Shown here in pieces: positions 1 to 61,208 of a DNA stretch of 61,208 nt; position 1 is the stretch's first letter; the number at the start of each line of letters is the position of its first letter. Source of the DNA: a virus. Lineage: Duplodnaviria > Caudoviricetes. Under the pieces are notes generated by a model. That model did not search any database and was not told the origin of the DNA. It worked only from the letters and a program-made list of their open reading frames with translations. The stretch spans positions 1 through 61,208 of IMG/VR virus record IMGVR_UViG_3300032227_000235. One strand, written 5' to 3'. Made by a program: the position numbers and the translations under genes.

Positions 1-123
1 GCATGGCTGGCATTGTGATCATCGAGTGGTAATCCAATGACTGAGAAACCAGTTTGGAAAAAATCACGGCCAGAGGGATTAGGGAAATCCAAGTCTCTCG
101 ATCAGCAAGATAAAAATCGCGCA
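1..123. repeat. 123-bp direct repeat of the contig end (circular assembly overlap)
   Basis: 1-123 is identical to 61086-61208; the last ORF (ends 61117) and first ORF (starts 37) join seamlessly across it. Confidence 0.97.
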
Positions 124-438
124 AGGGCGATGGCCCGCGCTGCTGGCCGTCCGTATCCAAACTTAGTCGATAACATGCGCGCAGCTAAATCAACGGGCGG
201 CGGTGCTTGGACTCGCAAAGAAGGCAAGTCTGAGAGCGGCGGTCTGAATGATAAAGGGCGCGCATCTTTAAAGGCAGAAGGTCACGACATTAAACGCCCA
301 CAGCCAGAAGGCGGTTCTCGCAAGGATTCATTTTGCGCGAGAATGAAGGGCATGAAGTCAAAACTGACATCGAGCAAGACTGCAAATGATCCAGATAGCC
401 GGATCAATAAGTCATTGCGGAAATGGAAGTGTAGTTAA
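37..438 (+). CDS. Basic phage protein, DUF6321-like C-terminal domain
   Basis: AWTRKEGK..GGLN..GRAS...SFCARM.GMK...DPDSRINKSLRKWKC pattern seen in head modules of uncultured phages. Confidence 0.65.
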   Translation: MTEKPVWKKSRPEGLGKSKSLDQQDKNRARAMARAAGRPYPNLVDNMRAAKSTGGGAWTRKEGKSESGGLNDKGRASLKAEGHDIKRPQPEGGSRKDSFCARMKGMKSKLTSSKTANDPDSRINKSLRKWKCS

Positions 439-1151
439 TGGCTAAAAGCCTCTTTCAGCCTGATATTGGATCGATGACGTTATACGCATTCCAATTGCTT
501 GGTTTGCGTCCTACGTCTTTGCTGCAAGAGCATATTGAGTCTGCGCGCATGGCGACGAATATGTTGCTGTCGCGGTGGTCTGCCGAAGGTGTTAATCTCT
601 GGGAAGTCTCTCCTTTCGACATTCCATTGATTGAAGGCAAGGGAACATATCTGGCGCCTGATGATATTGTCGGATTGCTGGATGTATTTATTCGTCAACC
701 GAATGCTGGATCTCAATCGCAAGACATGGGCGGTTTAGACCGCATTATGATGTCTGTTGGTCGTTCTGAGTATGCTTCTTATCCTGATAAGCAACTAAGA
801 GGCTTTCCGGCTGTCTTCTGGTTTAATCAGCAAATTGATAGCACGATTAATATTTGGCCGGCACCGAATGATGGCTCGTTACGTTTGATGGGCTATTATT
901 TAAGGCAGATTCCATTAGTTGGTATGCAGAATGGTGGATCGGTTGCGCCAAGCGCATATCCGGAGATTCCTCTCTATTTCCAAGAAGCATTCATCTACGG
1001 TCTTGCTTCACGCCTAGCAATTATCTGGCTTCCTGAAAAAGCGCAGATGCTTGATATGCTTTCGAAAGAGGCTTATCAGGCTGCATCTGAGCAAAATGTT
1101 GAAGATACGCCGATTTACTTTAGCCCTCAAACAAGAGGGTATTTTATCTGA
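438..1151 (+). CDS. Putative head-tail adaptor / head completion protein
   Basis: N.LL..WS..GVNLW and Y..YP.K...G.P..F motifs; position after capsid genes; start overlaps previous stop. Confidence 0.6.
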   Translation: MAKSLFQPDIGSMTLYAFQLLGLRPTSLLQEHIESARMATNMLLSRWSAEGVNLWEVSPFDIPLIEGKGTYLAPDDIVGLLDVFIRQPNAGSQSQDMGGLDRIMMSVGRSEYASYPDKQLRGFPAVFWFNQQIDSTINIWPAPNDGSLRLMGYYLRQIPLVGMQNGGSVAPSAYPEIPLYFQEAFIYGLASRLAIIWLPEKAQMLDMLSKEAYQAASEQNVEDTPIYFSPQTRGYFI

Positions 1152-1958
1152 TGGGTTACGCTAGTCGCCTCGGTCGAGCTAGAATTAGCGCATCTGCTCC
1201 GCAAGCTGCGGGTGAATGCGACCGTTGCGGATTTATGTTCACGCTATCCTACTTGAAATGGCAAATGGATTATGCCGGCGCTGGATTGGTGAATAAGCGT
1301 TTGTTGGTTTGCCAAAAGTGCATGGATAGGCCACAGGATCAATTGCGCGCCATTGTTATCCCGGCTGATCCTGTTCCTGTCTCTAATTCGCGTCCTCCTA
1401 ATTTCGCAAAGCAGAGAACAGATAAGCGCATTACCATTGGTAAGCAGATCAAGCATCCATTTACGGGTCTCGTTACTAATACTGGTGATCAGCGTATTAC
1501 GGAAGATAAGCAAGATCGTATCGTTCAAAAGAACGGCGATGACATGCTGGCGCCTAAATATATTCAGTATTATCGCATTACTCAGGTTGGCGAATATCGA
1601 AAGACGCAAGCTAACGATAACCGCGTTACGAGTTTATTGTTCCCGATACCATTTCCACCGGGACCGGGACCAGCGCCGGATATAAATGGAATTCGCCTTA
1701 CACAGGCTGGATTAATTCGTGTCGATCAAAATGGTCGAGTTAGAGACATTACGATGCCTTCTCCAAGTGAGGTTCGCCTTACTCAGGATGGAAGGATTCG
1801 CATTACGCATGATGGACGTTTGAGAGATATTCAAAATCTCATGCGAGTTGTGAAAGGTAGATTGACGGTCAACGGCGGTGAGCGTGTGACACAGAGCAAT
1901 GGTCTGCGCGGTGCGATGGTTTATGGCCCTAGCGCGGAATTACTCAAAAGGAAAGACG

Positions 1959-1966
<8 letters not shown>
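1151..1966 (+). CDS. Zn-ribbon virion protein with C-terminal R-x-T-x-x-G-x-x-R repeats
   Basis: CDRCGF...VCQKCMD cysteine pairs followed by repeated RxT[QEH] units. Confidence 0.7.
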
Positions 1967-4070
<2,104 letters not shown>

Positions 4071-4071
4071 G

Positions 4072-6375
4072 ATGGCTGATATCCAGATCCCACAGCTACC
4101 TTCTGTTCCTAATATTAACGGAAACGAAGAGATCGAAGCTGTTCAAGAAGGTCGTTCCGTAAAGGTAACACTGAAACAGTTATCGACGCTTCCATATGGA
4201 CAGCCCGGAGCAACTGGTCCGACTGGTGCCACTGGTATTCCCGGACCTACGGGACCAGAAGGCGAGGCTCGTGGTGCGCTTTACTATCAAGGCACAGTTC
4301 CGGATGCTTCTGTTCTTCCTGCTACTGCGGAAGATGGTCAGGCATTTGTTGCATTAGATACTGGTCGTCTCTGGGTCTACAAAGCAGTTGGCTCTCCTTT
4401 GAGATTGGGTGTGCCGGTTGGATGGTCTGATGTCGGTTATGCTTCTGCTGGTATCACTGGTGCGACTGGTCCGACTGGTCCGATAGGTGATGGCATTACC
4501 TATAAGGGACAAATTGCGACAAAAAGCGCATTACCAATGACGGGCAATGCTCGTGGTGATGCGTATGTTACGCAAGATAGTTTGCGTCTTTACATCTGGA
4601 ATTCGACTGCATGGGATGACAATGGCCCGGTTTCATTTGGTGCAACTGGCGCCACAGGACCGACTGGCGCGACTGGCGTTACGGGTGCTACGGGACAATC
4701 AATTACTGGTCCGACTGGTCCGACTGGTGATACTGGCGCTGCCGGACAGACGGCTAATCTAAAGGGCGATATCACTAATCGTTTGCCTTCTGAATTGCCT
4801 TCAGATGGTTTGATACCGAAAGATTTTGATGGCCCTGGAAATCCACCGATTGATATTCAATTACAGCCGAAAGATGCATTACTCTACAATGGAACGGGTG
4901 ATCCTGTTCATACTGGTTGCATTTACATCTTTGAAGGTAGTGGTGGATTAGAAGTTACTGGTTGGATTAACGCTGGTCGTATTGTTGGCCCGACCGGCTC
5001 AACTGGCGCCACAGGCGCTACTGGTCCAACCGGCGCGACTGGTGCATCTATCACAGGTGCTACGGGACCAACTGGATTGCAGGGTGTTACGGGCGCGACG
5101 GGCGCGACGGGTAATACTGGCCCTGTTTCAAAAGGTCTTCAGTATAAAGGTCAGGTCAATACAGTTGGCGATCTTCCTGTTGCCGGCGTTGTTGAAGGCG
5201 ACTCTTACACAGTAAAAGCTGATAACGATCTTTATATTTGGGACGGTAGTAAATGGACAAACAACGGTAGTGTTTCTGTTGGTCCAAAAGGTGATACTGG
5301 TCCGACTGGTCCGACTGGTCCTGCGTCTACTTTACCGGGACCGAAAGGTGATACTGGTCCAACTGGTCCTACTGGTTTGCAATCTACATTACCGGGACCA
5401 ACTGGTGCGACGGGAGCTACGGGCAACACAGGCAACACAGGTCCGGCTGTAACCGGTGCAACTGGTTCAACTGGTAATACTGGCGCGACTGGTCCTACTG
5501 GTTTGTCTCCGAATATATCTGTGTCTTCTACTACCGGAGCGCCGGGAACACAGGCGTCAGTAGTAAAGTCAGGTGCGGCTGATGCGCCAAATTTTGCTTT
5601 TACAATTCCGCAAGGCCCAACGGGACCACAAGGTCCGGCTGGTAGCTTTTCACTTGGCAATAAAGGCCCAATTACAGTTAATAGCGATACCAATTGGGCG
5701 CTAAATAGCGGTGTCGTTGGTGTTGGAAATCTTAATTTTACTCCCGTTACACTTAGTGCGAATAATACTTTTACAGGCTCAAACACATTTTCAGGCGAAC
5801 TTTTTAGTGTCACGTCTGGCAATATAGGCTTAGGTGGATCCGGTGTTTCTGTAACAACAGGTTTTGCCTTGTTTGGAGCGTCCGCCAATCCAAACGGGCC
5901 TATAGTAGAATTTAGGAAACAAAATGGCACATATATGGCCGCAGTTGCCTGTGATGGCAACTACAGCACAAAGGGCAGTGTAAATTTTTACTCTGCGACT
6001 AAACCCGGAAATGTTTTAATAAGTAACTTAGATAACGGCGATCTCGTAATTTCAGGACAGTATTTCCCTGCTTCAGACAAGCGATTAAAAACAAACATTA
6101 CGAATATACCGCTAAACGAAGCAATGGATAAAGTCCGTCAATTACAAGGTGTCAGATATAATCGTGTTGATCACGCGGATGGCGCAACGCGCATTGGATT
6201 TATTGCAGATGATGTTGAGCTATTGTTTCCAGAAATAATTAGTTCAACAAACATAAGCAATGTTGATCAAGAGCCAAACATCATTAAGACAATGTGCTAC
6301 GACTCTCTTATTGCTGTTTTGTGCGAAGCCGTAAAAGAAATGGATGCTCGATTAAAAGCCTTAGAGGGCAAATAA
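4072..6375 (+). CDS. Collagen-like tail fibre 2 with peptidase S74 intramolecular chaperone
   Basis: Paralog of fibre 1; GPT/GAT repeats; SDKRLKTNI...IGFIADDV...[14 protein letters not shown]. Confidence 0.9.
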
Positions 6376-7454
6376 TGAAGATCTGCGTCTACGCAATAGC
6401 AAAGAACGAGGCAAAGCATGTCAAACGATTTTGTGAATCCGCGTCAGGCGCAGATTACATCGTTATCGCAGATACGGGATCAGAGGACGACACGGTGCAG
6501 ATCGCGCACGATTGCGGAGCCAGTGTCTACTCTATCACTGTTACACCTTGGCGGTTTGATACTGCTCGCAACGCTGCTTTGGCTTTGGTTCCCGCCGATG
6601 TCGATGTCTGCGTCTCTCTTGATCTTGATGAAGTTCTAGAACCGGGATGGCGTGAAGAGATCGAGCGGATGTGGGTAGCGGGCGTTACTCGTCTGCGTCA
6701 TAGGTTCGATTTTACGCAAGGGCATGTTTATGAAGCTATGCGGGTTCATGCGCGTCATGGCTACATCTGGAAGTTTCCTTGCCATGAATTTCAGGTTCCA
6801 GATCCTCGCATAGTCGAATTGACTGTTACGTCTTCGATGATCTTGATCTCGCATAAGCCGGATAAAGATAAGAGCCGTGGTCAGTATATTGATATGCTGG
6901 AGATGGCGCTGAAGGAAAATCCTGACTGCACGAGAAGTCAATTCTATTATGCTCGTGAATTGTTTTATTACTCAAGATGGGCTGATGCTATTTTGGAATT
7001 TGATAAGTATCTATCAAAGCCTGATGCAACATGGAATGCGGAGAGGTGCTATGCTCTTCGTATAACCGGCGAGTGCTATGACTCAATTGCTGATCACAAG
7101 AATGCTGAGATCAGATTTATGCGGGCCTGTGCTGAATATCCTACGACACGAGATCCGTGGCTATCGTTAGCGCGGCATTATCACCATCGTAAGATGTGGT
7201 CTGAATGCTTTGGCGCCATTAGTCGGTTATTCCAGATTGAAGAGCGCAATTATGATTATGTTGCGTTGCCTAATAGCTGGTCGCATGAGCCGCATGATTT
7301 AGCAGCATTGGCTGCTTGGAACATGGGTTTGAGAAGTGAGGCTATTTATCACGGTAGGAAAGCTGTCGAATTATCTCCTGATGATATTCGCCTAGCGGAT
7401 AATCTAAAGTGGTATCTTGGCGAGAAGAATATCGAGGTTGCTGATGCAGCTTGA
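6375..7454 (+). CDS. GT2 glycosyltransferase with C-terminal TPR repeats
   Basis: KICVYAIAKNE, DTGSEDDT, RFDTARN, DLDE (DxD) and HE motifs; helical TPR-like C half; TAATG coupling to fibre 2. Confidence 0.9.
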   Translation: MKICVYAIAKNEAKHVKRFCESASGADYIVIADTGSEDDTVQIAHDCGASVYSITVTPWRFDTARNAALALVPADVDVCVSLDLDEVLEPGWREEIERMWVAGVTRLRHRFDFTQGHVYEAMRVHARHGYIWKFPCHEFQVPDPRIVELTVTSSMILISHKPDKDKSRGQYIDMLEMALKENPDCTRSQFYYARELFYYSRWADAILEFDKYLSKPDATWNAERCYALRITGECYDSIADHKNAEIRFMRACAEYPTTRDPWLSLARHYHHRKMWSECFGAISRLFQIEERNYDYVALPNSWSHEPHDLAALAAWNMGLRSEAIYHGRKAVELSPDDIRLADNLKWYLGEKNIEVADAA

Positions 7455-8235
7455 TGCTTTCTTCAAAACCGTTCGCCGGACGATATTTGGCGGATCTTTA
7501 ACGGTCGGTCAGGTCGAAGGCATGGAGAAGATCCTTGCCTATTGGGAAGAGACATATCCTCGTATGCCTCTTGATGAGATGGCGTATGTCTTAGCGACGA
7601 TTGCTTGGGAGACGGGCCGCAGGATGGTTCCGGTTCGTGAGGGTGGTGGAGAGAGATATTTACGGACGAAGAAATATTATCCGTGGGTTGGTGAGGGTCT
7701 CGTTCAGGTAACGTGGGAAACAAATGCACGGAAGCTAGGCGCCAAAAAGCCTGGTGATTTAATGCAATGGCCGATTGCTCTTCATGCTGCTTTTTACGGT
7801 ATGACGACCGGTATGTTCACTGGCAAGAAGCTATCTGATTATATCGCCAATGGTCGTAGAGATTATATTGGCGCTAGAAGGATTATTAACGGCGTAGATA
7901 GAGCTTCTGAGATTGCAAAATATGCGGATGATTTTCGTATTGCGCTGTTGATATCTCGCAAGCCAGTTGCGCCTCCTGCTCCTGCTCCTGCTCCTATCCC
8001 GGATATTCCGAATGTTCCTGTTGCGGATTACGATCAATTCCGTTCGTGGCTATTGAAAGCTATGGCGGAAGATCCGGAGGTCCGTGGCGCGTTGCTTGCG
8101 GTTGTGTTCCCGGACGATCCTGAAGGCGATCCAGATCCAATGGATGCGCCGCATAGCGAATATGGGCCTGAATATGATCCGGAATATACTCCGGAAGTCG
8201 CCTATGCCGAAGAGCCGGATGCCAGATATGGTTGA
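7444..8235 (+). CDS. Endolysin, GH19-like lysozyme fold, with Pro/acidic C-terminal tail
   Basis: AYVLAT..WET, G.GLVQVTW, FTGKKLSDYI, ARRIING.DRA..IA motifs. Confidence 0.8.
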   Translation: MQLDAFFKTVRRTIFGGSLTVGQVEGMEKILAYWEETYPRMPLDEMAYVLATIAWETGRRMVPVREGGGERYLRTKKYYPWVGEGLVQVTWETNARKLGAKKPGDLMQWPIALHAAFYGMTTGMFTGKKLSDYIANGRRDYIGARRIINGVDRASEIAKYADDFRIALLISRKPVAPPAPAPAPIPDIPNVPVADYDQFRSWLLKAMAEDPEVRGALLAVVFPDDPEGDPDPMDAPHSEYGPEYDPEYTPEVAYAEEPDARYG

Positions 8236-8617
8236 TAAGCCGCCGCCATATCGGCGCCCGATGCCTCCTGATTACTCGCCACCGGATGTCGTGGTGCATG
8301 ACGCCAATAATGTGAAGGGCGTTGTTGGTGGTGTTTTAGCTGCTTACAGGGTCAATCCTATCTTGATTGCTATGATCCTTTTGCTTTTGACGATCTTGGG
8401 CGCCGTTGGCTGGTATGCGACTCGTAATGACGATCGGATTTATGCCTATATTGCTCTGCGAGATAAGCGCGAGAGTGATCTATGGGATCGTCTTGTTGAA
8501 ATGGCGATAAAGTGTAGGGACAAGGATATTGATAAAACAGATAGTTTTCCGCTCCCGAATTTCCCGCCTTTGACTAGTGGTGGACCGTCTTTCAAACCAA
8601 AGGAAAACAAGCGGTAG
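8228..8617 (+). CDS. Single-TM membrane protein, putative holin
   Basis: Hydrophobic ILIAMILLLLTILGAVGW segment; overlaps the endolysin stop. Confidence 0.5.
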   Translation: MVDKPPPYRRPMPPDYSPPDVVVHDANNVKGVVGGVLAAYRVNPILIAMILLLLTILGAVGWYATRNDDRIYAYIALRDKRESDLWDRLVEMAIKCRDKDIDKTDSFPLPNFPPLTSGGPSFKPKENKR

Positions 8618-8689
8618 GGCTTACAATTCCGGGCGAATTGATATACAACATTCGGTTAAATCCGAAGCAAAACCGCGGCATTCAAGATT

Positions 8690-9421
8690 ATGACGACCGG
8701 CCTAAATTATACAGGGTTCGTAAAGCAGATCGCCCGCATGGCTGTGGTCGAGGAGGATGATCCTAATTTTTTGGATATCCTGCCGCAAGCTATCACTTAT
8801 GCCGAAAATCGGATTTACCGCGACCTAGATTTTCTTTTTACGTCGATCGCTAACGAAGATTATAACCTGATCGCAAACCGCCGCGAATTGACGGTTAGGG
8901 CTGGCACGTTTGTTGTGCTTGAACAGGTGAATGTTGTGACGCCGGTAAGCGCCTTCACGGCTGATGATGGCGTTCGCAATCCATTGTTGCCGGTTACGAG
9001 AGATTTCATAGACGCAACATGCAATTCTGCTGCTGGTGCGACTGTTCCTAAATATTTTGCTGTTGTTGGTAATGAGGGCGGCAATCTTTCTATCATTGTT
9101 GGGCCGCGTCCTGATGCAGCATACAAAGTAGAGCTGGTAGGAACATTCCGCCCTGACAGTCTTTCTGCGTCTAATACGACTACATTTGTCAGTAGTAATC
9201 TTCCAGATCTGCTGACGATGGCTGCGATGATTTATATTTCCGGCTATCAGCGCAATTTTGGCGCTACTGCGGCGAACGATCCTCAGATGCCGATTAGCTA
9301 TGAAACGCAGTATCAGGCGTTGTTGATGGGCGCGATGAGTGAGGAAAGCCGCAAGAAGTTTGAGGCGGCTGCTTGGTCTTCAAAATCATCATCTCCAGCC
9401 AGTAAACCGACGCGAGGGTAA
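8690..9421 (+). CDS. Tail adaptor / tail tubular protein A-like
   Basis: I..AENRI.RDL, PKYFA, GP.PD..Y.VE, PDLL..A motifs typical of podovirus adaptors. Confidence 0.7.
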   Translation: MTTGLNYTGFVKQIARMAVVEEDDPNFLDILPQAITYAENRIYRDLDFLFTSIANEDYNLIANRRELTVRAGTFVVLEQVNVVTPVSAFTADDGVRNPLLPVTRDFIDATCNSAAGATVPKYFAVVGNEGGNLSIIVGPRPDAAYKVELVGTFRPDSLSASNTTTFVSSNLPDLLTMAAMIYISGYQRNFGATAANDPQMPISYETQYQALLMGAMSEESRKKFEAAAWSSKSSSPASKPTRG

Positions 9422-9424
9422 GCA

Positions 9425-11722
9425 ATGGCCCATGCGACGATGAAATTGGCGGCTGGCGTCAATCAGAATAAAACGCCGGCATTAAATGAAGCGGCGTTTA
9501 GCGAGACTAATCTCGTTCGTTTTATGCCTGACAAGAGTGGTCTTGGTCTTGTTCAGAAACTAGGCGGATGGACTAAGTTCTATCCTTCAGGATTTGGCAC
9601 AACGATCCGCGCACTTTGGGCATGGCAAGATTCAATCCCAGAAAAGCATCTTGCTGTTGGCGCCCAAAGCGAAGCCGTCAAAATGACTAGCGGTCAGGGA
9701 AATGGCGCACAGGCTATATTTCAATATTCTGGCCCGCGAATATTTACGGTAGGATCTACGATTACCGTTACAGGATTTGTTCCTGAAGAGTATAACGGCG
9801 TTTTTACTGTTCTACGTTCTACGCCGGGAGAGATTATCTATCCTTGTGCTGAAAAAGGACAGGTCAGTGAATTTGGTGAGATCTCTACGGGTGACTCTCT
9901 TTATGTGATAACGGAGAATTCTCGCGTTATATTGACGCCAACATTTACAACAAGTGAGCCGCAAACTGCTCTTTCGACTATTAGTGGATCTGCAAAGGTT
10001 ACTGTTAAAGATCCGGGATCAAAGGTTGTTGACGGCGATAGTGTTTATATTAAAACGCAGATTAGTGTTGGTGGGATCATTATATTTGGCACATATCCGG
10101 CAACTAATCTGAGTGATGATAAATATACTATTGTCTCGCGCAATATATTAGGCTCCGCTAATCCGGCAGATAAAACGCTGGTAGATACAGGGTTTCTTCC
10201 TCGATTTTTATTCACGCAGAATTCTGCCGAAGTCACGGTTATATTGCCTGATCATGGCTATAGCGACGGCGATACGTTCCCGATTTTAATCCCGGTATAT
10301 AATGGTTCATTAAAGCTAGACGGTAATTTTATTGTATCTGTTGCTGAAGGCACTGATGCAAAGGATCGTTTTACTATTCAGGCTACACGTCTTTACAAAG
10401 GAGATGGGCGCCCGGAAGTAACGCTGAATAATGGCGTTCCGTATTTAGAATATTATCGTTCTCCCGGCCCGATGCCGACAAGTGTTGGCTATGGCGTTGG
10501 CGGCTATGGTCTCGGTGGCTATGGCGTAGGCGAAGAAGATCAGACGCAATTAACTGGTGGTCGCGGTATTCCGATTGTTGCAAAGGATTGGACTTTAGAT
10601 AATTGGGCTGATGAGCTAATTTCTTGTCCTGTTGGCGGCGCTATTTATCGCTGGAATCCTCTTCTGGGAACAGCGCAAGCGACGTTAATCCCGAATGCTC
10701 CGATGATTAGCGACGGCATGTTTGTCGCCATGCCACAAAGGCAGATTGTCTCATGGGCAACTACATTTAACGGAATTCAAGATCCTCTTTTGATCCGTTG
10801 GTGTGATGTCAATAACTATGACGCATGGGTTGCGACTGTTACTAATCAAGCTGGATCTTTCCGTATATCGAAGGGATCTCGTATTGTCGGTGGCATACAA
10901 GGCCCACAGCAAGGCTTGATCTGGACTGATCTCGCTGTCTGGTCGATGCAATATTCTGGCTTGCCTCTTGTTTATCAGTTCACAGAGATCGGAACGGGTT
11001 GTGGATTAATCGGTCGCAAAGCTGCTGGTTCTATGTCTGGCGCCGTATTTTGGATGGGCGTTAGCCAATTCTTTATGCTTGGCGGTTCTGGTGTCCAAAC
11101 AATTAACTGTCCTGTTTGGGATGTTGTATTTCAGGATCTAGATACTAATAACGTCGATAAGATCCGTTTTGCGGCAAACAGTAATTTTGGTGAGGTTGCC
11201 TGGTTCTTCCCGACAAAATCATCAAACGGTGAACCGACACGATACGTTAAATATAATACGCAGTTAGATGCTTGGGATTATGGATCTCTTGATCGGACGG
11301 CTTGGATTAATCAGAATGTTTATGGTCCTCCGATTGGCGCCGGTTTAAGCAATTACATTTATCAGCATGAAACATCGTTGGACGCTGATGGCGTCCCTAT
11401 GAAATCATGGTTTCAAACTGGCTACGCTCAAATGGGCGAGGGTGAATACAAGCTATTTATTGATCAGGTATGGCCCGATTTTAAGTGGAATTATTTTGAT
11501 CAAGATACGAGCGCGCAATTAGACTTGTCATTCTATGTTACAGACTATCCCGGCGATAGCCCGCGTAAGCATGGGCCTTATCGAATGAATAAGGCAAAGG
11601 ATTTTATAAGCCCTCGATTTAGAGGTCGTCTTGTTTCCATCAAGGTCGAGAGTAGCGATTACAATTCTTTCTGGCGGATAGGCGCTATGCGCTACCGCTA
11701 TACGCCGGATGGGAAGTTCTAA
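9425..11722 (+). CDS. Tail nozzle / tail tubular protein B-like (beta-propeller) protein
   Basis: N-terminal NLVRF...QKLGGW; LIWTD, GCGLIG, VFWMG, RFRGR motifs; podovirus tail position. Confidence 0.75.
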   Translation: MAHATMKLAAGVNQNKTPALNEAAFSETNLVRFMPDKSGLGLVQKLGGWTKFYPSGFGTTIRALWAWQDSIPEKHLAVGAQSEAVKMTSGQGNGAQAIFQYSGPRIFTVGSTITVTGFVPEEYNGVFTVLRSTPGEIIYPCAEKGQVSEFGEISTGDSLYVITENSRVILTPTFTTSEPQTALSTISGSAKVTVKDPGSKVVDGDSVYIKTQISVGGIIIFGTYPATNLSDDKYTIVSRNILGSANPADKTLVDTGFLPRFLFTQNSAEVTVILPDHGYSDGDTFPILIPVYNGSLKLDGNFIVSVAEGTDAKDRFTIQATRLYKGDGRPEVTLNNGVPYLEYYRSPGPMPTSVGYGVGGYGLGGYGVGEEDQTQLTGGRGIPIVAKDWTLDNWADELISCPVGGAIYRWNPLLGTAQATLIPNAPMISDGMFVAMPQRQIVSWATTFNGIQDPLLIRWCDVNNYDAWVATVTNQAGSFRISKGSRIVGGIQGPQQGLIWTDLAVWSMQYSGLPLVYQFTEIGTGCGLIGRKAAGSMSGAVFWMGVSQFFMLGGSGVQTINCPVWDVVFQDLDTNNVDKIRFAANSNFGEVAWFFPTKSSNGEPTRYVKYNTQLDAWDYGSLDRTAWINQNVYGPPIGAGLSNYIYQHETSLDADGVPMKSWFQTGYAQMGEGEYKLFIDQVWPDFKWNYFDQDTSAQLDLSFYVTDYPGDSPRKHGPYRMNKAKDFISPRFRGRLVSIKVESSDYNSFWRIGAMRYRYTPDGKF

Positions 11723-12087
11723 TGGCCACGATCGATGATCTCTTTACAGCGCAGAAGAATGGCGTCGTCGCTATTAATACGCTGAACCAGACATGGCTTC
11801 TTTATAATCGCAGACAGCATGGCGACCATACATCCAAGTGTGTGACTGTTCCTACGCTTATTACAACTGGCAAGGGATATATTGCTACGGTTTCGGTTGT
11901 TGATGAGGGTAAGACTACGGGCTTGATCTACAATTATGGATCTATTGAGCAAGTTTCTCCTGATGCACGACTTGTCGCTATTCCAAAAGAGATCGGTGTT
12001 TTTCGCGTAGATTGTCAATTCGATAAAGGCATTGTTGTTATTCCAGGTGATGATCATGCAATCACCGTAACATTCACGTTGGATTGA
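11722..12087 (+). CDS. Conserved small tail-module protein
   Basis: Coupled ORF; ATIDD..TAQKNGVVAIN start; beta-rich. Confidence 0.6.
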   Translation: MATIDDLFTAQKNGVVAINTLNQTWLLYNRRQHGDHTSKCVTVPTLITTGKGYIATVSVVDEGKTTGLIYNYGSIEQVSPDARLVAIPKEIGVFRVDCQFDKGIVVIPGDDHAITVTFTLD

Positions 12088-12089
12088 AT

Positions 12090-12470
12090 ATGGCTTATCC
12101 TGCGAACAAAGTTTGGGTTGGTCCTATCCCGTCTGATGTCTGCGGGAGAACGGATCATTTGCCGGTTAATGTTCCGGCTGGAGCGTATGTGATTACTGCT
12201 GACAATGTGTCTGCATCTGGAGAGGGAAACACCATTGCGGGCTTTAAGGCTTTGAATGGTTTCTTTGGAATTCAGAAATATCGCGGTGGAGAAAAGCGAG
12301 AGGTTCTTGTTGCTGGTGGCGAATATGTCGTCGATCCGCAATGCGTTGAAAATTATGTTGGCGGTGGAGATCTGGAAGCCGGTCAACATGCTCTTGATGG
12401 ATTTCAAATATTAAATCGCAAGAAGCATATTGATACGCTGAAGAATCTACCTGGGCCGAAAAAGGATTAA
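12090..12470 (+). CDS. Small protein with two G-[EA]-Y-V modules (tape-measure C-terminal-like)
   Basis: GRTDHLPVNVPAGAYVITADNV and VLVAGGEYVVDPQCV; resembles the GTSDSIPAxLSxGEFV motif. Confidence 0.6.
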   Translation: MAYPANKVWVGPIPSDVCGRTDHLPVNVPAGAYVITADNVSASGEGNTIAGFKALNGFFGIQKYRGGEKREVLVAGGEYVVDPQCVENYVGGGDLEAGQHALDGFQILNRKKHIDTLKNLPGPKKD

Positions 12471-12473
12471 TAG

Positions 12474-13001
12474 ATGGCTTCTGAGATCAAAGTTCGGATA
12501 GCTACGCCGCAGGATGTCCATGAAGTAATGGATATGGCGATAGCATCTATTGCTGAAACTGGAATGGCGGAAGCTGATCCTGAGATGATCCTTGGTCAGG
12601 TATGGCCGGCGCTAAATCGTTGGTGCGGTATTGTTGGCATAATCGGCAAGACTGGCGAGAGTGCTGAAGGTTGTGTGCTTATGGGCCTTTCTGGTCTTTG
12701 GTATAGCCGCACTCAATTTATTGAAGAAAAGTTTTCTTATGTTCGTCCTGATTTCAGATCAGAGCGTGGCGCCGAAGGTGGACGCGCAACAAAGCTGATG
12801 GAATTTTCGAAAGCTGTTTCAGATGGAATTGAGATGCCGCTTGTTATGGGCGGCTCTGATGCAATCACAGGCAAGTCTATCAAAGGAAAGCGTCGTCTCT
12901 ACAGCCGTATGTTTGGCCGTCAGGTTGGCGCGTATTTCTTGTATGACGCGGCGTCAAGAAAGGGCGCAATGTCTGCTGAAACTGTTATTGTGGAAGGATA
13001 A
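12474..13001 (+). CDS. GNAT-fold virion assembly protein
   Basis: VRIATPQDV start, YVRPDFR..GG.A..LM acetyl-CoA-binding-like motif; sits just before ejection proteins. Confidence 0.65.
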   Translation: MASEIKVRIATPQDVHEVMDMAIASIAETGMAEADPEMILGQVWPALNRWCGIVGIIGKTGESAEGCVLMGLSGLWYSRTQFIEEKFSYVRPDFRSERGAEGGRATKLMEFSKAVSDGIEMPLVMGGSDAITGKSIKGKRRLYSRMFGRQVGAYFLYDAASRKGAMSAETVIVEG

Positions 13002-13006
13002 GAGCA

Positions 13007-16000
13007 ATGGGTCTCTTTGGTAGCGGCGGCAGAAGCGGTCCAAAACTACAATTCAGTGTTAATAATTACAGCGGATCATCATCGGTGTTTCCGCCAGAAA
13101 AGGTTGCTGAAGCCTATACGAATTCGCTTAACAAAGTAAACCAAGTCGCTAATACGCCTTGGCAAAATTACAGCGATAATCCTTGGAGTTTTGTCGAACC
13201 AACTAATGGCTTGCAAACAGCGGTTGCTAACGAAGTAGGCAATAATAACTGGCGCGCTACTCCGTATATGGGTTACGGTATGGAGTCGCTCAATACTGCG
13301 CAAGATGGATATGGCGCCAGCAATAGTTGGGCGTCAGCAGCCGGTCAGAATGTTGCGAATAATAATATCGCTTCAATGTCTGATCCATATTATCAGCAAG
13401 GAATGGGCTATACTAATTACGCCGCTAACACTCCCGGCGGATATCAGGCTGCTAGCCCGTATCTAAACAGTGCTGGCAGTATGATTAACTATGGTGGTCA
13501 AGGCACCAATCAAATATCACAGGCTGATATTCAGCGTTACATGACGCCGTATCAGCAAGCCGCAATAAACCCGACATTGGATTTAATGAAGCAATCCAAT
13601 GAACAGGCAATGCAGGGCGCGTTGGGCAATATCATCAAGGGCGGCGGCATGGGCAATGACCGTTCCGGCGTGATGATGGCTAATCTGAACCAGCAAAATC
13701 AGATGGCGACTGCCAAAGCTATGGGTGATATGCAAGCAGCCAACTATAATCAGGCTGCACAATATGCGGCTGCTCAACGTGGTCAAAATCAGGCTGATCT
13801 TTCTCGCGCACTACAAGCCGGTCAGTCATATGGACAGTTGGGCGCCACAGCCGGACAATTACAGCAAGCTGACCTAAATCGATATTTAGCTGCGGGCAGA
13901 CAATCGGCAGATATTGGAACAATGCAGCGTCAAGCATATGAGGCGCAGCAACAATTACAGCAAGCTGATCTCCAGCGTAAGCTAGGTGTCGGCCAGCTAT
14001 ACAATGCGAATGCTCAAGGTTTTGCTAATGCCGGCACATCTGCAATGGATGCCGGTTTGCGCTACCAAGCTGGTCAAAAAGACAATCTTGGCCTTCAGTA
14101 TCAAATTGCCTCTGATATGCAGAAAACTAATCAGGCGGCAAAAGATGCAATGTATAATCAATGGTTACAAAGCAGGGCCTATCCGTTTGAAACAACCCAA
14201 TTTGCTCTTGATGCTCTTGCCGGCATTGGCCCGCAATATGGATCAACAACAACTGAAACAGGTGGCTCTAGTGGTTTGAGTTGGAATCTGTTTAATCGAG
14301 GTGGTCGCGTTAAGAAGCGCGGTGGCGGTTCTCTTTCTGATATTCCGGAGGTTGTTGGTCAGACGTTCGATGGCCAGGATATTTATCGCTATCGATATAA
14401 AGAGGGTGGCCCTGCACAGATTGGCTTGATGGCTGATGAGGTTGCTCCTCGATATCCTAATGCTGTTGCAGATCTTGGTGGAAAGCTAGCGGTTGACTAT
14501 ACGCGAGCGACTGATGCTGCGGCTGATCTCGGTCATGCTATGGGTGTCGGTCGTGATCATTTTTCTATTGGAGGTAGAGAAAAGGAAAAAGTTCGTAGTT
14601 TCGTTCCGAAGTTAGCTGTTCGTCCGGGACAGATGGTGACTAGCAAGCCTCGTGGCGCCGGTCCTCTACAGTTTGCGCCTCCGGGTGAAAAACTAGATCG
14701 CTTTGCAGGATTGAAAGAAATAGCGGGCAATGCGCAGGGTCTTTATCAGGCATATAAAGGTCTGAAAGGCATGGATCTTGGCGGCATGTTTAATACTGCC
14801 GCATCAACTGCTGCTCCTGCTGCTGCAATTGCTTCTACTGCTCCAGCGGCGGCTGCGGCTACAACTGCTGCATCTGCTGCTGCTCCTATTAAGGATGCTG
14901 GATCTGCTGTTTCAAATGTTGCTGATGCTGGTCTTGGTTTCTTCGATCCGTTTGAAAAACTATTTGCAGCTAATGGCGGATCAATTCCACATTTTGGTAT
15001 GGGTGGCTTTGCTACGCGGTTTGATGATGAAGACGATCGTCGTCGTGGATCACAAAGTATTGTTCCGCAATCGCGTGGAACACAGCCTTCTCAGATGCCT
15101 GTTTCGCGTCCTAATCGTGAAAAGATTATGGGCAATACTGCCGGCGGCGGTGGCGGCGGTGGTGGCCAACAAAGCGGTGGCGGTGGCCTTGGTGAAATAG
15201 CCGATATGGCTACTAAGGGTATTGGCGCACTAAAGGGTGTAAGTGGTTTAGCCTCTAGTGCAGGATTAGGCGGTCTCGGTAGTATTTTAGGTGGTGGAGC
15301 TGCTGCGGGTGCGGGCGCTGCCGGTGCTGCGGGCGCGGCTGCTGGAGCCGGAGGCTTTTTAAGCGGGATAGCATCTTTCCTTCCATTTCTTGGATTGTTT
15401 TCTGATCCGTCGATGAAGACTGGTGTTGGGAACAGACAGGGATTTTCTTTTGGTGGACCGGAGGATGAAGAGAGACGGCGCCCTTTAGTGGACTTGGCGA
15501 CTATACCGGTTGCCGCTACTGAGAGATCAGAGCCACAAGTTGTTCTTGAGCAGCCAAAGGTTGATCTCGGCACTCCTAAAACAGATGCAAAGCCTATTCT
15601 CGTTGCATCTGCTGATAATCCTAATTTTGCTGATGACGCATTGCCTGTGACGTTAAAGCGTGAAGGAGGCTATACGCCGAATGATGCTGGCGCCGGCGCG
15701 TCTAATAAAGGCATTAACCGTCGCGCACATCCGAACGAAGACATTGAGCATATGACCAATGAGCGCGCTGGTCAGATCTATAAACATGATTATTGGGATG
15801 CTATTGGCGCCGATAATCTTGATCCAAAGATCCGACTGATGGCTTATGACGCGGCTGTTAATCAGGGTCCGGGTCGTGCAAAAGCCTGGGCGGCGCAATC
15901 TGGTGGCGATCCAGAGAAGCTAGCTAAGTTGCGCATGGATCATTATCAAAGCCTACTTGATCGCAATCCTGATACATACGGGCCTTATGCTCGTTCTTGG

Positions 16001-18016
16001 GCGGGTCGAGTTAATGCAGATTTGAGCAAGGCTGGACTGCCGTTAATGGCATTGCACCGTAGTGGTCATGCTACGACAGGTGACACTAGTGGTCCGGATT
16101 ATACGGGCAATGGTGGTGGATCAGATCCGCGTAGTTGGATGGCGACCGCACAAGATCCAAACGATCGCTCTGTGCAAGCTGGTCTTGCTCTTCTCAGCGG
16201 TATTGCTGGTGGTCTTGCTGGCGCTGAACGAGGTGGCATTGCCGGCGCTATTGGTGGCGGTCTTGGTAGTTTTGGCGGCGCCTATGGAAAGATGGCGGAT
16301 GCTGATTTAGATCGTCAGAAATTCAACTGGCAACAGCAAATGGAAACAGAGCGTCTTGGGATAAGTAAATCTCAAGAGGGTCGCGCTGCTGAAGAATATG
16401 AGCGCACTAAGAGTAAGAGTCAGGCGGCGGATAAAATTCTTAAAGATCTGGACAAAACAAGAAAGATTCCTACTGGTGGTTATGGTCCTACGCCAACTGC
16501 TCCGGCTCCTGAAGCGGCTCCAGTAAAGAAAGATCTCGGATCACCGGCTCCTGTCGCACCGGTTACTCCTCCTGTTGAAAATCCCGGATTAGGTCAAACG
16601 CCGGAGGCTCCTGCTCCTGCGCCGCAAAGCCCTAATCCAAATATGAAGATTGAGCCTGGCCCGGAAGGTCCGGAGGTTCCTGTTTCGACGCCTAACGCGG
16701 GTCTTGGAGACAAGCCTGTTAATCCAGTCGAAAGGATTGCACAGCCTGTCGCTGGTCAGCCTGCTCCGAATTCTTCTCCAATAGAAGAGGTTCGCAATCT
16801 TCCAAAAGCTGAGTCTAATCTTCCAGATCCAGCGAAGTTCTGGCGAACGATCGTTGATGAACAAAATCCATACTACTATGCGAATGAGGCTCGTGAGCAT
16901 ATGGCGGCTTACGAAGCTCTGCGTGGCAATCAATTACTGCAATCGTCAGCAAATTCTGAATTAGCTGCTGCGCGTCAGGCTCAACTTGATGCTCAAAAGT
17001 GGGCTAATGAGCCTATGCTTACGAACAACAAAGGAGAGTCGGTTGAAAATCCGTTCTTTGTTGGAACAAAGCGCAAGATCGAAAATGAGAACACACGTTC
17101 TGCTGCGGTAGCAAAAGGAGCTGGTGAATACGGGCCGGAAGTTACTCAATTAAAGCTAAATCAACAAAAGCGATTAGATGAAGAAAAAGATAGGCATGAG
17201 CTTGTTTCGATCTCGCGTGGCCCAGATAAGCCTGAAGAGATGGTTACTAAGGCTGAAGCTCTTCGAATAATGAAAGAAAATCCTAATGCTTCTATTGTTA
17301 CAAAACAGCCAGAGGTCATAGCTAAGAGGCAAGAAGAAGTTAGAGCTAATGTTGCTCAAGAGCGTGAGAAGTTTATGCAGCGGCCAATTCTAGTTCAGCA
17401 ATTGGAGGCTATGGCGAAGGGACTCGAAACGATCAAAACAGGTAAGTTCTCAAAAGAAGCCATCGAGGTGCTTGGCACTCTTGAGTCTCTTGGTATTAAA
17501 GTTCCAGAAAGTGCGAGCACAAATATTGCCGGCTATCAGCAATTTATGAAGAATGCCAATGGCGTTGTTCTGAAGATATTGAAAGATACCAGTAGCAAGG
17601 TTCTTGCGATGGAAATCGGAAATGTCGAACGAGCGAATCCAAACATCGAGTTGCAGCCTGACGCAAACCGTCACATGCTTGCACAAGGTCTTGGTGCTGC
17701 TAGATGGAGCAATGATTACTATAAGGATTTATCTGATTGGTATAACAAGCCTGAAAATCAATATGCGATATCTACTGATGCGTTCGATAAGGCTTGGGTA
17801 GAGTCACATCCTCTTCAGAGTTACATCAATAAAGAAGAGAAGAAGATCTTTGCTGTTGGATCTAAAGAAGAAGGTATGGACCTTTCAAAGAAGGCCGCTC
17901 CCGTTGCTCCAGATCCTTCTACGTTGAAGCAGGGAGAAATATATCCGACACCATCCGGCAATCGTAAATGGATGGGAAATGGTTGGAGTAAGAAAACATA
18001 CGAGGCGGATCAATGA
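13007..18016 (+). CDS. Large DNA ejection / internal virion protein with S74-like segment and GH108 lysozyme domain
   Basis: Gln/Ala/Gly-rich pilot-like N-terminus (YMTPYQQ); IYRYRY...IGLMADEV...VDY; LKREGGY...KGI...IYK.DYWD...DAAVNQG. Confidence 0.85.
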   Translation: MGLFGSGGRSGPKLQFSVNNYSGSSSVFPPEKVAEAYTNSLNKVNQVANTPWQNYSDNPWSFVEPTNGLQTAVANEVGNNNWRATPYMGYGMESLNTAQDGYGASNSWASAAGQNVANNNIASMSDPYYQQGMGYTNYAANTPGGYQAASPYLNSAGSMINYGGQGTNQISQADIQRYMTPYQQAAINPTLDLMKQSNEQAMQGALGNIIKGGGMGNDRSGVMMANLNQQNQMATAKAMGDMQAANYNQAAQYAAAQRGQNQADLSRALQAGQSYGQLGATAGQLQQADLNRYLAAGRQSADIGTMQRQAYEAQQQLQQADLQRKLGVGQLYNANAQGFANAGTSAMDAGLRYQAGQKDNLGLQYQIASDMQKTNQAAKDAMYNQWLQSRAYPFETTQFALDALAGIGPQYGSTTTETGGSSGLSWNLFNRGGRVKKRGGGSLSDIPEVVGQTFDGQDIYRYRYKEGGPAQIGLMADEVAPRYPNAVADLGGKLAVDYTRATDAAADLGHAMGVGRDHFSIGGREKEKVRSFVPKLAVRPGQMVTSKPRGAGPLQFAPPGEKLDRFAGLKEIAGNAQGLYQAYKGLKGMDLGGMFNTAASTAAPAAAIASTAPAAAAATTAASAAAPIKDAGSAVSNVADAGLGFFDPFEKLFAANGGSIPHFGMGGFATRFDDEDDRRRGSQSIVPQSRGTQPSQMPVSRPNREKIMGNTAGGGGGGGGQQSGGGGLGEIADMATKGIGALKGVSGLASSAGLGGLGSILGGGAAAGAGAAGAAGAAAGAGGFLSGIASFLPFLGLFSDPSMKTGVGNRQGFSFGGPEDEERRRPLVDLATIPVAATERSEPQVVLEQPKVDLGTPKTDAKPILVASADNPNFADDALPVTLKREGGYTPNDAGAGASNKGINRRAHPNEDIEHMTNERAGQIYKHDYWDAIGADNLDPKIRLMAYDAAVNQGPGRAKAWAAQSGGDPEKLAKLRMDHYQSLLDRNPDTYGPYARSWAGRVNADLSKAGLPLMALHRSGHATTGDTSGPDYTGNGGGSDPRSWMATAQDPNDRSVQAGLALLSGIAGGLAGAERGGIAGAIGGGLGSFGGAYGKMADADLDRQKFNWQQQMETERLGISKSQEGRAAEEYERTKSKSQAADKILKDLDKTRKIPTGGYGPTPTAPAPEAAPVKKDLGSPAPVAPVTPPVENPGLGQTPEAPAPAPQSPNPNMKIEPGPEGPEVPVSTPNAGLGDKPVNPVERIAQPVAGQPAPNSSPIEEVRNLPKAESNLPDPAKFWRTIVDEQNPYYYANEAREHMAAYEALRGNQLLQSSANSELAAARQAQLDAQKWANEPMLTNNKGESVENPFFVGTKRKIENENTRSAAVAKGAGEYGPEVTQLKLNQQKRLDEEKDRHELVSISRGPDKPEEMVTKAEALRIMKENPNASIVTKQPEVIAKRQEEVRANVAQEREKFMQRPILVQQLEAMAKGLETIKTGKFSKEAIEVLGTLESLGIKVPESASTNIAGYQQFMKNANGVVLKILKDTSSKVLAMEIGNVERANPNIELQPDANRHMLAQGLGAARWSNDYYKDLSDWYNKPENQYAISTDAFDKAWVESHPLQSYINKEEKKIFAVGSKEEGMDLSKKAAPVAPDPSTLKQGEIYPTPSGNRKWMGNGWSKKTYEADQ

Positions 18017-21000
18017 TCGAAGATGATGAAATCCTCTCGAATGAGGCCGTAGGGTTTGCTGCTCCTAGACCGGCGCCGAAAGAAGAAGTTCTTTCTAATA
18101 CGGATGTTGGGTTTGCAAAAAGAAACGATGGTTTCCTTGATCGTAAAGAAGGCGATGGCTGGCTAACTGGCACACTCAAAGGTGGCGCGAGTGCGATCGT
18201 GGAAGGTATTGCGGATATTCCGGGAGTAGTAGGTAATGTCCGTGAGGCAAATAAATATTTATCTGATCGTGTAGGTATGCCTATCGCAGCCGGCGTTATT
18301 AATGCCGTTCGCTATCCTCTCGGCTATGACACGATATCGGCGGATGATATCCGTGCTGCTCGTGATCGTGGCTATGAAAAGATTGATGATAAAAATAGCG
18401 ATATTCGTGGCTGGTTCAAAACGGGTGATCAGATTGCGGCTCCTGTTTTGGAAAAGACAGGTAATTATGAGCCTGACAGCACGGTTGGCAAAATGGCTAA
18501 AACTGCTGTTCGTGCTGTTGTTGGATCTGGCGCATCTGCGGTTCCAGCAAAAACTGGATTGCTGAATCATACCACGGAGGATGCCGGAAAGATCCTTGCG
18601 GATATGTATTCTAAACAAATGGCTGCTACTACGGCTGGTGCTGCTGCGACTGGTGAGTTGGCGACAGAAGCCACGGGAGATCCATTATACGGCATGGCGG
18701 CAGGATTTGCTGGCCCTGCTGCTGCTGGTAAGGCTGGCAAGTTTGCGCTTAAAGTCGGTGCGCCGGCATTGGAAGATATTCCTGGTATTAATCGTTGGGC
18801 GCAAGGCACAAGAGAGCGTTTAGCGGCGGAAGATCTTCTTCGCAAAGCTAGTAATCCTGAAGCTCTTATGGATTGGGCGCGAGGCGATGGTTCGCATCCG
18901 GGATTAGACAAGTTCCCGTTTACGCTTGGTCAGGCTACAGGCGATTCTGGTATTCTTAATCAGGAGTTATCAGCACAAACGCTGAATAAGGACAATTTTG
19001 CTAGTCGGATGAAGGAAAAAGCCGGAGAGCAAACGGAGCGACTGCACGGCGAAGTCACGGCTATGTCTCCGGAGACGGCTGATCCAATGGCCGTTACTGA
19101 TGCGTTTACGCAAAGATATAACCGGATCACGGAGAAATATCAGCAAACTGAAAATGCTCTTCGCCAGCGCGCACAGGAGGCGGTCGCAGCATTAGGAGAT
19201 AGTCCGGGCGCGGCTGCTGTTGGTGAGCAATTGCGAACTGCGATAGCTGAAAATGAGAAGAAATTAAAAAAAGAGGTGGATGATCTATATAGAGGCGTAA
19301 ATCCTAATAAGGATATGCGCGTCATTATTGACGTTGGCACTAAGGAAAATCCATCTGTTCGAGAAGTCGCTGAGAAATTTCACTCAGATAGAGTAGGTGC
19401 GACTAAATACGATAAAAACCTAGAAGAGATGATCCAACTCGTCAGAGAGGCGCCTTCTGTTTGGGATTTTGAGGAGCTACGCGGCGTTGATGAGCGTCTG
19501 TCTAAGGCGATGGAAGAGGCCAAAAACAGCCAAGATCGCGCTCAGTTGGGTATCTTGAAAAATGCTATTAAAAATACGATAAATCAGGCGATCGATAACC
19601 AGATCAACTGGAAGCTGGCTAACGATATACCATTGGATTCCTATGAAGGACGAATTAGACAATCGCACGATGGATTTGCCGCATCTGGAGACGCCGCTCC
19701 AAGTGCTGGAGAGAGTGTTGCCGCAACTGGAACAGACGCCAATTCGTCAATGGCAGTTCATCCAGCATCTAGAGAAGGACGCCCTGCGGAATTCGGATTT
19801 GGTGATGCTAATAGCGGTGAAGGATTGGCGCCGAAAACAGGCGAAACTACACTCTACTATCCCGGCGGCAACAACATAACAGCGCGCCCAAAGATCGTAG
19901 AGTTGGGCGATCTTAAAATATCTCATAATGACGATTTCACCGAAAACAGCCTATACCCGCAAGATCTGCAACCACGAAATCGTGACGCGGCGCAAGCTCA
20001 AGAACAGGTAAACAAATATGCCGGCTCTGAATGGGCGCCGGAGCGTTATGGCGTTACGAACGATGCCAATAGTGGTGCGCCTGTCATTGGTTCAGACGGC
20101 ATTGTTGAAAGCGGCAACGGTCGCACGATGGCTCTTCGTCGTCGCTATAATCAGGGCGATACGTCTTATAAGGAATATCTAGCCTCACAGGGTTATGATG
20201 TCTCTGGCTACGATCAGCCTGTTCTCGTTATGGAGAGAACATCTGAATTTTCGACACCGGAAGCGCGTCAGCAATATACCCATCTCGTCAATAAAGAGTC
20301 CGGTCTTGGTCTCGGCACAAAAGAAGAAGCGTCATCTGATGCTCGTTTCTTAACGCCGGAAGATATCTTCAAGATAAAAGAAGGGCCGCTTACTAGCGAA
20401 GCGAATTCCGGGTTTATTCGTTCCTTCCTTAGTCGTCTTACATCTGGCGATCGCGCACGGTTACTTGATAGCAAGGGCGGTGTTAATCAGCGCGGAATTG
20501 AACGCGCACAGGCGGCTATTGTTGAGCGGGCCTATGGCAATGATGCTGTGATCCGTAGAGGATTTGAGGCGACCGATAATAACGCCAAGAATGTTACGGG
20601 CGCCTTGACTGATGCTGCTGGCCCTTGGGCAAAAATGCGACAAGCCATCGAAGACGGCATGATCGACAAGTCGCATGATATTACTGATGAGTTGATGAAT
20701 GGCGTTGATAAGATCTTACTTGCGCGTGACAAAGGTCGTCCAGTTGCAGAGATCCTTGATCAGGTTGACGCATTTGCCTCGCCGGTAACAAAGGATGTTT
20801 ATCGTCTGCTATTTGATGGCGAGAAGGTAGCAAGCCGGCAAAAGATTGCTGCTCGTTTGAACAAGTATGCTGCGGATTCATTAAAGAATGAGGGCGGTGG
20901 CTTTGGCTTTGGTGAGACACGAGATCCAAAGCATGTCTTGTCTGATGCTCAGAATGTTGTTGTCGAGGGCGAAGAAGCTGTGTCTGCCGGCGCCAAAGCG

Positions 21001-22434
21001 ACTGGACAGTCGCCTAAGACCGGTGATGGCATGGTTATACCTGAGAAGCTGCGCCCTAATATTACGCAAGGGCAAGCTGATCGGTTGAATGAGGCCAATA
21101 CTAAATACGGCAAGATGAAAGATACGCTGAAGCCGGCAAATAGAATGCTGGAAAAGCGGATGGGCGGTGAATATGACCAAGCGGGATCTGCTATTCCTTC
21201 GACGGTTATTAAGGCCGGAGATACCGGTTATCAGACTGCTCAATCTTTCTTGAAGGCTTCTGCTAACGCGCCTCAAGCTGCTACGGCTATGCGTGAGATG
21301 ATCCTAGATCGTTTCCGCAAGGCAATTGGTCGCAATGGAGAGATAGATCCGAATAAGTGGAGCAATCTACAGCGCGATTATGCTGGCGCCATCCGGGCTG
21401 TTGAGGAGCAATCTCCCGGTCTAGCAAAGATGCTGAAAACGCCTGAGACCACGGCTGATGCTTTAGCGAATTTTGGCAAGGAGAGAGATGCCAATACTAA
21501 GGCTCTTCAAAAGGAGGAGGCGGCTAAGTTCCTCGGCAAAGAAAATGAGGTCGAGGTTCAAAACGCTATTGGCGATATTATTAATGGTCGCAATCCATCC
21601 GTCACTAAGTTGCGTGACATGGTCGAGACGTTGAAGGCTGAAAATCCTGATGCTCTTGATGGACTGCGTCAGGCGACGATCGACTGGATCGTTCGCAAAG
21701 ACACGAATGCTGCCAGAACAACAAAGAATGATGATGTTTTCTCATACGCAAAGATCAATACTTTGCTGAAAGAGAAGGCCCATCTTTTACAAGAGATCTT
21801 AACGCCGGAGCAAATGAACACATTGCGGGCGATGCGTGAGACGATGGCTATGGTCAATCGCAGCACCGATCGCACGAGAATTCCTGCTTCTCCTGGCACA
21901 GCCAAAGATATGGGCGCGCATTTTGAAAAGCTCGGTAGAGAGTTGGCTGATAAGTCTGTTCTATTCCTAGCATTTGATACCGTCGCAAATGGCGCAAGCA
22001 ATCCTGGTATGGCTCTCCTTAAAGGCGTCGGTGTTTTTACTGCTGGCAGTCTTTATCGGTTGAGACAACTGGGCATAGATACTGTTGGTGATATTCAACA
22101 AGAGATGTTCCTGCACCCAGAAGTTGCTCGTGCTGCTCTCAAGCGTGTTAAGGGTGAATATTTGCCGAAGCAGGGTGATGCTTTGGTGAGGGCTATTCGC
22201 AATGCCTATCTGAATTCTGGCGCCAATGTAGAGCGCGAACAGCGCGCCTCTGGTGGTCGTCTTGCTTTTGCTGCCGGCGGTCAGGCTCCAAAGCGCAAGC
22301 CAATGACACCGGAACAAATAATTGCTGGCATTGCAAAAGCCCGCAAAGCTGAACAAAAACGGACTGAGGTTATTCTCGACAAGCCTGATGAAGCGGTCGT
22401 CCGTGCATTATCTATGGCAAATCAACATCTCTGA
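18013..22434 (+). CDS. Large ejection protein with ddrB-like ParB domain
   Basis: YPQDLQPRNR...GAPVIG.DG.VESGNGRTMAL at about 19880-20150; otherwise helical. Confidence 0.8.
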   Translation: MIEDDEILSNEAVGFAAPRPAPKEEVLSNTDVGFAKRNDGFLDRKEGDGWLTGTLKGGASAIVEGIADIPGVVGNVREANKYLSDRVGMPIAAGVINAVRYPLGYDTISADDIRAARDRGYEKIDDKNSDIRGWFKTGDQIAAPVLEKTGNYEPDSTVGKMAKTAVRAVVGSGASAVPAKTGLLNHTTEDAGKILADMYSKQMAATTAGAAATGELATEATGDPLYGMAAGFAGPAAAGKAGKFALKVGAPALEDIPGINRWAQGTRERLAAEDLLRKASNPEALMDWARGDGSHPGLDKFPFTLGQATGDSGILNQELSAQTLNKDNFASRMKEKAGEQTERLHGEVTAMSPETADPMAVTDAFTQRYNRITEKYQQTENALRQRAQEAVAALGDSPGAAAVGEQLRTAIAENEKKLKKEVDDLYRGVNPNKDMRVIIDVGTKENPSVREVAEKFHSDRVGATKYDKNLEEMIQLVREAPSVWDFEELRGVDERLSKAMEEAKNSQDRAQLGILKNAIKNTINQAIDNQINWKLANDIPLDSYEGRIRQSHDGFAASGDAAPSAGESVAATGTDANSSMAVHPASREGRPAEFGFGDANSGEGLAPKTGETTLYYPGGNNITARPKIVELGDLKISHNDDFTENSLYPQDLQPRNRDAAQAQEQVNKYAGSEWAPERYGVTNDANSGAPVIGSDGIVESGNGRTMALRRRYNQGDTSYKEYLASQGYDVSGYDQPVLVMERTSEFSTPEARQQYTHLVNKESGLGLGTKEEASSDARFLTPEDIFKIKEGPLTSEANSGFIRSFLSRLTSGDRARLLDSKGGVNQRGIERAQAAIVERAYGNDAVIRRGFEATDNNAKNVTGALTDAAGPWAKMRQAIEDGMIDKSHDITDELMNGVDKILLARDKGRPVAEILDQVDAFASPVTKDVYRLLFDGEKVASRQKIAARLNKYAADSLKNEGGGFGFGETRDPKHVLSDAQNVVVEGEEAVSAGAKATGQSPKTGDGMVIPEKLRPNITQGQADRLNEANTKYGKMKDTLKPANRMLEKRMGGEYDQAGSAIPSTVIKAGDTGYQTAQSFLKASANAPQAATAMREMILDRFRKAIGRNGEIDPNKWSNLQRDYAGAIRAVEEQSPGLAKMLKTPETTADALANFGKERDANTKALQKEEAAKFLGKENEVEVQNAIGDIINGRNPSVTKLRDMVETLKAENPDALDGLRQATIDWIVRKDTNAARTTKNDDVFSYAKINTLLKEKAHLLQEILTPEQMNTLRAMRETMAMVNRSTDRTRIPASPGTAKDMGAHFEKLGRELADKSVLFLAFDTVANGASNPGMALLKGVGVFTAGSLYRLRQLGIDTVGDIQQEMFLHPEVARAALKRVKGEYLPKQGDALVRAIRNAYLNSGANVEREQRASGGRLAFAAGGQAPKRKPMTPEQIIAGIAKARKAEQKRTEVILDKPDEAVVRALSMANQHL

Positions 22435-22442
22435 GGGCTGTT

Positions 22443-23216
22443 ATGGCTACACAAAATCTCCAGCTAACCCTACCGGCGTTTAATACGACGAATTGGAATC
22501 AACCGTTAAATTCTAATTGGGCTATTCTTGATGCCAAGGCCGGTGCCAGTATTAGTGTCTCTGTCACGGCGGCTGATTACATATTAAAGATCTCTGATCT
22601 TCAGAGTAGTCGCATTCAGATTGTTGGAAACCACGGTGGTTCTAATATCAATGTTGTTTTCCCGGATGGGATAGGTGGCGTTTGGATTGTCTCCAATGGC
22701 GCCTTTACCAGTGGCGGCAAGCTGTTTGTTCGGACTGCGACCTATACGACTAATCCTGTCGAGATCCCGGTAACGAAAAGTCTTTTGATTTTTTCTGATG
22801 GCGTAAATCTAGGCACCATCTCACTGTCTCAAGAGGTTCTTGATAGCTATTTGAAGCTGTCGGGTGGCACGATTACGGGTGAGTTATCCCTGAACAAGCC
22901 TCTCGCCATGCAGCCATATCCAGATAAACCGCCTTCTTCGAAGATTACGGATAACGGTCAAAATGTCGGTTTCTACAATGATACTGGCTCGGCGCGGGCT
23001 ATCATGGATCTTTTCACCGGTAAGTGGACTGCGACGGGTGGCGTTGGAATAGGCGCTAGCGGTCCTGTAGCAGCGGCCCTAGCAACATTCTGCCCTTCTG
23101 CTGTTTATCCTGTCTCAGGCGATCCGCATATGAAGGGTGTTGCTATCGAGGATGTGCTGGTCAAGTTGGTGGAAGAAATTGCCTCTTTGAAGGCCCAACT
23201 AGCTTCAAGATCATAG
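22443..23216 (+). CDS. Short tail fibre / spike-like protein
   Basis: NLQL.LP....NW..PLN.NW.ILD N-terminus, YLKLSGGTITG fibre motif, C-terminal coiled coil. Confidence 0.6.
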   Translation: MATQNLQLTLPAFNTTNWNQPLNSNWAILDAKAGASISVSVTAADYILKISDLQSSRIQIVGNHGGSNINVVFPDGIGGVWIVSNGAFTSGGKLFVRTATYTTNPVEIPVTKSLLIFSDGVNLGTISLSQEVLDSYLKLSGGTITGELSLNKPLAMQPYPDKPPSSKITDNGQNVGFYNDTGSARAIMDLFTGKWTATGGVGIGASGPVAAALATFCPSAVYPVSGDPHMKGVAIEDVLVKLVEEIASLKAQLASRS

Positions 23217-23404
23217 TAACAGTGGGAAATAACCTTTAATGATTTCAGTGGGCGTTTATTGCTCATGGTAACAACTAACCCATTGAAATAATGGCCTTAT
23301 GTTACATCATTCGGCCGCACCATATTGAGTTTTTAGCCCTGTAAGTCTTTGGATTTACAGGGTTTTTTCTTGACATGGTAACAAGAATTAGCCTCATGGT
23401 AACA
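23212..23404. mobile_element. attP: Putative attP: tRNA-3'-end-like core with arm-type repeats
   Basis: TCGGCCGCACCA (23311-23322) followed by a terminator-like hairpin; CATGGTAACA at 23264, 23374, 23395 and CATAGTAACA at 23212; lies next to the integrase 3' end. Confidence 0.7.
23335..23370 (+). terminator. Rho-independent terminator-like hairpin
   Basis: AGCCCTGTAAGTC / GATTTACAGGGTT stem followed by a T run. Confidence 0.65.
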
Positions 23405-23487
23405 GCATATGAACATGTTCTGTTCTAGTCGAGGTTGTTGGATTGTTTTTTTGGTCAGCTCATTTTTCAAAATCTTATGACCTAAAT

Positions 23488-24501
23488 TTAGATGTCGCCT
23501 AATTTTGCGGTGCCACTATCGGAGAGCTTTTGCCGGCTAGCTTTCTCTGTATAGCGAGAGGCCATAGAGGTGCCGGTCCAGCCAAAAATGGCGTTTAGTT
23601 CGTGGATCGTGGCTCCTGCCTCGGCAAGTCTGACTGCTGATGCTTTTCTAAGACCGTGACAGTTACCGTCTATGCCGGCTGCTACTGCTGCGCGCCTGAA
23701 CCAATTGCCAAGCGCCTCTTTCCTGATCGGCGCTCCTGTCTTCACGTTTCCGATTAAAACGAGATCGCCTGTCTTGCTTGCCATGATTGTGTGGAGAAGA
23801 GTTTGCGCCGCCGGGATATCTATCTGTGTGCCTGTCTTCTCGGTGATGATCCTGACGCGACCGTTTTTGACATGCTGGCGCCCTATCCTAGCCACGTCTC
23901 CGCGTCTTAATCCGGTATTGAGGAATATCTCCAGCGCGAGTCGTTCCCGCGTCCCTACGGGCCATTTCTGACGGAATAAATCTATCTCTTCTTCTGTCCA
24001 TTGCCTGAAACCTTCTGTCTTTGGACGTTTTAGGTTTTTGATCCCAGACGTTGGATTGTTTCGGACAAGGTCAGCGTCTACCGCCCATTTGAAAAGGCCA
24101 CGCATAGCGTCGAGAAAATTGTTCGCTTCTGATGGCGTATCTCTCTTGTCGTCTCTAGTTCGGATGATCAGGGACTTATCCACATCCCGCAAAGCAAGAT
24201 CCGGGATCGATTTGTTGATCCTAGAAAAGATGTTTTCTCGTTGCCGGCGGGTTGCGTTGGATAGTTTTGTCCAGTCAGTCGTTTCCCGGTAACGGTCTAA
24301 CAACCACCAAAAAGATTGAGGAGGTTTCTGGATTGACGGTGCTTGCTGACGGCTAGCCGCCTCGTAGTTTTCCCAAAATTCCCGGCTGTTGTATTCGCCT
24401 CGAATGCGGATCTGCGGGTCTGGCCGTTTCCAGTAATACCAGACAGTCTGACCTTTCCAGCCAGTGCGCTGGATCAGATATGGAGGGCGCCTTTTCGGCA
24501 T
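23488..24501 (-). CDS. int: Tyrosine integrase
   Basis: TGLRRGD (R), EKTG (K), HGLRK (HxxR), FGW, RYT catalytic motifs. Confidence 0.95.
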   Translation of the reverse strand: MPKRRPPYLIQRTGWKGQTVWYYWKRPDPQIRIRGEYNSREFWENYEAASRQQAPSIQKPPQSFWWLLDRYRETTDWTKLSNATRRQRENIFSRINKSIPDLALRDVDKSLIIRTRDDKRDTPSEANNFLDAMRGLFKWAVDADLVRNNPTSGIKNLKRPKTEGFRQWTEEEIDLFRQKWPVGTRERLALEIFLNTGLRRGDVARIGRQHVKNGRVRIITEKTGTQIDIPAAQTLLHTIMASKTGDLVLIGNVKTGAPIRKEALGNWFRRAAVAAGIDGNCHGLRKASAVRLAEAGATIHELNAIFGWTGTSMASRYTEKASRQKLSDSGTAKLGDI

Positions 24502-24701
24502 TAGAACATCTTCTTATGCTTTTTTACTGGCTCTGACGGGATATCGGCGCCGGCATAATACTGATCTGGCGGAATAATGCGAATCGTGCCGTCCGGCCTC
24601 ACTTCGATGATAGCTGTGCCAAAGGCTCGAACGGCCCGCATAGCCCGCTCTAAATCCGACTGCCGGAAAGTGGCTTTTCCCTTAGACATTGTAATCCTCA
24701 T
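24501..24701 (-). CDS. Putative excisionase-like small protein
   Basis: TFRQSDLERAMRA...IEVRPDGTIRI type found upstream of alphaproteobacterial integrases; coupled to int. Confidence 0.55.
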   Translation of the reverse strand: MRITMSKGKATFRQSDLERAMRAVRAFGTAIIEVRPDGTIRIIPPDQYYAGADIPSEPVKKHKKMF

Positions 24702-25101
24702 ACATAGGTCGTCTGGCCATTACTTTGGCAGTCGTTTTGCGGTCACGCTCCACCTTGGGAAAACCACGAGACTGGATTTTCTGCTTTGCGCTGCTGATCC
24801 CTAGATGTCGCATCTTCACTCGTTTTGCTTTGGCTATCTTCGCCACGTCTCCCTGAGAGCCATGCGTTTTTGATTGCGCACACTGGACATGGACGGGAGC
24901 GCGGTTCTCCATGTCGTTTGAACCGCCAAGTCCCAGAGGGATAATATGCTCGTCGATGAAGCCTCCCTTTATCTGTCCACCGCACAAGCCGCACAAACCT
25001 TTGTGCGCCTCGAATAGTTTGAGGCGTTGTGTAGGTGTTAGCGGCTTGCGCTTTGTTGTTCCGACATCAGTCGTCAAGATCGATCCCATGATCTGCTGCA
25101 A
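24682..25101 (-). CDS. HNH endonuclease
   Basis: CGLCG...EHIIPLGLGGSND.EN...H.QC. Confidence 0.85.
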   Translation of the reverse strand: MQQIMGSILTTDVGTTKRKPLTPTQRLKLFEAHKGLCGLCGGQIKGGFIDEHIIPLGLGGSNDMENRAPVHVQCAQSKTHGSQGDVAKIAKAKRVKMRHLGISSAKQKIQSRGFPKVERDRKTTAKVMARRPMYEDYNV

Positions 25102-25444
25102 AAGCTAAAATGCTTTCCAGTAGTTCAGACATTTCTGTGCGAGATAGACTGCTAGAGTGACGGGAGCCGATAAAGACAACACCACCATGAATACCCGGGA
25201 CACTAAACGCATCCCATAGGCTTCCCATGAAGAATTCCTTCCATTGCTCTAGCGTGAATTCATGGCCATGCCAGACTTTCATCTTCTGCTGGATCTTACG
25301 AAGCATTGGCCACATCATGTCGTTTTGATCTAACGTCCTGCGGCTTGGCTTCTTAAACGCTACTGAGACTCCGGGACGGGCTTTATCAACCCATCCCTTT
25401 ACTTGTGATTTATTTTCATCAGTGATTGGAATCCAGTTCGGCAT
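25067..25444 (-). CDS. ninB: NinB/YbcN-like recombination protein
   Basis: RTLDQN..MWPML, W.G.....EQWK, SS.LS..EMSEL.E.I.AF.A. Confidence 0.85.
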   Translation of the reverse strand: MPNWIPITDENKSQVKGWVDKARPGVSVAFKKPSRRTLDQNDMMWPMLRKIQQKMKVWHGHEFTLEQWKEFFMGSLWDAFSVPGIHGGVVFIGSRHSSSLSRTEMSELLESILAFAADHGIDLDD

Positions 25445-25453
25445 TAGTCAGCC

Positions 25454-25690
25454 TCAAAATGGAATTTCGTCGTTTAGTTCAATCTTGTTTGCTGCAATTG
25501 GCTTGGTGCCGTCTTTAGGCTTAACACTTCCTGAAAAGAATTTGCCGCGTTTTCCTTCTTTCACCCAAGCATTCAGCCAGTATTCTTTACCATCGATATT
25601 TATTGATCCTGAAAACTCAGAGTCTTTATCGTTACGTCGGCGGTCATTTCTATTAAGCGTCCATGTATTTGTTTTATCGAATTCTGACAT
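25454..25690 (-). CDS. Small ssDNA-binding protein (DUF736-like)
   Basis: F.GSINIDGKEYWL.AW...GKFFS; acidic DEIPF C-terminal tail. Confidence 0.7.
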   Translation of the reverse strand: MSEFDKTNTWTLNRNDRRRNDKDSEFSGSINIDGKEYWLNAWVKEGKRGKFFSGSVKPKDGTKPIAANKIELNDEIPF

Positions 25691-25691
25691 T

Positions 25692-25946
25692 CTATTTCTC
25701 CGTTTCTGTAAACTCGTCCATTAGTCTCTTCCATTCCTTCCGAAGAATGACTTTTTCTTTCTCCTGAAGCCTTTTGAAGTGCCGATTGTTCATTGGCTCT
25801 TCATAGAATTCTAATAATTCCTGTCGCGTTTTCGCCATGCTCATAGCGAATTTCAGCGCCTCTCCGACAATATCTGAGGTTTGTTCATCGAAATCCTCGT
25901 TACTGTGCGGATTGTAAATCGGATATTCTTTGTTCGACTCTTTCAT
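25692..25946 (-). CDS. Hypothetical protein
   Basis: ORF tightly packed in the leftward operon. Confidence 0.6.
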   Translation of the reverse strand: MKESNKEYPIYNPHSNEDFDEQTSDIVGEALKFAMSMAKTRQELLEFYEEPMNNRHFKRLQEKEKVILRKEWKRLMDEFTETEK

Positions 25947-26526
25947 CGAATTCCCGCACTCTCTTTTCTAGTTCAGCCACAAATTTTGCTTTGCGGTTGA
26001 CGGTTTTAATAATCAATCGATCCTGATAGGCGACTAGGTCGGTGTAGACGACATAGTCACAGGTCTCCATTTCTGGAATGCAGGCAAACAACCATCCGAT
26101 TTGACACAAGTAATTGTCAGGAATTTTTTCTGTATTCTTGTAAGCGGCAAATGTTGAAAGCGTTGGGCATTTAATCTCGATGAATTTCTTCTCCGGGCGA
26201 ATTAATCCGTCTGGAGAGGCTCCGGCATTGGCGATCGTCGGATGATCGATGAATTCGATCTCCTCAACATCGTAGCCTGACAGAAGAGAGTAGAGCGTCC
26301 GGGCAATAGGCTCTTTGCGTGTTCCATCAGCCATTGGACCTGATTGATAGGTCGGTTCAACCGTTCCGGTCATTCTCTCAAGTGCTAGCTGCTCAAGATA
26401 TTTTTCGTAAGCTGCTGTAGGCTCTCCATTGCGTTTAACGGCGACAATGTCGTGAAGCCGGGACGCGGTGATCTTACCGCGTCGTCGTTCTTTCCATTGG
26501 TCGTGGCCTTGAACGCGCTCCATCAC
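25900..26526 (-). CDS. YqaJ / lambda-exonuclease family recombination nuclease
   Basis: W...RRGKITAS, G...EP.AR, GASPDG, IEIKCP. Confidence 0.92.
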   Translation of the reverse strand: MMERVQGHDQWKERRRGKITASRLHDIVAVKRNGEPTAAYEKYLEQLALERMTGTVEPTYQSGPMADGTRKEPIARTLYSLLSGYDVEEIEFIDHPTIANAGASPDGLIRPEKKFIEIKCPTLSTFAAYKNTEKIPDNYLCQIGWLFACIPEMETCDYVVYTDLVAYQDRLIIKTVNRKAKFVAELEKRVREFDERVEQRISDLQSAQ

Positions 26527-27179
26527 GCCGCCTCGGTCAGGCTAGTGCGGTGAGTCTTATAGGCGTCTCTAACTATTTTCTGATCTACTTCACTTAACTG
26601 AGATATTTGTTCAGCATGTTTTGCGGCCCACGCGGCAAGATCTCCGGTGTTCTGAATTAGGCTGATATCACTCAGTAAGGCTGGAACGAATACTTGCTGT
26701 TCTGCAAGCGTTGGCGTCTCTTTTGGAGCCTCTTCCAATACTGGCTGCTGATCCTGTTCTGGTTTCCCACGGGCCGCTCTACGTTCTGCTTCTTTCTTTA
26801 ATTCGTCTTCATCGATCTCTTCTTTAGAGTAGATCTCTCCGTGCAAGTTCAGCAATTTTAGCACTACGCGGTCCTTGGCGCGTTTCTCGGCCATCGATAT
26901 CGGATAGCCATTTTTATTGTTGTATGGTGCCGCTTCGCCGTAGGACCATTCTGTGCGATCGCCAAGATGACCGGTGACGCGAATAACCGCGATCTTTTCC
27001 TTGGCATTCATTTCAGTTTCGTGAGGTTCATCGAAGGTAATGCCGGCTTTGGCGGCGATGATCTCAACTGCTTTATGATAGATTACCCAAACACCATGAC
27101 AGTCCCATACGGCGCTGCGTGGGTCAGGATGATAGGCTTTCAAAATATCTACAAGGCGAGGGTCTAGTTGTTTAGGCAT
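26523..27179 (-). CDS. Putative single-strand annealing protein (Rad52/Sak-like)
   Basis: WSYGEA...N..YP..MAEKRAKDRVVLKL; adjacent to exonuclease and SSB. Confidence 0.55.
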   Translation of the reverse strand: MPKQLDPRLVDILKAYHPDPRSAVWDCHGVWVIYHKAVEIIAAKAGITFDEPHETEMNAKEKIAVIRVTGHLGDRTEWSYGEAAPYNNKNGYPISMAEKRAKDRVVLKLLNLHGEIYSKEEIDEDELKKEAERRAARGKPEQDQQPVLEEAPKETPTLAEQQVFVPALLSDISLIQNTGDLAAWAAKHAEQISQLSEVDQKIVRDAYKTHRTSLTEAA

Positions 27180-27441
27180 TATCTTGTCTCCAAACACGAA
27201 TTCCGGTTTCTGTTACTCTCGTGGTGAACACGGCGCGTATGCCGGCGTCTTTCCAATGGATTTTGGCGCGATCGATCGATTGATAAATACTGGCGCGCAA
27301 AGCCATAATCTGATGCCGCGTCGGGTTATCCTGTTCGTATGGAGCTAAAAAGCTCTGTCCGATTTCTAGTCTTTCCGTCGGATATCGATCCGACTTACGC
27401 GGAATCCGCACAGCATCTTCAATTACGAATTCGGTGTGCAT
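27172..27441 (-). CDS. Small phage DNA-binding-like protein
   Basis: IE..V.IP....YP...LEIGQSF...F.TR....GIRVWR family pattern. Confidence 0.7.
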   Translation of the reverse strand: MHTEFVIEDAVRIPRKSDRYPTERLEIGQSFLAPYEQDNPTRHQIMALRASIYQSIDRAKIHWKDAGIRAVFTTRVTETGIRVWRQDNA

Positions 27442-27641
27442 AGTCTTCTCCGATTATATTTCTCTGCTTGAATCCATTTGATTGCTTCGTGCATGTGCCA
27501 ATGGAACTGCGCAGGATCTTTCCCGTAAATTGTTGGACGGCGCAGATACGAGTGGGCCGTCTTTCGGTTAAAATCGGCCATATAAATACGATGGTTCATG
27601 GCGCTGTGTTGATCTTCAGAGATCACAGGGAGAGGCGTCAT
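27423..27641 (-). CDS. Hypothetical protein
   Basis: Overlapping start/stop packing in the leftward operon. Confidence 0.5.
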   Translation of the reverse strand: MTPLPVISEDQHSAMNHRIYMADFNRKTAHSYLRRPTIYGKDPAQFHWHMHEAIKWIQAEKYNRRRLCTPNS

Positions 27642-27877
27642 TACTCAGCCGCCTGTATCTGTGGGCTATTTTCAGCAACGATCTCGGCGCGGATTGTGTC
27701 GATCAGATCAGACAGGCGTCTCATCTGATATTCGTCGGCGCCGTCAATAAAGATCATAGCGGTGTTGGCGTTTTCCCAATTGTTGGTGACGATAAGAAAA
27801 GGTTCCAAGAAGTCAGAACCGCCGACTGAGAAAACTTTATCGGCTTTTTCGATGCGAATTGTTGCGCGAGATTTCAT
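27641..27877 (-). CDS. Hypothetical protein
   Basis: GAGGA RBS; typical QAAE end. Confidence 0.6.
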   Translation of the reverse strand: MKSRATIRIEKADKVFSVGGSDFLEPFLIVTNNWENANTAMIFIDGADEYQMRRLSDLIDTIRAEIVAENSPQIQAAE

Positions 27878-27888
27878 AATTGTGATCC

Positions 27889-28209
27889 TCAGTAATCGTC
27901 GTGGCCGTAGGAGCGATCGATCGCATTCGAGACAGCGTCATCAATCAAGTTTGAATAAACGAGCGAGACAAAGTGCTTGCCGGTTACGATATGTTCCGGG
28001 CCTTCGGCGCCATCGTCATCAATAACCATGCGAATTTCATCGATCTCGAATTCCGCACCGGCGCCGGGATCGTCGTAGCTGCTGGCATAGCCCTCGTGGG
28101 TGACGGTGTAGTCGATGTAGTAGTTGACGGCGGAGCCCATGAATTCGCTGAATACATAGGCAGTCCCAGAAGACGCAGGTCTGGCGCGGCGGCGGTGATG
28201 GTAAAGCAT
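27889..28209 (-). CDS. Hypothetical acidic protein
   Basis: GGAG RBS; YDDPG.G.EFEI motif common in phage early proteins. Confidence 0.6.
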   Translation of the reverse strand: MLYHHRRRARPASSGTAYVFSEFMGSAVNYYIDYTVTHEGYASSYDDPGAGAEFEIDEIRMVIDDDGAEGPEHIVTGKHFVSLVYSNLIDDAVSNAIDRSYGHDDY

Positions 28210-28249
28210 GTGAATTCTCCGGTTTTAGATAAGGCGATGGGTGAGCGGC

Positions 28250-28597
28250 TTATTCAGCCGCATCTGCCCAGACCGGACGCACCTTAATGTTCAGACGTTC
28301 GCTGCTGGATGTCGTAAAGAATTCTTTCTGGAATTCCGCATCGACGTTTAATTCAATGAAGGCTTTGGCCTTCTTGGTGTCCAGCTTGGTCGAGGAGACG
28401 ACCGTCTTGATGGCGATGAAGTGATCGCCAGAGTATTCGGAATCAGCCGCGACACGAGATTTGATTGCCGTGTTGAGCTTGGTCTCGCGGTCTTCAAGCT
28501 GTTTGATAGCGGCCTGTAAATTGCCAAGCTCGTCAATCAGAGCCTCTGTTGAGGTGTTGTCGAGAGCTGAAATGTCGATGGTTTTTTTGGTGGTCAT
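28250..28597 (-). CDS. First gene of leftward early operon, coiled-coil phage protein
   Basis: IDELG.L.A.IK.L...E..L pattern; RBS upstream. Confidence 0.65.
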   Translation of the reverse strand: MTTKKTIDISALDNTSTEALIDELGNLQAAIKQLEDRETKLNTAIKSRVAADSEYSGDHFIAIKTVVSSTKLDTKKAKAFIELNVDAEFQKEFFTTSSSERLNIKVRPVWADAAE

Positions 28598-28662
28598 GAT
28601 GTGCCCTTCCAAAGGTTGTCGTTGCCGATGGAAAGGAGAATATCAATTTGACAGTTGAAGTC

Positions 28663-28678
28663 AACTGCATTTGTAGTC
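28663..28678. promoter_or_regulatory. 16-bp palindromic operator in the leftward promoter region
   Basis: AACTGCA-TT-TGTAGTC; related copies in many other intergenic regions. Confidence 0.6.
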
Positions 28679-28705
28679 CAAAGTTAAAATATTTTGAATT
28701 TATTT

Positions 28706-29458
28706 TTATCCGCCTAAGACAATCTTGTGGACAAACCGCACTCTGTTTCGGGTAAATTTGATTTCTTTTCTTGGGTTTAGCTGCTCTAAAACAAGCTGCT
28801 TATCGTCAATAGAGATAAATCTCTTCACAAAGCCTTGTATGGCGCCCTCGTTGCCGTTCTCGGCAATTTGAGCCACGACAAAATCTCCTCTTTTTACAGG
28901 CATTGTGGGATGAACATAGGCTGTCTCGCCTGAATAATAACGTGGTTCCATTGATTCGCCTGAAACACGAACCGCATAAGCATCCTTCACGCTGCTCAAA
29001 ATTGCGGGAGCATCCGTCATTTCCATAGCCTCGCCTATAGTAACTGCGCCGTCTGATCCGGCCAGCGCAGAACTATAAAGAGGGATCTGCCGTGGCGAAT
29101 ACAACGCGACATTAACTCTGTCAGTTGCATTCGCGGAAGGGTCTTGATCTACATTTCCCGTATTTTTTTTAACATTCTGAGTAGAATGGTTAATACTTTC
29201 TCTTTGTGCGCCGCGAAAGATTCGATCTATCTCGCCGCCTTCTTTGCCTGAGTGCAGCCACGATGGAGAGCATCCTAGTGCTTTGGCTAGGGTGATGCAG
29301 GCTTCCAGTGAAGCGGCGCGTTCGCCTCGCATGTATGAGCCAAGTGTAATTCTATTCATTCCAGTTATACTTGCTATTTCAGCGGGTGTTTTAATCCCTT
29401 TTTTTTTAGCTGCTAAGTTCAAACGCTTGGCAAAATCTTCAAAATTTCTGACGGCCAT
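28706..29458 (-). CDS. cI: CI-like repressor (XRE HTH plus S24 peptidase)
   Basis: N-terminal HTH (LAKALGCSPSWL), V.GESMEP (Ser) and FVKR (Lys) autocleavage dyad. Confidence 0.92.
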   Translation of the reverse strand: MAVRNFEDFAKRLNLAAKKKGIKTPAEIASITGMNRITLGSYMRGERAASLEACITLAKALGCSPSWLHSGKEGGEIDRIFRGAQRESINHSTQNVKKNTGNVDQDPSANATDRVNVALYSPRQIPLYSSALAGSDGAVTIGEAMEMTDAPAILSSVKDAYAVRVSGESMEPRYYSGETAYVHPTMPVKRGDFVVAQIAENGNEGAIQGFVKRFISIDDKQLVLEQLNPRKEIKFTRNRVRFVHKIVLGG

Positions 29459-29528
29459 TTGGTGGCTCCGATCTGGACATGAGTGCCCTGGATTAACCTT
29501 ATCCACAAAATGGCGAATGCACACAAAC

Positions 29529-29564
29529 GAATGCAATTGACACAATGCGACTACACTAGTAGAC
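29529..29564. promoter_or_regulatory. Tandem operators overlapping the rightward (cro) promoter
   Basis: GAATGCAATTGACACA (29529) and GACTACACTAGTAGAC (29549), 20 bp apart, containing TTGACA. Confidence 0.6.
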
Positions 29565-29572
29565 CATTTTAC

Positions 29573-29815
29573 ATGACGAATCAATCCCAACATAAGGTGT
29601 GGAATTTACTCACTAAATGGCCGACTGCCGCCGTTTTGGCTTCCGACCTAGGTCTGAAATCCCGCACTCATGTTGCTTGCTTCAAGGTCCGTGGCCGAAT
29701 TCCTCGTGCTTACTGGCACGATCTTGTTGCCGCCGCCGAACGGCGCGGGATCGATGGCGTGACGTTAGATGAACTGAAAAAGATACACGAAGACATAGGT
29801 CAGAGGCGGTCGTGA
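29573..29815 (+). CDS. cro: Cro-like repressor
   Basis: Divergent from cI; WPT...LA.DLG...RGRIP..YW..LV.AA. Confidence 0.75.
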   Translation: MTNQSQHKVWNLLTKWPTAAVLASDLGLKSRTHVACFKVRGRIPRAYWHDLVAAAERRGIDGVTLDELKKIHEDIGQRRS

Positions 29816-30024
29816 TGTCTGAGGCGTTAAAAATAAAACAGCGTCTAGTCGATAAGTGCGTGATGCTTGGAATTGAGATACCTGTTTGGGTTCCAGAAAA
29901 TCTGATTATCGAATTTGCGGATTGCGCCGTTCACCACGGCGAAGAACAAGCTGCGAGTTACATACGCAAGTTAAAGCGCGAGAATGAGGCTTCTGAATTT
30001 AGCCGCCTCGTCAGTCGCGCATAG
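29812..30024 (+). CDS. Hypothetical protein
   Basis: Overlaps the cro stop; IP.WVP..L..E...A...GEE.AA family pattern. Confidence 0.6.
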   Translation: MMSEALKIKQRLVDKCVMLGIEIPVWVPENLIIEFADCAVHHGEEQAASYIRKLKRENEASEFSRLVSRA

Positions 30025-30029
30025 AGCTA

Positions 30030-30102
30030 CCAGCGTCCTCCCTGCTGGCTACTGGCGGGATAATCGGTTTTTACGCTTCTCCGGTTATCCCGCGGCTTTT
30101 TT
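30030..30102 (+). ncRNA. Candidate cuckoo-like (anti-SD loop) sRNA plus terminator
   Basis: CCAGC-GTCCTCCCT-GCTGG hairpin, then GCGGGATAATCGG/CCGGTTATCCCGC stem and T run. Confidence 0.35.
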
Positions 30103-30126
30103 TAGAAGAGTAATGAAAGGGCCAAC

Positions 30127-30513
30127 ATGTCCATCGCACCGAAGATTCTCACTGTTTTAACTCTTGCCGTTTCACCGCTAACAGAAGAGCAACCGAAAGT
30201 TGGCAGTCCACAGTGGAAGGCCGACATTCAGCGATATTCAAAAGAGATGGTTACGTCGATCTATACAGTGCGCCTATGCAAGTCGTTTTATCCAAATATC
30301 AGGAAAAACGACGATTATTTCCAAAAGTGGGCGCCTGTTCTTATGGGTTCTGAGGAGGAAAACGCAGAGACATTGCGTCCATACATGATCGAAACAAAAG
30401 CAAAGCTCGAAAAGCAAAATAAGAAATTTGGAACTGCGGCATTCTGTCCAATGGTTATAAAGTTTTTGCAGGAACAAGCCGCTCCTGACGGGCCGCCTGT
30501 CCTAATCGATTAA
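30127..30513 (+). CDS. Putative exported protein
   Basis: Hydrophobic N-terminus resembling a signal peptide; two Cys; own RBS. Confidence 0.55.
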   Translation: MSIAPKILTVLTLAVSPLTEEQPKVGSPQWKADIQRYSKEMVTSIYTVRLCKSFYPNIRKNDDYFQKWAPVLMGSEEENAETLRPYMIETKAKLEKQNKKFGTAAFCPMVIKFLQEQAAPDGPPVLID

Positions 30514-30541
30514 TCTTATAAAACTGACTCTCGGAGAAACT

Positions 30542-31597
30542 ATGTCTGACGCGACTGCAAAAGAATCCTTACCCGCTCTCGTCGATCGGGCAGGGCGTAG
30601 GCTTTTAGAGGCAAGATCAAGCGCAGAAGTGCTTGAAGCTAAAGCAATTGCTGAAGCAGCCTTGCATTATGCAAAAATAACAAAAGCAGCTAACGAAACT
30701 CACGCCGACTGCATCCGTATTATTTCGCGGGCTGAGATCCGGATGGCGAATGAGATTGATGCCGGCCAAGCGAATAAGCAGATCAAAGTTGCCGGTCATC
30801 CTAAGAATGTCCAAGATTCGGACAGCGCGGCGGTCTCATACGGAGATCTCGGTATATCAAGACAGCGTGTTCAAGAATGGCGTGAGGTCCGTGATGCCGG
30901 TGAAGAGATTGTCGATAGCGTGATCACTAAGGCTCTGTCTGAGGGCAGGGCGCCGACAAAGGGCGAGATTTTAAGAGCCGCTCAAGAGATCCGTAAAGAG
31001 AAAGCTGGCGATAAAGCTGTAAGGCGCGCTGAGAAAGAACAGCGTCTTGCTCAAAAGATCGTTTCGCTACCTGATCAAAAGTTTGGTGTGATCCTAGCTG
31101 ATCCGCCTTGGAAGTTTGAAGTTCGTTCTTCATTAGGCATGGATCGTTCTGCGGATAATCATTATCCGACACAGAATGTCGAGGATATTTGCGAATTAGA
31201 TATTCCATCTGTCGCGGCTGATGATTGCGTTTTATTTTTATGGGCGACCGTGCCGATGATGCCGGAAGCATTGGAAGTTATGTATGCGTGGGATTTTAAT
31301 TACAAAAGCCAGTGCGTTTGGGTGAAAGATAAAATTGGAACTGGTTACTGGTTCCGCAATCAACATGAGATCTTATTGATAGGCACGAAGGGCAATGTCC
31401 CGGCGCCGGCGATGGGAACACAGTGGTCTTCAGTAGTTGAGGCTCCTGTTGGTGTGCATTCCGCCAAGCCTGAAAAGTTCTACGAATTAATCGAGACATA
31501 TTACCCGAATCTTCCAAAGCTGGAGATGTATGCGCGGTCTCCGCGTGAAGGGTGGTCTGTAGCTGGCTATGAAGCTGATGGAGTTGATTATGAGTAA
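30542..31597 (+). CDS. MT-A70 family N6-adenine methyltransferase with N-terminal HTH-like region
   Basis: ILADPPW, HYPT, LFLWAT, GTGYWFRNQHE, HSAKP, LEMYAR. Confidence 0.92.
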   Translation: MSDATAKESLPALVDRAGRRLLEARSSAEVLEAKAIAEAALHYAKITKAANETHADCIRIISRAEIRMANEIDAGQANKQIKVAGHPKNVQDSDSAAVSYGDLGISRQRVQEWREVRDAGEEIVDSVITKALSEGRAPTKGEILRAAQEIRKEKAGDKAVRRAEKEQRLAQKIVSLPDQKFGVILADPPWKFEVRSSLGMDRSADNHYPTQNVEDICELDIPSVAADDCVLFLWATVPMMPEALEVMYAWDFNYKSQCVWVKDKIGTGYWFRNQHEILLIGTKGNVPAPAMGTQWSSVVEAPVGVHSAKPEKFYELIETYYPNLPKLEMYARSPREGWSVAGYEADGVDYE

Positions 31598-31838
31598 AGA
31601 TAACGAGCCTACGATTATTAATATCGCGGAGCAGATTATAAAGTTGGAGAAGAATAAAGCCGCGATTGAAGAGACGATTAAGGATATCTATCACGAGGCA
31701 AAGTCTATTGGTTACGATCAAAAGATCCTGAAGCGCGCAATTAGATTTGTGACGATGGAGGAGAAGGATCGCAAGCGGTTCAAGATTGAGAACGATATGT
31801 TCGAAGTCTACGTCCAGCAAATGAATTTGCCGCTTTAA
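31590..31838 (+). CDS. gapR: GapR-like (DUF2312) nucleoid-associated protein
   Basis: I.KLE..K..I.E.IKDIY.EAKS.GYD.KIL. Confidence 0.85.
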   Translation: MSKDNEPTIINIAEQIIKLEKNKAAIEETIKDIYHEAKSIGYDQKILKRAIRFVTMEEKDRKRFKIENDMFEVYVQQMNLPL

Positions 31839-32215
31839 TGTTTGATCCTCGCCCGCTCGTTCAGTGTGTCGTTTTACGTCTGCCGCCGCCTGTTTCGGTG
31901 AATGCAATGTATCGGACGTATGTGCGTGGCGGGCGCGTAGCATCAATAAAAAGTGAGCGTTACCGTGAATGGGTAGATTTCGCAGCATCGATGATTGCGG
32001 ATCAGAATCCCGGTCGGATTGAAGGGCATTATGGCCTGACAATTAAAATGCCGAAGAAAAACCGGATCGATCTTTGCAATGCGGCGAAGTGCATCAATGA
32101 CGCGGCTCAAGCTGCTGGAATTATAGAAAACGATCGTCTTTGCCGGCGGCTTCTTGTCGAGCCGGGAGTCGAAGATGAAACAGTATGTTTCTTTATCTCA
32201 ACGAAGGGTGAGTAA
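31838..32215 (+). CDS. rusA: RusA-like Holliday junction resolvase
   Basis: LP.P.SVN.MYR, RIDL.N..K...D..Q..G.IEND. Confidence 0.8.
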   Translation: MFDPRPLVQCVVLRLPPPVSVNAMYRTYVRGGRVASIKSERYREWVDFAASMIADQNPGRIEGHYGLTIKMPKKNRIDLCNAAKCINDAAQAAGIIENDRLCRRLLVEPGVEDETVCFFISTKGE

Positions 32216-32776
32216 ATGTTAGCTACCGGTGGAGCGCGCCGCACCGCTCTTTACAAAATGTGTATGGTTCCTGTTTTAGCTGAGAGGCAAAGAGAGTTTT
32301 CAGAGCGCATTATGGCATTGCGCAAAAAAGAACCGGAGCCTGTTGAAGATTTTATATTCGGAGATCCGAAGGTCGAGGAATCCAAAAGGATGACGATCTC
32401 TCAATTGCGCGCAAAAATGATTTCGGATCGTCTTTTCTCTTACGATTTAAGATCTCCTCGATTTGCTATCATGCGCGCAAGCCGCAAGATGGTTGCCGCC
32501 TATTATGGTTTAGACGATGACGCGCTGATTAGTTTCATCAGAACACAGAGAAATGTCGTCGCCAGACAACTGTGTTTTTATTTAATCTACATGCACGAAG
32601 ACAAAAGCACACCTGATATTGGCCGGATATTTAATGGCCGCGATCATACGACTATCCTGCATGGGATTAAAAAGAGTGCCTTGCGGTTTTATAGTTGTGA
32701 GCATGAATTTCGTGCTGCCTATGATTACTGTCGCGGCAATCTTTACGAGCGTGATGAATATTATTGGGCCGCGTGA
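32216..32776 (+). CDS. DnaA domain IV-like HTH protein
   Basis: R....VVARQ...YL......STPDIGRIF.GRDHTTILHG. Confidence 0.85.
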   Translation: MLATGGARRTALYKMCMVPVLAERQREFSERIMALRKKEPEPVEDFIFGDPKVEESKRMTISQLRAKMISDRLFSYDLRSPRFAIMRASRKMVAAYYGLDDDALISFIRTQRNVVARQLCFYLIYMHEDKSTPDIGRIFNGRDHTTILHGIKKSALRFYSCEHEFRAAYDYCRGNLYERDEYYWAA

Positions 32777-33837
32777 TGGCGGTATATTACAATGAGATTG
32801 ATCCGGCGGCGGCGCATATTCTTCAAGCCCTGATTAAAAAGGGTGTGATTGCGGATGGTGTCGTCGATCGACGATCTATTTCGGAGGTTCAGCCAGATGA
32901 AATCCGTGAATTCAAGCAATGTCATTTCTTCGCCGGAGGAGGGTTGTGGTCCGTCGCTTTACGACTTGCCGGCTACGCAGACGATCGATCTATTTGGACA
33001 GGTAGTTGCCCTTGCCAACCCTTCTCAGTCGCGGGAAAGGGCGCCGGTAAAGACGATAAACGGCATTTATGGCCCGACTTCTTTCGACTCATCGAAGGCT
33101 GTAGGCCCGCTATCGTCATGGGTGAACAGGTTAGCGGATCGGCTGGCTATGATTGGTTCGATGGAGTCGCCTCTGATCTGGAACGAGGTGGTTACAAAGC
33201 AAGGGCGGTCGATATACCGGCTCTCGCCGTGGGCGCCGCGCATATCAGACAACGGCTCTATTGGATCGGCGTGGGCGACACCGTCAGCGCGCGATTGGAA
33301 AGACACTCCTGGAATGTCCCTGGACGGGATAAATCCGGACGGCTCGGAGAGATTAAGAGTGGATCAACTACCGCGCCAAGTAATTGCTGCGACATGGCCG
33401 ACGCCAATCCAATCGGATGCGATGGGATCGGGAACTCGCAATGCGCCGGGATCGAAAGCTCATGCGGGCGTGAGTTTATCAGACATGGTGAAGACGGGAT
33501 CGTCTACCGGCAGGGCAATTTGGCCAACACCGACAGTTCCGGGTGGCGGGAACACAGTGCCGGAAGGAACATCAATGACGGGCAAAATGCCGAATGGAAA
33601 AAAACGGCAAGTGACAACGAATTTAGTAGCGCATGGGATGACGCAGAATGGTTCACAGGATGCGACGGGAAAGCGCGGCGCGTTAAACCCGGAATTCGTC
33701 TTTTGGCTGATGGGATTCCCGGAAGAGTTCACTTACTGCGCCTTGGAGGCAATGCAATCGTTCCGCCTCTCGCGGCACAAGTCATCAAAGCAATGATGGA
33801 AAGTGAAGAGATTTTTTTTGTGGAGAGCGACTGCTAA
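32776..33837 (+). CDS. C5 cytosine methyltransferase, alpha chain
   Basis: FFAGGG (I), PCQPFS (IV), EQV (VI), HIRQRLYW (VIII), GNAIVP (X); no motif IX in this frame. Confidence 0.9.
   Translation: MAVYYNEIDPAAAHILQALIKKGVIADGVVDRRSISEVQPDEIREFKQCHFFAGGGLWSVALRLAGYADDRSIWTGSCPCQPFSVAGKGAGKDDKRHLWPDFFRLIEGCRPAIVMGEQVSGSAGYDWFDGVASDLERGGYKARAVDIPALAVGAAHIRQRLYWIGVGDTVSARLERHSWNVPGRDKSGRLGEIKSGSTTAPSNCCDMADANPIGCDGIGNSQCAGIESSCGREFIRHGEDGIVYRQGNLANTDSSGWREHSAGRNINDGQNAEWKKTASDNEFSSAWDDAEWFTGCDGKARRVKPGIRLLADGIPGRVHLLRLGGNAIVPPLAAQVIKAMMESEEIFFVESDC
32897..33796 (+). CDS. Overlapping +1-frame ORF, putative methyltransferase beta chain
   Basis: GGAGG at 32883 before ATG 32897; three W[AP]TP repeats; LNPEFVFWLMGFP resembles motif IX. 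Confidence 0.7.
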   Translation: MKSVNSSNVISSPEEGCGPSLYDLPATQTIDLFGQVVALANPSQSRERAPVKTINGIYGPTSFDSSKAVGPLSSWVNRLADRLAMIGSMESPLIWNEVVTKQGRSIYRLSPWAPRISDNGSIGSAWATPSARDWKDTPGMSLDGINPDGSERLRVDQLPRQVIAATWPTPIQSDAMGSGTRNAPGSKAHAGVSLSDMVKTGSSTGRAIWPTPTVPGGGNTVPEGTSMTGKMPNGKKRQVTTNLVAHGMTQNGSQDATGKRGALNPEFVFWLMGFPEEFTYCALEAMQSFRLSRHKSSKQ

Positions 33838-33864
33838 TGTAGAGAATCAACTGCAATTGTGGTT
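33829..33864. promoter_or_regulatory. Tandem 16-bp operators before the replication genes
   Basis: GACTGCTAATGTAGAG (33829) and AACTGCAATTGTGGTT (33849), 20 bp apart. Confidence 0.5.
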
Positions 33865-33942
33865 CAATAATTAGTTCAGGCGGGAGAGTCGTGAGGCTCG
33901 ACTCTATCCCGCCCTAACAACGAAACGCTGCGAGGAAGCGCC

Positions 33943-34254
33943 GTGTCTGATTCAGAATATCCATTATCGACTCCCGAATTGCAAGCTGAACGACTGCCCA
34001 AGCAGTCGTCTTCACAAGTTACGCAAGATTTTCCCAGCGAGTTTTATGTCGCGGCATTGCGCTCAACGGTGATGGATCCATTGCGTCGGGAATTCATATC
34101 CGAATGCCTGAACCATGTTCAGCGTCTCGCCTTTATGGCGGATCGGGCGATCTGTATCGGCCAAGATCCTCTCTATGAAACACAAATAGAGATGATGCGG
34201 TCAGTGATGCGGGAGGCACTGAAAACCTATAAAGAAATGAAGGATGCTGAGTGA
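33943..34254 (+). CDS. Hypothetical protein
   Basis: GAGG RBS; overlaps the helicase start. Confidence 0.6.
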   Translation: MSDSEYPLSTPELQAERLPKQSSSQVTQDFPSEFYVAALRSTVMDPLRREFISECLNHVQRLAFMADRAICIGQDPLYETQIEMMRSVMREALKTYKEMKDAE

Positions 34255-35756
34255 TGTGGTTCGATCGTGACGACATACGTCCTTTGCGCGACTATCAAGC
34301 CGAAACAAAAAGCCGTCTTGATGAGCTTCTTTCACGCGGCGCCAAGCGGATAATGATCCAAGGTCCATGCGGTTTCGGCAAGACGCTAACAGCGGCTCAT
34401 ATAATCGCTGATTTTATCGAAAGAGGAAAACGGGTTTGCTTTGTGGCGCCACGTTTAACGCTGATCGATCAATCTATTGAGGCATTCGAGAAAGAGGGCT
34501 TTGGTCGGCATATCGGCGTTATCCAAGGCCAACATGCGATGACTAATTATGATGCGCTGCTTCAGGTCGCCTCTCTCCAGACGCTAACGCGCCGTCGGCT
34601 CCCACACATCGATGCGTTTATTGTCGATGAAGCACATATGACTAGTGATGCCTTTTTGACTTTGGTTGAGCAACACAAGGCTGTCCCTTTTATTGGGCTA
34701 TCGGCTACGCCGTGGCGGGCCGGATTAGGGCGCACATATCAGGATTTGATTGTTGCTGAGACGACGCAGGGATTGATCGATAGAGGCTTTTTGGTGCCTT
34801 TTAAGATCTTTGCTCCGGCGCCGCCGTTGGATCTTTCTATGGTCAAGGTGCTTGGCACAGGTGACTATAATCAAGGTCAGCTAGCAGAGGTTGTAAATCA
34901 GAATGAGATCGTTGGCGATATTATCCGTCATTGGCTCAAGCTCGGTGAAGATCGTCCTACAATTTGTTTTTGCGTCAATCTTGAACATGCCAAGCATGTC
35001 CAGCAACGGTTTGTGGAAGCTGGCGTGAAGGCTGGCTATGTCGATTGCTACACAGACGATAACGATCGGCGCCAATTGATCGAAGATTTTCGCAAGGGCG
35101 ATATCCGTGTCATCTGCAATGTCGGTGTTTTGACTACTGGATTCGATGCGCCCGAGGCGAGTTGCATGATCGATGCGGCTCCAACAAAGAGCCTGATCCT
35201 GCACGTTCAGAAGACCGGTCGCGTCCTGAGAACGGCGCCGGGAAAAGAGAATGCTCTGATTCTGGATCACGCCGGCAACACACTGTCTCTAGGAATAGTT
35301 TCCGAAATTAAGCGCACGGATATGTGCGACGGATCGCCTGATAGTCGCGCCAAGCGCAAAGACATGGAGAAGAAAGATCCGAAGCCTCGGATGTGTCCTG
35401 AGTGCAAGACGGTCTCGGCGCGTCATCTGGAAGAATGTCCTCAATGCGGGCATTTGTTCAAGAGGTTTACGACGATCGTGCATTCTGACGGCCAGCTAGT
35501 TGAGCGCGGTCAGCGCGTCTCTGGCAATGAGATTGTGATGGATCAGAAAGCTGCATTCTATGCTGAATTGCGCGCCTATGGACACCACAAGGGCTATAAG
35601 GATGGTTGGGCGGCTAACCAGTATAAGAACCGGTTTGGCGTGTGGCCTAATGATCCAAAGGTCAGATATGCGCCGCCAAGAGATCCGTCTTTAGAGACGA
35701 TGAATTGGATCAAAAGCCAGCAAATAGCGTGGTCGCGCACTCAACTGCGTGGTTAG
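34251..35756 (+). CDS. Superfamily 2 DEAH helicase with C-terminal Zn ribbon
   Basis: LRDYQ, GFGKT, DEAH, SAT, TGFD, QKTGRVLR; CPEC..CPQC. Confidence 0.95.
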   Translation: MMWFDRDDIRPLRDYQAETKSRLDELLSRGAKRIMIQGPCGFGKTLTAAHIIADFIERGKRVCFVAPRLTLIDQSIEAFEKEGFGRHIGVIQGQHAMTNYDALLQVASLQTLTRRRLPHIDAFIVDEAHMTSDAFLTLVEQHKAVPFIGLSATPWRAGLGRTYQDLIVAETTQGLIDRGFLVPFKIFAPAPPLDLSMVKVLGTGDYNQGQLAEVVNQNEIVGDIIRHWLKLGEDRPTICFCVNLEHAKHVQQRFVEAGVKAGYVDCYTDDNDRRQLIEDFRKGDIRVICNVGVLTTGFDAPEASCMIDAAPTKSLILHVQKTGRVLRTAPGKENALILDHAGNTLSLGIVSEIKRTDMCDGSPDSRAKRKDMEKKDPKPRMCPECKTVSARHLEECPQCGHLFKRFTTIVHSDGQLVERGQRVSGNEIVMDQKAAFYAELRAYGHHKGYKDGWAANQYKNRFGVWPNDPKVRYAPPRDPSLETMNWIKSQQIAWSRTQLRG

Positions 35757-35863
35757 CGACTGCGCTTGTGGAATAACGTCCGACGGCGCTTGCATTCGGA
35801 TTAATCGTGCGTCCTAAATAGAGAAGCCGGCAGGAACGCCAATTCCTACCGGCTTAAACAGAA

Positions 35864-35912
35864 ACCACAAGGGTAATTGTGGTTGAATTAACACCACAAG
35901 GGCAGTTGTGGC
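35864..35912. promoter_or_regulatory. Two tandem palindromes ACCACAA-N6-TTGTGG overlapping the rep start
   Basis: ACCACAAgggtaaTTGTGGT (35864) and ACCACAAgggcagTTGTGGC (35893). Confidence 0.55.
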
Positions 35913-36636
35913 AGCAATAAATATACATCTCCAGCAATCTCACGGCAACTCTGTAGTCTCCAAGACACATAGAGAAAGGGCCGTATTAGCTGATAAAAAG
36001 CATATGCGCGCCTTCTCATATTTGAATGGCGTTAAGAATATAATTGTCGAGCAATTAAAGATGGAGGATGGCGTCGATGTTGTTGGCGCCGTGGCTGCTT
36101 TTTGGGTGTGCCTAGATTTTGCTCCTGCTGGAAAATATTATTTCAAAAATAAACATAAGATTATTTCTCAGGCAATTTTTAATTGGGAAGTCGATTACAA
36201 CGCTATCGAGCGTCATTTACGAGATTGCGGAATTAAGCCTGTCGAGTGCGATATAATGGACGGGCTAGAGATGGCTCGTGATTATGCCTTTTCGGCAAAG
36301 TCTATATCTCAGCTATGCGGGTTTACTGTAGCGGTTCAGGCGGCTTTAGACGCCTCTGGGATCAGCGTCCCGTTTAGCCCTTACAATATAGATCCTATCG
36401 TCAAGAAGGATCGTAAAAACACAAAGCGCAATGCCGCGCAAAGGAGTAGACGGCTTGCTGCTGGCGTTAAACCGCATTCTCAATCTGACGCCCGATTGAA
36501 GCCTTGGGAGGCTCTTGGGATCAGTCGTGCCACATATTATCGGCTCAAAAAGGACGGCACATTACCGTCCTGTGGCCGGCCCTGTCGTGAGACTAAAATG
36601 AAGCCCTGCATCTACCAATTAGAGGCTTCAAATTAG
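35908..36636 (+). CDS. Putative replication initiator with ColE2-Rep-like C-terminal HTH
   Basis: KPWEALGISRATYYR C-terminal motif; follows the helicase. Confidence 0.6.
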   Translation: MAAINIHLQQSHGNSVVSKTHRERAVLADKKHMRAFSYLNGVKNIIVEQLKMEDGVDVVGAVAAFWVCLDFAPAGKYYFKNKHKIISQAIFNWEVDYNAIERHLRDCGIKPVECDIMDGLEMARDYAFSAKSISQLCGFTVAVQAALDASGISVPFSPYNIDPIVKKDRKNTKRNAAQRSRRLAAGVKPHSQSDARLKPWEALGISRATYYRLKKDGTLPSCGRPCRETKMKPCIYQLEASN

Positions 36637-36641
36637 TCTCA
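36588..36641. repeat. 18-bp inverted repeat, candidate replication origin
   Basis: TGAGACTAAAATGAAGCC ... GGCTTCAAATTAGTCTCA (16/18 match) at the 3' end of rep. Confidence 0.55.
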
Positions 36642-36682
36642 ATTTATCCAGCTCTGTCTGGGCATACGAAAAGGAGGTCAGC

Positions 36683-36985
36683 ATGTTCCAGTATATCGGC
36701 AATAAGAAGGGTATGACGGTTCACTTATGGCTACCGGAGGTAGAGGACACGGCTTGCACACAATGGTCTTCAGGCGGGATCAGGGACAAGCACCATTATA
36801 TCGCCTATCAGAGTGCTAGCAGGAAAAAGGTCTGCCACATGTGCAACCAGTTCACGCACAAGCTGGATGAGCGCATTGCCAAGCTGAAAGCCCGTCGCTC
36901 TCGCTCGGGTGTGGCGCCCGCAGAGCCTCTAAAGATCTTGATGCGAGAAGATTTGGAGCGGATGGGTTTTTTCCGGGAAATTTGA
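36683..36985 (+). CDS. Hypothetical Zn-binding protein
   Basis: AGGAGG RBS; HLW...DTAC..WS.GG...C.MC. Confidence 0.65.
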   Translation: MFQYIGNKKGMTVHLWLPEVEDTACTQWSSGGIRDKHHYIAYQSASRKKVCHMCNQFTHKLDERIAKLKARRSRSGVAPAEPLKILMREDLERMGFFREI

Positions 36986-37074
36986 GGTGATAAGCCGGAA
37001 AGCGACTCAAAGTGAATTCCCTTCTGAGTCGTTTTGTGGTTGACTGCATTTGTCAATTCCAGTCGGGAATCGGT

Positions 37075-37539
37075 ATGCAAGACGGGACCAGTAATCGCGC
37101 TGTTTCACCGGAGAGATCTGGTTGGCGGGATGAATCCATTAGTCAGCGCCATCGAGCATGGGGCTTTAACTGCCCATGCGTCGATATGGATTTTCTAGTT
37201 GTTGAATATAACTGCGGAAAGCCTGTTGCTCTGATCGAATACAAGCTGCATTCGGCTAGACCGGTTGATCCTCGGCATCCGACATATACTGCTTTGCGAT
37301 ATCTCGCTGACAAGCATAGTGATGGCGCCCTTCCATTTATGATTGCTCGCTATTGGCCTGATATTTGGGCCATGCGTGTTTTGCCTATGAATGATGCGGC
37401 GGCTCAGTGGTTTGCGCCGCGGGAGACGGTTAGCGAATTGGAATTTGTAAAGCGCCTGTATGAAATGCGGCGCCTGACGCTAGACCGCAATGTTATCTCG
37501 ACACTGAATGATATTCTCCCGGCAAGCGAGGCTGCGTGA
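37075..37539 (+). CDS. Putative PD-(D/E)xK-fold protein
   Basis: DMDF..VEY...P.ALIEYK. Confidence 0.5.
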   Translation: MQDGTSNRAVSPERSGWRDESISQRHRAWGFNCPCVDMDFLVVEYNCGKPVALIEYKLHSARPVDPRHPTYTALRYLADKHSDGALPFMIARYWPDIWAMRVLPMNDAAAQWFAPRETVSELEFVKRLYEMRRLTLDRNVISTLNDILPASEAA

Positions 37540-38159
37540 TGTCTGATTTGATCCCTGTCGTTCGCTATTGGCCATTTACATTTTCGCAGAGAATTATCCG
37601 TTGGGATTATACGGCTGTCGATGGATCTATGGAGCCATTGGTTGCGTTGTTTTTTTATGACGCGCCGTCGAATAGCCTGGTCTATGCGGATTATGATGCG
37701 AAGGGCGTTTGGAAGGATAATTGGTATCTACGTTATATTCCCGGATTTGGTGTTGCCGAATGGATGGACACATATCCTGGTAAGAGCGTTACTCTTTCGC
37801 CTCCCATTGGGTGGGGCGATATGGTCCGTATAGGTGATACCTATACAAACCATCCCGCCTTCGACACGTTTCGTTGTTCGCCGCCACAGATCGGTTCCGG
37901 CGATCAGATCGTCACTTTTGAGGCTTTACATCCGACATGGTCGAATGATGCTGGCAAGGTTTGGGAAGACGTTCTTCAAATTTCCTACATGCAGAGATGG
38001 AGCGGCGGCAAGTGGAGCGGTGCGCGCTATTGGCTAGCTGCCGGCTTAGGTCCGTGCGCAGTTCAATGGCAAGCAGAAGGTGACAATGGAGAGATTGTTA
38101 CTGTTGCTAGGATGGATGGCGAAATAACGATTTACAACGATGAAGCGAAGGTGGCGTGA
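37536..38159 (+). CDS. Hypothetical Trp-rich beta protein
   Basis: Coupled ORF; YWLA.GLGP motif. Confidence 0.6.
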   Translation: MMSDLIPVVRYWPFTFSQRIIRWDYTAVDGSMEPLVALFFYDAPSNSLVYADYDAKGVWKDNWYLRYIPGFGVAEWMDTYPGKSVTLSPPIGWGDMVRIGDTYTNHPAFDTFRCSPPQIGSGDQIVTFEALHPTWSNDAGKVWEDVLQISYMQRWSGGKWSGARYWLAAGLGPCAVQWQAEGDNGEIVTVARMDGEITIYNDEAKVA

Positions 38160-38389
38160 TGATCGGTGAGATACGCATGTTTCCGTATGCTAGGACGCCT
38201 GAAGGCCACATCCCATGTGATGGGCGTGAGCTAGAGGTCAAGAAGTTTCCTGCCTTATTCAATCTGATCGGTAATGAGTTTGGCGGTGATGGCTCTAGTC
38301 ATTTCTGTGTTCCTAAAATGCTGAATGAGTTTCCCGGCCTGTATTTCTTTATTCACGCCTATGATGACGACTATCCAGTATTCGAGTGA
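38156..38389 (+). CDS. Stand-alone phage tail collar domain protein
   Basis: IGEIRMF...P.G..PCDGR.L....PALF.LIG..FGGDG...F.VP. Confidence 0.85.
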   Translation: MMIGEIRMFPYARTPEGHIPCDGRELEVKKFPALFNLIGNEFGGDGSSHFCVPKMLNEFPGLYFFIHAYDDDYPVFE

Positions 38390-38595
38390 TGGATGTTGAT
38401 ATGACGGCACTATGGGCTGCGGTCGTTATGATTTGCGTGAGTAGTGGCGCGAGTGCTGTCACTACCTACATCCCGTTTTATGATTTGATGGCGTGTGAAT
38501 CTGCTCGTCGTGATCTAAAACTGAGGATGCCTTCGATAGAGAGTAACTGCGTCCCTACAATAACCGGGAACGCGAGTAGACATAATGTTCAATGA
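38386..38595 (+). CDS. Small Cys-containing exported-type protein
   Basis: Hydrophobic N-terminus; F.....CE.A...C pattern. Confidence 0.55.
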   Translation: MMDVDMTALWAAVVMICVSSGASAVTTYIPFYDLMACESARRDLKLRMPSIESNCVPTITGNASRHNVQ

Positions 38596-38689
38596 CGATG
38601 ATCTCAAGCAGATGGCGTTTATCTCTATTATGTGGGTTGTCGCTGCGTTTGTAAGTTTTGTGATCGTTATATGGCTGGTGCTGCAATGA
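38585..38689 (+). CDS. 34-aa single-TM protein (not in ORF track)
   Basis: MFNDDDLKQMAFISIMWVVAAFVSFVIVIWLVLQ; fills the gap with overlapping start and stop. Confidence 0.5.
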   Translation: MFNDDDLKQMAFISIMWVVAAFVSFVIVIWLVLQ

Positions 38690-38871
38690 CTGAATCATTT
38701 GAGCAATATGATGTTTCGATAGAGCGAAAGAATAATACAGAATTCACGATTACATCGTTCGACATGCCGGAAGATGCTTTTGGAAAGCGAATGGTGGCTT
38801 TATTGTTTATGCGTATTGCTGAAGAATTAGATCCGGGTCTTTTTAACAAAGGAGAGAGTCAGGATGATTGA
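38686..38871 (+). CDS. Hypothetical protein
   Basis: ATGA overlap with the previous ORF (MTESFEQY...). Confidence 0.5.
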   Translation: MTESFEQYDVSIERKNNTEFTITSFDMPEDAFGKRMVALLFMRIAEELDPGLFNKGESQDD

Positions 38872-39040
38872 TTGGCTTATTAATCTTATTAAAAGCTGGC
38901 TAGGACATCAGCTCCTGGCTGATGAAGAGGAATCAGAGCGCAAGCGTGATGAAGAAATTCGTCGTAAACAAAAGGAAATAATTGATGCTGAATACACGAC
39001 AGATCAAACTGCTGACGATCTTGATAGCGGTAATTTCTAG
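38864..39040 (+). CDS. Putative i-spanin (Rz-like), 58 aa, not in ORF track
   Basis: GGAGAG RBS; amphipathic N-terminus, charged coil, DDLDSGNF end; overlaps the lipoprotein gene. Confidence 0.5.
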   Translation: MIDWLINLIKSWLGHQLLADEEESERKRDEEIRRKQKEIIDAEYTTDQTADDLDSGNF

Positions 39041-39212
39041 TGCTGGTTGCAATGACAGTGTGGGCGATCGTGGCGTGGGCTGTCCTCCGCTCGCGTCCTA
39101 TAGCGTTGCCGAACAGAAAGAGGCGGCGGCTGAGATCAGACGAAACCCGAACGGGCAATTAGCCAAAATGGTTAGGGACTACGGAAAGTTTAGGAAGGCT
39201 TGTCGTCTATGA
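38982..39212 (+). CDS. Putative o-spanin (Rz1-like) lipoprotein
   Basis: Lipobox SAGC; CPPL..YS..EQ..AA.E...DY...R.AC. Confidence 0.7.
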   Translation: MMLNTRQIKLLTILIAVISSAGCNDSVGDRGVGCPPLASYSVAEQKEAAAEIRRNPNGQLAKMVRDYGKFRKACRL

Positions 39213-39370
39213 AGGATAAGCGATGTCGCTGGTCTCCAGAAGATGATGAATTGATATTGGAGTGCTTATCTCAGGGCATGAGCTACACTGTGATCGCCGT
39301 GCTGCTAGGCGTCACGCGCAGCATGATTGGCGGCAGGGTTTATAGGATTAAGAGGAAAGGAAAGAAATGA
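39209..39370 (+). CDS. GcrA N-terminal HTH-like protein, 53 aa, not in ORF track
   Basis: WSPEDDELI...QGMSY..IA..LGVTRSMIGGRVYR matches the GcrA DNA-binding pattern. Confidence 0.7.
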   Translation: MKDKRCRWSPEDDELILECLSQGMSYTVIAVLLGVTRSMIGGRVYRIKRKGKK

Positions 39371-39564
39371 GGAATATATCTTCGCTTACATCTATGGTTT
39401 TTACGGGTAAGGATTACGGATATTTGATTGCTGTCTGTGAAGACGGGACAGTTTGGTCTCGTGTATTTCCGGAGGCTCGTGGCGAAAGCTGGAAACAGAT
39501 TGAAAGCATATCTGATGCTGGAAGTAGAGTTATGGAGCCACAGGTTTTTGACCGTGCCTCCTGA
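39367..39564 (+). CDS. Hypothetical protein
   Basis: LIAVCEDGTVW...W..I motif; ATGA overlap. Confidence 0.6.
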   Translation: MRNISSLTSMVFTGKDYGYLIAVCEDGTVWSRVFPEARGESWKQIESISDAGSRVMEPQVFDRAS

Positions 39565-39667
39565 AGCAGTCGATCCGACATTAGCCTACGTCGATTTTTT
39601 AATTGGCGTAGGAATTGGGATATTGATCTCGGTTTCATTCATTTTTTGGAGTGATTGGCGCCGTTGA
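39554..39667 (+). CDS. Small single-TM protein
   Basis: GTG start; FLIGVGIGILISVSFIFW. Confidence 0.45.
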   Translation: MPPEAVDPTLAYVDFLIGVGIGILISVSFIFWSDWRR

Positions 39668-39696
39668 AATTATTTTGATTTTTTATTCAAATATCG

Positions 39697-39725
39697 TTGA
39701 CTCCATATGCAGTCTATGAGAATGT
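39697..39725 (+). promoter_or_regulatory. Sigma70-like promoter with overlapping operator
   Basis: AT-rich upstream element, TTGACT, GAGAAT; GACTCCA-TA-TGCAGTC at 39699-39714. Confidence 0.6.
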
Positions 39726-39764
39726 TTCATTATTCGAAGGGCAATCTCGTCCACGGAGTTTCAC

Positions 39765-40250
39765 ATGCAAGGTCTCTCTCTTAAAAATCTTAAAGTTCAT
39801 CATGGGTTGTCTGAAGAGACAACTTGTTATGAGGCTTCTTTATATTTGAATGGCAAGTTGGTTGCGTTTCTTTGCAACAATGGTCAGGGCGCACCTGATA
39901 GGCAACAATTCAAAGACCGCGCTATTGAGAAGCAGATTGAAGATTGGTTCAAATCACAGCCTGAAAAAGTGTCTCGTGATGGCTCTTTCTCATACCCATA
40001 TAATCTAGAGACATGGGTTGGTGAGCAAATTGAGCGTAGTCTTACTGTTAAAGATTACCGCAAAAAATCCAAGAAAATGATTTCAGCTATTAGCGCGGAT
40101 GGAAAATTTCTTCGCTGGCCAAAGATACCTGTTTCTAATTTAGAACTACACCGCAAATCTCTTTTAGAAAAATATCCCGGCGTGATTTTCATTCAAGATT
40201 TAAGTGATGATCAATTGTATGCGGCTCTTATAAAGCATGTGGAGGATTGA
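39765..40250 (+). CDS. Conserved hypothetical phage early protein
   Basis: LKNLK....SEET.CYEASLYLNGK.....N.G.G family pattern. Confidence 0.7.
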   Translation: MQGLSLKNLKVHHGLSEETTCYEASLYLNGKLVAFLCNNGQGAPDRQQFKDRAIEKQIEDWFKSQPEKVSRDGSFSYPYNLETWVGEQIERSLTVKDYRKKSKKMISAISADGKFLRWPKIPVSNLELHRKSLLEKYPGVIFIQDLSDDQLYAALIKHVED

Positions 40251-40251
40251 T

Positions 40252-40437
40252 ATGTCAGCTATGAAATTTCTTTGGGAACAATGGTGCGAAAGGGCTGAGT
40301 ATGAGCTTGGCGCCCGCATGTTATCTGGTTCAAGAGAAGAAGAGCTTGCGGTGGAATATTTTAGCGATGGCAAGGAGCCTTGGGATTTTGCTAATGCGCT
40401 GGAAGATATGTGGCTCGCAAGTCAGCAACTTTATTAG
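40252..40437 (+). CDS. Hypothetical protein
   Basis: GGAGG RBS before ATG. Confidence 0.55.
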   Translation: MSAMKFLWEQWCERAEYELGARMLSGSREEELAVEYFSDGKEPWDFANALEDMWLASQQLY

Positions 40438-40439
40438 AG

Positions 40440-40565
40440 GTTCGGGAAGAACACACTGAGGGATCGGCGGCAGTCCAAGAACAGCAAGTTGAAGGGTTCC
40501 CGAATATTATTAGTGTTCCATACTCAGCACTAATAGTGAAAACGCCCTGAAACAGCCGCCAGCTA
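40440..40565 (+). ncRNA. Candidate structured RNA (pseudoknotted)
   Basis: Several complementary segments in a 175-bp intergenic gap (see findings). Confidence 0.4.
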
Positions 40566-40612
40566 TTTACGAGGTCATTGAAGGGCAATTATGCCTACAA
40601 TGGAGGGAAGCT

Positions 40613-40831
40613 ATGTTATCGATTGAATACTCTTCAAAGAATGTTGGATGGCTCAAATGGATCGACGCTGTCGAGAAATTTGTTGGCCATAGCATGGATG
40701 GCGACCAAAAGACTGATGGCTATTCACTGGATCTAGCCCATCTTGCTTATTCTACAGGCGCCACTGTTTTATCGTATGCCTATCATGTTGAAGGCCGCAA
40801 GAAGGCTTTACTGAAGGCAAGCAATAGCTAA
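40613..40831 (+). CDS. Hypothetical protein
   Basis: GGAGG RBS; GH..DGDQ..DGYSLD.A motif. Confidence 0.65.
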   Translation: MLSIEYSSKNVGWLKWIDAVEKFVGHSMDGDQKTDGYSLDLAHLAYSTGATVLSYAYHVEGRKKALLKASNS

Positions 40832-40850
40832 TAGGTATTTACTATGCGTT

Positions 40851-40880
40851 GGGCGGGATTAATAGTCTCGCCCTTGCTAT
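40851..40880 (+). terminator. Terminator-like hairpin
   Basis: GGGCGGGATT / AGTCTCGCCC stem. Confidence 0.5.
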
Positions 40881-41058
40881 TTGCATGACTACATTTGTCC
40901 ATAAAAGGGACATTAGGTTTGTCAATAGTCTTGGGAATATTTATTTTTAACCGATTGCAATGGTAGCATATCGAATGCTTTTAGGTCATAATCACTGGAC
41001 GGAAAGTGAGCAACTAATGGGCGGCGTTTTGAATTGCGCCGCCTCTTTTTTTAGGAGA

Positions 41059-41340
41059 GTGAGCATTTCCAGCGACGGCATGTCGGACCTAGAGCGTCAG
41101 CGCAGATCTAATATATTTAAGAAGGTCCGAATTGGCCTTGGCTTATCGCATGTCGCCTTTGCTAAATTGGTAGAGGTTGATTCTCGCGTTGTTCGTCGAT
41201 GGGAGAATGTAGAGCGTGATATACCCGGACCTGTATGGCTAATAGTTGAATTGCTCTGTGAATTGCCAGAGGTCAGGGAATATTTAGATCTCGAATTAGA
41301 TCCTGAATGGGTAAATCTCGACATAAGCAAGAAGGCATGA
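41059..41340 (+). CDS. XRE-family HTH regulator
   Basis: R..LGLS...FAKLV.V..R.VRRWE..ERDIPGPV; AGGAGA RBS before GTG. Confidence 0.75.
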   Translation: MSISSDGMSDLERQRRSNIFKKVRIGLGLSHVAFAKLVEVDSRVVRRWENVERDIPGPVWLIVELLCELPEVREYLDLELDPEWVNLDISKKA

Positions 41341-41440
41341 ATTAACAGGTTAGACAGCCTGAAGGTTTCTTTTGCTTTTAACGACTGCTATTGTATGATA
41401 TATCATTGAATACAATGATATAGCTAAGATCGGGCTGATT

Positions 41441-41941
41441 GTGGCTTCAAAAAAGACAGGCAATCCGGTTGGTCGTCCTTCTAGCTACTCTGAAGAGCTA
41501 GCAGAAGAGCTATGCCGTCGTGTCATGTCAGGTCGCAATTTAATATCAGTGCTTGATGATGAGGACATGCCGTCTACGCATTCTGTATGGCGGTGGATGA
41601 GTAGTCGTCCAGATTTTGCGTTACGAATCATAACAGCAAGAGAGATCCTTGGTGAGCGTTATGCTGAGAAGGTTTTGTCTGCTGCTGAAGGCTTATCGGA
41701 CAAGGAAGATGTTCCTGTCGTAACTGCCAAGATGCGGGCATGGATGTGGGCTGCGTCAAAGTATGCTCCCAAGATTTATTCAGAGCGCATAGCAGGTGCA
41801 TTGGCGGCGCAGTTGAATGTTCAGATTAACAACGACAATCGATCGGTTAATCTTTCTCATATGACGATTGATGAGAAGGCTGAATTGCGCCGGCTATTAG
41901 AGAAGGCGAAGTCGCCTATCGGGCTGGTGGAGGGTGACTAG
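41441..41941 (+). CDS. terS: Terminase small subunit
   Basis: GRPSSYSEELAEELC...MPS..SVWRW...W.ASK.APK.Y. Confidence 0.85.
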   Translation: MASKKTGNPVGRPSSYSEELAEELCRRVMSGRNLISVLDDEDMPSTHSVWRWMSSRPDFALRIITAREILGERYAEKVLSAAEGLSDKEDVPVVTAKMRAWMWAASKYAPKIYSERIAGALAAQLNVQINNDNRSVNLSHMTIDEKAELRRLLEKAKSPIGLVEGD

Positions 41942-42191
41942 GATTAAGAAGGATAGCAACTGCTTTCTTCTTTATAAGGAGATCGTGCTTTTGATTGAGG
42001 CTTCTGGTGTCGAAGGTGAAGACATTATTGATGCTCTAGTGAGTGCGATCAGTAAGACGATTGTCTATGACGCTCCTGATCGTCAGACGGCATTCGAATG
42101 GAACGATATGGTTGGTTACATGTTGGATTCGGTGATTGCTAATTCAGATGCGGATGGATCTGCAAGCTGGTCTAGGTCGAGGTATCACTAA
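41934..42191 (+). CDS. Hypothetical protein
   Basis: Coupled ORF after terS. Confidence 0.55.
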   Translation: MTRIKKDSNCFLLYKEIVLLIEASGVEGEDIIDALVSAISKTIVYDAPDRQTAFEWNDMVGYMLDSVIANSDADGSASWSRSRYH

Positions 42192-42754
42192 TGGATAGTG
42201 GTTATTACCGGTTTATCTTTAAGACCGTCGGTGAGCCATTAGAGATGGTTAGACAGGCAAGGGAGGCATATTTGACAGGCAAGCTAGGACAGGGTCGGAC
42301 TGGTCTACATGAGGATGGATCGGTCGCATATGATGAGATTGATCCTGAAGATAAGGTTAGGTTGTTTCTGCAAAGGGATATGCCTGAAGTCTCATATGAG
42401 GCTTTTGAGAAAATATGGGTGGAGAATGAATCTCTGCGGGATCGGATTGTTCATGCGCAACGGGCCTATGATCAGGAGCATGACGCGGCGGTAAAGAATT
42501 ACCGGCTTTATACGGTTGCGGTCAGGGCTAACAAGGATGTGATGAATACCGCCGATGCGAAGGTTTCCGCGGCTGAGTTTCTAGCGAAAAAGGCGGAAGA
42601 GGCTAGCACAGCAAGGCTGAAGCAGTTGCAAGACCATCGTGAGAGGTCTGAAAAGAAGATTGCCAAGATGCAGGATGAGTTGAAAGCCGCCAAGCTAAAG
42701 ATCAAGGAATTGCAGAAGTCTGTCACGGCCATGAAGAAGGCGAAGGGCAAATGA
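42191..42754 (+). CDS. Hypothetical coiled-coil protein
   Basis: Coupled ORF; heptad-rich C-terminal half. Confidence 0.6.
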   Translation: MDSGYYRFIFKTVGEPLEMVRQAREAYLTGKLGQGRTGLHEDGSVAYDEIDPEDKVRLFLQRDMPEVSYEAFEKIWVENESLRDRIVHAQRAYDQEHDAAVKNYRLYTVAVRANKDVMNTADAKVSAAEFLAKKAEEASTARLKQLQDHRERSEKKIAKMQDELKAAKLKIKELQKSVTAMKKAKGK

Positions 42755-42990
42755 GTGACGCGAGTGTTCCACATTGCGATGAGTGCGAATTGCCGGAGTA
42801 TGCCTGTATTTGTGAGGATGAGATATTTCATGTTCAGTTATCTGAAGGGTTGATGGCGCATGGTCCTTTAACGCCAAGTAAGGATGCGTTGCTGATGTTT
42901 ATAGGTTGTCAGCAAGAGGTGATTGCCGAGTTGAAGGCTGAGAATGCCAAGTTACAGGCGCGTCTGAAGGAATTGGCGGAGGGCGAATGA
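42751..42990 (+). CDS. Hypothetical protein with CxxC...CxC
   Basis: ATGA overlaps on both sides. Confidence 0.55.
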   Translation: MSDASVPHCDECELPEYACICEDEIFHVQLSEGLMAHGPLTPSKDALLMFIGCQQEVIAELKAENAKLQARLKELAEGE

Positions 42991-43196
42991 CTGAGGGCGA
43001 TATTGAACGGCTGTGCATGATGCTGGATGACAAGGAGCGACAGCTAGAGGTGATGAAGTCAGCGTGTGACCGATATGCCAAGGAGCGGTCTGATTTGGTT
43101 GAATGCCTAAACTATTTTGTGTCTGACAAGTATCAGATGCCGCTAGCGAGGGCGATCCAGCGCGCCAAGGCTGTTCTGGAAGGGAAGGGCCTATGA
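42987..43196 (+). CDS. Hypothetical protein
   Basis: ATGA overlaps on both sides. Confidence 0.55.
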   Translation: MTEGDIERLCMMLDDKERQLEVMKSACDRYAKERSDLVECLNYFVSDKYQMPLARAIQRAKAVLEGKGL

Positions 43197-43393
43197 CTGA
43201 ATTATCCCTGCTTGAAAAACTACGCCTAGCCCATGTCACAACCGGGCAGAGGATGCTCGGTGAGGCGGCTGAACGGATTGAGGCGTTAGAGGCAGCGTTA
43301 AAGCCGTTTGCTGAACTAGGCGATAAATTCTCTGACAGCGAAGTGTTGGAACACATACGCCAAGCCAGCAAGGCATTAGGAGAGAAGCAGTGA
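43193..43393 (+). CDS. Hypothetical protein
   Basis: EAAERIEALEAALKPFA motif common in alphaproteobacterial phages. Confidence 0.6.
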   Translation: MTELSLLEKLRLAHVTTGQRMLGEAAERIEALEAALKPFAELGDKFSDSEVLEHIRQASKALGEKQ

Positions 43394-43563
43394 CATATGT
43401 CCTCATGCTGTGTGTATTCATGTCGTCGAGCGGTGAAAGCTGTGATGATGTCGGCCAGTATAAGACGATGGAGGCGTGTCAGGCTGAAGCCGCCAAGCAC
43501 TCGTCTACTGGATTTGAGAAGTATCGCTGTGAGGTAAGAAGCGCCAGAAGCGGGCGCCGGTGA
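43390..43563 (+). CDS. 57-aa Cys-containing exported-type protein (not in ORF track)
   Basis: GTG start overlapping previous stop; TYVLMLC...Y.TMEACQ..A...C. Confidence 0.5.
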   Translation: MTYVLMLCVFMSSSGESCDDVGQYKTMEACQAEAAKHSSTGFEKYRCEVRSARSGRR

Positions 43564-43572
43564 GTAGGTGAG

Positions 43573-45225
43573 ATGTTTGAAGAGGCTGAACAGGATCAAC
43601 TGATAGGTCAGCTAATCCGGGATGTCGGTGAGCCTAGCTACATCGAGGAGGTCCGGGAAGAGTGCGCGAATAGCCTGTATGCCTTTATCGAACATTGCTG
43701 GCCTATCTGTGAGCCAAGTATGCCCTTTGCCGGCAACTGGCACATTCGGTTCATCTGTGAGCATTTGGAAGCGATTACGAATGGTGTCCAGTATGAGGAT
43801 GGGTCGTATTACAACCGTCTACTGGTGAACATTCCTCCGGGCTGTATGAAGAGCCTATTGGTGAATGTGTTCTGGCCTCTATGGGAATGGGGCCCGAAGA
43901 ATATGGCGCATCTTCGATATATCTGCGCCTCGCACTCTCAGGACATTGCGATCCGCGACGGTCTTCGTATGCGCAGGGTCGTGGAGAGTAAGTGGTATCA
44001 GAAGCTCTGGCCTAATGTTCGGTTGACTAGTGATCAAAACCAAAAGACGCGGTTTGAGAACACGGCTAGTGGTTGGCGTATGGCTGCGGCGGCTGGATCA
44101 ATTACGGGCCATCGTGCGGATAGGATCGTTATAGATGATCCGATTTCGATGAAGGATTCGATGTCTGCTCAGATTAAAGAGACGACGAATACATGGCTGA
44201 GTGAGGCTGTTCCTACTCGTCTGTCTAGCCCTGAGAAGTCAGCCATACTTATGATCATGCAACGCCTCTCGGAGGACGATCCATCAGGCTATGTGTTGGA
44301 CAATTGGGCCGATGATTGGGATCATATCTGCTTGCCGATGAGATATGAGAGCGCAAGGTCGTTTCCGACTAAGCTAGGTTATGAAGATCCTAGAACGGAA
44401 GAGGGCCAGCTATTATTCCCGGATCGTTTTCCGCCTGACGTTGTAGACCGCGATGAGAAGGCTATGGGTGTTTGGGCTACTGCTGGTCAGCATCAGCAAG
44501 CACCGAGTCCTCGCGGTGGCGGTATTTTGCCACGATCGGCATGGCAACTATGGGAGACGGATAACTATCCTAACTTCGACTATGTGGTGGCTACTCTAGA
44601 TACGGCGTTTACGACTAAGGAGGAGAATGATCCTTCTGCGATGTGCATCTTTGGTGTGTGGTCTGGCGCCGATGATGTAGCGCGGATCGGGCGCAACATT
44701 GCTAGCCGTGAGGATTCGGAAGCGATCGTAGCGCGACAGATGCAGGATGGTCATCCCAAGGTCATGCTGATGTATGCCTGGAACGAGCGCCTGGAATTCC
44801 ATGATTTGGTGGAGCGAGTTAGAGAGGCTTGCGTTCGGTATCAGGTCGATAATCTGATTATTGAGAACAAGGCTGCTGGCATATCGGTGGCGCAAGAGTT
44901 GCGGCGTGTTTATGGGTCTGCCGGTTTTGGTGTTCAGCTAGTCGATCCGAAGAATGCGGATAAGGTTTCGAGGCTTTATGCGATCCAGCATTTATTCATG
45001 GATGGTTTGGTTTATGCGCCGGACAAGACATGGTCTGAACAAGTGATCCATCAATGTTCTGTGTTCCCGAAAAGCAAGCATGACGACTTGGTTGACTGCG
45101 TGTCGATGGGCATGAGCCATTTGCGTAAGACGGGCGCCTTGTTGCGTGGTCGTGAATATACTGAGCAACTCAGTGATTCTATTCTGCATAGAGGTGCGCC
45201 GCCGACGCCATTATATCAGTGCTAG
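43573..45225 (+). CDS. terL: Terminase large subunit
   Basis: NIPPGCMKS Walker A, IVIDDP Walker B, MQRL, DTA and HDDLVD nuclease motifs. Confidence 0.95.
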   Translation: MFEEAEQDQLIGQLIRDVGEPSYIEEVREECANSLYAFIEHCWPICEPSMPFAGNWHIRFICEHLEAITNGVQYEDGSYYNRLLVNIPPGCMKSLLVNVFWPLWEWGPKNMAHLRYICASHSQDIAIRDGLRMRRVVESKWYQKLWPNVRLTSDQNQKTRFENTASGWRMAAAAGSITGHRADRIVIDDPISMKDSMSAQIKETTNTWLSEAVPTRLSSPEKSAILMIMQRLSEDDPSGYVLDNWADDWDHICLPMRYESARSFPTKLGYEDPRTEEGQLLFPDRFPPDVVDRDEKAMGVWATAGQHQQAPSPRGGGILPRSAWQLWETDNYPNFDYVVATLDTAFTTKEENDPSAMCIFGVWSGADDVARIGRNIASREDSEAIVARQMQDGHPKVMLMYAWNERLEFHDLVERVREACVRYQVDNLIIENKAAGISVAQELRRVYGSAGFGVQLVDPKNADKVSRLYAIQHLFMDGLVYAPDKTWSEQVIHQCSVFPKSKHDDLVDCVSMGMSHLRKTGALLRGREYTEQLSDSILHRGAPPTPLYQC

Positions 45226-45290
45226 ACTAGATTTATCCTACGACTGCCATTATAGTCATACATCCGCAGTCGATAGGGTCGCGCACCATT

Positions 45291-47621
45291 ATGCCTATTG
45301 TTCCGGGCGTTTCGCCTTCAATTCGTAATCTAGGCTTGGGTGCCGTTCCTGATTCAGTGGTTCCTGAAGTGGAGCCACAAGAGCCTGAAGTTATCCTTGG
45401 CGATATCGAGGCTAATCCTCTTTTGAAGGTTGAGAACGAAGACGGATCGATCACGATCTCTTTGGATGGCAAGCCTGTTGTTCCGGACGATGATGATGCT
45501 TCGAGCGCGAAGGAGTGGTTTCGCAATCTCGTTGAAGACATAGATCAGATGGAGCTATCTCGCATAGCGAATGAATTGCTTGATGGCATACAGGATGATC
45601 TGGATAGTCGGATTGATTGGGTTGAGGACCGTGCGCATGGGATGCGTCTGCTTGGTCTGAAGATTGAAGGTGGCTCGGTTTCTTCATCTGGTGACGGTGC
45701 GCCGGTTGAGGGCATGTCTAGGGTTCGTCATCCATTACTGCTTGAGGCGGTATTGCGGTTTCAGGCGAATGCTTCTGCTGAATTGCTTCCTACTGATGGG
45801 CCTGTGAAGGTTAAGGTAGTCACAAGCGGCTCTATGATTGAGGCCGATGAGATGGCCAATAACCTAGAGGCGGATCTTAATTACTATCTGACGATCCGGG
45901 CGCCTGAATATTATCCTGACACCGATCGCATGTTGAACATGCTTGGGTTTGGCGGGACATGTTTCAAGAAGGTTTATTTCTGTCCATTGCGTGGTCGTCC
46001 TGTATCAGAGTCGGTCGATGCAGAAGACCTGATAGTGAACAATGCTGCTACGACGCTGGAGGATGCTCGGCGTGTAACGCATCGTGTGAGTATGCGCCCA
46101 TCTACGGTGCGCCGGATGCAGATCCTTGGTGTTTACCGGGATGTAGATCTTCTAACGCCAAAGCCGGCTGATAATGACGCTGTGAAGCAAGAGAAGGCTG
46201 AACAGCAAGGTGTGTCTCTTGATTCTATGAATCCTGACGATCGTGATCGTGAGATCTACGAATGCTATTGCGAATTAGATATCAAAGAATTCGAGCATAA
46301 GCACAAGGGCAAGCTCTCTGGGTTAGAGATCCCGTATCGTGTGACGATTGATGTTTCCTCTCGTGAGATCTTGTCGATAACGCGGAACTACGATGAGCCT
46401 ACCGGAGAAGAGGGAGATATTCTCCCACGAGCGCGCAAGAATTTTGTCAAATATAGTTTTGTTCCCGGCATGGGTTTTTACGATATCGGTTTATTGCATA
46501 TTCTGGGCAATACGACGCAAGCGGTCACGGCGATGTGGCGTGAGATGCTGGACGCTGGCATGTTTGCAAACTTTCCGGGTGCGCTTATCGCTGATACTGG
46601 CGCCCGCCAACAAACGAATATCTTTCGCGTTCCTCCCGGTGGTGCGGCTGTTGTTAAGACCGGTGGTTTGCCGATTAATCAGGCGGTGATGCCGCTTCCA
46701 TATAAGGAGCCTGGTCCGGCTAGTTTTAATCTTGTTCAGTCGATGGTTGAGACGGGCCAGAGATTAGGTGGCACGGCTGAGTTGCAAGTTGGTGAGGGTC
46801 GTCAAGATGCGCCGGTAGGAACGACGCTAGCGATGATTGATCAAGCCACGAAGGTTATGAATAGCGTTCACAAGCGGTTGCATAGGGCGCAAGCGGAAGA
46901 GTTTAGACTTCTAGTTCGGACGTTCCGTGAGCATCCCGATAGTTTCCTGCGAGACAAGTCTATTGCTGGTCGCTGGACAGAGAAGCTGTTTATTGAGGCT
47001 CTCAATCAATATGACCTGACGCCACAGGCTGATCCTAACACGGCCAGTCAGATGCAACGGCAGATGAAGGTCGATGTTCTTAAATCGATGCAGCAAGCTA
47101 ATCCATCTTTGTATGATGCGGCTGCTGTAGATATTGCGGCGTTACGATCGATCGGGTGGAGCAATCCAGAGCAGTTTATGGTCTCGCCAGATAAGCGTGA
47201 CTCGATGCCGCCTGACATGCAGATGCAAGTTGAGGCTGTCAAAGCTCAGAGCAAGGCTGCTGACGCTAAGATGATTGACAGTCAGACGAAGGCTAATCTT
47301 GCGAAGGCTCAGATTGGCAAGATCCAGCATGAGATCCAGACGGGTGGTGAGGGCGCCAACCCTGCTGATCCGATGGCTGGCATGGAGATGCAATTAAAGA
47401 AGCAAGAGATCGATGCGAAGTCACAAGAGGCTTTGCTTGATGCGATCAATCGTCAGAGGGATCGTGAATCGCGTGAGCGCCTAGCTGCGGTGAGGCTGGC
47501 TGAGAACACGGCGAAGAATCCAATGGGTGCGGGTGTGATCGATAAGATGGTTGATCCCGGACTGATGGATCGTTTGCAGAACAATGAAAAGCCTGTGCCG
47601 GGAACAGAAGGTGCATACTGA
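45291..47621 (+). CDS. Portal protein
   Basis: HPLLLEA..RFQA.A..ELLP.DGPV, FKKVY, GFY.IGL.H.LG, APVGTTLA; directly after terL. Confidence 0.9.
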   Translation: MPIVPGVSPSIRNLGLGAVPDSVVPEVEPQEPEVILGDIEANPLLKVENEDGSITISLDGKPVVPDDDDASSAKEWFRNLVEDIDQMELSRIANELLDGIQDDLDSRIDWVEDRAHGMRLLGLKIEGGSVSSSGDGAPVEGMSRVRHPLLLEAVLRFQANASAELLPTDGPVKVKVVTSGSMIEADEMANNLEADLNYYLTIRAPEYYPDTDRMLNMLGFGGTCFKKVYFCPLRGRPVSESVDAEDLIVNNAATTLEDARRVTHRVSMRPSTVRRMQILGVYRDVDLLTPKPADNDAVKQEKAEQQGVSLDSMNPDDRDREIYECYCELDIKEFEHKHKGKLSGLEIPYRVTIDVSSREILSITRNYDEPTGEEGDILPRARKNFVKYSFVPGMGFYDIGLLHILGNTTQAVTAMWREMLDAGMFANFPGALIADTGARQQTNIFRVPPGGAAVVKTGGLPINQAVMPLPYKEPGPASFNLVQSMVETGQRLGGTAELQVGEGRQDAPVGTTLAMIDQATKVMNSVHKRLHRAQAEEFRLLVRTFREHPDSFLRDKSIAGRWTEKLFIEALNQYDLTPQADPNTASQMQRQMKVDVLKSMQQANPSLYDAAAVDIAALRSIGWSNPEQFMVSPDKRDSMPPDMQMQVEAVKAQSKAADAKMIDSQTKANLAKAQIGKIQHEIQTGGEGANPADPMAGMEMQLKKQEIDAKSQEALLDAINRQRDRESRERLAAVRLAENTAKNPMGAGVIDKMVDPGLMDRLQNNEKPVPGTEGAY

Positions 47622-50600
47622 TGAGTGATGATTTACGCCGCCGCCAAGGAGCTAGTCCATCTGCTGATTTAGGATCAGTAACGCCTCGACATGCTCCTGT
47701 GTTGAATACTCCTGCTGCTAGGCAAGGCCGCGGATTGTCGTTTGGCGAGTGGATGTATCGCAAGGGCCTTCTTAATCCTAATGATTATGCCCTAGCTCGC
47801 GGTGGTAGCGCGAATGATCGCGGCCATTTTGATGGCGGTGGTGCGGCTGCAACTGTTCTCCCGCCGGGAGCTAATCCGGCTGAAGGTTGGATGCCCTATG
47901 ATGGGCCTGTAGTTAATCAAGCCGCGGGTATGCCTGGTGCTATGCCTGGTGCTATGCCTAGCGCCAATTCCGTTCCTAACAACGGATCTAGCATAGCCAA
48001 TGTGTCTACGCCTCCTAATTGGGCTGACACATATGTTGGTGATCTTTATCAGACACTATTAGGCCGGCAAGCTGATCAGGGCGGTTTGGATTATTGGTCT
48101 GATCAATTAGATGATGGATTAATTCAAAGACAAGATCTTGTCCCGCATTTTCTGAATTCTGCTGAATATCAGAATTTATATAAAACCAATCCTAATGAAG
48201 CAATTAAAGACTTATACGCCACTACCTTGGATCGTGATCCGGATCAGGGCGGCTTAGATTATTGGACAGCTCGTGCCAAAGAAGGCATGACCTCTGACCA
48301 GATGTTAAGCCAATTTAGACTTGCTGATGAATATAAAAACGCAAATAAAATTACGGATGCTTTTTTAAGGTATGGGAATCAATATCCTACTGATAGCCAG
48401 ATGGCGGCGGCTCAAGAGCAGCTAAGGCTTGGCAAGGATATAGATCAATACATTGTCGATTTGCCAGAAACCCAAAGGTTTTATTTTGATAGTGCATATA
48501 GAAATGCTTTGGGAAGAGGCGTTGATGATTCTGGCTATAATTATTGGTCAAATGCGCTTCAAAACGGTGATGTAACGCCTGATCAATTTTTAGATACTCT
48601 TTACAATACGCAAGAGGCTAAGGATTATTATAATAGCAATATTATTAAGGATGCTTTCCATAGTTATTTAGGCAGGGCGCCGACTAGCCAAGAAAACAGC
48701 GATTTTCTAAATAGAGTAAATACTTATGCGAGTCAGAACCAAAATAACTATGATACAGCGTATGATAGAATTGAAGCTGAATTAGCTAATTGGCCTAATG
48801 CTAGGAGTTACTCGCAATCGAATGCTGCTCCGTATCAAGTTGCTTCTGCGGCTACTATGTCGGATGCAGAACAGCCTACGTTAAAAACGGCGCATGATTT
48901 TTCTCACCAAAATCTTTGGGAAGTTAATAGTTTTGGGAGTGATGCTGAAAAAATTGGCGCTTTAGTTCAGCAAGAAGGCGGTAGGTTTGTTGATCAGATT
49001 CTTGATCCAAACACATCGAACGATGTCAAGTTCCAAGCGATGCGTGAGATTGAGGGCATTGCTAACGTGGTGATGAACCGCGCTGCTGTTGGCTATAAAA
49101 ACAACAACACTGGTGGTTGGTTTACGACAAGAGGATATGATCCTAAGAGCATTGTTTCTCAGATTTTAGCGCCCTATGCCTTCTCTGCAATGAACAGCGC
49201 AGCAAGGGATAAGAAGACTGGCCTCCCGTTAGCCAAAGCAGGCTATGAAGCAATACAAAGATACAAGGATCTTAAAGATACGGCGGGCTATAAGCCGATT
49301 ATGGACGTATTGAAGGAGATTGTCGCCAACAAGCGCGTTGATCTTACTGATGGCAGCACTGATTACAAAGCAAATTATATTCACCCTTATTGGGCAAAAC
49401 ACGGCCCATTGAAATTAATAACTGATCTTGGTGGGCCGCCAAAGCCTAAGCAATCTTACCATCAGTTTTACGGAACACCAAAGTTAAGAGAGCAAGCGAA
49501 GAAGGCTAGAGGCTTTACGTTTGAGGTTGGTGTTGATCCCGGCGGCGGAGCTACTCCTCCTAGTAGCGGTGGCAGCGGTGGAACTGGTGGCGGATATCCA
49601 CCACCACCACCACCGGGCGGTGGACCACCATCCGGAGGAGGATTTGAAGGCGTCGGTGGCGTCGGAGGCAACGGTGGCGTCGGTGGTAACGGTGGCGCTG
49701 GTGGCGATGCAGGAGGCGTCGGAGGCAACACAGGTGGTCATACAGGTGGCCACACAGGCGGACATACAGGTGGTCATACAGGTGGTCACACAGGTGGTCA
49801 TGGTGGCGATGTTCATGGTGGCCACACTGGTGGCGCTGGTGGCATAAGTTTTGGCCCGGAAAGCATGGGCGGTGGACATCATGCAAGCGGTCACGGCGCT
49901 GTTGATCCGTATTTTGGTCATGCCGGTAGCTCTGTCTACGATCCTCATAAAAACGGAATTGTTGCATCAGCAGATTGGGAATATGATTACGCAAGAAAAC
50001 GCGGCGGTCGTATTAACAAAGACCACGGCGGCTCTGTTGACGACGCATTGAGGCGAATGGGTTTTAATGCGGGCGGCTCCGGCCCGGATGAAGACGAACT
50101 GGAGCGCAAGGCACATCAATCTCTTTGGGAGCAAACCAAAGAGGCAACTCATAATGCGTATGTGAATACGATCCCGTCGAATGTCCGCCTGCTTGGCGAG
50201 ACGATGATGGGTGTTGATACGCCTATAACAGAGCGTGATTTCCCGGCTAGCGATTTAGACGCGATGCGCGCCCAATTATCTACGTCTAAGAGAATGGCGG
50301 AAGACCGAGAGAACAATCTTCGTGAAATAGCGAAGATATCTCCGCAAGAATATGCGCGCACAGACCAAGCAAAGGGTAAGCTGACATTTGATAACCAAGG
50401 CAATCCGAAAATTAGTCAGGAAAGCTACGAAGACTTTATGGGTGGCGTTAGGAAGAGGCTGGATTCTTTTGATGCTACACGAGGGAAGACGACTGTAGGT
50501 GGCTATCGAGATCATGCTGGTTTGGACAATTACGGGTGGAAGCAAGCTATTGATCGATCGATATATGATCCGGATTTTCGGGTAGCGACGACGCTAGGTC

Positions 50601-52615
50601 GTTATCAGGCGCAAGATACGCCAAACGGCCCTGTGATCCGAGATGATTACAATTTCGATAAGTGGAACACTGAGAATTCCGAAAAGGTTGACGCCTCTAC
50701 GCTAAGAGATACGCCGATACATTTCGTTGATTATTTGATGCGGAAATATGCCGGCAATCGTCATCGTCCGGTTAATATTAATCTCCAGCATTATGATCAG
50801 GGCGGGCGCGTTGGATTTGCGGAAGGCGGATCGGATGAAGACCGTGATCGTATGCGTCATTGGTCCGACTCGCAGAGGGCGCATGAGTTTGTTCAGCAAC
50901 AATTGAACAGCGGTGAGAAGCAATTACCGCAATATGATCCGGAGGGTGGCAAGAAGACGGCTGTTGATGCGGCGCTGACGGGCTACGGCATGACCAATGC
51001 GGGTGGCGTTCAGGATGCTATTGGCGCAATGCCTGATGGCAACGGCGGGTTTAATCCGTCGTTGTATCGGAATATCCGTGAGGGCAATTACTTAGACGCT
51101 GGCTTGCAAGCGATGGGCGCCGTTGTTCCGGGCTTTGGTGGCGCTGTTGCAAAGGCTGGTCGCCTAGCTAATAAGGGCGCGAAGGCTGCAAAGGCTGTTG
51201 AGACTGCGTCTACGGCTGCAAAGACTGCTGAGAATGTCTCTGATGCTGGCAATGCGGTTGAGAAGGCTGAAAGCAAGTTATGGAAGCCATCTGCGCCTCG
51301 TATTATTCGTCCTGGCGAAGAAGGAACACCGACTGTTGGCGATATCCTCGCTAAGAACGGTTACACCGATATTCCGACAGACAAGAAATATGTGTATTGG
51401 CTTGATGCGCTGAATGAGCCGGCAAGCAAACAGACGCAAGCTAATCTGCTTCTAGAATTCAAAGATTCTCTAAAGCACCATTTGTCTTTGCCGGATGGAA
51501 TGCGTCGTCAGAACACTAGAGATGCGATGGAGGCTGCGGTTCCTTATCTTGGTGAAACATCTAAGGGCGTTCCGCATGATTTAATCACACAGAATTTGAA
51601 GCAGGGTAAGGCTGCTGCTGCTCTTGGCATTACGAATAATTACGGCAATCCGGTTGATACATGGGGCCTATCATTGTCTCCAGCGTTGAATTGGGAAGCT
51701 CTTCGCCTTTGCGGCAATGACGCTATTTGCCGTGCGCTTTGCCTTGGCAAGAAGTCAGGTGGTTATGCGCTGGAAGGCGCCATGAATGATGAGTATCAGA
51801 TCAATTTGCCTCGTGCGAATTCATTAGGCCGGACGATCTTTATGATGCAGAGGCCGCGTGAGTTTGCTGTTCGCATGGCTGATGAGATACAAGCACTAAA
51901 GGGTGAGACGGCTAAGAACGGCATGGATCTCGCCCTGCGGTTAAACACGTTATCGGATTTGCATCCGACAACATGGTCGCCGTTCCGTGATGCCTTCCCA
52001 TATGAAGATTTCTATGACTACACAAAGCATAATGTGAATGCGATGGGTCCAAACCATCATTTGACGTATTCGTCTACGGGACATTCGCAAGATGGTTTGA
52101 TTAATCCTTATTCTAATTTCACAAAGATGATCGATCGGCTGAATGGTGGCGATAACGTCGCCATCGTGATGAATCAGAAGCATGATAAGCCGAAGCTGCT
52201 TGAATATCTTGATAGGCAGTATGAGATCCGCGACGGTGACGCGCACGATTATAGGCCGCATGATAAGCAGCCAAAGGGCAAGCAAGGTGTTATTCTTGCG
52301 CTTGGTAAGAAAGAGCAAGGTAAGGGCGCCACGGCTGAAGCTGCTCGTGAGCGTTCCGAAGGTTTCTATTTTGATTTCTGGCCTAAGAAGGATGGCGAGA
52401 AGATCACTATTCCTGATCAGCGCGCCTATGCGGAAGCTGAGAAAGCGGAGCGCATACGTCGCAGCAAGAAGAAGGGCGGCGGTGGCTTAGAGGTCGATCA
52501 CGATATCTGGCGCAGTCAGTATCATAATCACCACCATTTCGAGGACGCGCCTCCGGGTAAGAGAAAGATCCCGGATTGGTGGTCTAATCAGGAATCCAAG
52601 CGGAAAGCTGGATAG
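47621..52615 (+). CDS. 1664-aa multidomain virion protein: DUF4214-like repeats, SleB-like hydrolase, Gly/His linker, unknown domain, Gp88-like domain
   Basis: LY..LLGR..D..GL.YW repeats; IANVVMNR...DLTDGS..Y...P.W...H.FY; GLSLSPA, Cx5Cx3C, RLN.LSD, FYDYTK, HLTYS, DGD.HD.R. Confidence 0.8.
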   Translation: MSDDLRRRQGASPSADLGSVTPRHAPVLNTPAARQGRGLSFGEWMYRKGLLNPNDYALARGGSANDRGHFDGGGAAATVLPPGANPAEGWMPYDGPVVNQAAGMPGAMPGAMPSANSVPNNGSSIANVSTPPNWADTYVGDLYQTLLGRQADQGGLDYWSDQLDDGLIQRQDLVPHFLNSAEYQNLYKTNPNEAIKDLYATTLDRDPDQGGLDYWTARAKEGMTSDQMLSQFRLADEYKNANKITDAFLRYGNQYPTDSQMAAAQEQLRLGKDIDQYIVDLPETQRFYFDSAYRNALGRGVDDSGYNYWSNALQNGDVTPDQFLDTLYNTQEAKDYYNSNIIKDAFHSYLGRAPTSQENSDFLNRVNTYASQNQNNYDTAYDRIEAELANWPNARSYSQSNAAPYQVASAATMSDAEQPTLKTAHDFSHQNLWEVNSFGSDAEKIGALVQQEGGRFVDQILDPNTSNDVKFQAMREIEGIANVVMNRAAVGYKNNNTGGWFTTRGYDPKSIVSQILAPYAFSAMNSAARDKKTGLPLAKAGYEAIQRYKDLKDTAGYKPIMDVLKEIVANKRVDLTDGSTDYKANYIHPYWAKHGPLKLITDLGGPPKPKQSYHQFYGTPKLREQAKKARGFTFEVGVDPGGGATPPSSGGSGGTGGGYPPPPPPGGGPPSGGGFEGVGGVGGNGGVGGNGGAGGDAGGVGGNTGGHTGGHTGGHTGGHTGGHTGGHGGDVHGGHTGGAGGISFGPESMGGGHHASGHGAVDPYFGHAGSSVYDPHKNGIVASADWEYDYARKRGGRINKDHGGSVDDALRRMGFNAGGSGPDEDELERKAHQSLWEQTKEATHNAYVNTIPSNVRLLGETMMGVDTPITERDFPASDLDAMRAQLSTSKRMAEDRENNLREIAKISPQEYARTDQAKGKLTFDNQGNPKISQESYEDFMGGVRKRLDSFDATRGKTTVGGYRDHAGLDNYGWKQAIDRSIYDPDFRVATTLGRYQAQDTPNGPVIRDDYNFDKWNTENSEKVDASTLRDTPIHFVDYLMRKYAGNRHRPVNINLQHYDQGGRVGFAEGGSDEDRDRMRHWSDSQRAHEFVQQQLNSGEKQLPQYDPEGGKKTAVDAALTGYGMTNAGGVQDAIGAMPDGNGGFNPSLYRNIREGNYLDAGLQAMGAVVPGFGGAVAKAGRLANKGAKAAKAVETASTAAKTAENVSDAGNAVEKAESKLWKPSAPRIIRPGEEGTPTVGDILAKNGYTDIPTDKKYVYWLDALNEPASKQTQANLLLEFKDSLKHHLSLPDGMRRQNTRDAMEAAVPYLGETSKGVPHDLITQNLKQGKAAAALGITNNYGNPVDTWGLSLSPALNWEALRLCGNDAICRALCLGKKSGGYALEGAMNDEYQINLPRANSLGRTIFMMQRPREFAVRMADEIQALKGETAKNGMDLALRLNTLSDLHPTTWSPFRDAFPYEDFYDYTKHNVNAMGPNHHLTYSSTGHSQDGLINPYSNFTKMIDRLNGGDNVAIVMNQKHDKPKLLEYLDRQYEIRDGDAHDYRPHDKQPKGKQGVILALGKKEQGKGATAEAARERSEGFYFDFWPKKDGEKITIPDQRAYAEAEKAERIRRSKKKGGGGLEVDHDIWRSQYHNHHHFEDAPPGKRKIPDWWSNQESKRKAG
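49730..49801 (+). repeat. 12-bp tandem repeat x6 encoding TGGH
   Basis: ACAGG[TC]GG[TCA]CA[TC] units. Confidence 0.9.
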
Positions 52616-52648
52616 CGGGACGCCGCTTAATCTCTGGAGAGAAAAACT

Positions 52649-53872
52649 ATGTCTGTAACGACTGCAAAAGCATCTCAGGCTGCTGCCAAAGCGAAAGCGC
52701 ATCGGCTCTGTGGGATGAGCAATACTGAAAAGCCTTTTTATCCTGCTGGTGAGAAGGCAAATGATAAGACGGGTATGCGCCCGATTTCAAAGCAGGGTCT
52801 TAAATCTGGCGGCAAGGTAATTGGTGGCAAGATCACTGGCCCGAAAGCTGCGGCTCGTGCTGATCGTGTTGCGCGCAAGTCTGGTGGTCGCATTGGTAAA
52901 GAGCTTGCCAATATGGATCTTAAAGCTGCGAACAAAGCGCGCAAGGGTGGTGATGATCACGAAGGTGGTTTGAAGCGCGGTGGATCTGCAAAGCCTAAGA
53001 AGGCAATGGGTGGTCCTAGCGGTCGTTTGTCTGAACAGGTTGGCAAAGATCCTATCGCAGAGATGAAGAATGTTCAGCAATACCAGGCTGACAAATCACT
53101 GGATGCTGGTGGTGTCTCTGGCCTGTATGCGGGTTCCATGCGCAAGCGTGGTGGCAAGGTTGGCAAGCCTACGCAGAAAGATAAGGCGTGGAGCAAGTAT
53201 AAGGCTGACGCCAAGGAGGCTGGCATTTCTGAGAAGGATGCAGAAGGCTCAAAGAGCAAGTTCAAGCCGGCTGTTAAAAAGACATCCATGAAAGAAGACA
53301 AGCCTTTCATGTCGAGATCTTTAAAGACAAAGCCTATCGAGGAGAAGAAGAAATTCGCTCCTATGGAAGAGGTTGAGGCTGAATATGATGAGCCAGATCA
53401 CGATGAGATGGACGATGAAAGCGAGATGCCATTAAAGAAAGGCGGTCGCGTTAAGAAGTGGTCTGGTGGTGGTTTCTCTTCTGGTGAGAAAAAGACGAAG
53501 AAGAAGAAAGCCTCTACGGGCAAGAAGAACATCACGAACATTATCATTGCTGGCAATCCTAATGCTACGCCGGCTGCTGGTGCTGGTGCGGCTGTTCCTC
53601 CGATTGCTCCCGGCCCGCGTGTTCCTCCTCCTGTAATGCCAATGGGTGGTGATGGTCCTAATCCTCCTCCTCCTGGCGGTGAGCAGCCAATGCCTCCGTT
53701 GGGTGCGCTTGCTGCTAATCCAATGATGCCACCACAAGTTGGTATGCCTCCGGAAATGCCGCGGCAGATGGCGAACAAGGGCGGTCGCATTGGATCTTAT
53801 GCTTCGATGAAGGCTGGCGCTGGTTCTGGTCTTGGTCGTTTGAAGAAGGCTGGTCTTAGCCTGTCGAAATAA
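52649..53872 (+). CDS. Lys-rich disordered head protein with many KxGG motifs
   Basis: LKSGG, RKSGG, LKRGG, KAMGG, RKRGG, LKKGG, ANKGG; Pro-rich segment; AGAGSGLGRL.K end. Confidence 0.8.
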   Translation: MSVTTAKASQAAAKAKAHRLCGMSNTEKPFYPAGEKANDKTGMRPISKQGLKSGGKVIGGKITGPKAAARADRVARKSGGRIGKELANMDLKAANKARKGGDDHEGGLKRGGSAKPKKAMGGPSGRLSEQVGKDPIAEMKNVQQYQADKSLDAGGVSGLYAGSMRKRGGKVGKPTQKDKAWSKYKADAKEAGISEKDAEGSKSKFKPAVKKTSMKEDKPFMSRSLKTKPIEEKKKFAPMEEVEAEYDEPDHDEMDDESEMPLKKGGRVKKWSGGGFSSGEKKTKKKKASTGKKNITNIIIAGNPNATPAAGAGAAVPPIAPGPRVPPPVMPMGGDGPNPPPPGGEQPMPPLGALAANPMMPPQVGMPPEMPRQMANKGGRIGSYASMKAGAGSGLGRLKKAGLSLSK

Positions 53873-53923
53873 TAGATCGGCGGGGTGGTTTAGGCTGTCC
53901 CGCCATTACTAAAGGCCGGTGAG

Positions 53924-54130
53924 ATGATTGTTACGCAATACAATGTGTATGTGCAGGAGCTTGAACTGCTCATTACTGCGGAAATAGACCGATTAAAGGA
54001 TGAAATGTCATCTGGTCTGTTAAAAACCTATGAAGATTACCGGAGCTATTCTGGAAAAATCCAAGGTTTGCGCGCATGTTTAGAATTCATGGAGGATGCT
54101 TCGTCCTCTGTGCAGCGCAAATTGTCCTAA
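53924..54130 (+). CDS. Small conserved head-module protein
   Basis: G....EDYR...G.IQGL motif typical of the gene preceding phage GroES. Confidence 0.7.
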   Translation: MIVTQYNVYVQELELLITAEIDRLKDEMSSGLLKTYEDYRSYSGKIQGLRACLEFMEDASSSVQRKLS

Positions 54131-54200
54131 TTCGAGATTTTTGCGTCTTTTGCGACTGCATATGCGGTCGATATCGCTAACTTAAATCCGGTGGTGAATT

Positions 54201-54611
54201 ATGCCTTACATGAAAGTGCATCACGAGGTCGATCCAAAGCAGAAAATCTTGGATGATCTTGGTGATATTAACGGCAAAATCCGTCTTACGAACAATCTTG
54301 TGGCTGTTGTGGTGTATCAGCGGCCAAATATGACGATGCTTGGCGGTGTAGAGTTCGAATTGCCATCTTCTGTGGTTGATGAAGATCGTTTTCAGTCCAA
54401 AGTTGGGTTGATCGTGGCAATGGGACCGAATGCTTTTAGAAAAAGCGATGAATGGCCTTTCTGCGGCGATGATCACGAATTCAAACTGCATGATTGGGTG
54501 GCATTACCGGCTTCTGCTGCGCAATCAATGATGATTAACGGTGTTTTGTGCCGTCTTTGCCCAGATACGTCGATCAAAGCGTGGTCGTCTGATCCAGATC
54601 TAGTCTACTGA
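54201..54611 (+). CDS. groES: GroES-like co-chaperonin
   Basis: T.GG..LP...D.D....VG.IVAMGP.AF...DWV...INGV.CRL..D..I. Confidence 0.75.
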   Translation: MPYMKVHHEVDPKQKILDDLGDINGKIRLTNNLVAVVVYQRPNMTMLGGVEFELPSSVVDEDRFQSKVGLIVAMGPNAFRKSDEWPFCGDDHEFKLHDWVALPASAAQSMMINGVLCRLCPDTSIKAWSSDPDLVY

Positions 54612-54619
54612 GGTGACAA

Positions 54620-55537
54620 ATGGCTGATGAAAACAACGAAAAAGACGTAAATTCTGCGTCTGAAGCGACTGCTAAAGCGGTCGTTGATGATGCCGAAGCT
54701 ATAGTCGATGCGATTGCCGATGATGACGGTGTTTCGCAAGAAGAAGGCATAGCGGATCTCCGCAAGTCGATCGAAGATCAGAAGCGGATGATCGAAGAGG
54801 AGCGTCAGCGTCGTATTGAGGCTGAACAAGCTGCTTATCATGCGCGTGTTCAAGCTGCGTCGAATGATCAGCAACTAAAGGCTTCGCATTATCACGAGGT
54901 TCAAAGCAGGCTTGCTTTTGCTGCGGAGCGTGAGCGCGCTTTGATGGCAGAATGGACTGATGCGAAGTCGATGGGCGATTATGCCAAAGAGGCTGAAGTC
55001 CAAAAGGCTCTTATTCAGACTAGCAATGACATGCGATTGCTGGAACAAGCCAAGGGCAAGTTGGAGAGTATGCTCCGTCAGCCTGTTCAGCCTGTCCCGG
55101 AGCCGATGGTCAGCATTGCTGAGACATGGGCGCGTCAATGCGGCAATCCATCTGATGCTGAGTGGCTTCGCAGTCATGAGGATAAGATCAAGGACGATCG
55201 AACGGTGAACCGTGTTCGCGCCTATCACGATGAGGCGCTTGAAAGTGGCTATCAGCAATCTACGCCTGAGTATTATCGTTACATCGAAGAGCGCGCTGGA
55301 TGGCGCCGTCCATCTCGCCGGGATGAATATGAAGAGGATGATGATGCTTCTTCATACGCCGCCAAGCCTCGGCGTTCAGCTCCTCCACCGTCTGCGCCTG
55401 TGTCTCGTGGTGGCGATCGCAAAGGGACGGTTCGCCTGAGTGCTGAACAGCGCGAGATCGCAAGGATGTGCGGTCAGACTGAGGAAGAATATTACCGCAA
55501 CATGCAAAAAGAACAGAAGAGGGCAAATAGCCGATGA
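54620..55537 (+). CDS. Putative capsid scaffolding protein
   Basis: Acidic N-terminus, coiled coil, C-terminal VRLS.EQ.EIA...G.TEEEY. Confidence 0.75.
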   Translation: MADENNEKDVNSASEATAKAVVDDAEAIVDAIADDDGVSQEEGIADLRKSIEDQKRMIEEERQRRIEAEQAAYHARVQAASNDQQLKASHYHEVQSRLAFAAERERALMAEWTDAKSMGDYAKEAEVQKALIQTSNDMRLLEQAKGKLESMLRQPVQPVPEPMVSIAETWARQCGNPSDAEWLRSHEDKIKDDRTVNRVRAYHDEALESGYQQSTPEYYRYIEERAGWRRPSRRDEYEEDDDASSYAAKPRRSAPPPSAPVSRGGDRKGTVRLSAEQREIARMCGQTEEEYYRNMQKEQKRANSR

Positions 55538-56103
55538 GCGAATCTGGAAATCCTACGGCGGGTAAGCCGGTGATATTAAAACGCCGTGAGGCTCCGAATG
55601 CTGAGAAAGAGGCACCTGTTGGTGGTCGTCCTTCGCTTCGTGAGTCGCCGCGTGATGAAGCTGCCCGCTATGCTGCCGAATTGCGCGCACATCGAGGTGA
55701 GCGTCCGATTAGTGATGATCCATTAGATGTTACGCATCTTGAGCCGGATGGCTGGAAGTATGAGTGGCATACATGGTCGATTTACGAACAGCGTCAGAAC
55801 CGCAACATGATGGACAGTCAAGCTCGTGGTTGGCGCCCTGTCCCGCGTGATCGTCATCCTGAGTTGATGCCGAAAGATAGTGATCAAGAGGTCATTATTG
55901 ATAAGGGTCTTATGCTGATGGAGCTTCCTAAAGAGATCGCGGATGAATATCGGTCCGAAGAAATTCGTGCTGCGCGTGATCAGGTTCGTTACAAAGAGCA
56001 AGCTCTTGCTGGCACACCGGATGGCACGATGACGCGAACGGAAGATCCTCGCACGAGACCAAAGATTAATAAGAGTTTCGAGGCTATTCAGATTCCAGAT
56101 TAA
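55534..56103 (+). CDS. Conserved head-module protein
   Basis: PDGW.YEW, GWRPVP...HPE, GLMLME.P.E. Confidence 0.7.
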   Translation: MSESGNPTAGKPVILKRREAPNAEKEAPVGGRPSLRESPRDEAARYAAELRAHRGERPISDDPLDVTHLEPDGWKYEWHTWSIYEQRQNRNMMDSQARGWRPVPRDRHPELMPKDSDQEVIIDKGLMLMELPKEIADEYRSEEIRAARDQVRYKEQALAGTPDGTMTRTEDPRTRPKINKSFEAIQIPD

Positions 56104-56131
56104 TCACTGTTGTATTACGTCTGTGAATAGA

Positions 56132-56162
56132 GAGGGCGGGAGAGATCTCGCCCTTTACTTTT
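56132..56162 (+). terminator. Terminator before the capsid operon
   Basis: GAGGGCGGGA / TCTCGCCCTT stem followed by T-rich tract. Confidence 0.65.
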
Positions 56163-56317
56163 GACAATTGTAGTTGTAGATATTCAACTAGCTACACGCT
56201 ATGCCCGCTCGGCGCGGGCGCGACCTTTGGGTTGTGACTAGGTCAAGCCCATTAACCGCCTTCTGATATCCGCTCGGCGCGTGATGACGAGGCTCCTGAA
56301 AGGGAGAATCCGTCATG
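56161..56317 (+). promoter_or_regulatory. Capsid-operon promoter and structured 5' leader
   Basis: TTGACA at 56161; CCGCTCGGCGCG at 56205 and 56270; hairpin occluding SD and AUG. Confidence 0.55.
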
Positions 56318-56908
56318 GCGAATCTGAATACGCCGTTCGGTTTCAAACAGTCGAAGGGAACGGGTTCGTCACCGACCTATGAATTGGTCACGGCTCGTAT
56401 CAATCCCGCGAATACTATTGCGATTTATACAGGTGATCCCGTTGTCTTCAACTCGCCGGCTGACGGCTACATTGAAGCTGCGGCTGCTGGCACGGCTCCA
56501 ATTGCCGGTATCTTTGCTGGTTGTGAATTCACATCTGTCTCTAACAAGAGCCGTGTGTGGCGCAACTACTGGCCGGGCGCTGATGCTGTTGGCGATGTTG
56601 TTGCCTACATCATTAATGATCCGAATGCACAGTTTGAGGTTCAGGCTGGCGGTGCCGCTATCGGTCGCAATCAGATCGGCAAGAATGTTCAGTTGAACAT
56701 GGGAACGGGTAATCCCGCGACCGGTTTCTCTGGCGCTTACGTCGAAAATCCTGGCCCAACTGCCACACTTCCATTCCGCATCACTGGTGTTGTTACCGAT
56801 CCTCCCGGCGCTGACGGGACGGACGTTACGTCGCCTTACAACATCGTGCTGGTGGCCTTCAACAATGCTGTGACGCGCAATAACGGCGCGACTCCTGGCA
56901 TTGCGTAA
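56315..56908 (+). CDS. Capsid decoration / cement-like protein
   Basis: MAN.N.PFGF, IY.GDPV, GIF.GC, DP...FEVQ; precedes the major capsid gene. Confidence 0.75.
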   Translation: MANLNTPFGFKQSKGTGSSPTYELVTARINPANTIAIYTGDPVVFNSPADGYIEAAAAGTAPIAGIFAGCEFTSVSNKSRVWRNYWPGADAVGDVVAYIINDPNAQFEVQAGGAAIGRNQIGKNVQLNMGTGNPATGFSGAYVENPGPTATLPFRITGVVTDPPGADGTDVTSPYNIVLVAFNNAVTRNNGATPGIA

Positions 56909-56923
56909 GGAGGGATAGGAACA

Positions 56924-57835
56924 ATGGCAACTAATCTATCGCAGATTAAAGACTTGCTCCTTCCCGGACTGCGCGGAATCGAAGGCAAGTATGAACAAAT
57001 CCCTAGTCAATACGACAAGGTGTTCACGAAGCACGACAGTAAAATGGCTGTTGAGCGCACGGCTGAGATGCGTTTTCTCGGTCTTGCAAAGCTGAAAACA
57101 GAAGGCGGTCAGACTGAATTTGATAATTCATCTGGTGAGCGTTTTGTCTTCTCTCAGTCTCATACAGAGATTGCGCTTGGCTATGCGATTACTCGTAAAG
57201 CCATCGATGACAATCTGTATAAGGCACAGTTCCAGCCATCTAACCTTGGCCTTATGGAATCGTTTGCTCAGACGAAGGAGCTTTATGCTGCTGATCTTCT
57301 GAACACAGCGACGGTCTATAATCCAAATGTTGGTGGTGACGGCGTTGCGCTTTGCTCTGGCTTCCATCCGATTGATGGCGGCACGTTTGCTAACCGTCCT
57401 GCAACGGATGTTCAGTTAAACGAAGCTACGCTGCTCAATGCGATGATTGGCATTCGCACGAACTTTAGAGATCAAGCTGGTCTCAAAGTGTTTGCGCGTG
57501 GTCGTCGTCTGATTGTTCCGCCACAGCTTGAGCCTACTGCTGTTCGGTTGCTTAAAACTGAACTGCGTCCTGGCACGGCAGACAACGATATTAATGCTCT
57601 TCATTCGGTCGCTGGCGGCTTGAGCGAAGGCTACATGGTGATGGACTTCTTAACATCTCCAAATGCCTGGTTCTTGCTGACCAACATTGACGGCTTGTCC
57701 TACATGGAGCGCGTTAAGTTCGAAACCGACATGAGCGTTGACTTCGTAAGCGATAACCTTCTTGTCAAAGGCTACGAGCGTTACTCGTTTGGCTATTACA
57801 ATCCGCGGGCGCTCTACGGATCGTTCCCGGTTTAA
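56924..57835 (+). CDS. Major capsid protein (Mu gpT-like HK97 fold)
   Basis: LLPGL, K.EG, ALGYAIT.KAI.DNLY, GGDGV.L....HP, LIVPP.L, ERYSFG..NPR..YGS. Confidence 0.92.
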   Translation: MATNLSQIKDLLLPGLRGIEGKYEQIPSQYDKVFTKHDSKMAVERTAEMRFLGLAKLKTEGGQTEFDNSSGERFVFSQSHTEIALGYAITRKAIDDNLYKAQFQPSNLGLMESFAQTKELYAADLLNTATVYNPNVGGDGVALCSGFHPIDGGTFANRPATDVQLNEATLLNAMIGIRTNFRDQAGLKVFARGRRLIVPPQLEPTAVRLLKTELRPGTADNDINALHSVAGGLSEGYMVMDFLTSPNAWFLLTNIDGLSYMERVKFETDMSVDFVSDNLLVKGYERYSFGYYNPRALYGSFPV

Positions 57836-57845
57836 TAGCTGGATT

Positions 57846-57878
57846 GGGAGGAAGTTCACCGGCTTCCTCCCTTTTATT
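57846..57878 (+). terminator. Terminator after the major capsid gene
   Basis: GGGAGGAAG / CTTCCTCCC stem plus TTTT. Confidence 0.8.
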
Positions 57879-57882
57879 TCTT

Positions 57883-57942
57883 GATCCGTCAGACCACTGC
57901 GGTGGACGCTGCACAGACTGTCGGATCGCATCGTGCAGGAGT
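57883..57942 (+). ncRNA. Pseudoknotted RNA element downstream of the capsid gene (Mu-gpT-DE-like)
   Basis: GATCCGTCAG/CTGTCGGATC stem, CCAC-TGCG-GTGG hairpin, CTGCAC/GTGCAG pseudoknot abutting the SD. Confidence 0.55.
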
Positions 57943-57947
57943 CCCAA

Positions 57948-58400
57948 ATGGGTGCTACTACATTTTCTGGTCCCGTTCGTTCTGGGACAAAAAAAGATAC
58001 AGACGCCAATGGCGTAGATAACTTGGGCGATGTTGTTCTCGCTCAATCAGGCAAGATCCTTCAGACGACTGCGGTTAGCAATCCCGGAGTTATTATCCCT
58101 GCTCTTAGTGAGATCCTTCGTATTGATGTGATCATCGATAAGACGTTTGATGGAACGGGTAATACGATCTCGGTTGGATTTAATCCGACTGCCGACAATC
58201 TTACTGATAGTGATGTGATCACCAACAATCCCGGCTATACGCAGCTAACACCAAATGGTGATCTGGCTGACATTAGGAATTGGATCAATGTTGGTGACAA
58301 GGATGTCACCGTTTTCCTGAAAAATAGTGCGAATGGTGGTGGCGCCGGCTTCTTGCGCGTTCTGTATGCACAGGGCCGCAATCAGATCCGTAACGTCTAA
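57948..58400 (+). CDS. Conserved virion protein downstream of the capsid gene
   Basis: MGATTFSGPVRSG start; IPA.S.I..I; CAGGAG RBS. Confidence 0.75.
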   Translation: MGATTFSGPVRSGTKKDTDANGVDNLGDVVLAQSGKILQTTAVSNPGVIIPALSEILRIDVIIDKTFDGTGNTISVGFNPTADNLTDSDVITNNPGYTQLTPNGDLADIRNWINVGDKDVTVFLKNSANGGGAGFLRVLYAQGRNQIRNV

Positions 58401-58411
58401 TCAGAAGGAAT

Positions 58412-58663
58412 ATGATCATGGGTGAATATGCTGGCAAAGATTTAATCGCCAATTCAAAGAAAAAAGATGAGTCCTTCAAGAAGGGCGGTCGCACGAAGAA
58501 GAAATGTGGCGGCGTGATGAGTGCTGCTGCTCACAAGAAAGAGATGAAGGCTTGCGGTGGCGCTAGCGGTATGCGCGCTGATCGTCCTGCTCGTAAAGCT
58601 GGTGGGCCTGTCTTCTCTGCTGCTGCTCATGGTGAGCCTCGCGGCAAGGCTTCTAATTACTAA
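58412..58663 (+). CDS. Small basic protein with KxGG motifs
   Basis: FKKGG, KKCGG, KACGG, RADR.ARKAGG (shared with the 407-aa protein). Confidence 0.7.
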   Translation: MIMGEYAGKDLIANSKKKDESFKKGGRTKKKCGGVMSAAAHKKEMKACGGASGMRADRPARKAGGPVFSAAAHGEPRGKASNY

Positions 58664-58747
58664 TCGCCTGTTTCGATCAGGCGTTGCTCGCATAGCGGGC
58701 GCGGGAGGGTCCATTCCTCCCGCAATCTATCAAATGGAGCGTTATAG

Positions 58748-59404
58748 ATGCAGCCGATTACGATTGAAGCCTTTGCTCAAGGCGCTGATGCACAGGCTGT
58801 ATGTCTGGCGCAAGTAATTCCTAATGATGAAGTTTTAGATATTAACGGCAATAGCGCATCTGGCGGTATTGTTGATTTCCCGTTTCCTCGGCGCCTTGTC
58901 GTGCGCGGAACGGATGCTGCTTCTGAAGGTATTATCATTACGATCACTGGCACAGATCAAGCTGGTGCGCCGCAAATAGAAGTGTTCAGAATACTTGTTC
59001 AAGACACTGATTACACTGGCAAGCTGGAATTCAACACTGTCACTGAGGTGCGCGCTAACATTGGTGGAATAGGCACCGTTCAGGTTGGCACATCCGGGAT
59101 TGTTGGATCTAATTGGGCGCGTCTTGATACATGGGCGATCGGTCCGACGATTATTCAGATCACATCATCCGGCAATGCAAATTATACATTGCAGACGACA
59201 TTGGACGATCCCAATAGCTATCTAAACCCAATTGATCCAGACAATGTGCGGTGGTTCCCGTCAACTGACACTAATGTTGTGAACACGACCGGCAATAAAC
59301 AGACGACGCTAGCAGTAAATCCTGTCTTCATCCGGCTGCTTGTTAATTCTGGCACCGGAACCGTTCAAGCAATTGTTCAACAAACTGGTGGCCCAACTTT
59401 CTAA
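58748..59404 (+). CDS. Beta-rich virion structural protein
   Basis: TITGTD..G....E, F.TVT, NYTLQ.TLDDPN, IRL.VNSGTG. Confidence 0.7.
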   Translation: MQPITIEAFAQGADAQAVCLAQVIPNDEVLDINGNSASGGIVDFPFPRRLVVRGTDAASEGIIITITGTDQAGAPQIEVFRILVQDTDYTGKLEFNTVTEVRANIGGIGTVQVGTSGIVGSNWARLDTWAIGPTIIQITSSGNANYTLQTTLDDPNSYLNPIDPDNVRWFPSTDTNVVNTTGNKQTTLAVNPVFIRLLVNSGTGTVQAIVQQTGGPTF

Positions 59405-59419
59405 TCTTTGGAGTCTGAC

Positions 59420-61117
59420 ATGACTGATGAAAACGGTAGCGTTAAGAAAAAGGGCGATGATGCGGCGGTTGTTTATGTTGAAACAGTCAATGGCTATGTT
59501 GGGCCAAATGTAATTCTAACTGCGAATGATGTTAAGGCTTACACGACTGCACAGTCTGACGCTAAGTTTACTGTTCCGATTGCTTCTGCGACTGTTGCCG
59601 GCAAGATCAAAGTTGGCGCTGGCCTGACAATTGACGCCAATGGTGTGCTTGGAACGAATAGTGCTGCTCCTAATTGGGATGCAATTACGAATAAACCGAC
59701 AGAATTCCCGCCGAATAAGGCTGGATTGAGTGTTGTTGGCGGCATTATAGTTGGCACAGGCTTGTCAATTGCTGCTGACGGCACACTGTCTGCGACTGCG
59801 ACGGCTCCTGATTGGTCACAGATCACTGGAAAGCCCGCTGCATATCCGCCAACAACTGCATCTGCTACGCAAATTGGCGGTGTTAAGCAGGGATCTGGCA
59901 TTTTTATCGATCCTGTCACTGGAACGATCAATGCTTCTAGTGCTTTGCCGACATGGGATCAGGTTCAGGACAAGCCTGTTACGTTTCCGCCTCCGATTGC
60001 TTCTAATTCCGTGCTTGGTGGCGTTAAAGAAGGTGTTGGTGTCGAGATTGGCTCTGATGGCACGATTAGTTCCATCACCAATTGGAACGATATTATCCAA
60101 AAGCCAGCCGAATTCCCGCCTATTCCTGCAACTGATACGGTTCGTGGTGGTGTTTTCATCGGCGCCGGCTTGAAGGGTGACGGTAACGGCGTTCTTTCGC
60201 TTGATATTGCGCGCACGAATGAAATTGGCGGCATTATTCCCGGCGATACGCTTGCGACTGACCCTGTTTCTGGTCGAACGGATGTCGTTCCTGCTTCAAA
60301 AGAGAATGTCGGCTGCGTAAAGATTGGCGATACTCTCTACATCGATGATCAGGGCTTTCTTGAAGCTAATCCGGGCGCTATTCAGCCAGCAACTAGCGAT
60401 ACTCTTGGTGGCGTAAAGATTGGCGAAGGCGTCAATGTAACGGAAGAGGGCGTTATTTCTGTTCCTCCGTTTCCAATTCCAACAAGTCGTTGGCGCTCTG
60501 GCAATCCCGGCAACAATCAGGATTGGACGGGAACATGGAAAGTTCCTGCTGGTTGTAAAGTATTCCGCGTTACGGTTGTCGGCAGTGGTGGCACAAGCGG
60601 TAACATTCCTACGGCTGGCGCTAAAACTGGTTCTGGCGGCGGTGGCGGTGGTGGATGGATTCAAGAAGTCTACTTTGGTTTCAAAGAAGGCGATGAATTC
60701 AAAATCATGGTCAACAACACGATTACCAATCCAACTGGTGGTGTCGCTTTCGGCCCTGTTGGTGGTAAAAATTATTTGCGCGCAACATCTGGTAGCGTAG
60801 GTGCTGCTGCAAAATATTCTACCGCCGAAGTCGCCTTTGGCGGCGTTGGTGGCAATGGCTATGTTGATGATGCGCCAGAAGGCAAATGCACTGGCGTTCC
60901 TATGTCCGGCCAAGGTGGTTCCGGCGGAATTGGATTTGCCGCTGGCGGCGGCGCTTTAATTTGGGGCTATTCTGGTTCTTCCTACTTTGGTGGCGCAAGC
61001 AGAGAGCTAATCCAAAGCCGTCTGTCTGCGGGCTGCGGTGGTCCGGGCGTTTATACCTCAACCACAACAAGTGGTGGCGTTGCTGGCATGGCTGGCATTG
61101 TGATCATCGAGTGGTAA
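59420..61117 (+). CDS. Head-fibre-like repeat protein with Gly-rich C-terminal domain
   Basis: About 8 A....GG[VI]..G.G repeats with W..I..KP..FPP linkers; W.VPAG...RVTVVG.GG...G.VIIEW. Confidence 0.75.
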   Translation: MTDENGSVKKKGDDAAVVYVETVNGYVGPNVILTANDVKAYTTAQSDAKFTVPIASATVAGKIKVGAGLTIDANGVLGTNSAAPNWDAITNKPTEFPPNKAGLSVVGGIIVGTGLSIAADGTLSATATAPDWSQITGKPAAYPPTTASATQIGGVKQGSGIFIDPVTGTINASSALPTWDQVQDKPVTFPPPIASNSVLGGVKEGVGVEIGSDGTISSITNWNDIIQKPAEFPPIPATDTVRGGVFIGAGLKGDGNGVLSLDIARTNEIGGIIPGDTLATDPVSGRTDVVPASKENVGCVKIGDTLYIDDQGFLEANPGAIQPATSDTLGGVKIGEGVNVTEEGVISVPPFPIPTSRWRSGNPGNNQDWTGTWKVPAGCKVFRVTVVGSGGTSGNIPTAGAKTGSGGGGGGGWIQEVYFGFKEGDEFKIMVNNTITNPTGGVAFGPVGGKNYLRATSGSVGAAAKYSTAEVAFGGVGGNGYVDDAPEGKCTGVPMSGQGGSGGIGFAAGGGALIWGYSGSSYFGGASRELIQSRLSAGCGGPGVYTSTTTSGGVAGMAGIVIIEW

Positions 61118-61208
61118 TCCAATGACTGAGAAACCAGTTTGGAAAAAATCACGGCCAGAGGGATTAGGGAAATCCAAGTCTCTCGATCAGCAAGATAAAA
61201 ATCGCGCA
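61086..61208. repeat. Second copy of the 123-bp terminal overlap
   Basis: Identical to 1-123. Confidence 0.97.

Follow-up and report, generated by a model that had tools for sequence, protein, structure and literature searches.

A two-repeat domain encoded among podophage ejection-protein genes is a candidate carrier for phage-delivered proteins

The stretch of DNA analysed here, referred to as the window, is a complete viral genome of 61,208 bp with direct terminal repeats. On its plus strand, positions 12090-12470 hold a gene that begins with an ATG at 12090, ends with a stop codon at 12468-12470 and encodes a protein of 126 aa. This gene lies in a block whose order is SU10-type adaptor, nozzle-like protein, 121-aa protein, 126-aa protein, 175-aa protein, 1669-aa protein, 1473-aa protein and 257-aa protein. 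The SU10-type adaptor (8690-9421), recognised through Pfam, precedes the gene for a 765-aa nozzle-like virion protein (9425-11722, plus strand), which was assigned through PHROGs and has a homologue annotated as “phage stabilization protein” in MW202675.1. Between the nozzle-like gene and the 126-aa gene is the gene for a conserved small protein of 121 aa (11722-12087, plus strand), whose stop codon is followed after 2 nt by the ATG of the 126-aa gene. A further 3 nt separate the end of the 126-aa gene from the gene directly downstream, which encodes a divergent GNAT-fold protein of 175 aa (12474-13001, plus strand).

Two large ejection proteins come next. The first, of 1669 aa (13007-18016, plus strand), contains a GH108 lysozyme domain and corresponds to “internal virion protein D” in MW202675.1; the 126-aa gene is the second gene upstream of it, the position that the first-pass annotation had given. 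The second, of 1473 aa (18013-22434, plus strand), contains a ddrB-ParB domain, which is typical of phage polyvalent proteins. The neighbourhood of the 126-aa gene is that of a podophage tail and ejection block. The terminase, portal, a 1664-aa protein, a 407-aa protein and the major capsid protein are encoded at 43.5-57.8 kb, and the portal gene (45291-47621) is accordingly apart from the 126-aa gene. No prohead protease able to cut at GG was recognised among the head genes of the window.

The open reading frame itself is genuine, as had been claimed. A word-indexed search returned 1417 relatives of similar length (69-221 aa) and 737 of 222-2000 aa, and HMMER, run in full against 1.84 billion representatives, returned 1857 clusters (50% identity) with E ≤ 1e-3, 1119 of which reach E ≤ 1e-10; such numbers are far beyond chance. 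For the 126-aa protein, no Pfam-A family was found at E ≤ 1, and the sole match in PHROGs is to a family of unknown function (phrog_36774, E 0.041). A sequence-profile search of the PDB gave matches at chance level only, among them HGPRT (E 0.067) and the tape measure protein gp16 (8zdo_S, E 0.25). A language-model neighbour in the ESM Atlas, crAss_CARG1 (0.87), is likewise at chance level and was set aside, the other neighbours being unnamed viral clusters. BFVD returned four uncharacterised proteins, all from uncultured phages. When three family members were used as tblastn queries against a phage collection of 50,697 records, no cultured phage was found to encode the domain, which occurred only in two uncultured Manatee Spring genomes, and megablast with positions 9000-19000 of the window returned no match. 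A description of the domain was not found in the literature searched. The accessible part of Iyer et al. (2017; PMC5512222) does not mention it, and the LPD models present in Pfam do not match it. The domain, of about 115 aa, appears to be undescribed, and it may already stand under an LPD name in the supplementary lists of that paper.

The two tandem modules seen in the first-pass annotation were recovered, GRTDHLPVNVPAGAYVITADNV at residues 19-40 and EVLVAGGEYVVDPQCV at residues 71-86, and they prove to be parts of homologous repeats. Profile-profile alignment of residues 16-62 with residues 63-126 by hhalign gives a probability of 96.5% and an E value of 7e-10 over 41 columns. Repeat 1 (residues 16-62; 12135-12275, plus strand) comprises GRTDH, a beta-hairpin containing PAGAYV, a helix, a GEGN loop and a second helix. 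Repeat 2 (residues 63-126; 12276-12467, plus strand) comprises the leader YRGG, a beta-hairpin containing AGGEYV, a helix, a GGGD loop, a long helix and a conserved C-terminal tail, TLKxLPGPKKD, that closes both the repeat and the protein. An AlphaFold2 model built from a 105-sequence alignment (pLDDT 92.4, pTM 0.84) likewise displays a strand-strand-helix-helix unit twice, with strands 23-29 and 33-35 and helices 37-43 and 48-59 in the first unit and strands 69-75 and 79-81 and helices 83-90 and 95-118 in the second. Homologues and model together identify the 126-aa gene as encoding a stand-alone form of a two-repeat domain. When the model was compared with known structures, Foldseek found nothing in the PDB at E ≤ 1e-3 and the best VIA-align score against 48161 representative PDB chains was Z 3.0; the predicted fold is not represented in these searches.

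Tape-measure proteins are the one group with which a weak local likeness can be discerned. Many of them carry the motif FAxGG ... G.GTSDSIPAxLSxGE[FY]V, which one repeat of the domain resembles, and 8zdo_S contains GTGRSDSMLARVSNGEFITRA twice, in two stretches of about 35 residues that belong to the non-significant match at E 0.25. Tape-measure proteins apparently possess single repeats, whereas here two repeats make up one compact domain, and a tape-measure context was seen in none of the loci examined.

Nine residues are invariant over the 105 sequences: G11, G19, R20, D22, G51, G77, E78, D103 and R110. Five of these (R20, D22, E78, D103 and R110) are charged and lie outside the predicted helix-binding groove discussed below, and could conceivably serve a small enzyme or ligand-binding protein. 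However, Pfam, PHROGs, PDB profile, Foldseek and VIA-align searches revealed no similarity to a catalytic family or fold, H23 varies among relatives, and position 99, which is H in at least 90% of the sequences in both a 42- and a 105-sequence alignment, is Q in the window protein. An enzymatic or ligand-binding function of the domain itself is therefore considered highly improbable. The role of the five charged residues is also not accounted for by the carrier function that is proposed below.

The surroundings of the domain gene were compared across 81 viral loci, namely those of the best 80 of 588 relatives and that of MW202675.1, every one of which had been selected for carrying the domain. 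A simple ORF caller called the domain gene in 72 of the 81, and the following counts rest on those. A nozzle homologue lies no more than three genes upstream of the domain gene in 70/72 loci, a GNAT-like homologue of the 175-aa protein is the next gene in 63/71, and a homologue of the 1669-aa protein is found within four genes downstream in 59/63. The same gene order is present in a set from bacterial assemblies (30 contigs and one locus with an ART fusion), where the GNAT-like gene comes next in 25/28; these contigs are mostly phage-sized and binned into MAGs. Two loci, from Ancylobacter sp. (1.25 Mb) and Acidisoma cellulosilyticum (0.88 Mb), sit in large contigs and are therefore probably prophages of Alphaproteobacteria. 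The distant phage MW202545.1 has the domain at the end of a 639-aa protein, whose gene lies just upstream of those for three ejection-type proteins, one of which contains an SLT domain. The domain gene is thus a core gene of a block made up of nozzle, small protein, domain gene, GNAT-like gene and large ejection proteins, an internal-virion and ejection-protein operon shared across a large clade of uncultured podophages.

The GNAT-like neighbour invites comparison with well-studied podophages. A profile of the 175-aa family built from 30 homologues matches acetyltransferases in the PDB (8a9o_A, E 0.0021), and 14/30 homologues match Pfam Acetyltransf_7; the window copy on its own matches no family. 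According to the accessible portion of Hardies et al. (2016; PMC4819975), T7 gp13/gp14 and P22 gp14/gp7 are likewise encoded by small genes located between the tubular-tail-B or nozzle gene and the large ejection-protein genes, the internal virion block of these phages includes a GNAT-like gene as does that of the window, and T7 IVP-A, which occupies this position, matches acetyltransferases and serves as a non-structural assembly factor. Homology between the T7 and P22 internal virion proteins and the 126-aa protein was not detected with Pfam or PHROGs; the window gene also differs in that it precedes the GNAT-like gene and in that its relatives carry enzyme cargo. The 175-aa protein was also considered as a free counterpart of the GNAT domain that is fused to the two-repeat domain elsewhere, and BLASTP gave no match. 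The adjacency to a gene in the T7 IVP-A and P22 gp14 position, seen in 63/71 and 25/28 loci, suggests that the 126-aa protein could be a non-structural chaperone that, together with its GNAT-like neighbour, holds the C-terminus of an ejection protein while the head is assembled and does not remain in the virion.

Position lends itself to a structural interpretation as well, the 126-aa gene lying where P22 would have its needle and plug genes. As a core gene directly after the nozzle and small-protein genes, it could encode an oligomer of the tail or core, such as a plug or ring placed between nozzle and ejection proteins, with cargo as a secondary decoration. Consistent with this are the frequency of the cargo-free form, the domain protein being shorter than 200 aa in 53/72 viral loci, and the invariant charged residues, which could form salt bridges between subunits. 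Foldseek and VIA-align searches of the PDB, however, found no fold similarity to solved tail proteins, and some relatives have hundreds of residues inserted between the repeats, a bulk that would be hard to fit into a tight ring. On balance, such an oligomer seems decidedly unlikely.

Those inserts belong to a broader pattern of fusions. Relatives are often long (200 to 1500 aa), and in all of them the domain forms the extreme C-terminus, the proteins finishing in the TLKxLPGPKKD tail; in 235/241 relatives having both repeat motifs, that of repeat 2 is 50-54 residues from the C-terminus. The fused sequence is placed either N-terminal to the domain or between its two repeats. The latter arrangement occurs in P0134, P0171, P0192, P0202, P0221 and P0231, and is also exemplified by a 341-aa protein on the Acidisoma cellulosilyticum contig, in which repeat 1 is followed by NUDIX and then by repeat 2. 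Among ten long proteins, ART-PolyVal scores above the cut-off in P0203 and P0220 and below it in P0237, P0134 contains NUDIX plus DUF6098, and six have no recognisable domain; the locus of the ART fusion P0220 was not found. Fusions among 105 family members involve GNAT in four cases, InPase in two and NUDIX, M15 peptidase, ART-PolyVal and DUF6496 in one each, and the 120 long forms listed include four with InPase, five with NUDIX, two with ART-PolyVal and 109 with no recognised domain. The DUF6496 match, found in 1/105 relatives (E 1.1e-05; three long relatives have no Pfam match), is absent from the window protein, which has no N-terminal extension.

Where they can be recognised, the fusion partners are effector enzymes of the polyvalent-protein type. 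Because most fused N-terminal regions lack a recognisable domain, enzyme cargo is evident for a minority of the long relatives only. Even so, repeated fusion to effectors of packaged polyvalent proteins would make little sense if the factor stayed in the dying cell, and the strict C-terminal position with its conserved tail suggests a docking element; both observations speak against the non-structural chaperone described above. Beside the long relatives, the window protein is the minimal, cargo-free form of the domain.

The first-pass annotation had linked the domain to FAxGG-like tags, noting that the 126-aa protein lacks an N-terminal FAxGG while such strands are scattered over other proteins of the window, and suggesting that it binds them in trans. 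The lack of the N-terminal FAxGG holds for the 126-aa protein, although a degenerate leader, YRGG (residues 64-67), precedes repeat 2. The scatter, by contrast, does not exceed chance in the window when compared with shuffled sequences: the pattern [FYWLIVM]AxGG occurs three times in four big virion proteins against 1.9 expected, a count reached in 148 of 500 within-protein shuffles, and four times in the other 72 ORFs against 3.2 expected. The sequence that is enriched in the window is GG[RK][VILA], with 11 occurrences against 2.0 expected and no shuffle out of 500 reaching that number. In the relatives' homologues of the 1669-aa protein, hAxGG is found 106 times against 33.9 expected (0/100 shuffles), at least once in 51/75 proteins, counts that are not independent because these homologues are related sequences. 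The full form of the tag in the relatives' ejection proteins is [KR]GG-R-[VI]-x-[FY]-A-x-GG, as in RRGGRVGFADGG.

Among the domain-containing proteins themselves, counting was possible for 121 of 149 diverse representatives, the other 28 not matching two regular expressions, and an xAxGG is present within 50 aa upstream of repeat 1 in 92/121 and just before the first strand of repeat 2 in 90/121. Since hhalign pairs the leader of repeat 2, which is YRGG in the window protein, with the GRT stretch of repeat 1, the tag corresponds to the N-terminal edge of the repeat unit. In the relatives, xAxGG is mostly a cis leader of each repeat. P0212, for instance, carries GGRVGYARGG ahead of its first repeat and RYASGG ahead of its second. 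In its AlphaFold2 model both tags are coil (block pLDDT about 58 and 74), and docking of the tags as strands in cis is not predicted.

A candidate partner in trans is found at the C-terminus of the 1473-aa ejection protein, where a conserved module (22228-22431, plus strand) consists of R-A-S-G-G-R, an insertion, an amphipathic helix and LxxPDExVxxALxxAN. Modelling of the 126-aa protein with residues 1396-1473, which include the LAFAAGG region, gave an ipSAE of 0.61 (0.60, 0.61 and 0.61 in the individual runs), the best of three controls giving 0.00. A score of 0.61 is reached by 58 of 80 solved complexes and by 2 of 110 mismatched pairs, a calibration that holds only roughly because our own alignment was used. 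At least 70% of the contacts are shared between runs; pLDDT of the partner is at least 52 and is low (53-55). The model supports, rather than shows, binding of the 126-aa protein to this C-terminal region.

The confident contacts on the partner fall on residues 1428-1447 (RKPMTPEQIIAGIAKARKAE; 22294-22353, plus strand), the amphipathic helix that follows the tag, and the FAAGG strand (1419-1423) is not among them. On the domain side, residues 43-45, 50-58, 89-94 and 97-112 are involved, and the predicted contact surface is a groove between the two long helices that is lined by the conserved GEGN and GGGD loops; the contacts include these loops (44-45 and 91-93), G51, G98, L102 and F105. The helix is similarly conserved on its hydrophobic side, with positions 1436, 1437, 1440, 1443 and 1447 among the contacts. 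Across 28 distinct C-termini, position 1436 is occupied by L (22), M (4) or I (2), A is found at position 1443 in 22, and position 1447 has I in 14 cases and V in another 4. R-A-[ST]-G-G-[RK]-[VI] is conserved with G-G in 28/28 aligned homologues, whereas LAFAAGG lies in an insertion unique to the window sequence (1/28). The last 23 residues are the most conserved part of the partner, yet are outside the predicted interface. The module is present in 31/34 loci with a complete second large downstream protein and is missing from L113, which has an ART fusion, and from L093 and L101; the helix therefore cannot be a universal partner. The helix was also considered as a homologue of the relatives' N-terminal extensions and was rejected, the best window match to an HMM of 73 extensions having E 0.98.

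This result divides the earlier proposal. Binding in trans to a tag-bearing region is supported by the complex score of 0.61 against 0.00, and an adaptor that docks on an ejection protein is what the model depicts. However, the predicted docking is through the helix rather than through an FAxGG tag, whose strand is outside the confident contacts, and the strand complementation originally envisaged is not predicted in P0212 either. A role as a processing enzyme finds no support, Pfam, PHROGs, Foldseek and VIA-align having given no match to a protease family or fold and no Ser, Cys or His being invariant. Several observations favour an unattached reader that recognises FAxGG tags on a number of virion proteins through beta-strand complementation, or cuts at them: the 126-aa protein has no upstream xAxGG of the kind present in 92/121 relatives, the composite RGGR[VI]x[FY]AxGG recurs and hAxGG is enriched in the relatives' ejection proteins, and the tag-bearing segment passed the complex test. 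This idea would also fit a weak second copy of tag plus helix (RKSGGRIGKELANMDLKAANKARK; 52853-52951, plus strand) in the 407-aa protein, detected at E 0.0011 among 1064 six-frame ORFs of the window. The location of the confident contacts on the helix, the restriction of FAAGG to a single homologue, the chance-level tag count in the window, the unstructured tags of P0212 and their alignment with the repeat's own leader all argue against it, as do the absence of a protease-like match and the Q at position 99 of the window protein. Such a reader is regarded as very improbable.

The same model, by predicting a grip on an ejection-protein helix, is compatible with the non-structural chaperone introduced above. 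Weighed with the fusions, that possibility is rated as unlikely, though more probable than the tag reader or the oligomer.

The explanation that best accommodates these observations, and which we hold tentatively, is that the 126-aa protein is a carrier or adaptor domain for virion incorporation and ejection, functionally comparable to MuF. The domain would be incorporated into the virion as part of the ejection-protein complex or attached to it, and would clamp the amphipathic helix that the second large ejection protein has near its C-terminus, with this helix resting in the groove that the two long helices line together with the conserved GEGN and GGGD loops. Because the domain, on this proposal, travels with the ejection proteins, phages could have used it repeatedly as a carrier for enzymes such as ADP-ribosyltransferase, NUDIX, pyrophosphatase and acetyltransferase, which, fused N-terminally or inserted between the repeats, would be co-injected with the DNA. 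A bare carrier like the window protein would require another reason for being kept.

The carrier proposal draws on a known precedent. In the accessible text, Iyer et al. (2017; PMC5512222) argue that enzymes of this type enter the capsid and are injected together with the DNA, in many cases with a MuF domain as their anchor. MuF or SPP1 gp7-type domains resemble the window domain, according to the same portion of that work, in being small, in being encoded among virion genes and in occurring alone or fused to variable effectors (ART, NUDIX, InPase and ParB-like), whose carriage into the capsid and the host has been proposed (PMC5512222). The two-repeat domain, too, occurs both alone and fused to variable effectors (ART-PolyVal, NUDIX, InPase, GNAT and M15), and by analogy it would follow the same fused-carrier logic as the MuF-anchored polyvalent proteins. 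It differs from MuF in several respects. No sequence match to Phage_Mu_F or any other Pfam family was found, nor a fold match in the PDB, although a missing match does not exclude similarity. In addition, the window gene is located beside the nozzle and ejection-protein genes, whereas MuF is found beside the portal, and the domain is always C-terminal rather than N-terminal, with cargo possible between its repeats. Proposed to work like MuF but without a sequence match to the MuF family, it is therefore rated as a candidate new carrier domain for phage-delivered proteins.

Terminal signals that direct cargo into capsids provide a second point of comparison, examples being the capsid targeting sequence of T4, the cargo-loading peptides of encapsulins and the cargo proteins of crAss-like phages. 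In each case, as in the domain described here, a conserved terminal element would direct variable cargo into the capsid. The element in the window is a folded domain of 115 aa rather than a short peptide and has no Pfam match, and its only link to crAss-like cargo is the chance-level language-model neighbour mentioned above.

It is also conceivable, if rather unlikely, that several internal virion proteins carry a more general docking signal which the domain reads, R-A-x-G-G-[RK]-h with an amphipathic helix after it. Sites of this kind would include the second ejection protein's C-terminus, between one and five places in the 407-aa protein, which is encoded downstream of the portal and has four [KR]xGG[KR][VI] sites besides its weak tag-plus-helix copy, and perhaps the 1664-aa protein. 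Recognition of such sites would bring the ejection complex together and allow any enzyme joined to the domain to be loaded. If so, this would constitute a modular tag-and-reader system for loading cargo into phage capsids, built on a fold absent from the PDB searches.

Podophage ejection proteins, and the loading of extra proteins for co-injection, are poorly understood. Should the carrier interpretation be correct, the domain would represent a second carrier principle for phage-delivered effectors, unrelated to MuF, with a predicted docking site that is open to direct testing. The definition of more than 1800 unannotated clusters would improve the annotation of environmental phages and of prophages in Alphaproteobacteria, and the many unannotated N-terminal regions are candidate injected effectors. 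Finally, a small domain able to accept cargo at its N-terminus as well as internally may be a possible tool for loading phage particles.

Downstream of the stand-alone 126-aa protein (12090-12470, plus strand) lie two genes for large ejection proteins of 1669 aa (13007-18016) and 1473 aa. Residues 432-505 of the first (window 14300-14521), in which SLSDIPEVVGQTFDGQDIYRYRYKEGGPAQIGLMADEVAPRYPNAV lies immediately C-terminal to NRGGRVKKRGGG, are covered by PHROG "DNA ejection protein" families. The homologue of this protein in a probable prophage on an Ancylobacter contig (L103, 8878-11469) displays the sequence LSDERAKEDI...YAYRY...IGLIAQEVAESDPDAV, and we take both segments to look like the start of Peptidase_S74, a self-cleaving intramolecular chaperone domain that belongs to tail proteins of the endosialidase type. 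A Pfam search of the window's 1669-aa protein returned no Peptidase_S74 match at E <= 1. The 1473-aa protein (18013-22434) contains a ddrB-like ParB domain at residues 620-742 (PF18763; Pfam, E 1e-25), a domain described as typical of head-packaged phage polyvalent proteins (PMC5512222).

Between the 126-aa gene and these ejection proteins is the gene for a 175-aa protein (12474-13001, plus strand), whose homologue profile leads to acetyltransferases, unlike its matches in a single-sequence PDB search. The latter, both of them odd, are to complement receptor type 1 (2q7z_A, E 9.2e-07) and to 8hre_A (E 0.034), a "central straight fiber" whose residues 522-662 align with residues 26-162 of the 175-aa protein.

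Among relatives of the 126-aa protein, G-G-P-Y-G or S-G-P-Y units, repeated a variable number of times, frequently make up the linker that joins the two repeats (P0139, P0144, P0153, P0168, P0220 and others), and many stand-alone relatives (the 167-170 aa forms, P0040-P0121) carry a 45-aa N-terminal extension, for which a consensus was derived. The window's protein is without this low-complexity spacer, and its subclade is without the extension. DUF6496 is matched by one of the 105 relatives.

Elsewhere in the window, two tail-fibre genes (723 and 767 aa; 1899-6375) that match collagen-like repeats adjoin each other. After them come a gene for a predicted beta-1,4-glycosyltransferase (6294-7454) and an endolysin-like gene (7417-8235). 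Directly after the portal is the gene for a 1664-aa protein (47621-52615) in which DUF4214 is present as three repeats and a GP88 domain (PF17338) lies at the C-terminus; residues 1060-1071 of this protein, QGGRVGFAEGGS, constitute the best consensus xAxGG-type tag of the whole window. Downstream of both lies the gene for a 407-aa protein (52649-53872), for which a family match was sought and none found. This protein contains six [KR]xGG[KR][VI] sites as well as lysine-rich stretches, and is possibly either scaffold-like or internal.

Follow-up and report, generated by a model that had tools for sequence, protein, structure and literature searches.

Layout of the locus

The window, by which we mean the whole 61,208-nt stretch of phage DNA that was analysed, carries at 32776..33837 on the plus strand a gene of 353 codons plus stop (frame A), whose product, the alpha chain, has the core of a C5 cytosine methyltransferase (PF00145, phrog_363, M.HhaI fold). 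Its ATG at 32776 overlaps the stop codon of the upstream gene (TGATG), and its own stop lies at 33835-33837. Nested wholly inside it, on the same strand and at +1 relative to A, is a second reading frame (frame B), open for 315 codons from 32849 to 33796, in which an ATG at 32897 would begin a gene (32897..33796, +; phrog_1008) for a beta chain of 299 amino acids plus stop. A GGAGG Shine-Dalgarno site (32883..32887, +) stands 9 nt 5' of this ATG, whose T falls on the third position of an Asp codon in A. An earlier note, made from the sequence alone, had described a +1 ORF of about 300 codons with GGAGG at 32883, the ATG at 32897, three W-x-T-P repeats and LNPEFVFWLMGFP, and all of these were present when we recomputed the coordinates.

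All features named here lie on the plus strand. In frame A we located motif I (FFAGGG, 32926..32943; F52 and G54 invariant), motif IV with the catalytic Cys (PCQPFS, 33010..33027; P79, C80 and Q81 invariant, aligned to M.HhaI PCQAFS), motif VI (GEQV, 33121..33132; G116 and E117 invariant), motif VIII (RQRLYWIG, 33247..33270; R158 invariant, aligned to M.HhaI QKRERIYMI) and motif X (GNAIVPP, 33748..33768), so that every motif that the note had claimed for this frame is there, without the canonical motif IX consensus; across the 42 homologs of alignment A2 these motifs are invariant or almost so. Residues 183-281 of A (33322..33618) form a spacer that shares its bases with the B modules and is unconserved and predicted to be disordered, and residues 285-331 (33628..33768) form a conserved C-terminal block made up of a degenerate IX-like stretch and motif X.

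Frame B begins with a lead-in (residues 1-48, 32897..33040) that runs over A motifs I-IV, is predicted to be disordered and is missing in some homologs. A putative docking segment follows at residues 71-111 (PLSSWVNRLADRLAMIGSMESPLIWNEVVTKQGRSIYRLSP, 33107..33229), which overprints the motif VI-VIII region of A; this conserved N-terminal segment was absent from the earlier note. Downstream lie three modules, namely WATP (33272..33283), which begins 1 nt past the end of A motif VIII, WPTP (33395..33406) and WPTP (33521..33532), with B residues 205-215 in the predicted interface, and then motif IX (LNPEFVFWLMGFP, 33683..33721), in which P265, W270 and L271 are invariant.

The longest +1 open stretch of this gene, 315 codons, amounts to 0.88 of gene length, while in the other 21 ORFs of at least 250 codons in this 61-kb phage the longest +1 stretch is 39-144 codons and at most 0.46 of length. 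This difference, together with the open frames that we found in homologs, indicates that the two-frame openness is not due to chance.

Conservation and constraint in both frames

In the window and the first 20 loci compared with it, A and B are both open in 21 of 21, and the third frame is open for 37-145 codons only. Sequencing error or a pseudogene can be ruled out, as the same two-frame layout, with tblastn matches in both frames and B always at A+1, recurs at 180 of 182 loci from independent sources. A fixed-interval test, from A codon 46 to 20 codons before the A stop, covered 192 loci, 174 of them analysable; A reaches motif X in 167, and in the other 7 of the 174 it does not reach the motif X pattern used. 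Over this interval the +1 frame is stop-free in 145 of the 167 loci and the +2 frame, with a mean of 8.7 stops, in none, although such locus counts overstate independence because the loci share descent. In the remaining 22 loci the +1 frame is broken within this interval by 1-4 stops, and in the four that were inspected (N15, Klebsiella ST13-OXA48phi12.5, Delraymugoa and HdK5) B is merely shorter at one end; it is open for just 197-242 codons in N15, HdK5, Delraymugoa and Jacopo.

Two-frame homologs occur in phages of Proteobacteria, Firmicutes, Cyanobacteria and Acidobacteria, and the hosts among the loci include Alpha- and Gammaproteobacteria, Acidobacteriota, Planctomycetota and Bacteroidota. 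The B profile, searched against the +1 frame, scores 138 bits in N15 gp58, 167 in a P2-like phage and 182 in a Klebsiella phage, and still reaches 104 bits in a T4-like Krischvirus, 87 in an rV5-like phage and 79 in Paenibacillus phage Jacopo.

At the start position, 41 of 49 non-redundant loci have an open B-frame ATG with a Shine-Dalgarno-like 4-mer, where A-synonymous shuffles would lead one to expect 8.5. When this gene was shuffled synonymously, B was stop-free before motif VIII in 7.7% of trials and A was stop-free between VIII and X in 1.0%; over 53 non-redundant loci the shuffles predicted, for B ahead of VIII, 2.0 stops with a mean chance of 0.14 that there are none and, for A from VIII to X, 3.4 stops with a corresponding chance of 0.064, the observed zero being partly due to the definition of the regions. 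The N-terminal part of B, which lies over the conserved motifs of A, carries a signal as well: the B N-terminal profile gives the Jacopo +1 frame 44.1 bits, where an A-synonymous null has a mean of 8.7 and a maximum of 28.7 bits and 0 of 200 trials reach the observed value. Over the docking segment, in pairs of less than 45% identity, frame B has an identity excess over the null of 0.047 versus -0.002 for the control frame, and third-position heterozygosity in A drops from about 0.55 to 0.38-0.42. These sequence comparisons indicate that the docking segment of B is under a constraint of its own, beyond that of A. For the spacer of A, the amino-acid excess over shuffles (0.063-0.075) is only slightly larger than that of the control frame (0.043-0.051), and we therefore claim no more than openness for it.

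One could argue that B is untranslated and that its openness and conservation are by-products of constraints on A or on the DNA. The conservation of A alone does give the +1 frame a certain B-likeness, since the null averages 8.7-14.5 bits against the B N-terminal profile, and the control frame, too, has an identity excess of 0.046-0.051 over shuffles. Nevertheless, this explanation appears extremely improbable to us, as A is unconserved over the modules exactly where B is conserved, the +2 frame is open in none of the 167 loci, the ATG with its Shine-Dalgarno site occurs nearly five-fold above expectation, and B stays open for 236 codons in a Paenibacillus phage where no open +2 stretch exceeds 54. 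From these features we infer that frame B is translated.

The two chains and their predicted complex

Frame A is a C5 cytosine methyltransferase. It scores 60.6 bits against PF00145 (cutoff 22; residues 73-195 only), 46.5 bits against TIGR00675, which is under the cutoff of 100.65, and matches phrog_363 at 1.5e-70 across residues 1-346. Motifs IV-VIII align to M.HhaI with an E value of 8.6e-18, and the model of frame A superimposes on M.HhaI (2i9k_A) with a Z of 15.2 and an rmsd of 3.2 over 174 aligned residues (VIA-align). The large-domain fold is thus shared with M.HhaI and other solved monomers, in which, in contrast to this locus, the small domain is encoded in frame. Frame A departs from typical members of the family in one respect, in that its stretch from VIII to X holds neither a TRD nor the canonical motif IX.

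The earlier note had read frame A as unconserved from VIII to X, which holds for residues of about 170-284 but not for the conserved block at 285-331. Conserved columns are absent from the spacer in alignment A2, and its length ranges from near zero to about 200 residues across homologs. The block, by contrast, has the consensus W..A.W..G.DGKARR.KPG..LLADG.PGRV..LR..GNAIVP, with R301, L310, G313, G325, N326 and I328 invariant in the same alignment, and is colinear with M.HhaI 269-307, the motif IX-X stretch, where HMMER reports a third, non-significant domain at -3.5 bits. Judging from the aligned sequences, frame A is without a canonical motif IX and reads a degenerate shadow of it off the same bases. 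Given the conservation that it retains where motif IX would be expected, alpha alone could keep more function than assumed.

Frame B matches phrog_1008 at 1e-29 over residues 13-309 of the 315-codon ORF and has 2578 homologous proteins at E<=1e-3. Within the docking segment W75, L79, R82, G87, S88, E90, L93, W95, R108 and L109 are invariant, and the number of W-x-T-P modules, three in this phage, ranges from 0 to 5 per protein among 53 non-redundant homologs. Pfam and NCBIfam hold no relevant family for frame B, its profile found no match among PDB sequences at E up to 10, and in the ESM Atlas it met only clusters labelled 'hypothetical protein', most of them viral. The best Z of the B model against 48,161 PDB chains was 2.8, which is uninformative at a mean model pLDDT of 58. 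A lack of known families and of relatives of known structure would fit a translated B protein whose function is unrelated to methylation, such as another kind of DNA binding or anti-defence, and which is merely housed in the gene. We consider this very unlikely, as the C-terminal half of B has its homologs in a single-chain C5 methyltransferase, namely in the TRD and motif IX encoded there in the catalytic frame, B was never found without A (all 160 loci fetched by B alone matched in both frames), and the complex model sets B motif IX against A motif X.

Folded alone, A has a confident core, a pLDDT of 30-45 over residues 183-281 and a moderately confident C-terminal block. B alone folds poorly, with residues 4-48 under 50, and its docking segment reaches a pLDDT of 62-93. 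Modeling both chains together, as the earlier note had proposed, gave a score of 0.90 (0.90, 0.91 and 0.88 in three runs) against 0.00 for the best of three controls; of 80 complexes with solved structures 58 reach this mark, as do 2 of 110 mismatched pairs, counts that hold only approximately because own alignments were used. The runs share at least 48% of contacts, with a partner pLDDT of at least 53. In the complex model the docking segment of B contacts A residues 141-159 and 335-346, and B motif IX touches A residues 329-331, against motif X. The high score may stem from the likeness of A and B together to the single-chain C5 methyltransferase fold known to the model, so that it speaks for likeness and not for binding as such. 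Alpha and beta are predicted to bind each other, and both may be needed for activity.

We favor the explanation that the two same-strand nested genes yield two proteins that together make up one DNA cytosine-C5 methyltransferase, and we consider it probable. Alpha would supply the Rossmann-type core (motifs I, IV, VI and VIII), a disordered spacer of about 100 residues and a conserved C-terminal block that closes with the motif X helix. Beta, starting at its own Shine-Dalgarno site and ATG about 120 nt into alpha, would contribute, after a short disordered lead-in, the segment at 71-111, three W-x-T-P recognition modules and a canonical motif IX. It would dock on alpha through its N-terminal segment and motif IX, the latter packing against motif X and the N-terminal helix of alpha, and docking would rebuild the small DNA-reading domain located from VIII to X in single-chain enzymes. 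The spacer of alpha may have no role other than to stay open and let translation reach motif X.

The same order of parts could also be read as one polypeptide made through two programmed frameshifts, +1 just after VIII and -1 back before X. The order of the parts, with I-VIII followed by the modules and IX and these in turn by X, is that of a single-chain enzyme; many loci have the first W-x-T-P 1 nt after motif VIII ends; and 49 of 53 loci place the start of X in A exactly 26 nt beyond the end of IX in B. Yet under frameshifting nothing would hold A open from VIII to X or B open before VIII, and both are open in 145 of the 167 loci; the conserved ATG and Shine-Dalgarno site of B (41 of 49 loci) lie far 5' of the supposed shift site; and the part of B that precedes this site shows more conservation than a by-product would and sits in the predicted interface. 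In addition, a slippery heptamer of the canonical X_XXY_YYZ type, read in the B frame, occurs at the IX-X junction in 1 of 53 loci, the first junction having been inspected by eye in 22 loci. Taken together, these observations leave little room for such a polypeptide.

Known methyltransferases and a possible phage gene family

The nearest parallel to the two-chain enzyme that we favor is M.EcoHK31I of E. coli (YGGCCR), for which the parts of PMC2836561 and PMC3404938 that we draw on describe an alpha and a beta chain, both of them required, with beta encoded within the alpha gene in another frame. The N terminus of its beta chain matters for association in the corresponding account (PMC2836561). 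By this published description, both systems have a large chain with I-VIII and X, a small chain with IX, and a nested small gene. They differ in that the same sources put the M.EcoHK31I TRD on alpha and leave beta with motif IX only (PMC2836561, PMC3404938), whereas here the recognition modules are in beta and their alpha counterpart is the unconserved, disordered spacer; here, too, beta takes up about 85% of the length of alpha, its start lying 5' of motif I. The earlier note's proposal of an M.EcoHK31I-like heterodimer is thus upheld by the open frames, the start and Shine-Dalgarno site of B, the homology of B to single-chain segments and the complex score, with the difference that the division of labor between the chains departs from the published M.EcoHK31I scheme.

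The TRD assignment in M.EcoHK31I and the conserved block at the IX position of frame A, followed by motif X, would both suit a variant in which both frames are translated but alpha is active alone, and beta is an accessory that alters or broadens target choice or regulates the enzyme. Against it stand the lack of any conserved or ordered DNA-reading segment in alpha between VIII and the C-terminal block, where pLDDT is 30-45, and the presence in B of segments homologous to a single-chain TRD and motif IX. We hold this variant to be unlikely.

M.AquI (CYCGRG), as portrayed in the relevant passages of PMC3404938, is a C5 methyltransferase split in the variable region into two chains, the small subunit holding the distal variable region with motifs IX and X. 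Those passages mention no nesting of its genes. In the present locus, by comparison, motif X stays with the catalytic subunit, and the gene for the other subunit lies inside the first in a different frame.

The single-chain mycobacteriophage protein WillSterrel gp71 has the same catalytic core as the enzyme of this phage, x-P-T-P modules, a motif IX of the form LNP.F..W.MG.P and a motif X of the form GN.VVP. Its LLPTP modules, LNPAFPEWMMGWP and GNGVVP, however, are all in the catalytic frame, while here the modules and IX are in B. The B motif IX, LNPEFVFWLMGFP, is homologous to the in-frame LNPAFPEWMMGWP of WillSterrel gp71, and the C-terminal part of the B profile scores 37.6 bits against the WillSterrel catalytic frame. 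Multispecific C5 methyltransferases of Bacillus phages (SPR and phi3T type) are single chains that carry tandem recognition units between VIII and IX, each unit mapped to one target. The present enzyme resembles them in having several tandem units but would be made of two chains. By this analogy the earlier note suggested that the repeats may be exchangeable target-recognition units giving multispecificity; a range of 0 to 5 modules does not in itself establish that each has its own target.

We tentatively entertain a wider reading, which we think is rather less than an even bet, namely that a large and old family of phage C5 methyltransferases is a dual-coding gene, with 200 to more than 300 codons read twice and the DNA-reading subunit written inside the catalytic gene. 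Its members would include N15 gp58, K1G ORF31, SEN4/5, T4-like, rV5-like and Paenibacillus phages and thousands of metagenomic relatives. The module region would be a disposable, disordered linker in the catalytic chain, so that beta modules could be gained, lost or swapped (0-5 are seen) without harm to alpha, and the overlap would be a device for fast change of specificity that keeps the partners inseparable on transfer.

The main texts of the literature that we searched contain no earlier description of the nested family besides M.EcoHK31I. The label 'Mte8-like protein' comes from the annotation of phage K1G and is named once, uncommented, in PMC5582158; a gene table of Paenibacillus phages in PMC6070908 has rows for DNA-cytosine methyltransferases, which in the part concerned bear no remark on an overlap. 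The NCBI pipeline marks only frame A on plasmids, and most phage records have one feature under the gene; with B, moreover, absent from Pfam and NCBIfam, the overlap is currently hidden. A plasmid search with B returned 17 records, mostly phage-like plasmids, with no informative neighbor gene.

If both chains are made, the overlap would be among the longest and most widely conserved same-strand overlaps in phages, and M.EcoHK31I, long a curiosity, would turn out to be the earliest recognized example of a design common in phages. This would also explain why frame-A proteins show no recognizable DNA-reading domain, and it would bear on phage annotation and on efforts to predict which methylation specificity shields a phage from restriction. 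Methods of overlapping-gene detection could be tested on this gene. The enzyme would further be a naturally split methyltransferase whose recognition units are modular and which could be put to use in engineering targeted methylation, an aim that, in the part of PMC2836561 concerned, the M.EcoHK31I work also pursued.

In WillSterrel, the +1 frame directly after motif VIII reads one extra LLPTP module, and Gordonia phage Neville has a mixed frame state, distinct from split and single-chain genes. More generally, single-chain-looking relatives from actinophages have a P-T-P module that is read in the +1 frame just past motif VIII, which suggests that modules may have moved between frames over the history of the family.

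Two reading frames in the methylase gene

The window is a complete phage record of 61,208 bp with direct terminal repeats, in which the C5 cytosine methyltransferase gene (frame A, plus strand) runs from an ATG at 32776 to a stop at 33835-33837 and encodes 353 residues with the motifs FFAGGG, PCQPFS, GEQV, RQRLYWIG, and GNAIVPP. Pfam PF00145 matches residues 73-195 (60.6 bits; cutoff 22), and phrog_363 spans all of frame A (1.5e-70). The nested +1 frame (frame B) is open on the same strand from 32849 to 33796 and encodes 299 residues from an ATG at 32897, ahead of which GGAGG can be read directly at 32883-32887. Its W-x-T-P modules lie at residues 126 (WATP), 167 (WPTP), and 209 (WPTP) and LNPEFVFWLMGFP at residues 263-275, and the coordinates bear out every element that the earlier note had described here, namely, the +1 ORF, its own GGAGG and ATG, the three modules, and the motif IX-like segment. 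A different PHROG, phrog_1008, matches nearly all of B (1e-29), and no family was matched in Pfam or NCBIfam searches. The ATG of A overlaps, as TGATG, the stop of a 186-aa ORF directly upstream (32216-32776, plus strand), which suggests that this ORF and A may be translationally coupled.

The openness of both frames is real and lies far beyond chance. Among the remaining 21 ORFs with 250 codons or more in this phage, the longest +1 open stretch is 39 to 144 codons and at most 46% of the length, compared with 315 codons, or 88%, in the methylase gene. Tblastn searches of 50,697 phage records with either frame hit identical locations, each as one unbroken match with 95-99% coverage (for example, N15 gene 58, SEN4/5, eiAU, the Xanthomonas PhiXhv phages, and Cy-LDV1); both frames were open across nearly the whole gene in the window and all of the 20 first loci (21/21), with the third frame open for 37 to 145 codons. 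After 160 further loci had been gathered by B alignment (80 from species genomes and 80 from IMG/VR), 180 of 182 loci had matches in both frames, B being A+1 every time, and the two exceptions were short fragments of A.

Stops were also counted, independently of ORF finding, over a fixed interval that begins at A codon 46 and ends 20 codons short of the stop of A. This count started from 192 loci (the window counted twice, some contigs duplicated), 18 of which were left out because a contig end truncated them or because they were too divergent to be anchored at the N terminus, and among the 174 analysed A reaches motif X in 167. The earlier note named interruption of the +1 ORF in close homologs, together with full activity of frame A alone, as what would speak against its reading; the +1 frame is stop-free in 145 of these 167 loci and the +2 frame in none (mean, 8.7 stops). 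In the four loci looked at among the 22 with +1 stops, N15 being one of them, B is just shorter at one end and still matches the B profile at 87 to 182 bits. Of 115 complete loci, 53 non-redundant ones (<80% identity within residues 1-160) were put through synonymous-codon shuffling, which predicts 2.0 stops for B before motif VIII (chance of none: mean, 0.14; window, 0.077) and 3.4 in A between VIII and X (mean, 0.064; window, 0.010). Because the zero stops observed are partly a consequence of how the regions were defined, we put weight on the fixed-interval count and the in-genome control.

Constraint on the frames and the start of B

Nucleotide diversity upstream of motif VIII tracks the codon phases of A (0.31, 0.26, and 0.51 at positions 1, 2, and 3), and third-position diversity falls to 0.38-0.42 where the bases also encode B residues ~71-111, the putative docking segment overprinted on A motifs VI-VIII. 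In this part of B, W75, L79, R82, G87, S88, E90, L93, W95, R108, and L109 are invariant or nearly so. Conservation of A alone makes the +1 frame B-like (null scores average 8.7 to 14.5 bits), and A-synonymous shuffles were therefore used as the test: with the B N-terminal profile, the +1 frame of Paenibacillus phage Jacopo reaches 44.1 bits, compared with 28.7 for the highest-scoring of 200 shuffles. Among pairs below 45% identity, the identity excess of B is 0.047 versus -0.002 in the control frame.

Between motif VIII and the C-terminal block of A, the conserved frame is B; A has no conserved column there and varies in length between nearly zero and ~200 residues. Since the excess of this spacer over the control frame is small in the identity test, we claim for A only that it stays open. 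The earlier description of A as unconserved from VIII to X holds up to the C-terminal block and fails from residue 285, where A is conserved again (W..A.W..G.DGKARR.KPG..LLADG.PGRV..LR..GNAIVP). HMMER places this block colinear with M.HhaI 269-307, below significance, and the better motif IX consensus from those bases is the B reading; runs like GGGATTCCCGG, read directly, give G-[IF]-P in both frames. Laying the translations over the DNA shows the B tail past motif IX (AMQSFR...) to be the +1 reading of A motif X. In 49 of 53 non-redundant loci, exactly 26 nt lie between B motif IX, which ends in ..GFP, and A motif X, which begins with GNA.. (window, 33722-33747). The tail, though a +1 reading of GNAIVPP, is modelled as a helix contacting the N-terminal helix of A.

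B-frame ATGs recur at set offsets, 15, 11, 5, or 1 codon ahead of the conserved Asp42 site of A. Of 49 non-redundant loci, 47 have an open one at this place versus 26.6 expected, and 41 have an ATG with an SD-like 4-mer (sought 5-16 nt upstream) versus 8.5 expected from A-synonymous shuffles; the tail probabilities assume independent loci and are hence too small. A single chain that slips from A into the +1 frame after motif VIII and back before motif X would give no account of this conserved start, of why A remains open across the modules and B ahead of VIII, or of the conserved B segment ahead of the supposed shift site; a slippery heptamer occurs at the second junction in only 1 of 53 loci, and we consider such double frameshifting very improbable.

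Predicted assembly and origin of the modules

Modelled alone, A is confident over residues 1-178, poor over 183-281 (pLDDT 30-45), and moderate over 285-345, and aligns 174 residues with M.HhaI (Z 15.2, rmsd 3.2). B alone is modelled poorly (mean pLDDT 58; residues 4-48 disordered), with confident islands at 70-115, 226-240, and 265-294, and PDB searches, including one with this poor model, matched nothing. Modelling both chains together, a check proposed in the earlier note, gave a complex score of 0.90 (runs 0.90, 0.91, and 0.88) versus 0.00 for the best of three controls; when the tool was calibrated, 58 of 80 solved complexes and 2 of 110 mismatched pairs attained the mark for this score, a calibration that is rough here, since our own alignments were used. 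The runs share at least 48% of contacts, with partner pLDDT of at least 53. In the model, B 71-111 contacts A 141-159 and 335-346, motif IX of B (272-274) contacts motif X of A (329-331), and B 278-289 contacts the A N-terminal helix. The model supports binding of A to B, although its pass may mirror likeness to solved monomers, because A and B resemble a split single-chain methyltransferase. With the conserved start, two-frame openness, and docking-segment conservation, it makes the heterodimer proposed earlier the best-supported reading, and one that we think probable.

Residues 4-9 of A, YYNEID, resemble motif II and precede the motif I-like FFAGGG (51-56; window, 32785-32943). The structure match pairs model residue 1 with M.HhaI residue 34, and HMMER weakly aligns A 37-65 with M.HhaI 3-31. 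This order and these alignments raise the possibility that, in this family, the strand-helix units with which the fold begins are permuted (II-III-I-IV).

At E<=1e-3, a large protein collection contains 2578 homologs of B, and none among the 120 matches listed carries a Pfam domain. Their layout is constant, with a variable lead-in, the docking segment, W-x-[TS]-[PA] modules in varying number, and then G.TP.GSSA.T.KRGALNP.F..WLMGFP.EW. Module number, which the earlier note proposed to compare, varies from 0 to 5 over 53 non-redundant loci (0 in 4 loci, 1 in 9, 2 in 12, 3 in 22, 4 in 4, and 5 in 2). Most telling is mycobacteriophage WillSterrel gp71, a single chain whose catalytic motifs are followed, in one frame, by LLPTP modules (three), LNPAFPEWMMGWPTGW, and GNGVVP; the B profile, in its C-terminal portion, matches this catalytic frame at 37.6 bits. 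The modules and motif IX of B are therefore the usual variable region and motif IX that this C5 methyltransferase branch carries, relocated to the +1 frame. Right after motif VIII, an extra P-T-P module lies in the +1 frame of two such 'single-chain' relatives, WillSterrel gp71 (LLPTPETG...; L185:1009-2184) and Gordonia phage Neville gp75 (LFPTPRSAD...; L190:1000-1863). A-synonymous shuffling gave a +1 P-T-P motif in 94/2000 and 29/2000 cases, respectively, and inspection of Neville frame A by eye found no P-T-P module. Modules may occupy different frames in different lineages.

Precedent, annotation, and neighboring genes

In the available portions of PMC2836561 and PMC3404938, the beta chain of M.EcoHK31I sits wholly inside alpha in a different frame, neither chain is dispensable, and the beta N terminus is important for association; motifs I-VIII, motif X, plus the TRD are ascribed to alpha, and only motif IX to beta. 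Against that account, the nested phage family would work in a like manner but has its recognition part on beta and a putative docking segment overprinted on motifs VI-VIII. If M.EcoHK31I is a sequence relative, the TRD assignment, as given in those portions, may need another look. No paper in the literature searched, supplements apart, presents this arrangement as characteristic of a family, and two phage genomics papers, in the portions available, name the genes without comment. One precedent has been described for the mechanism; the family's breadth, recognition modules borne by the nested chain, and dual coding over ~300 codons are absent from that literature.

Annotation of the family is inconsistent. 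The nested ORF is annotated in some GenBank records (K1G ORF30 'Mte8-like', PhiXhv-18, and Jacopo gp57), most phage records among the matches listed show just one feature at this gene, and in the plasmid matches 'DNA cytosine methyltransferase' is the only label. In Tunturi_1 (gp50) and Cy-LDV1 (g54), frame B alone is called, as 'methyltransferase', and the catalytic A is missed.

Two genes upstream of the methylase, a 351-aa ORF (30542-31597, plus strand) contains ILADPPWKF, which we take to resemble the DPPW motif of N6-adenine methyltransferases; if this is an adenine methylase, the phage would have both adenine and cytosine methylases. An adenine methylase adjoins the cytosine methylase homolog in SEN5, eiAU, and a Klebsiella phage, and in phage record MW202483 a 'dnaa protein helix-turn-helix' gene lies downstream of the homolog.

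Follow-up and report, generated by a model that had tools for sequence, protein, structure and literature searches.

Glycine-Pair Motifs in the Internal Proteins of the Phage Genome

The window analyzed here, the whole 61,208-nucleotide stretch of IMG/VR record IMGVR_UViG_3300032227_000235, is a complete 61,208-bp genome of a temperate podovirus-like phage. Five of its presumed internal virion proteins, here called P0001 to P0005, carry a short peptide motif flanked by glycine pairs. The genes and motif sites are as follows, with L numbers denoting loci of this analysis that carry homologues or copies of the motif.

45,291-47,621 (+), portal protein (P0006; phrog_1216, E 6e-35), without the motif in this genome
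47,621-52,615 (+), P0001, a 1664-aa polyvalent-type protein encoded directly after the portal gene
47,783-47,848 (+), degenerate pair DYALARGGSANDRGHFDGGGAA (P0001 55-76), upstream of the DUF4214 repeats
49,985-50,083 (+), motif cluster DYARKRGGRINKDHGGSVDDALRRMGFNAGGSG (P0001 789-821), following the Gly/His-rich tract
50,783-50,839 (+), the one canonical motif copy LQHYDQGGRVGFAEGGSDE (P0001 1055-1073), about 15 residues upstream of the conserved C-terminal module
52,457-52,489 (+), RRSKKKGGGGL (P0001 1613-1623), after the GP88 module and before a His-rich tail
13,007-18,016 (+), P0002, a 1669-aa ejection-type protein
14,282-14,335 (+), WNLFNRGGRVKKRGGGSL (P0002 426-443), where relatives carry the S74-type head SDPR[VL]K
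14,552-14,581 (+), RDHFSIGGRE (P0002 516-525), a half-site just after the S74-like segment
14,954-15,013 (+), EKLFAANGGSIPHFGMGGFA (P0002 650-669)
15,395-15,466 (+), LFSDPSMKTGVGNRQGFSFGGPED (P0002 797-820), the SDP-headed form, where relatives have KRGGRV...GGPDS
18,013-22,434 (+), P0003, a 1473-aa polyvalent-type protein with a ddrB-ParB domain
22,234-22,287 (+), REQRASGGRLAFAAGGQA (P0003 1408-1425), about 50 residues before the C-terminus
52,649-53,872 (+), P0004, a 407-aa basic protein (K+R 19%) predicted to be disordered, with six half-sites: LKSGGKV, RKSGGRI, LKRGGS, RKRGGKV, LKKGGRVKKWSGGG, and ANKGGRI
58,412-58,663 (+), P0005, an 83-aa basic protein with FKKGGRTKKKCGG and ARKAGGPVF

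P0001 consists of a low-complexity N-terminus, DUF4214 repeats (Pfam, E 3.6e-31), a cell-wall-hydrolase-like region, a Gly/His-rich tract, an unknown middle part, and a GP88 module at residues 1337-1572 (E 2.4e-13); its homologues combine GP88 with ART-PolyVal, LPD38, InPase, or lysozyme domains. The homology block shared with the L001 protein starts at P0001 residue 1087, whereas the matching motif in L001 lies at 422-437 between different modules; the near-identical 14-mer is located between nonhomologous modules in the two proteins. RRSKKKGGGGL aligns with FAKGGRV in the L001 homologue, and the cluster at 789-821 is conserved in the 91%-identical P0007 as KRGGRINKDRGG. In an AF2 model, the canonical copy has a pLDDT of about 28, and model residues 580-598 (P0001 1619-1637), which begin within the GGGG run, have pLDDT below 50, so the motifs flanking the confidently folded GP88 core have low pLDDT. 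In a second AF2 model, the sites at 55-76 (within the 1-132 segment) and 789-821 also lie in segments with pLDDT below 50; however, this model rests on a shallow alignment of 6 sequences, and 744 of its 1100 residues are below 50, so it says little about whether motifs lie in linkers.

P0002 contains an N-terminal DNA-ejection-protein module (phrog_4287 and phrog_6121 over 336-505), a putative S74-like segment, Gly/Ala-rich hydrophobic tracts, and a GH108 lysozyme (881-954). In an alignment with its relatives (A1), G522, G523, G657, and G658 were invariant, and the site at 650-669 aligned with RGGRI(G/N)R(S/A)(I/V)GGVMPF in L022 and L018. P0003 carries ddrB-ParB at 620-742 (E 1e-25), with further matches to PHROG families; at the position of its motif, the L018 homologue has KRAAGGRMSRK followed by the same conserved tail ILDKPDEAVVRALS. 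The N- and C-terminal sites of P0004 are conserved in the 341-aa L001 and 769-aa L008 homologues, the latter with 8 GG[RK][VILT] sites, and the ESM Atlas model of P0004 has a mean pLDDT of 0.41.

Enrichment of the Motif

An earlier note had reported a motif [FLYRK]-[AKNDS]-x-G-G-[RSK] at the domain junctions of P0001 and in the other four proteins, but not in portal, capsid, or terminase. This observation is confirmed: every string lies where the note placed it in P0001, those listed for P0002 to P0005 are also present, the listed motifs occur only in these five proteins, and portal, terminase, and capsid have no hit. To address whether composition could account for this, we compared the five proteins (5296 aa) with the other 71 ORFs (14,081 aa) of a mechanical set of 76 ORFs of 50 aa or more, some of them probably spurious. 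The pattern of the earlier note hit 15 times in the five proteins and 0 times elsewhere (means of 1.3 in within-protein shuffles and 2.6 when GG dipeptides were kept; none of 300 shuffles reached 15), although this figure is inflated because the pattern was written after seeing the hits. The simpler GG[RK][VILT] occurred 12 times against 3 (shuffle means 1.5 and 3.0), and the paired form GG[RK][VILT]-x(1-8)-GG occurred 7 times against 0 (shuffle means 0.14 and 0.69); none of 300 shuffles reached either count. In contrast, [FYLMW]-x-x-GG alone was not enriched once GG content was kept (21 observed against a mean of 23.9, reached by 236 of 300 shuffles).

We also built an HMM from 42 nonwindow copies. 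Only P0001 1058-1072 scored above the null (23.6 bits against a null maximum of 5.4), and all other window sites scored 5.3 bits or less, which indicated that the remaining window copies are degenerate half-sites. In addition, motif flanks were no more disorder-like than random positions in the same proteins on a crude composition scale.

Recurrence of the Motif in Related Phages

A scan of IMG/VR for G-G-[RS]-[VIM]-G-F-A-[DE]-G-G (best copy GGRVGFAEGG) gave 96 matches, all of them in frame in ORFs of 157-2508 aa, which formed 41 unrelated protein clusters including ejection proteins, lysozymes, polyvalent-protein modules, and portal-lysozyme fusions. Position -2, which the search did not constrain, was Ala in 68 of 104 copies, and the spacer was 4 residues in 104 of 119; conservation stopped abruptly after the second GG. 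By comparison, the same pattern gave only 25 hits in 596 Gb of bacterial genomes, mostly in short ORFs in high-GC DNA. One motif locus, L124, looks like a prophage copy in the isolate genome of Acidisoma cellulosilyticum. Of 93 motif loci, 88 encode a homologue of a window protein, and portal homologues, which mark the lineage in which the motif occurs, were found in 46 of the 93 at 31-68% identity. The paired form occurred 12 times in 21 close GP88 relatives, against 1.8 expected, and many carriers have 3-8 copies. Synonymous codons varied freely: all four Gly codons and both Arg codon families are used, and the mean pairwise nucleotide identity of the 30-nt core was 0.75, about what the fixed codon positions alone would give. 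GGA and GGG are the minority codons at these positions, and thus an internal Shine-Dalgarno sequence encoded by the Gly-Gly codons was dropped as an explanation.

In four loci (L030, L041, L103, and L108), the motif lies in a C-terminal extension of the portal ORF itself. The arrangement is portal (192-710), motif (828), and T4-type lysozyme (985-1127); however, the lysozyme was seen only in L030, because in the other three the ORF is cut off soon after the motif by the end of the available sequence. In one family, the motif is followed within 0-8 residues by a Tat-signal-like RRxFLK plus a hydrophobic stretch, although this family is a single evolutionary case. Homology-block ends were only modestly enriched near motifs (17% against 12% within 30 aa, reached by 8 of 500 null sets), and the motif itself can also seed or end alignments.

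Searches for Cultured Carriers and Similar Structures

Megablast of positions 43,573-53,872 against cultured phages gave no match, tblastn of P0001 gave only distant GP88 and DUF4214 hits, tblastn of the 31-aa motif segment gave no match, and tblastn of two other carriers gave nothing or only a short C-terminal hit; no cultured carrier was found in these searches. A search for related loci with the whole of P0001 found none, and NCBIfam has no model for the carriers. The motif profile gave 0 hits in the PDB at E <= 10; L078 and the 136-aa protein also gave none, and the 128-aa protein gave one chance-level hit (E 0.77). Foldseek of the GP88 model gave nothing at E <= 0.001, so GP88 remains of unknown fold and is not evidently a protease, and the ESM Atlas gave no named relatives for the 128-aa protein or P0004. 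A literature search with four literal motif strings found no phage paper, and a review of ejection proteins (PMC8954989) does not contain the words glycine, proteoly-, processing, or "conserved motif." Resemblances to RTX, KGG repeats, and the GroES mobile loop were considered but were not supported by Pfam. A complex prediction with the portal alignment and a 40-aa motif alignment returned a score of 0.00 without a verdict and was given no weight in either direction.

Comparison with Known Systems

The giant proteins resemble the polyvalent proteins of phages and conjugative elements (Iyer et al. 2017, PMC5512222), which are multidomain proteins encoded among late virion genes, thought to be packaged and injected, and proposed to be cut into separate units. 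P0003 has the hallmark ddrB-ParB domain, and P0001 combines DUF4214 with a GP88 module that co-occurs with ART-PolyVal and LPD38 in homologues. Their genes also lie among virion genes: P0001 directly follows the portal gene, and P0002 and P0003 follow the 765-aa virion structural protein. However, processing is assigned in that paper to an MPTase domain, which is frequent but not universal in the class, and PF18818 gave no match at E <= 1 in the whole genome; the words glycine and linker do not occur in its main text.

Gly-Gly-Xaa processing of virion-core polyproteins by clan CE cysteine proteases provides another comparison. In ASFV, pS273R cuts core polyproteins at such sites (PMC9950752). 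The adenovirus protease recognizes (M/I/L)XGG-X. In these eukaryotic viruses, as here, GG-containing sites lie in packaged core proteins, including small, very basic DNA-associated proteins carrying several sites. The present motif is much longer, its hydrophobic residue is one position further from the GG, and its cleavage is only inferred. The earlier note was right that no classical prohead protease is present: Pfam scans of the window's ORFs detected no peptidase except an S24 repressor, although the terminase, portal, tail-fibre, 386-aa, and 765-aa ORFs were scanned with PHROGs only and remote homologues could have been missed. The head module likewise looks protease-free, with a 303-aa capsid protein and a separate 305-aa protein that we read as coiled-coil and presume to be a scaffold protein.

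For the Peptidase_S74 intramolecular chaperone of phage fibres, in which SD.R.K is the self-cleavage head with the Ser-Lys catalytic dyad, Pfam did not call the domain in P0002. BLASTP of P0002 against this phage's own fibre C-terminus gave E 0.003, and P0002 450-506 is 54% identical (E 2e-14) to the segment of L067 that follows its SDLRLKE head. PF13884 matched 3 of the 41 motif carriers, without indication of which. At two seams of the ejection protein, the GG element and an SDP[RS]xK head occupy the same alignment positions in different relatives, and at one of these the head leads the S74-like segment; P0002 lacks the head there, with NRGGRVKKRGGGSLSD where L018 and L022 have SDPR[VL]K. 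In addition, the GG motif has no Ser or Lys at conserved positions and usually has no S74 body after it.

The T4 capsid targeting sequence, which is removed by gp21 cleavage, and encapsulin cargo-loading peptides are short peptides that send unrelated cargo into an HK97-fold shell; they are terminal, present once per cargo, and have known readers. The present motif is internal and often repeated, with several copies 15-50 residues from a C-terminus, and has no known reader. Conserved Gly-rich islands also lie between swappable segments of T-even gp38 adhesins, but those islands form part of a folded receptor-binding domain on the tail fibre, whereas this motif lies in predicted disordered linkers of internal proteins.

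Possible Functions of the Motif

The earlier note proposed a functional tag at the module seams of packaged proteins, acting either as a cleavage site or as an address tag that lets unrelated cargo domains be packaged. This interpretation is partly supported. A selected, protein-level signal is well supported by its letter-for-letter recurrence in 41 unrelated carriers of one portal lineage, its freely varying synonymous sites, its location between nonhomologous modules, and the conservation of two positions in relatives, and the polyvalent or ejection-type carriers fit the idea of unrelated cargo domains; however, no result decides between cleavage and address tag. We propose that the GG elements are copies, mostly degenerate, of one short linear motif with the full form [F/Y]-A-x-G-G-R-[V/I]-G-F-A-[D/E]-G-G, used by a large lineage of uncultured podovirus-like phages that share this portal family. 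Our analysis establishes that the motif exists, is selected at the protein level, is confined to genes of presumed internal proteins, and sits between modules, whereas that it is cleaved, where, and by what, or that it is bound by a partner, is inferred only.

Our best, though tentative, guess is that the motif is a processing site, at which the giant proteins and the multicopy basic proteins would be cut at or next to the second Gly-Gly into separate modules, inside the head or on delivery, by a host protease or by a novel phage activity not recognizable in the genome. The seam position, the nature of the carriers, and the ASFV precedent are consistent with this view, as is the abrupt end of conservation, which resembles P-side-specified sites. 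A lysozyme tethered to the portal would need to be released, a Tat-like signal normally acts at a free N-terminus, and at two seams of the ejection protein the GG form alternates among relatives with an S74-type head. However, no protease family other than the S24 repressor was detected, 13 conserved residues are more than most protease sites need, some copies have Pro right after GG (P0002 FSFGGP and its relatives), only one window copy is canonical, and no cleavage product was observed. Nearly as possible, but likewise doubtful, is a docking or "sticker" element that would bind a conserved interior component (portal, capsid inner face, scaffold, or DNA) or other copies of itself, so that motif-bearing proteins would be corecruited into the procapsid and held near the portal, with P0004 and P0005 as multivalent hubs. 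Letter-perfect conservation across nonhomologous carriers, and across phages whose portals are only 31-35% identical, suggests one shared partner or self-recognition; the multiple copies in predicted disordered regions, the restriction to presumed internal proteins and the interior end of the portal, and the failure to find a protease gene also favor this reading. Conversely, no partner was identified, the motif profile matched no solved structure, a tag fused to the portal would not need to dock, and docking does not explain the swap with an S74-type head or the Tat-like sequence.

The other explanations appear less likely. A mechanical hinge, in which a short strand between two Gly-Gly swivels would let large proteins be stored, unfolded, and threaded through the portal and tail channel without a specific reader, fits a glycine-flanked motif in low-confidence linkers of proteins that must pass a narrow channel, but is unlikely because a passive hinge would not need an invariant R, F, A, and D/E, nor Ala at position -2, across 41 families. 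A DNA-level recombination linker promoting module shuffling, as was reportedly once proposed for glycine islands in T-even adhesins, would agree with the location at seams between shuffled modules but is very unlikely and disfavored by the free variation of synonymous sites. A compositional accident of Gly- and Lys-rich, low-complexity proteins accounts for plain Φ-x-x-GG, and individual half-sites score within the null range; it is nevertheless highly improbable overall and is refuted for the canonical and paired forms by the shuffles, the 96 of 96 in-frame viral matches, and the GP88 relatives. A more far-reaching possibility, which we consider unlikely, is that a whole clade of phages uses one self-contained peptide code to organize everything carried inside the head: the motif would be a homotypic or portal-nucleated sticker that condenses ejection proteins, effectors, and basic DNA-coating proteins at the portal, and also the seam where they are later separated, by a host protease or by a chemistry not yet described, which would amount to a portable, modular tag for loading and releasing cargo in tailed phages.

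Taken together, the results describe a real and apparently undescribed signal. For the still unclear questions of how podoviruses select, store, and release their internal (ejected) proteins, and how giant polyvalent proteins are turned into working units, a 10-13-residue motif that marks the seams of such proteins across a large uncultured lineage gives a concrete handle, which can be mutated, used as bait for its reader, sought at neo-termini in virion mass spectra, and tested as a portable tag for loading foreign cargo into phage heads, and it also gives annotators a simple marker for internal virion proteins in metagenomic phages.

Genome organization and candidate internal proteins

The 61,208 bases are a complete virus record with direct terminal repeats, and the gene content is that of a temperate podovirus-like phage. 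The main genes and proteins considered here are as follows.

43573-45225, large terminase
45291-47621, portal
56924-57835, 303-aa capsid protein
47621-52615, P0001, 1664 aa, with DUF4214 repeats and a GP88 module
13007-18016, P0002, 1669 aa, with a DNA-ejection-protein N-terminus and a GH108 lysozyme
18013-22434, P0003, 1473 aa, with a ddrB-ParB domain
1899-4070 and 4072-6375, two adjacent collagen-like (G-x-T repeat) tail-fibre genes, the second ending in a canonical S74-type segment with the head SDKRLK
23488-29593 (minus strand block), lysogeny module with an integrase and an S24 repressor-type peptidase
37-438, 133-aa small basic protein with DUF6321 (E 5e-16), a domain that also forms the C-terminus of much larger proteins in several PHROG families
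54201-54611, 136-aa protein that by eye resembles a GroES-type co-chaperonin, with a loop reading LGGVEFELP, although Pfam and PDB sequence searches returned nothing

In addition, a 765-aa virion structural protein, two ORFs with SU10-type adaptor domains, and GapR and MT-A70 domains were observed. The GapR-like and MT-A70 domains, which occur outside the lysogeny module, hint at an alphaproteobacterial host, as does a prophage-like match in Acidisoma (locus L124). The ddrB-ParB domain, together with the partners of GP88 in homologues (ART-PolyVal, LPD38, lysozymes), places the three giant proteins among the polyvalent proteins (Iyer et al. 2017; PMC5512222), for which processing by an MPTase domain has been proposed.

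Enrichment of the glycine-pair motif

The observation of the earlier note held, as all the motif strings that it listed in five proteins (P0001, P0002, P0003, the 407-aa basic protein P0004 and the 83-aa basic protein P0005) were found, those of P0001 at the coordinates it had given. To determine whether they exceed chance, we used a mechanical set of 76 ORFs, in which the five proteins total 5296 aa and the other 71 ORFs total 14081 aa. The regular expression of the earlier note gave 15 hits in the five proteins and 0 in the others; however, it had been fitted after the fact, and simpler forms were thus also counted. GG[RK][VILT] occurred 12 times against 3 (shuffle mean 1.5, or 3.0 with GG dipeptides kept), and none of 300 shuffles reached 12. 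The paired form GG[RK][VILT]-x(1-8)-GG occurred 7 times against 0 (shuffle means 0.14 and 0.69), and none of 300 shuffles reached 7. In contrast, plain [FYLMW]-x-x-GG was fully explained by GG content (21 observed against 23.9 expected). Thus, the real signal is GG followed by a basic and then an aliphatic residue, usually with a second GG a few residues on.

Conservation in related phages

Portal-based and P0002-based searches of IMG/VR returned 22 loci from three or more lineages, and the positional analogues of P0001, P0002 and P0004 in these loci carry the same elements. P0001 and the 1500-aa protein of locus L001 share only the C-terminal module (51% identity from residue 1087); however, QGGRVGFAEGGSDE in P0001 (1060-1073) matches RGGRIGFADGGSDD in the L001 protein (424-437), where it lies between different modules, and KKKGGGG aligns with FAKGGRV after the GP88 module. 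The P0003 site is conserved in locus L018, together with the tail that follows it. In a more distant relative, the 1117-aa protein of locus L008 (13941-17294), an acidic variant of the element was observed (YAEGGEVEAYGDGG, FEEGGDVE and KADGGEVERDHFGFGG), which suggests that the architecture Φ-A-x-GG-x-V...GG tolerates a charge swap. Among 77 GP88-containing proteins from metagenomes, the paired motif occurred 12 times in 8 of the 21 closest (1.8 expected) and 0 times in the 56 distant ones (3.3 expected), indicating that the motif belongs to a lineage and not to the GP88 domain.

We then scanned IMG/VR for DNA encoding G-G-[RS]-[VIM]-G-F-A-[DE]-G-G and found 93 stretches with 96 matches. Every match is in frame in an ORF of 157-2508 aa, and the ORFs fall into 41 clusters that are otherwise unalignable. 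Although the loci were selected by the pattern itself, so that the core columns are not independent evidence, positions that the pattern did not constrain are also conserved: Ala sits at -2 in 68 of 104 copies, an aromatic residue is common at -3, the two GG pairs are four residues apart in 104 of 119 loose matches, and conservation ends right after the second GG. All four Gly codons and both Arg codon families are used; thus, selection acts on the peptide. The same pattern gave only 25 hits in 596 Gb of bacterial genomes, nearly all of them short ORFs in high-GC DNA, and one looks genuine, a 1033-aa ORF in Acidisoma cellulosilyticum.

Of the 93 viral loci, 88 encode a BLASTP homologue of some window protein, with portal homologues in 46, the 765-aa protein in 32 and terminase in 28. 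Across the 41 clusters, we observed the DNA ejection protein phrog_4287 (9), the virion structural protein phrog_6121 (4), Peptidase_S74 (3), lysozyme, SLT, cell-wall hydrolase and pesticin domains, and LPD23, ART-PolyVal, InPase, GP88 and DarB-like domains. In four loci (L030, L041, L103 and L108) the motif is in the portal ORF itself. L030 (1-3402) reads portal (192-710), motif (828), a roughly 150-residue linker and a T4-type lysozyme (985-1127; PF00959, E 6e-21), whereas in the other three the ORF is cut off soon after the motif by the end of the stored stretch, so that the lysozyme was seen only in L030. Such a fusion would place twelve lysozymes at the inner end of the portal. Two small proteins encoded just upstream of the ejection gene, at 12084-12470 (128 aa) and 12474-13001 (175 aa), are conserved in 16 and 15 motif loci, respectively. 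The 128-aa protein appears by eye to be an internal duplication; a similar domain is fused directly behind a motif in locus L045, and loci L050, L078 and L083 end in a related-looking module, but no family or structure match was found.

Canonical and degenerate copies and their position

An HMM built from 42 non-window copies scored P0001 1058-1072 at 23.6 bits, whereas every other window site scored 5.3 or less and shuffled proteomes reached 5.4. The window therefore has one canonical copy plus a significant excess of degenerate half-sites, and seven of the ten best HMM hits lie in the five proteins.

To address whether the motifs lie at seams, we first considered P0001, in which Pfam coordinates place the four sites outside DUF4214 and GP88. 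An AF2 model with a 28-sequence alignment folds the GP88 core with confidence but leaves 1040-1138, which holds the canonical copy, at pLDDT 28-47, and 1619-1637 below 50. A second model of residues 1-1100 puts the other sites in low-confidence segments, although this is weak evidence, as it rests on only 6 sequences and 744 of 1100 residues are below pLDDT 50. A long Gly-rich tract with GGHT and GGNG/GGVG repeats (about 49540-49900, P0001 about 640-760) lies between the hydrolase-like region and the second motif cluster. Ends of homology blocks between carriers lie within 30 residues of a motif in 17% of 172 clustered cases, against 12% at random, a value reached by eight of 500 random sets; however, the motif itself can seed or end an alignment, which biases this comparison. 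A crude composition scale showed no difference between motif flanks and random positions, and P0004 is predicted to be disordered overall.

Clues to mechanism

In an alignment of P0002 with relatives, the P0002 element NRGGRVK..KRGGG lies where the L018 and L022 proteins have SDPR[VL]K-TGV..F.RGG; conversely, P0002 has SDPSMK-TGV..FSFGGP where the relatives have KRGGRV..GGP. SD.R.K is the self-cleavage head of S74 chaperone domains. Other ejection proteins of the lineage have a canonical head followed by an S74-like body, to which P0002 450-506 is 54% identical. An S74-like (intramolecular chaperone-type) segment is embedded in the ejection protein (14240-14590, P0002 about 412-528), and this phage has GG elements in place of the head that relatives keep. 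GG-headed and SDP-headed forms therefore replace each other at the same seams, one of which adjoins the S74-like body. In addition, a lysozyme fused to the portal behind a motif would need to be released. In one family of 650-750-aa proteins encoded upstream of terminase (L029:293-2476, L023:533-2737, L024:3172-5166 and relatives), the motif is followed after 0-8 residues by a Tat-signal-like RRxFLK plus hydrophobic stretch and a shared C-terminal domain of about 200 aa, whereas the N-terminal parts differ between lineages. Multi-copy carriers were also observed, namely P0004 with 6 sites, the 769-aa protein of L008 with 8, and locus L115 with 6 or more.

No protease was found: searches of the genome gave no S78, S49, ClpP or MPTase match, and Pfam across the ORFs detected only S24. 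No solved structure was found to carry the motif, a search for four literal motif strings found no phage paper, and two relevant papers do not mention glycine, one of them that of Iyer et al. (2017), in whose main text the word does not occur.

The S74-head alternation, the portal-lysozyme fusion, the Tat-like sequence and the sharp conservation edge favour a processing site, and there is a precedent in the virion-core polyproteins of ASFV, which are cut at Gly-Gly-Xaa (PMC9950752). Adenovirus provides a similar case. However, the missing protease, the length of the motif, Pro after GG in some copies and the multi-copy carriers fit a docking or sticker motif about as well. We tentatively place a processing site slightly ahead, with docking possible and only a little less likely; a passive hinge is unlikely, a DNA-level recombination linker very unlikely and a compositional accident least likely of all, while the remainder is left for some other explanation. 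The proposal of the earlier note that these elements are cleavage sites or address tags was partly supported, in that the existence of the motif and the selection on its peptide sequence rest on the analyses themselves, whereas cleavage and docking are inferred from sequence alone.

Taken together, the carriers belong to known kinds, the ejection proteins and polyvalent proteins, whereas the motif itself appears in none of the libraries or literature searched here. Its interest lies mainly in making cargo loading and processing in these phages directly testable.
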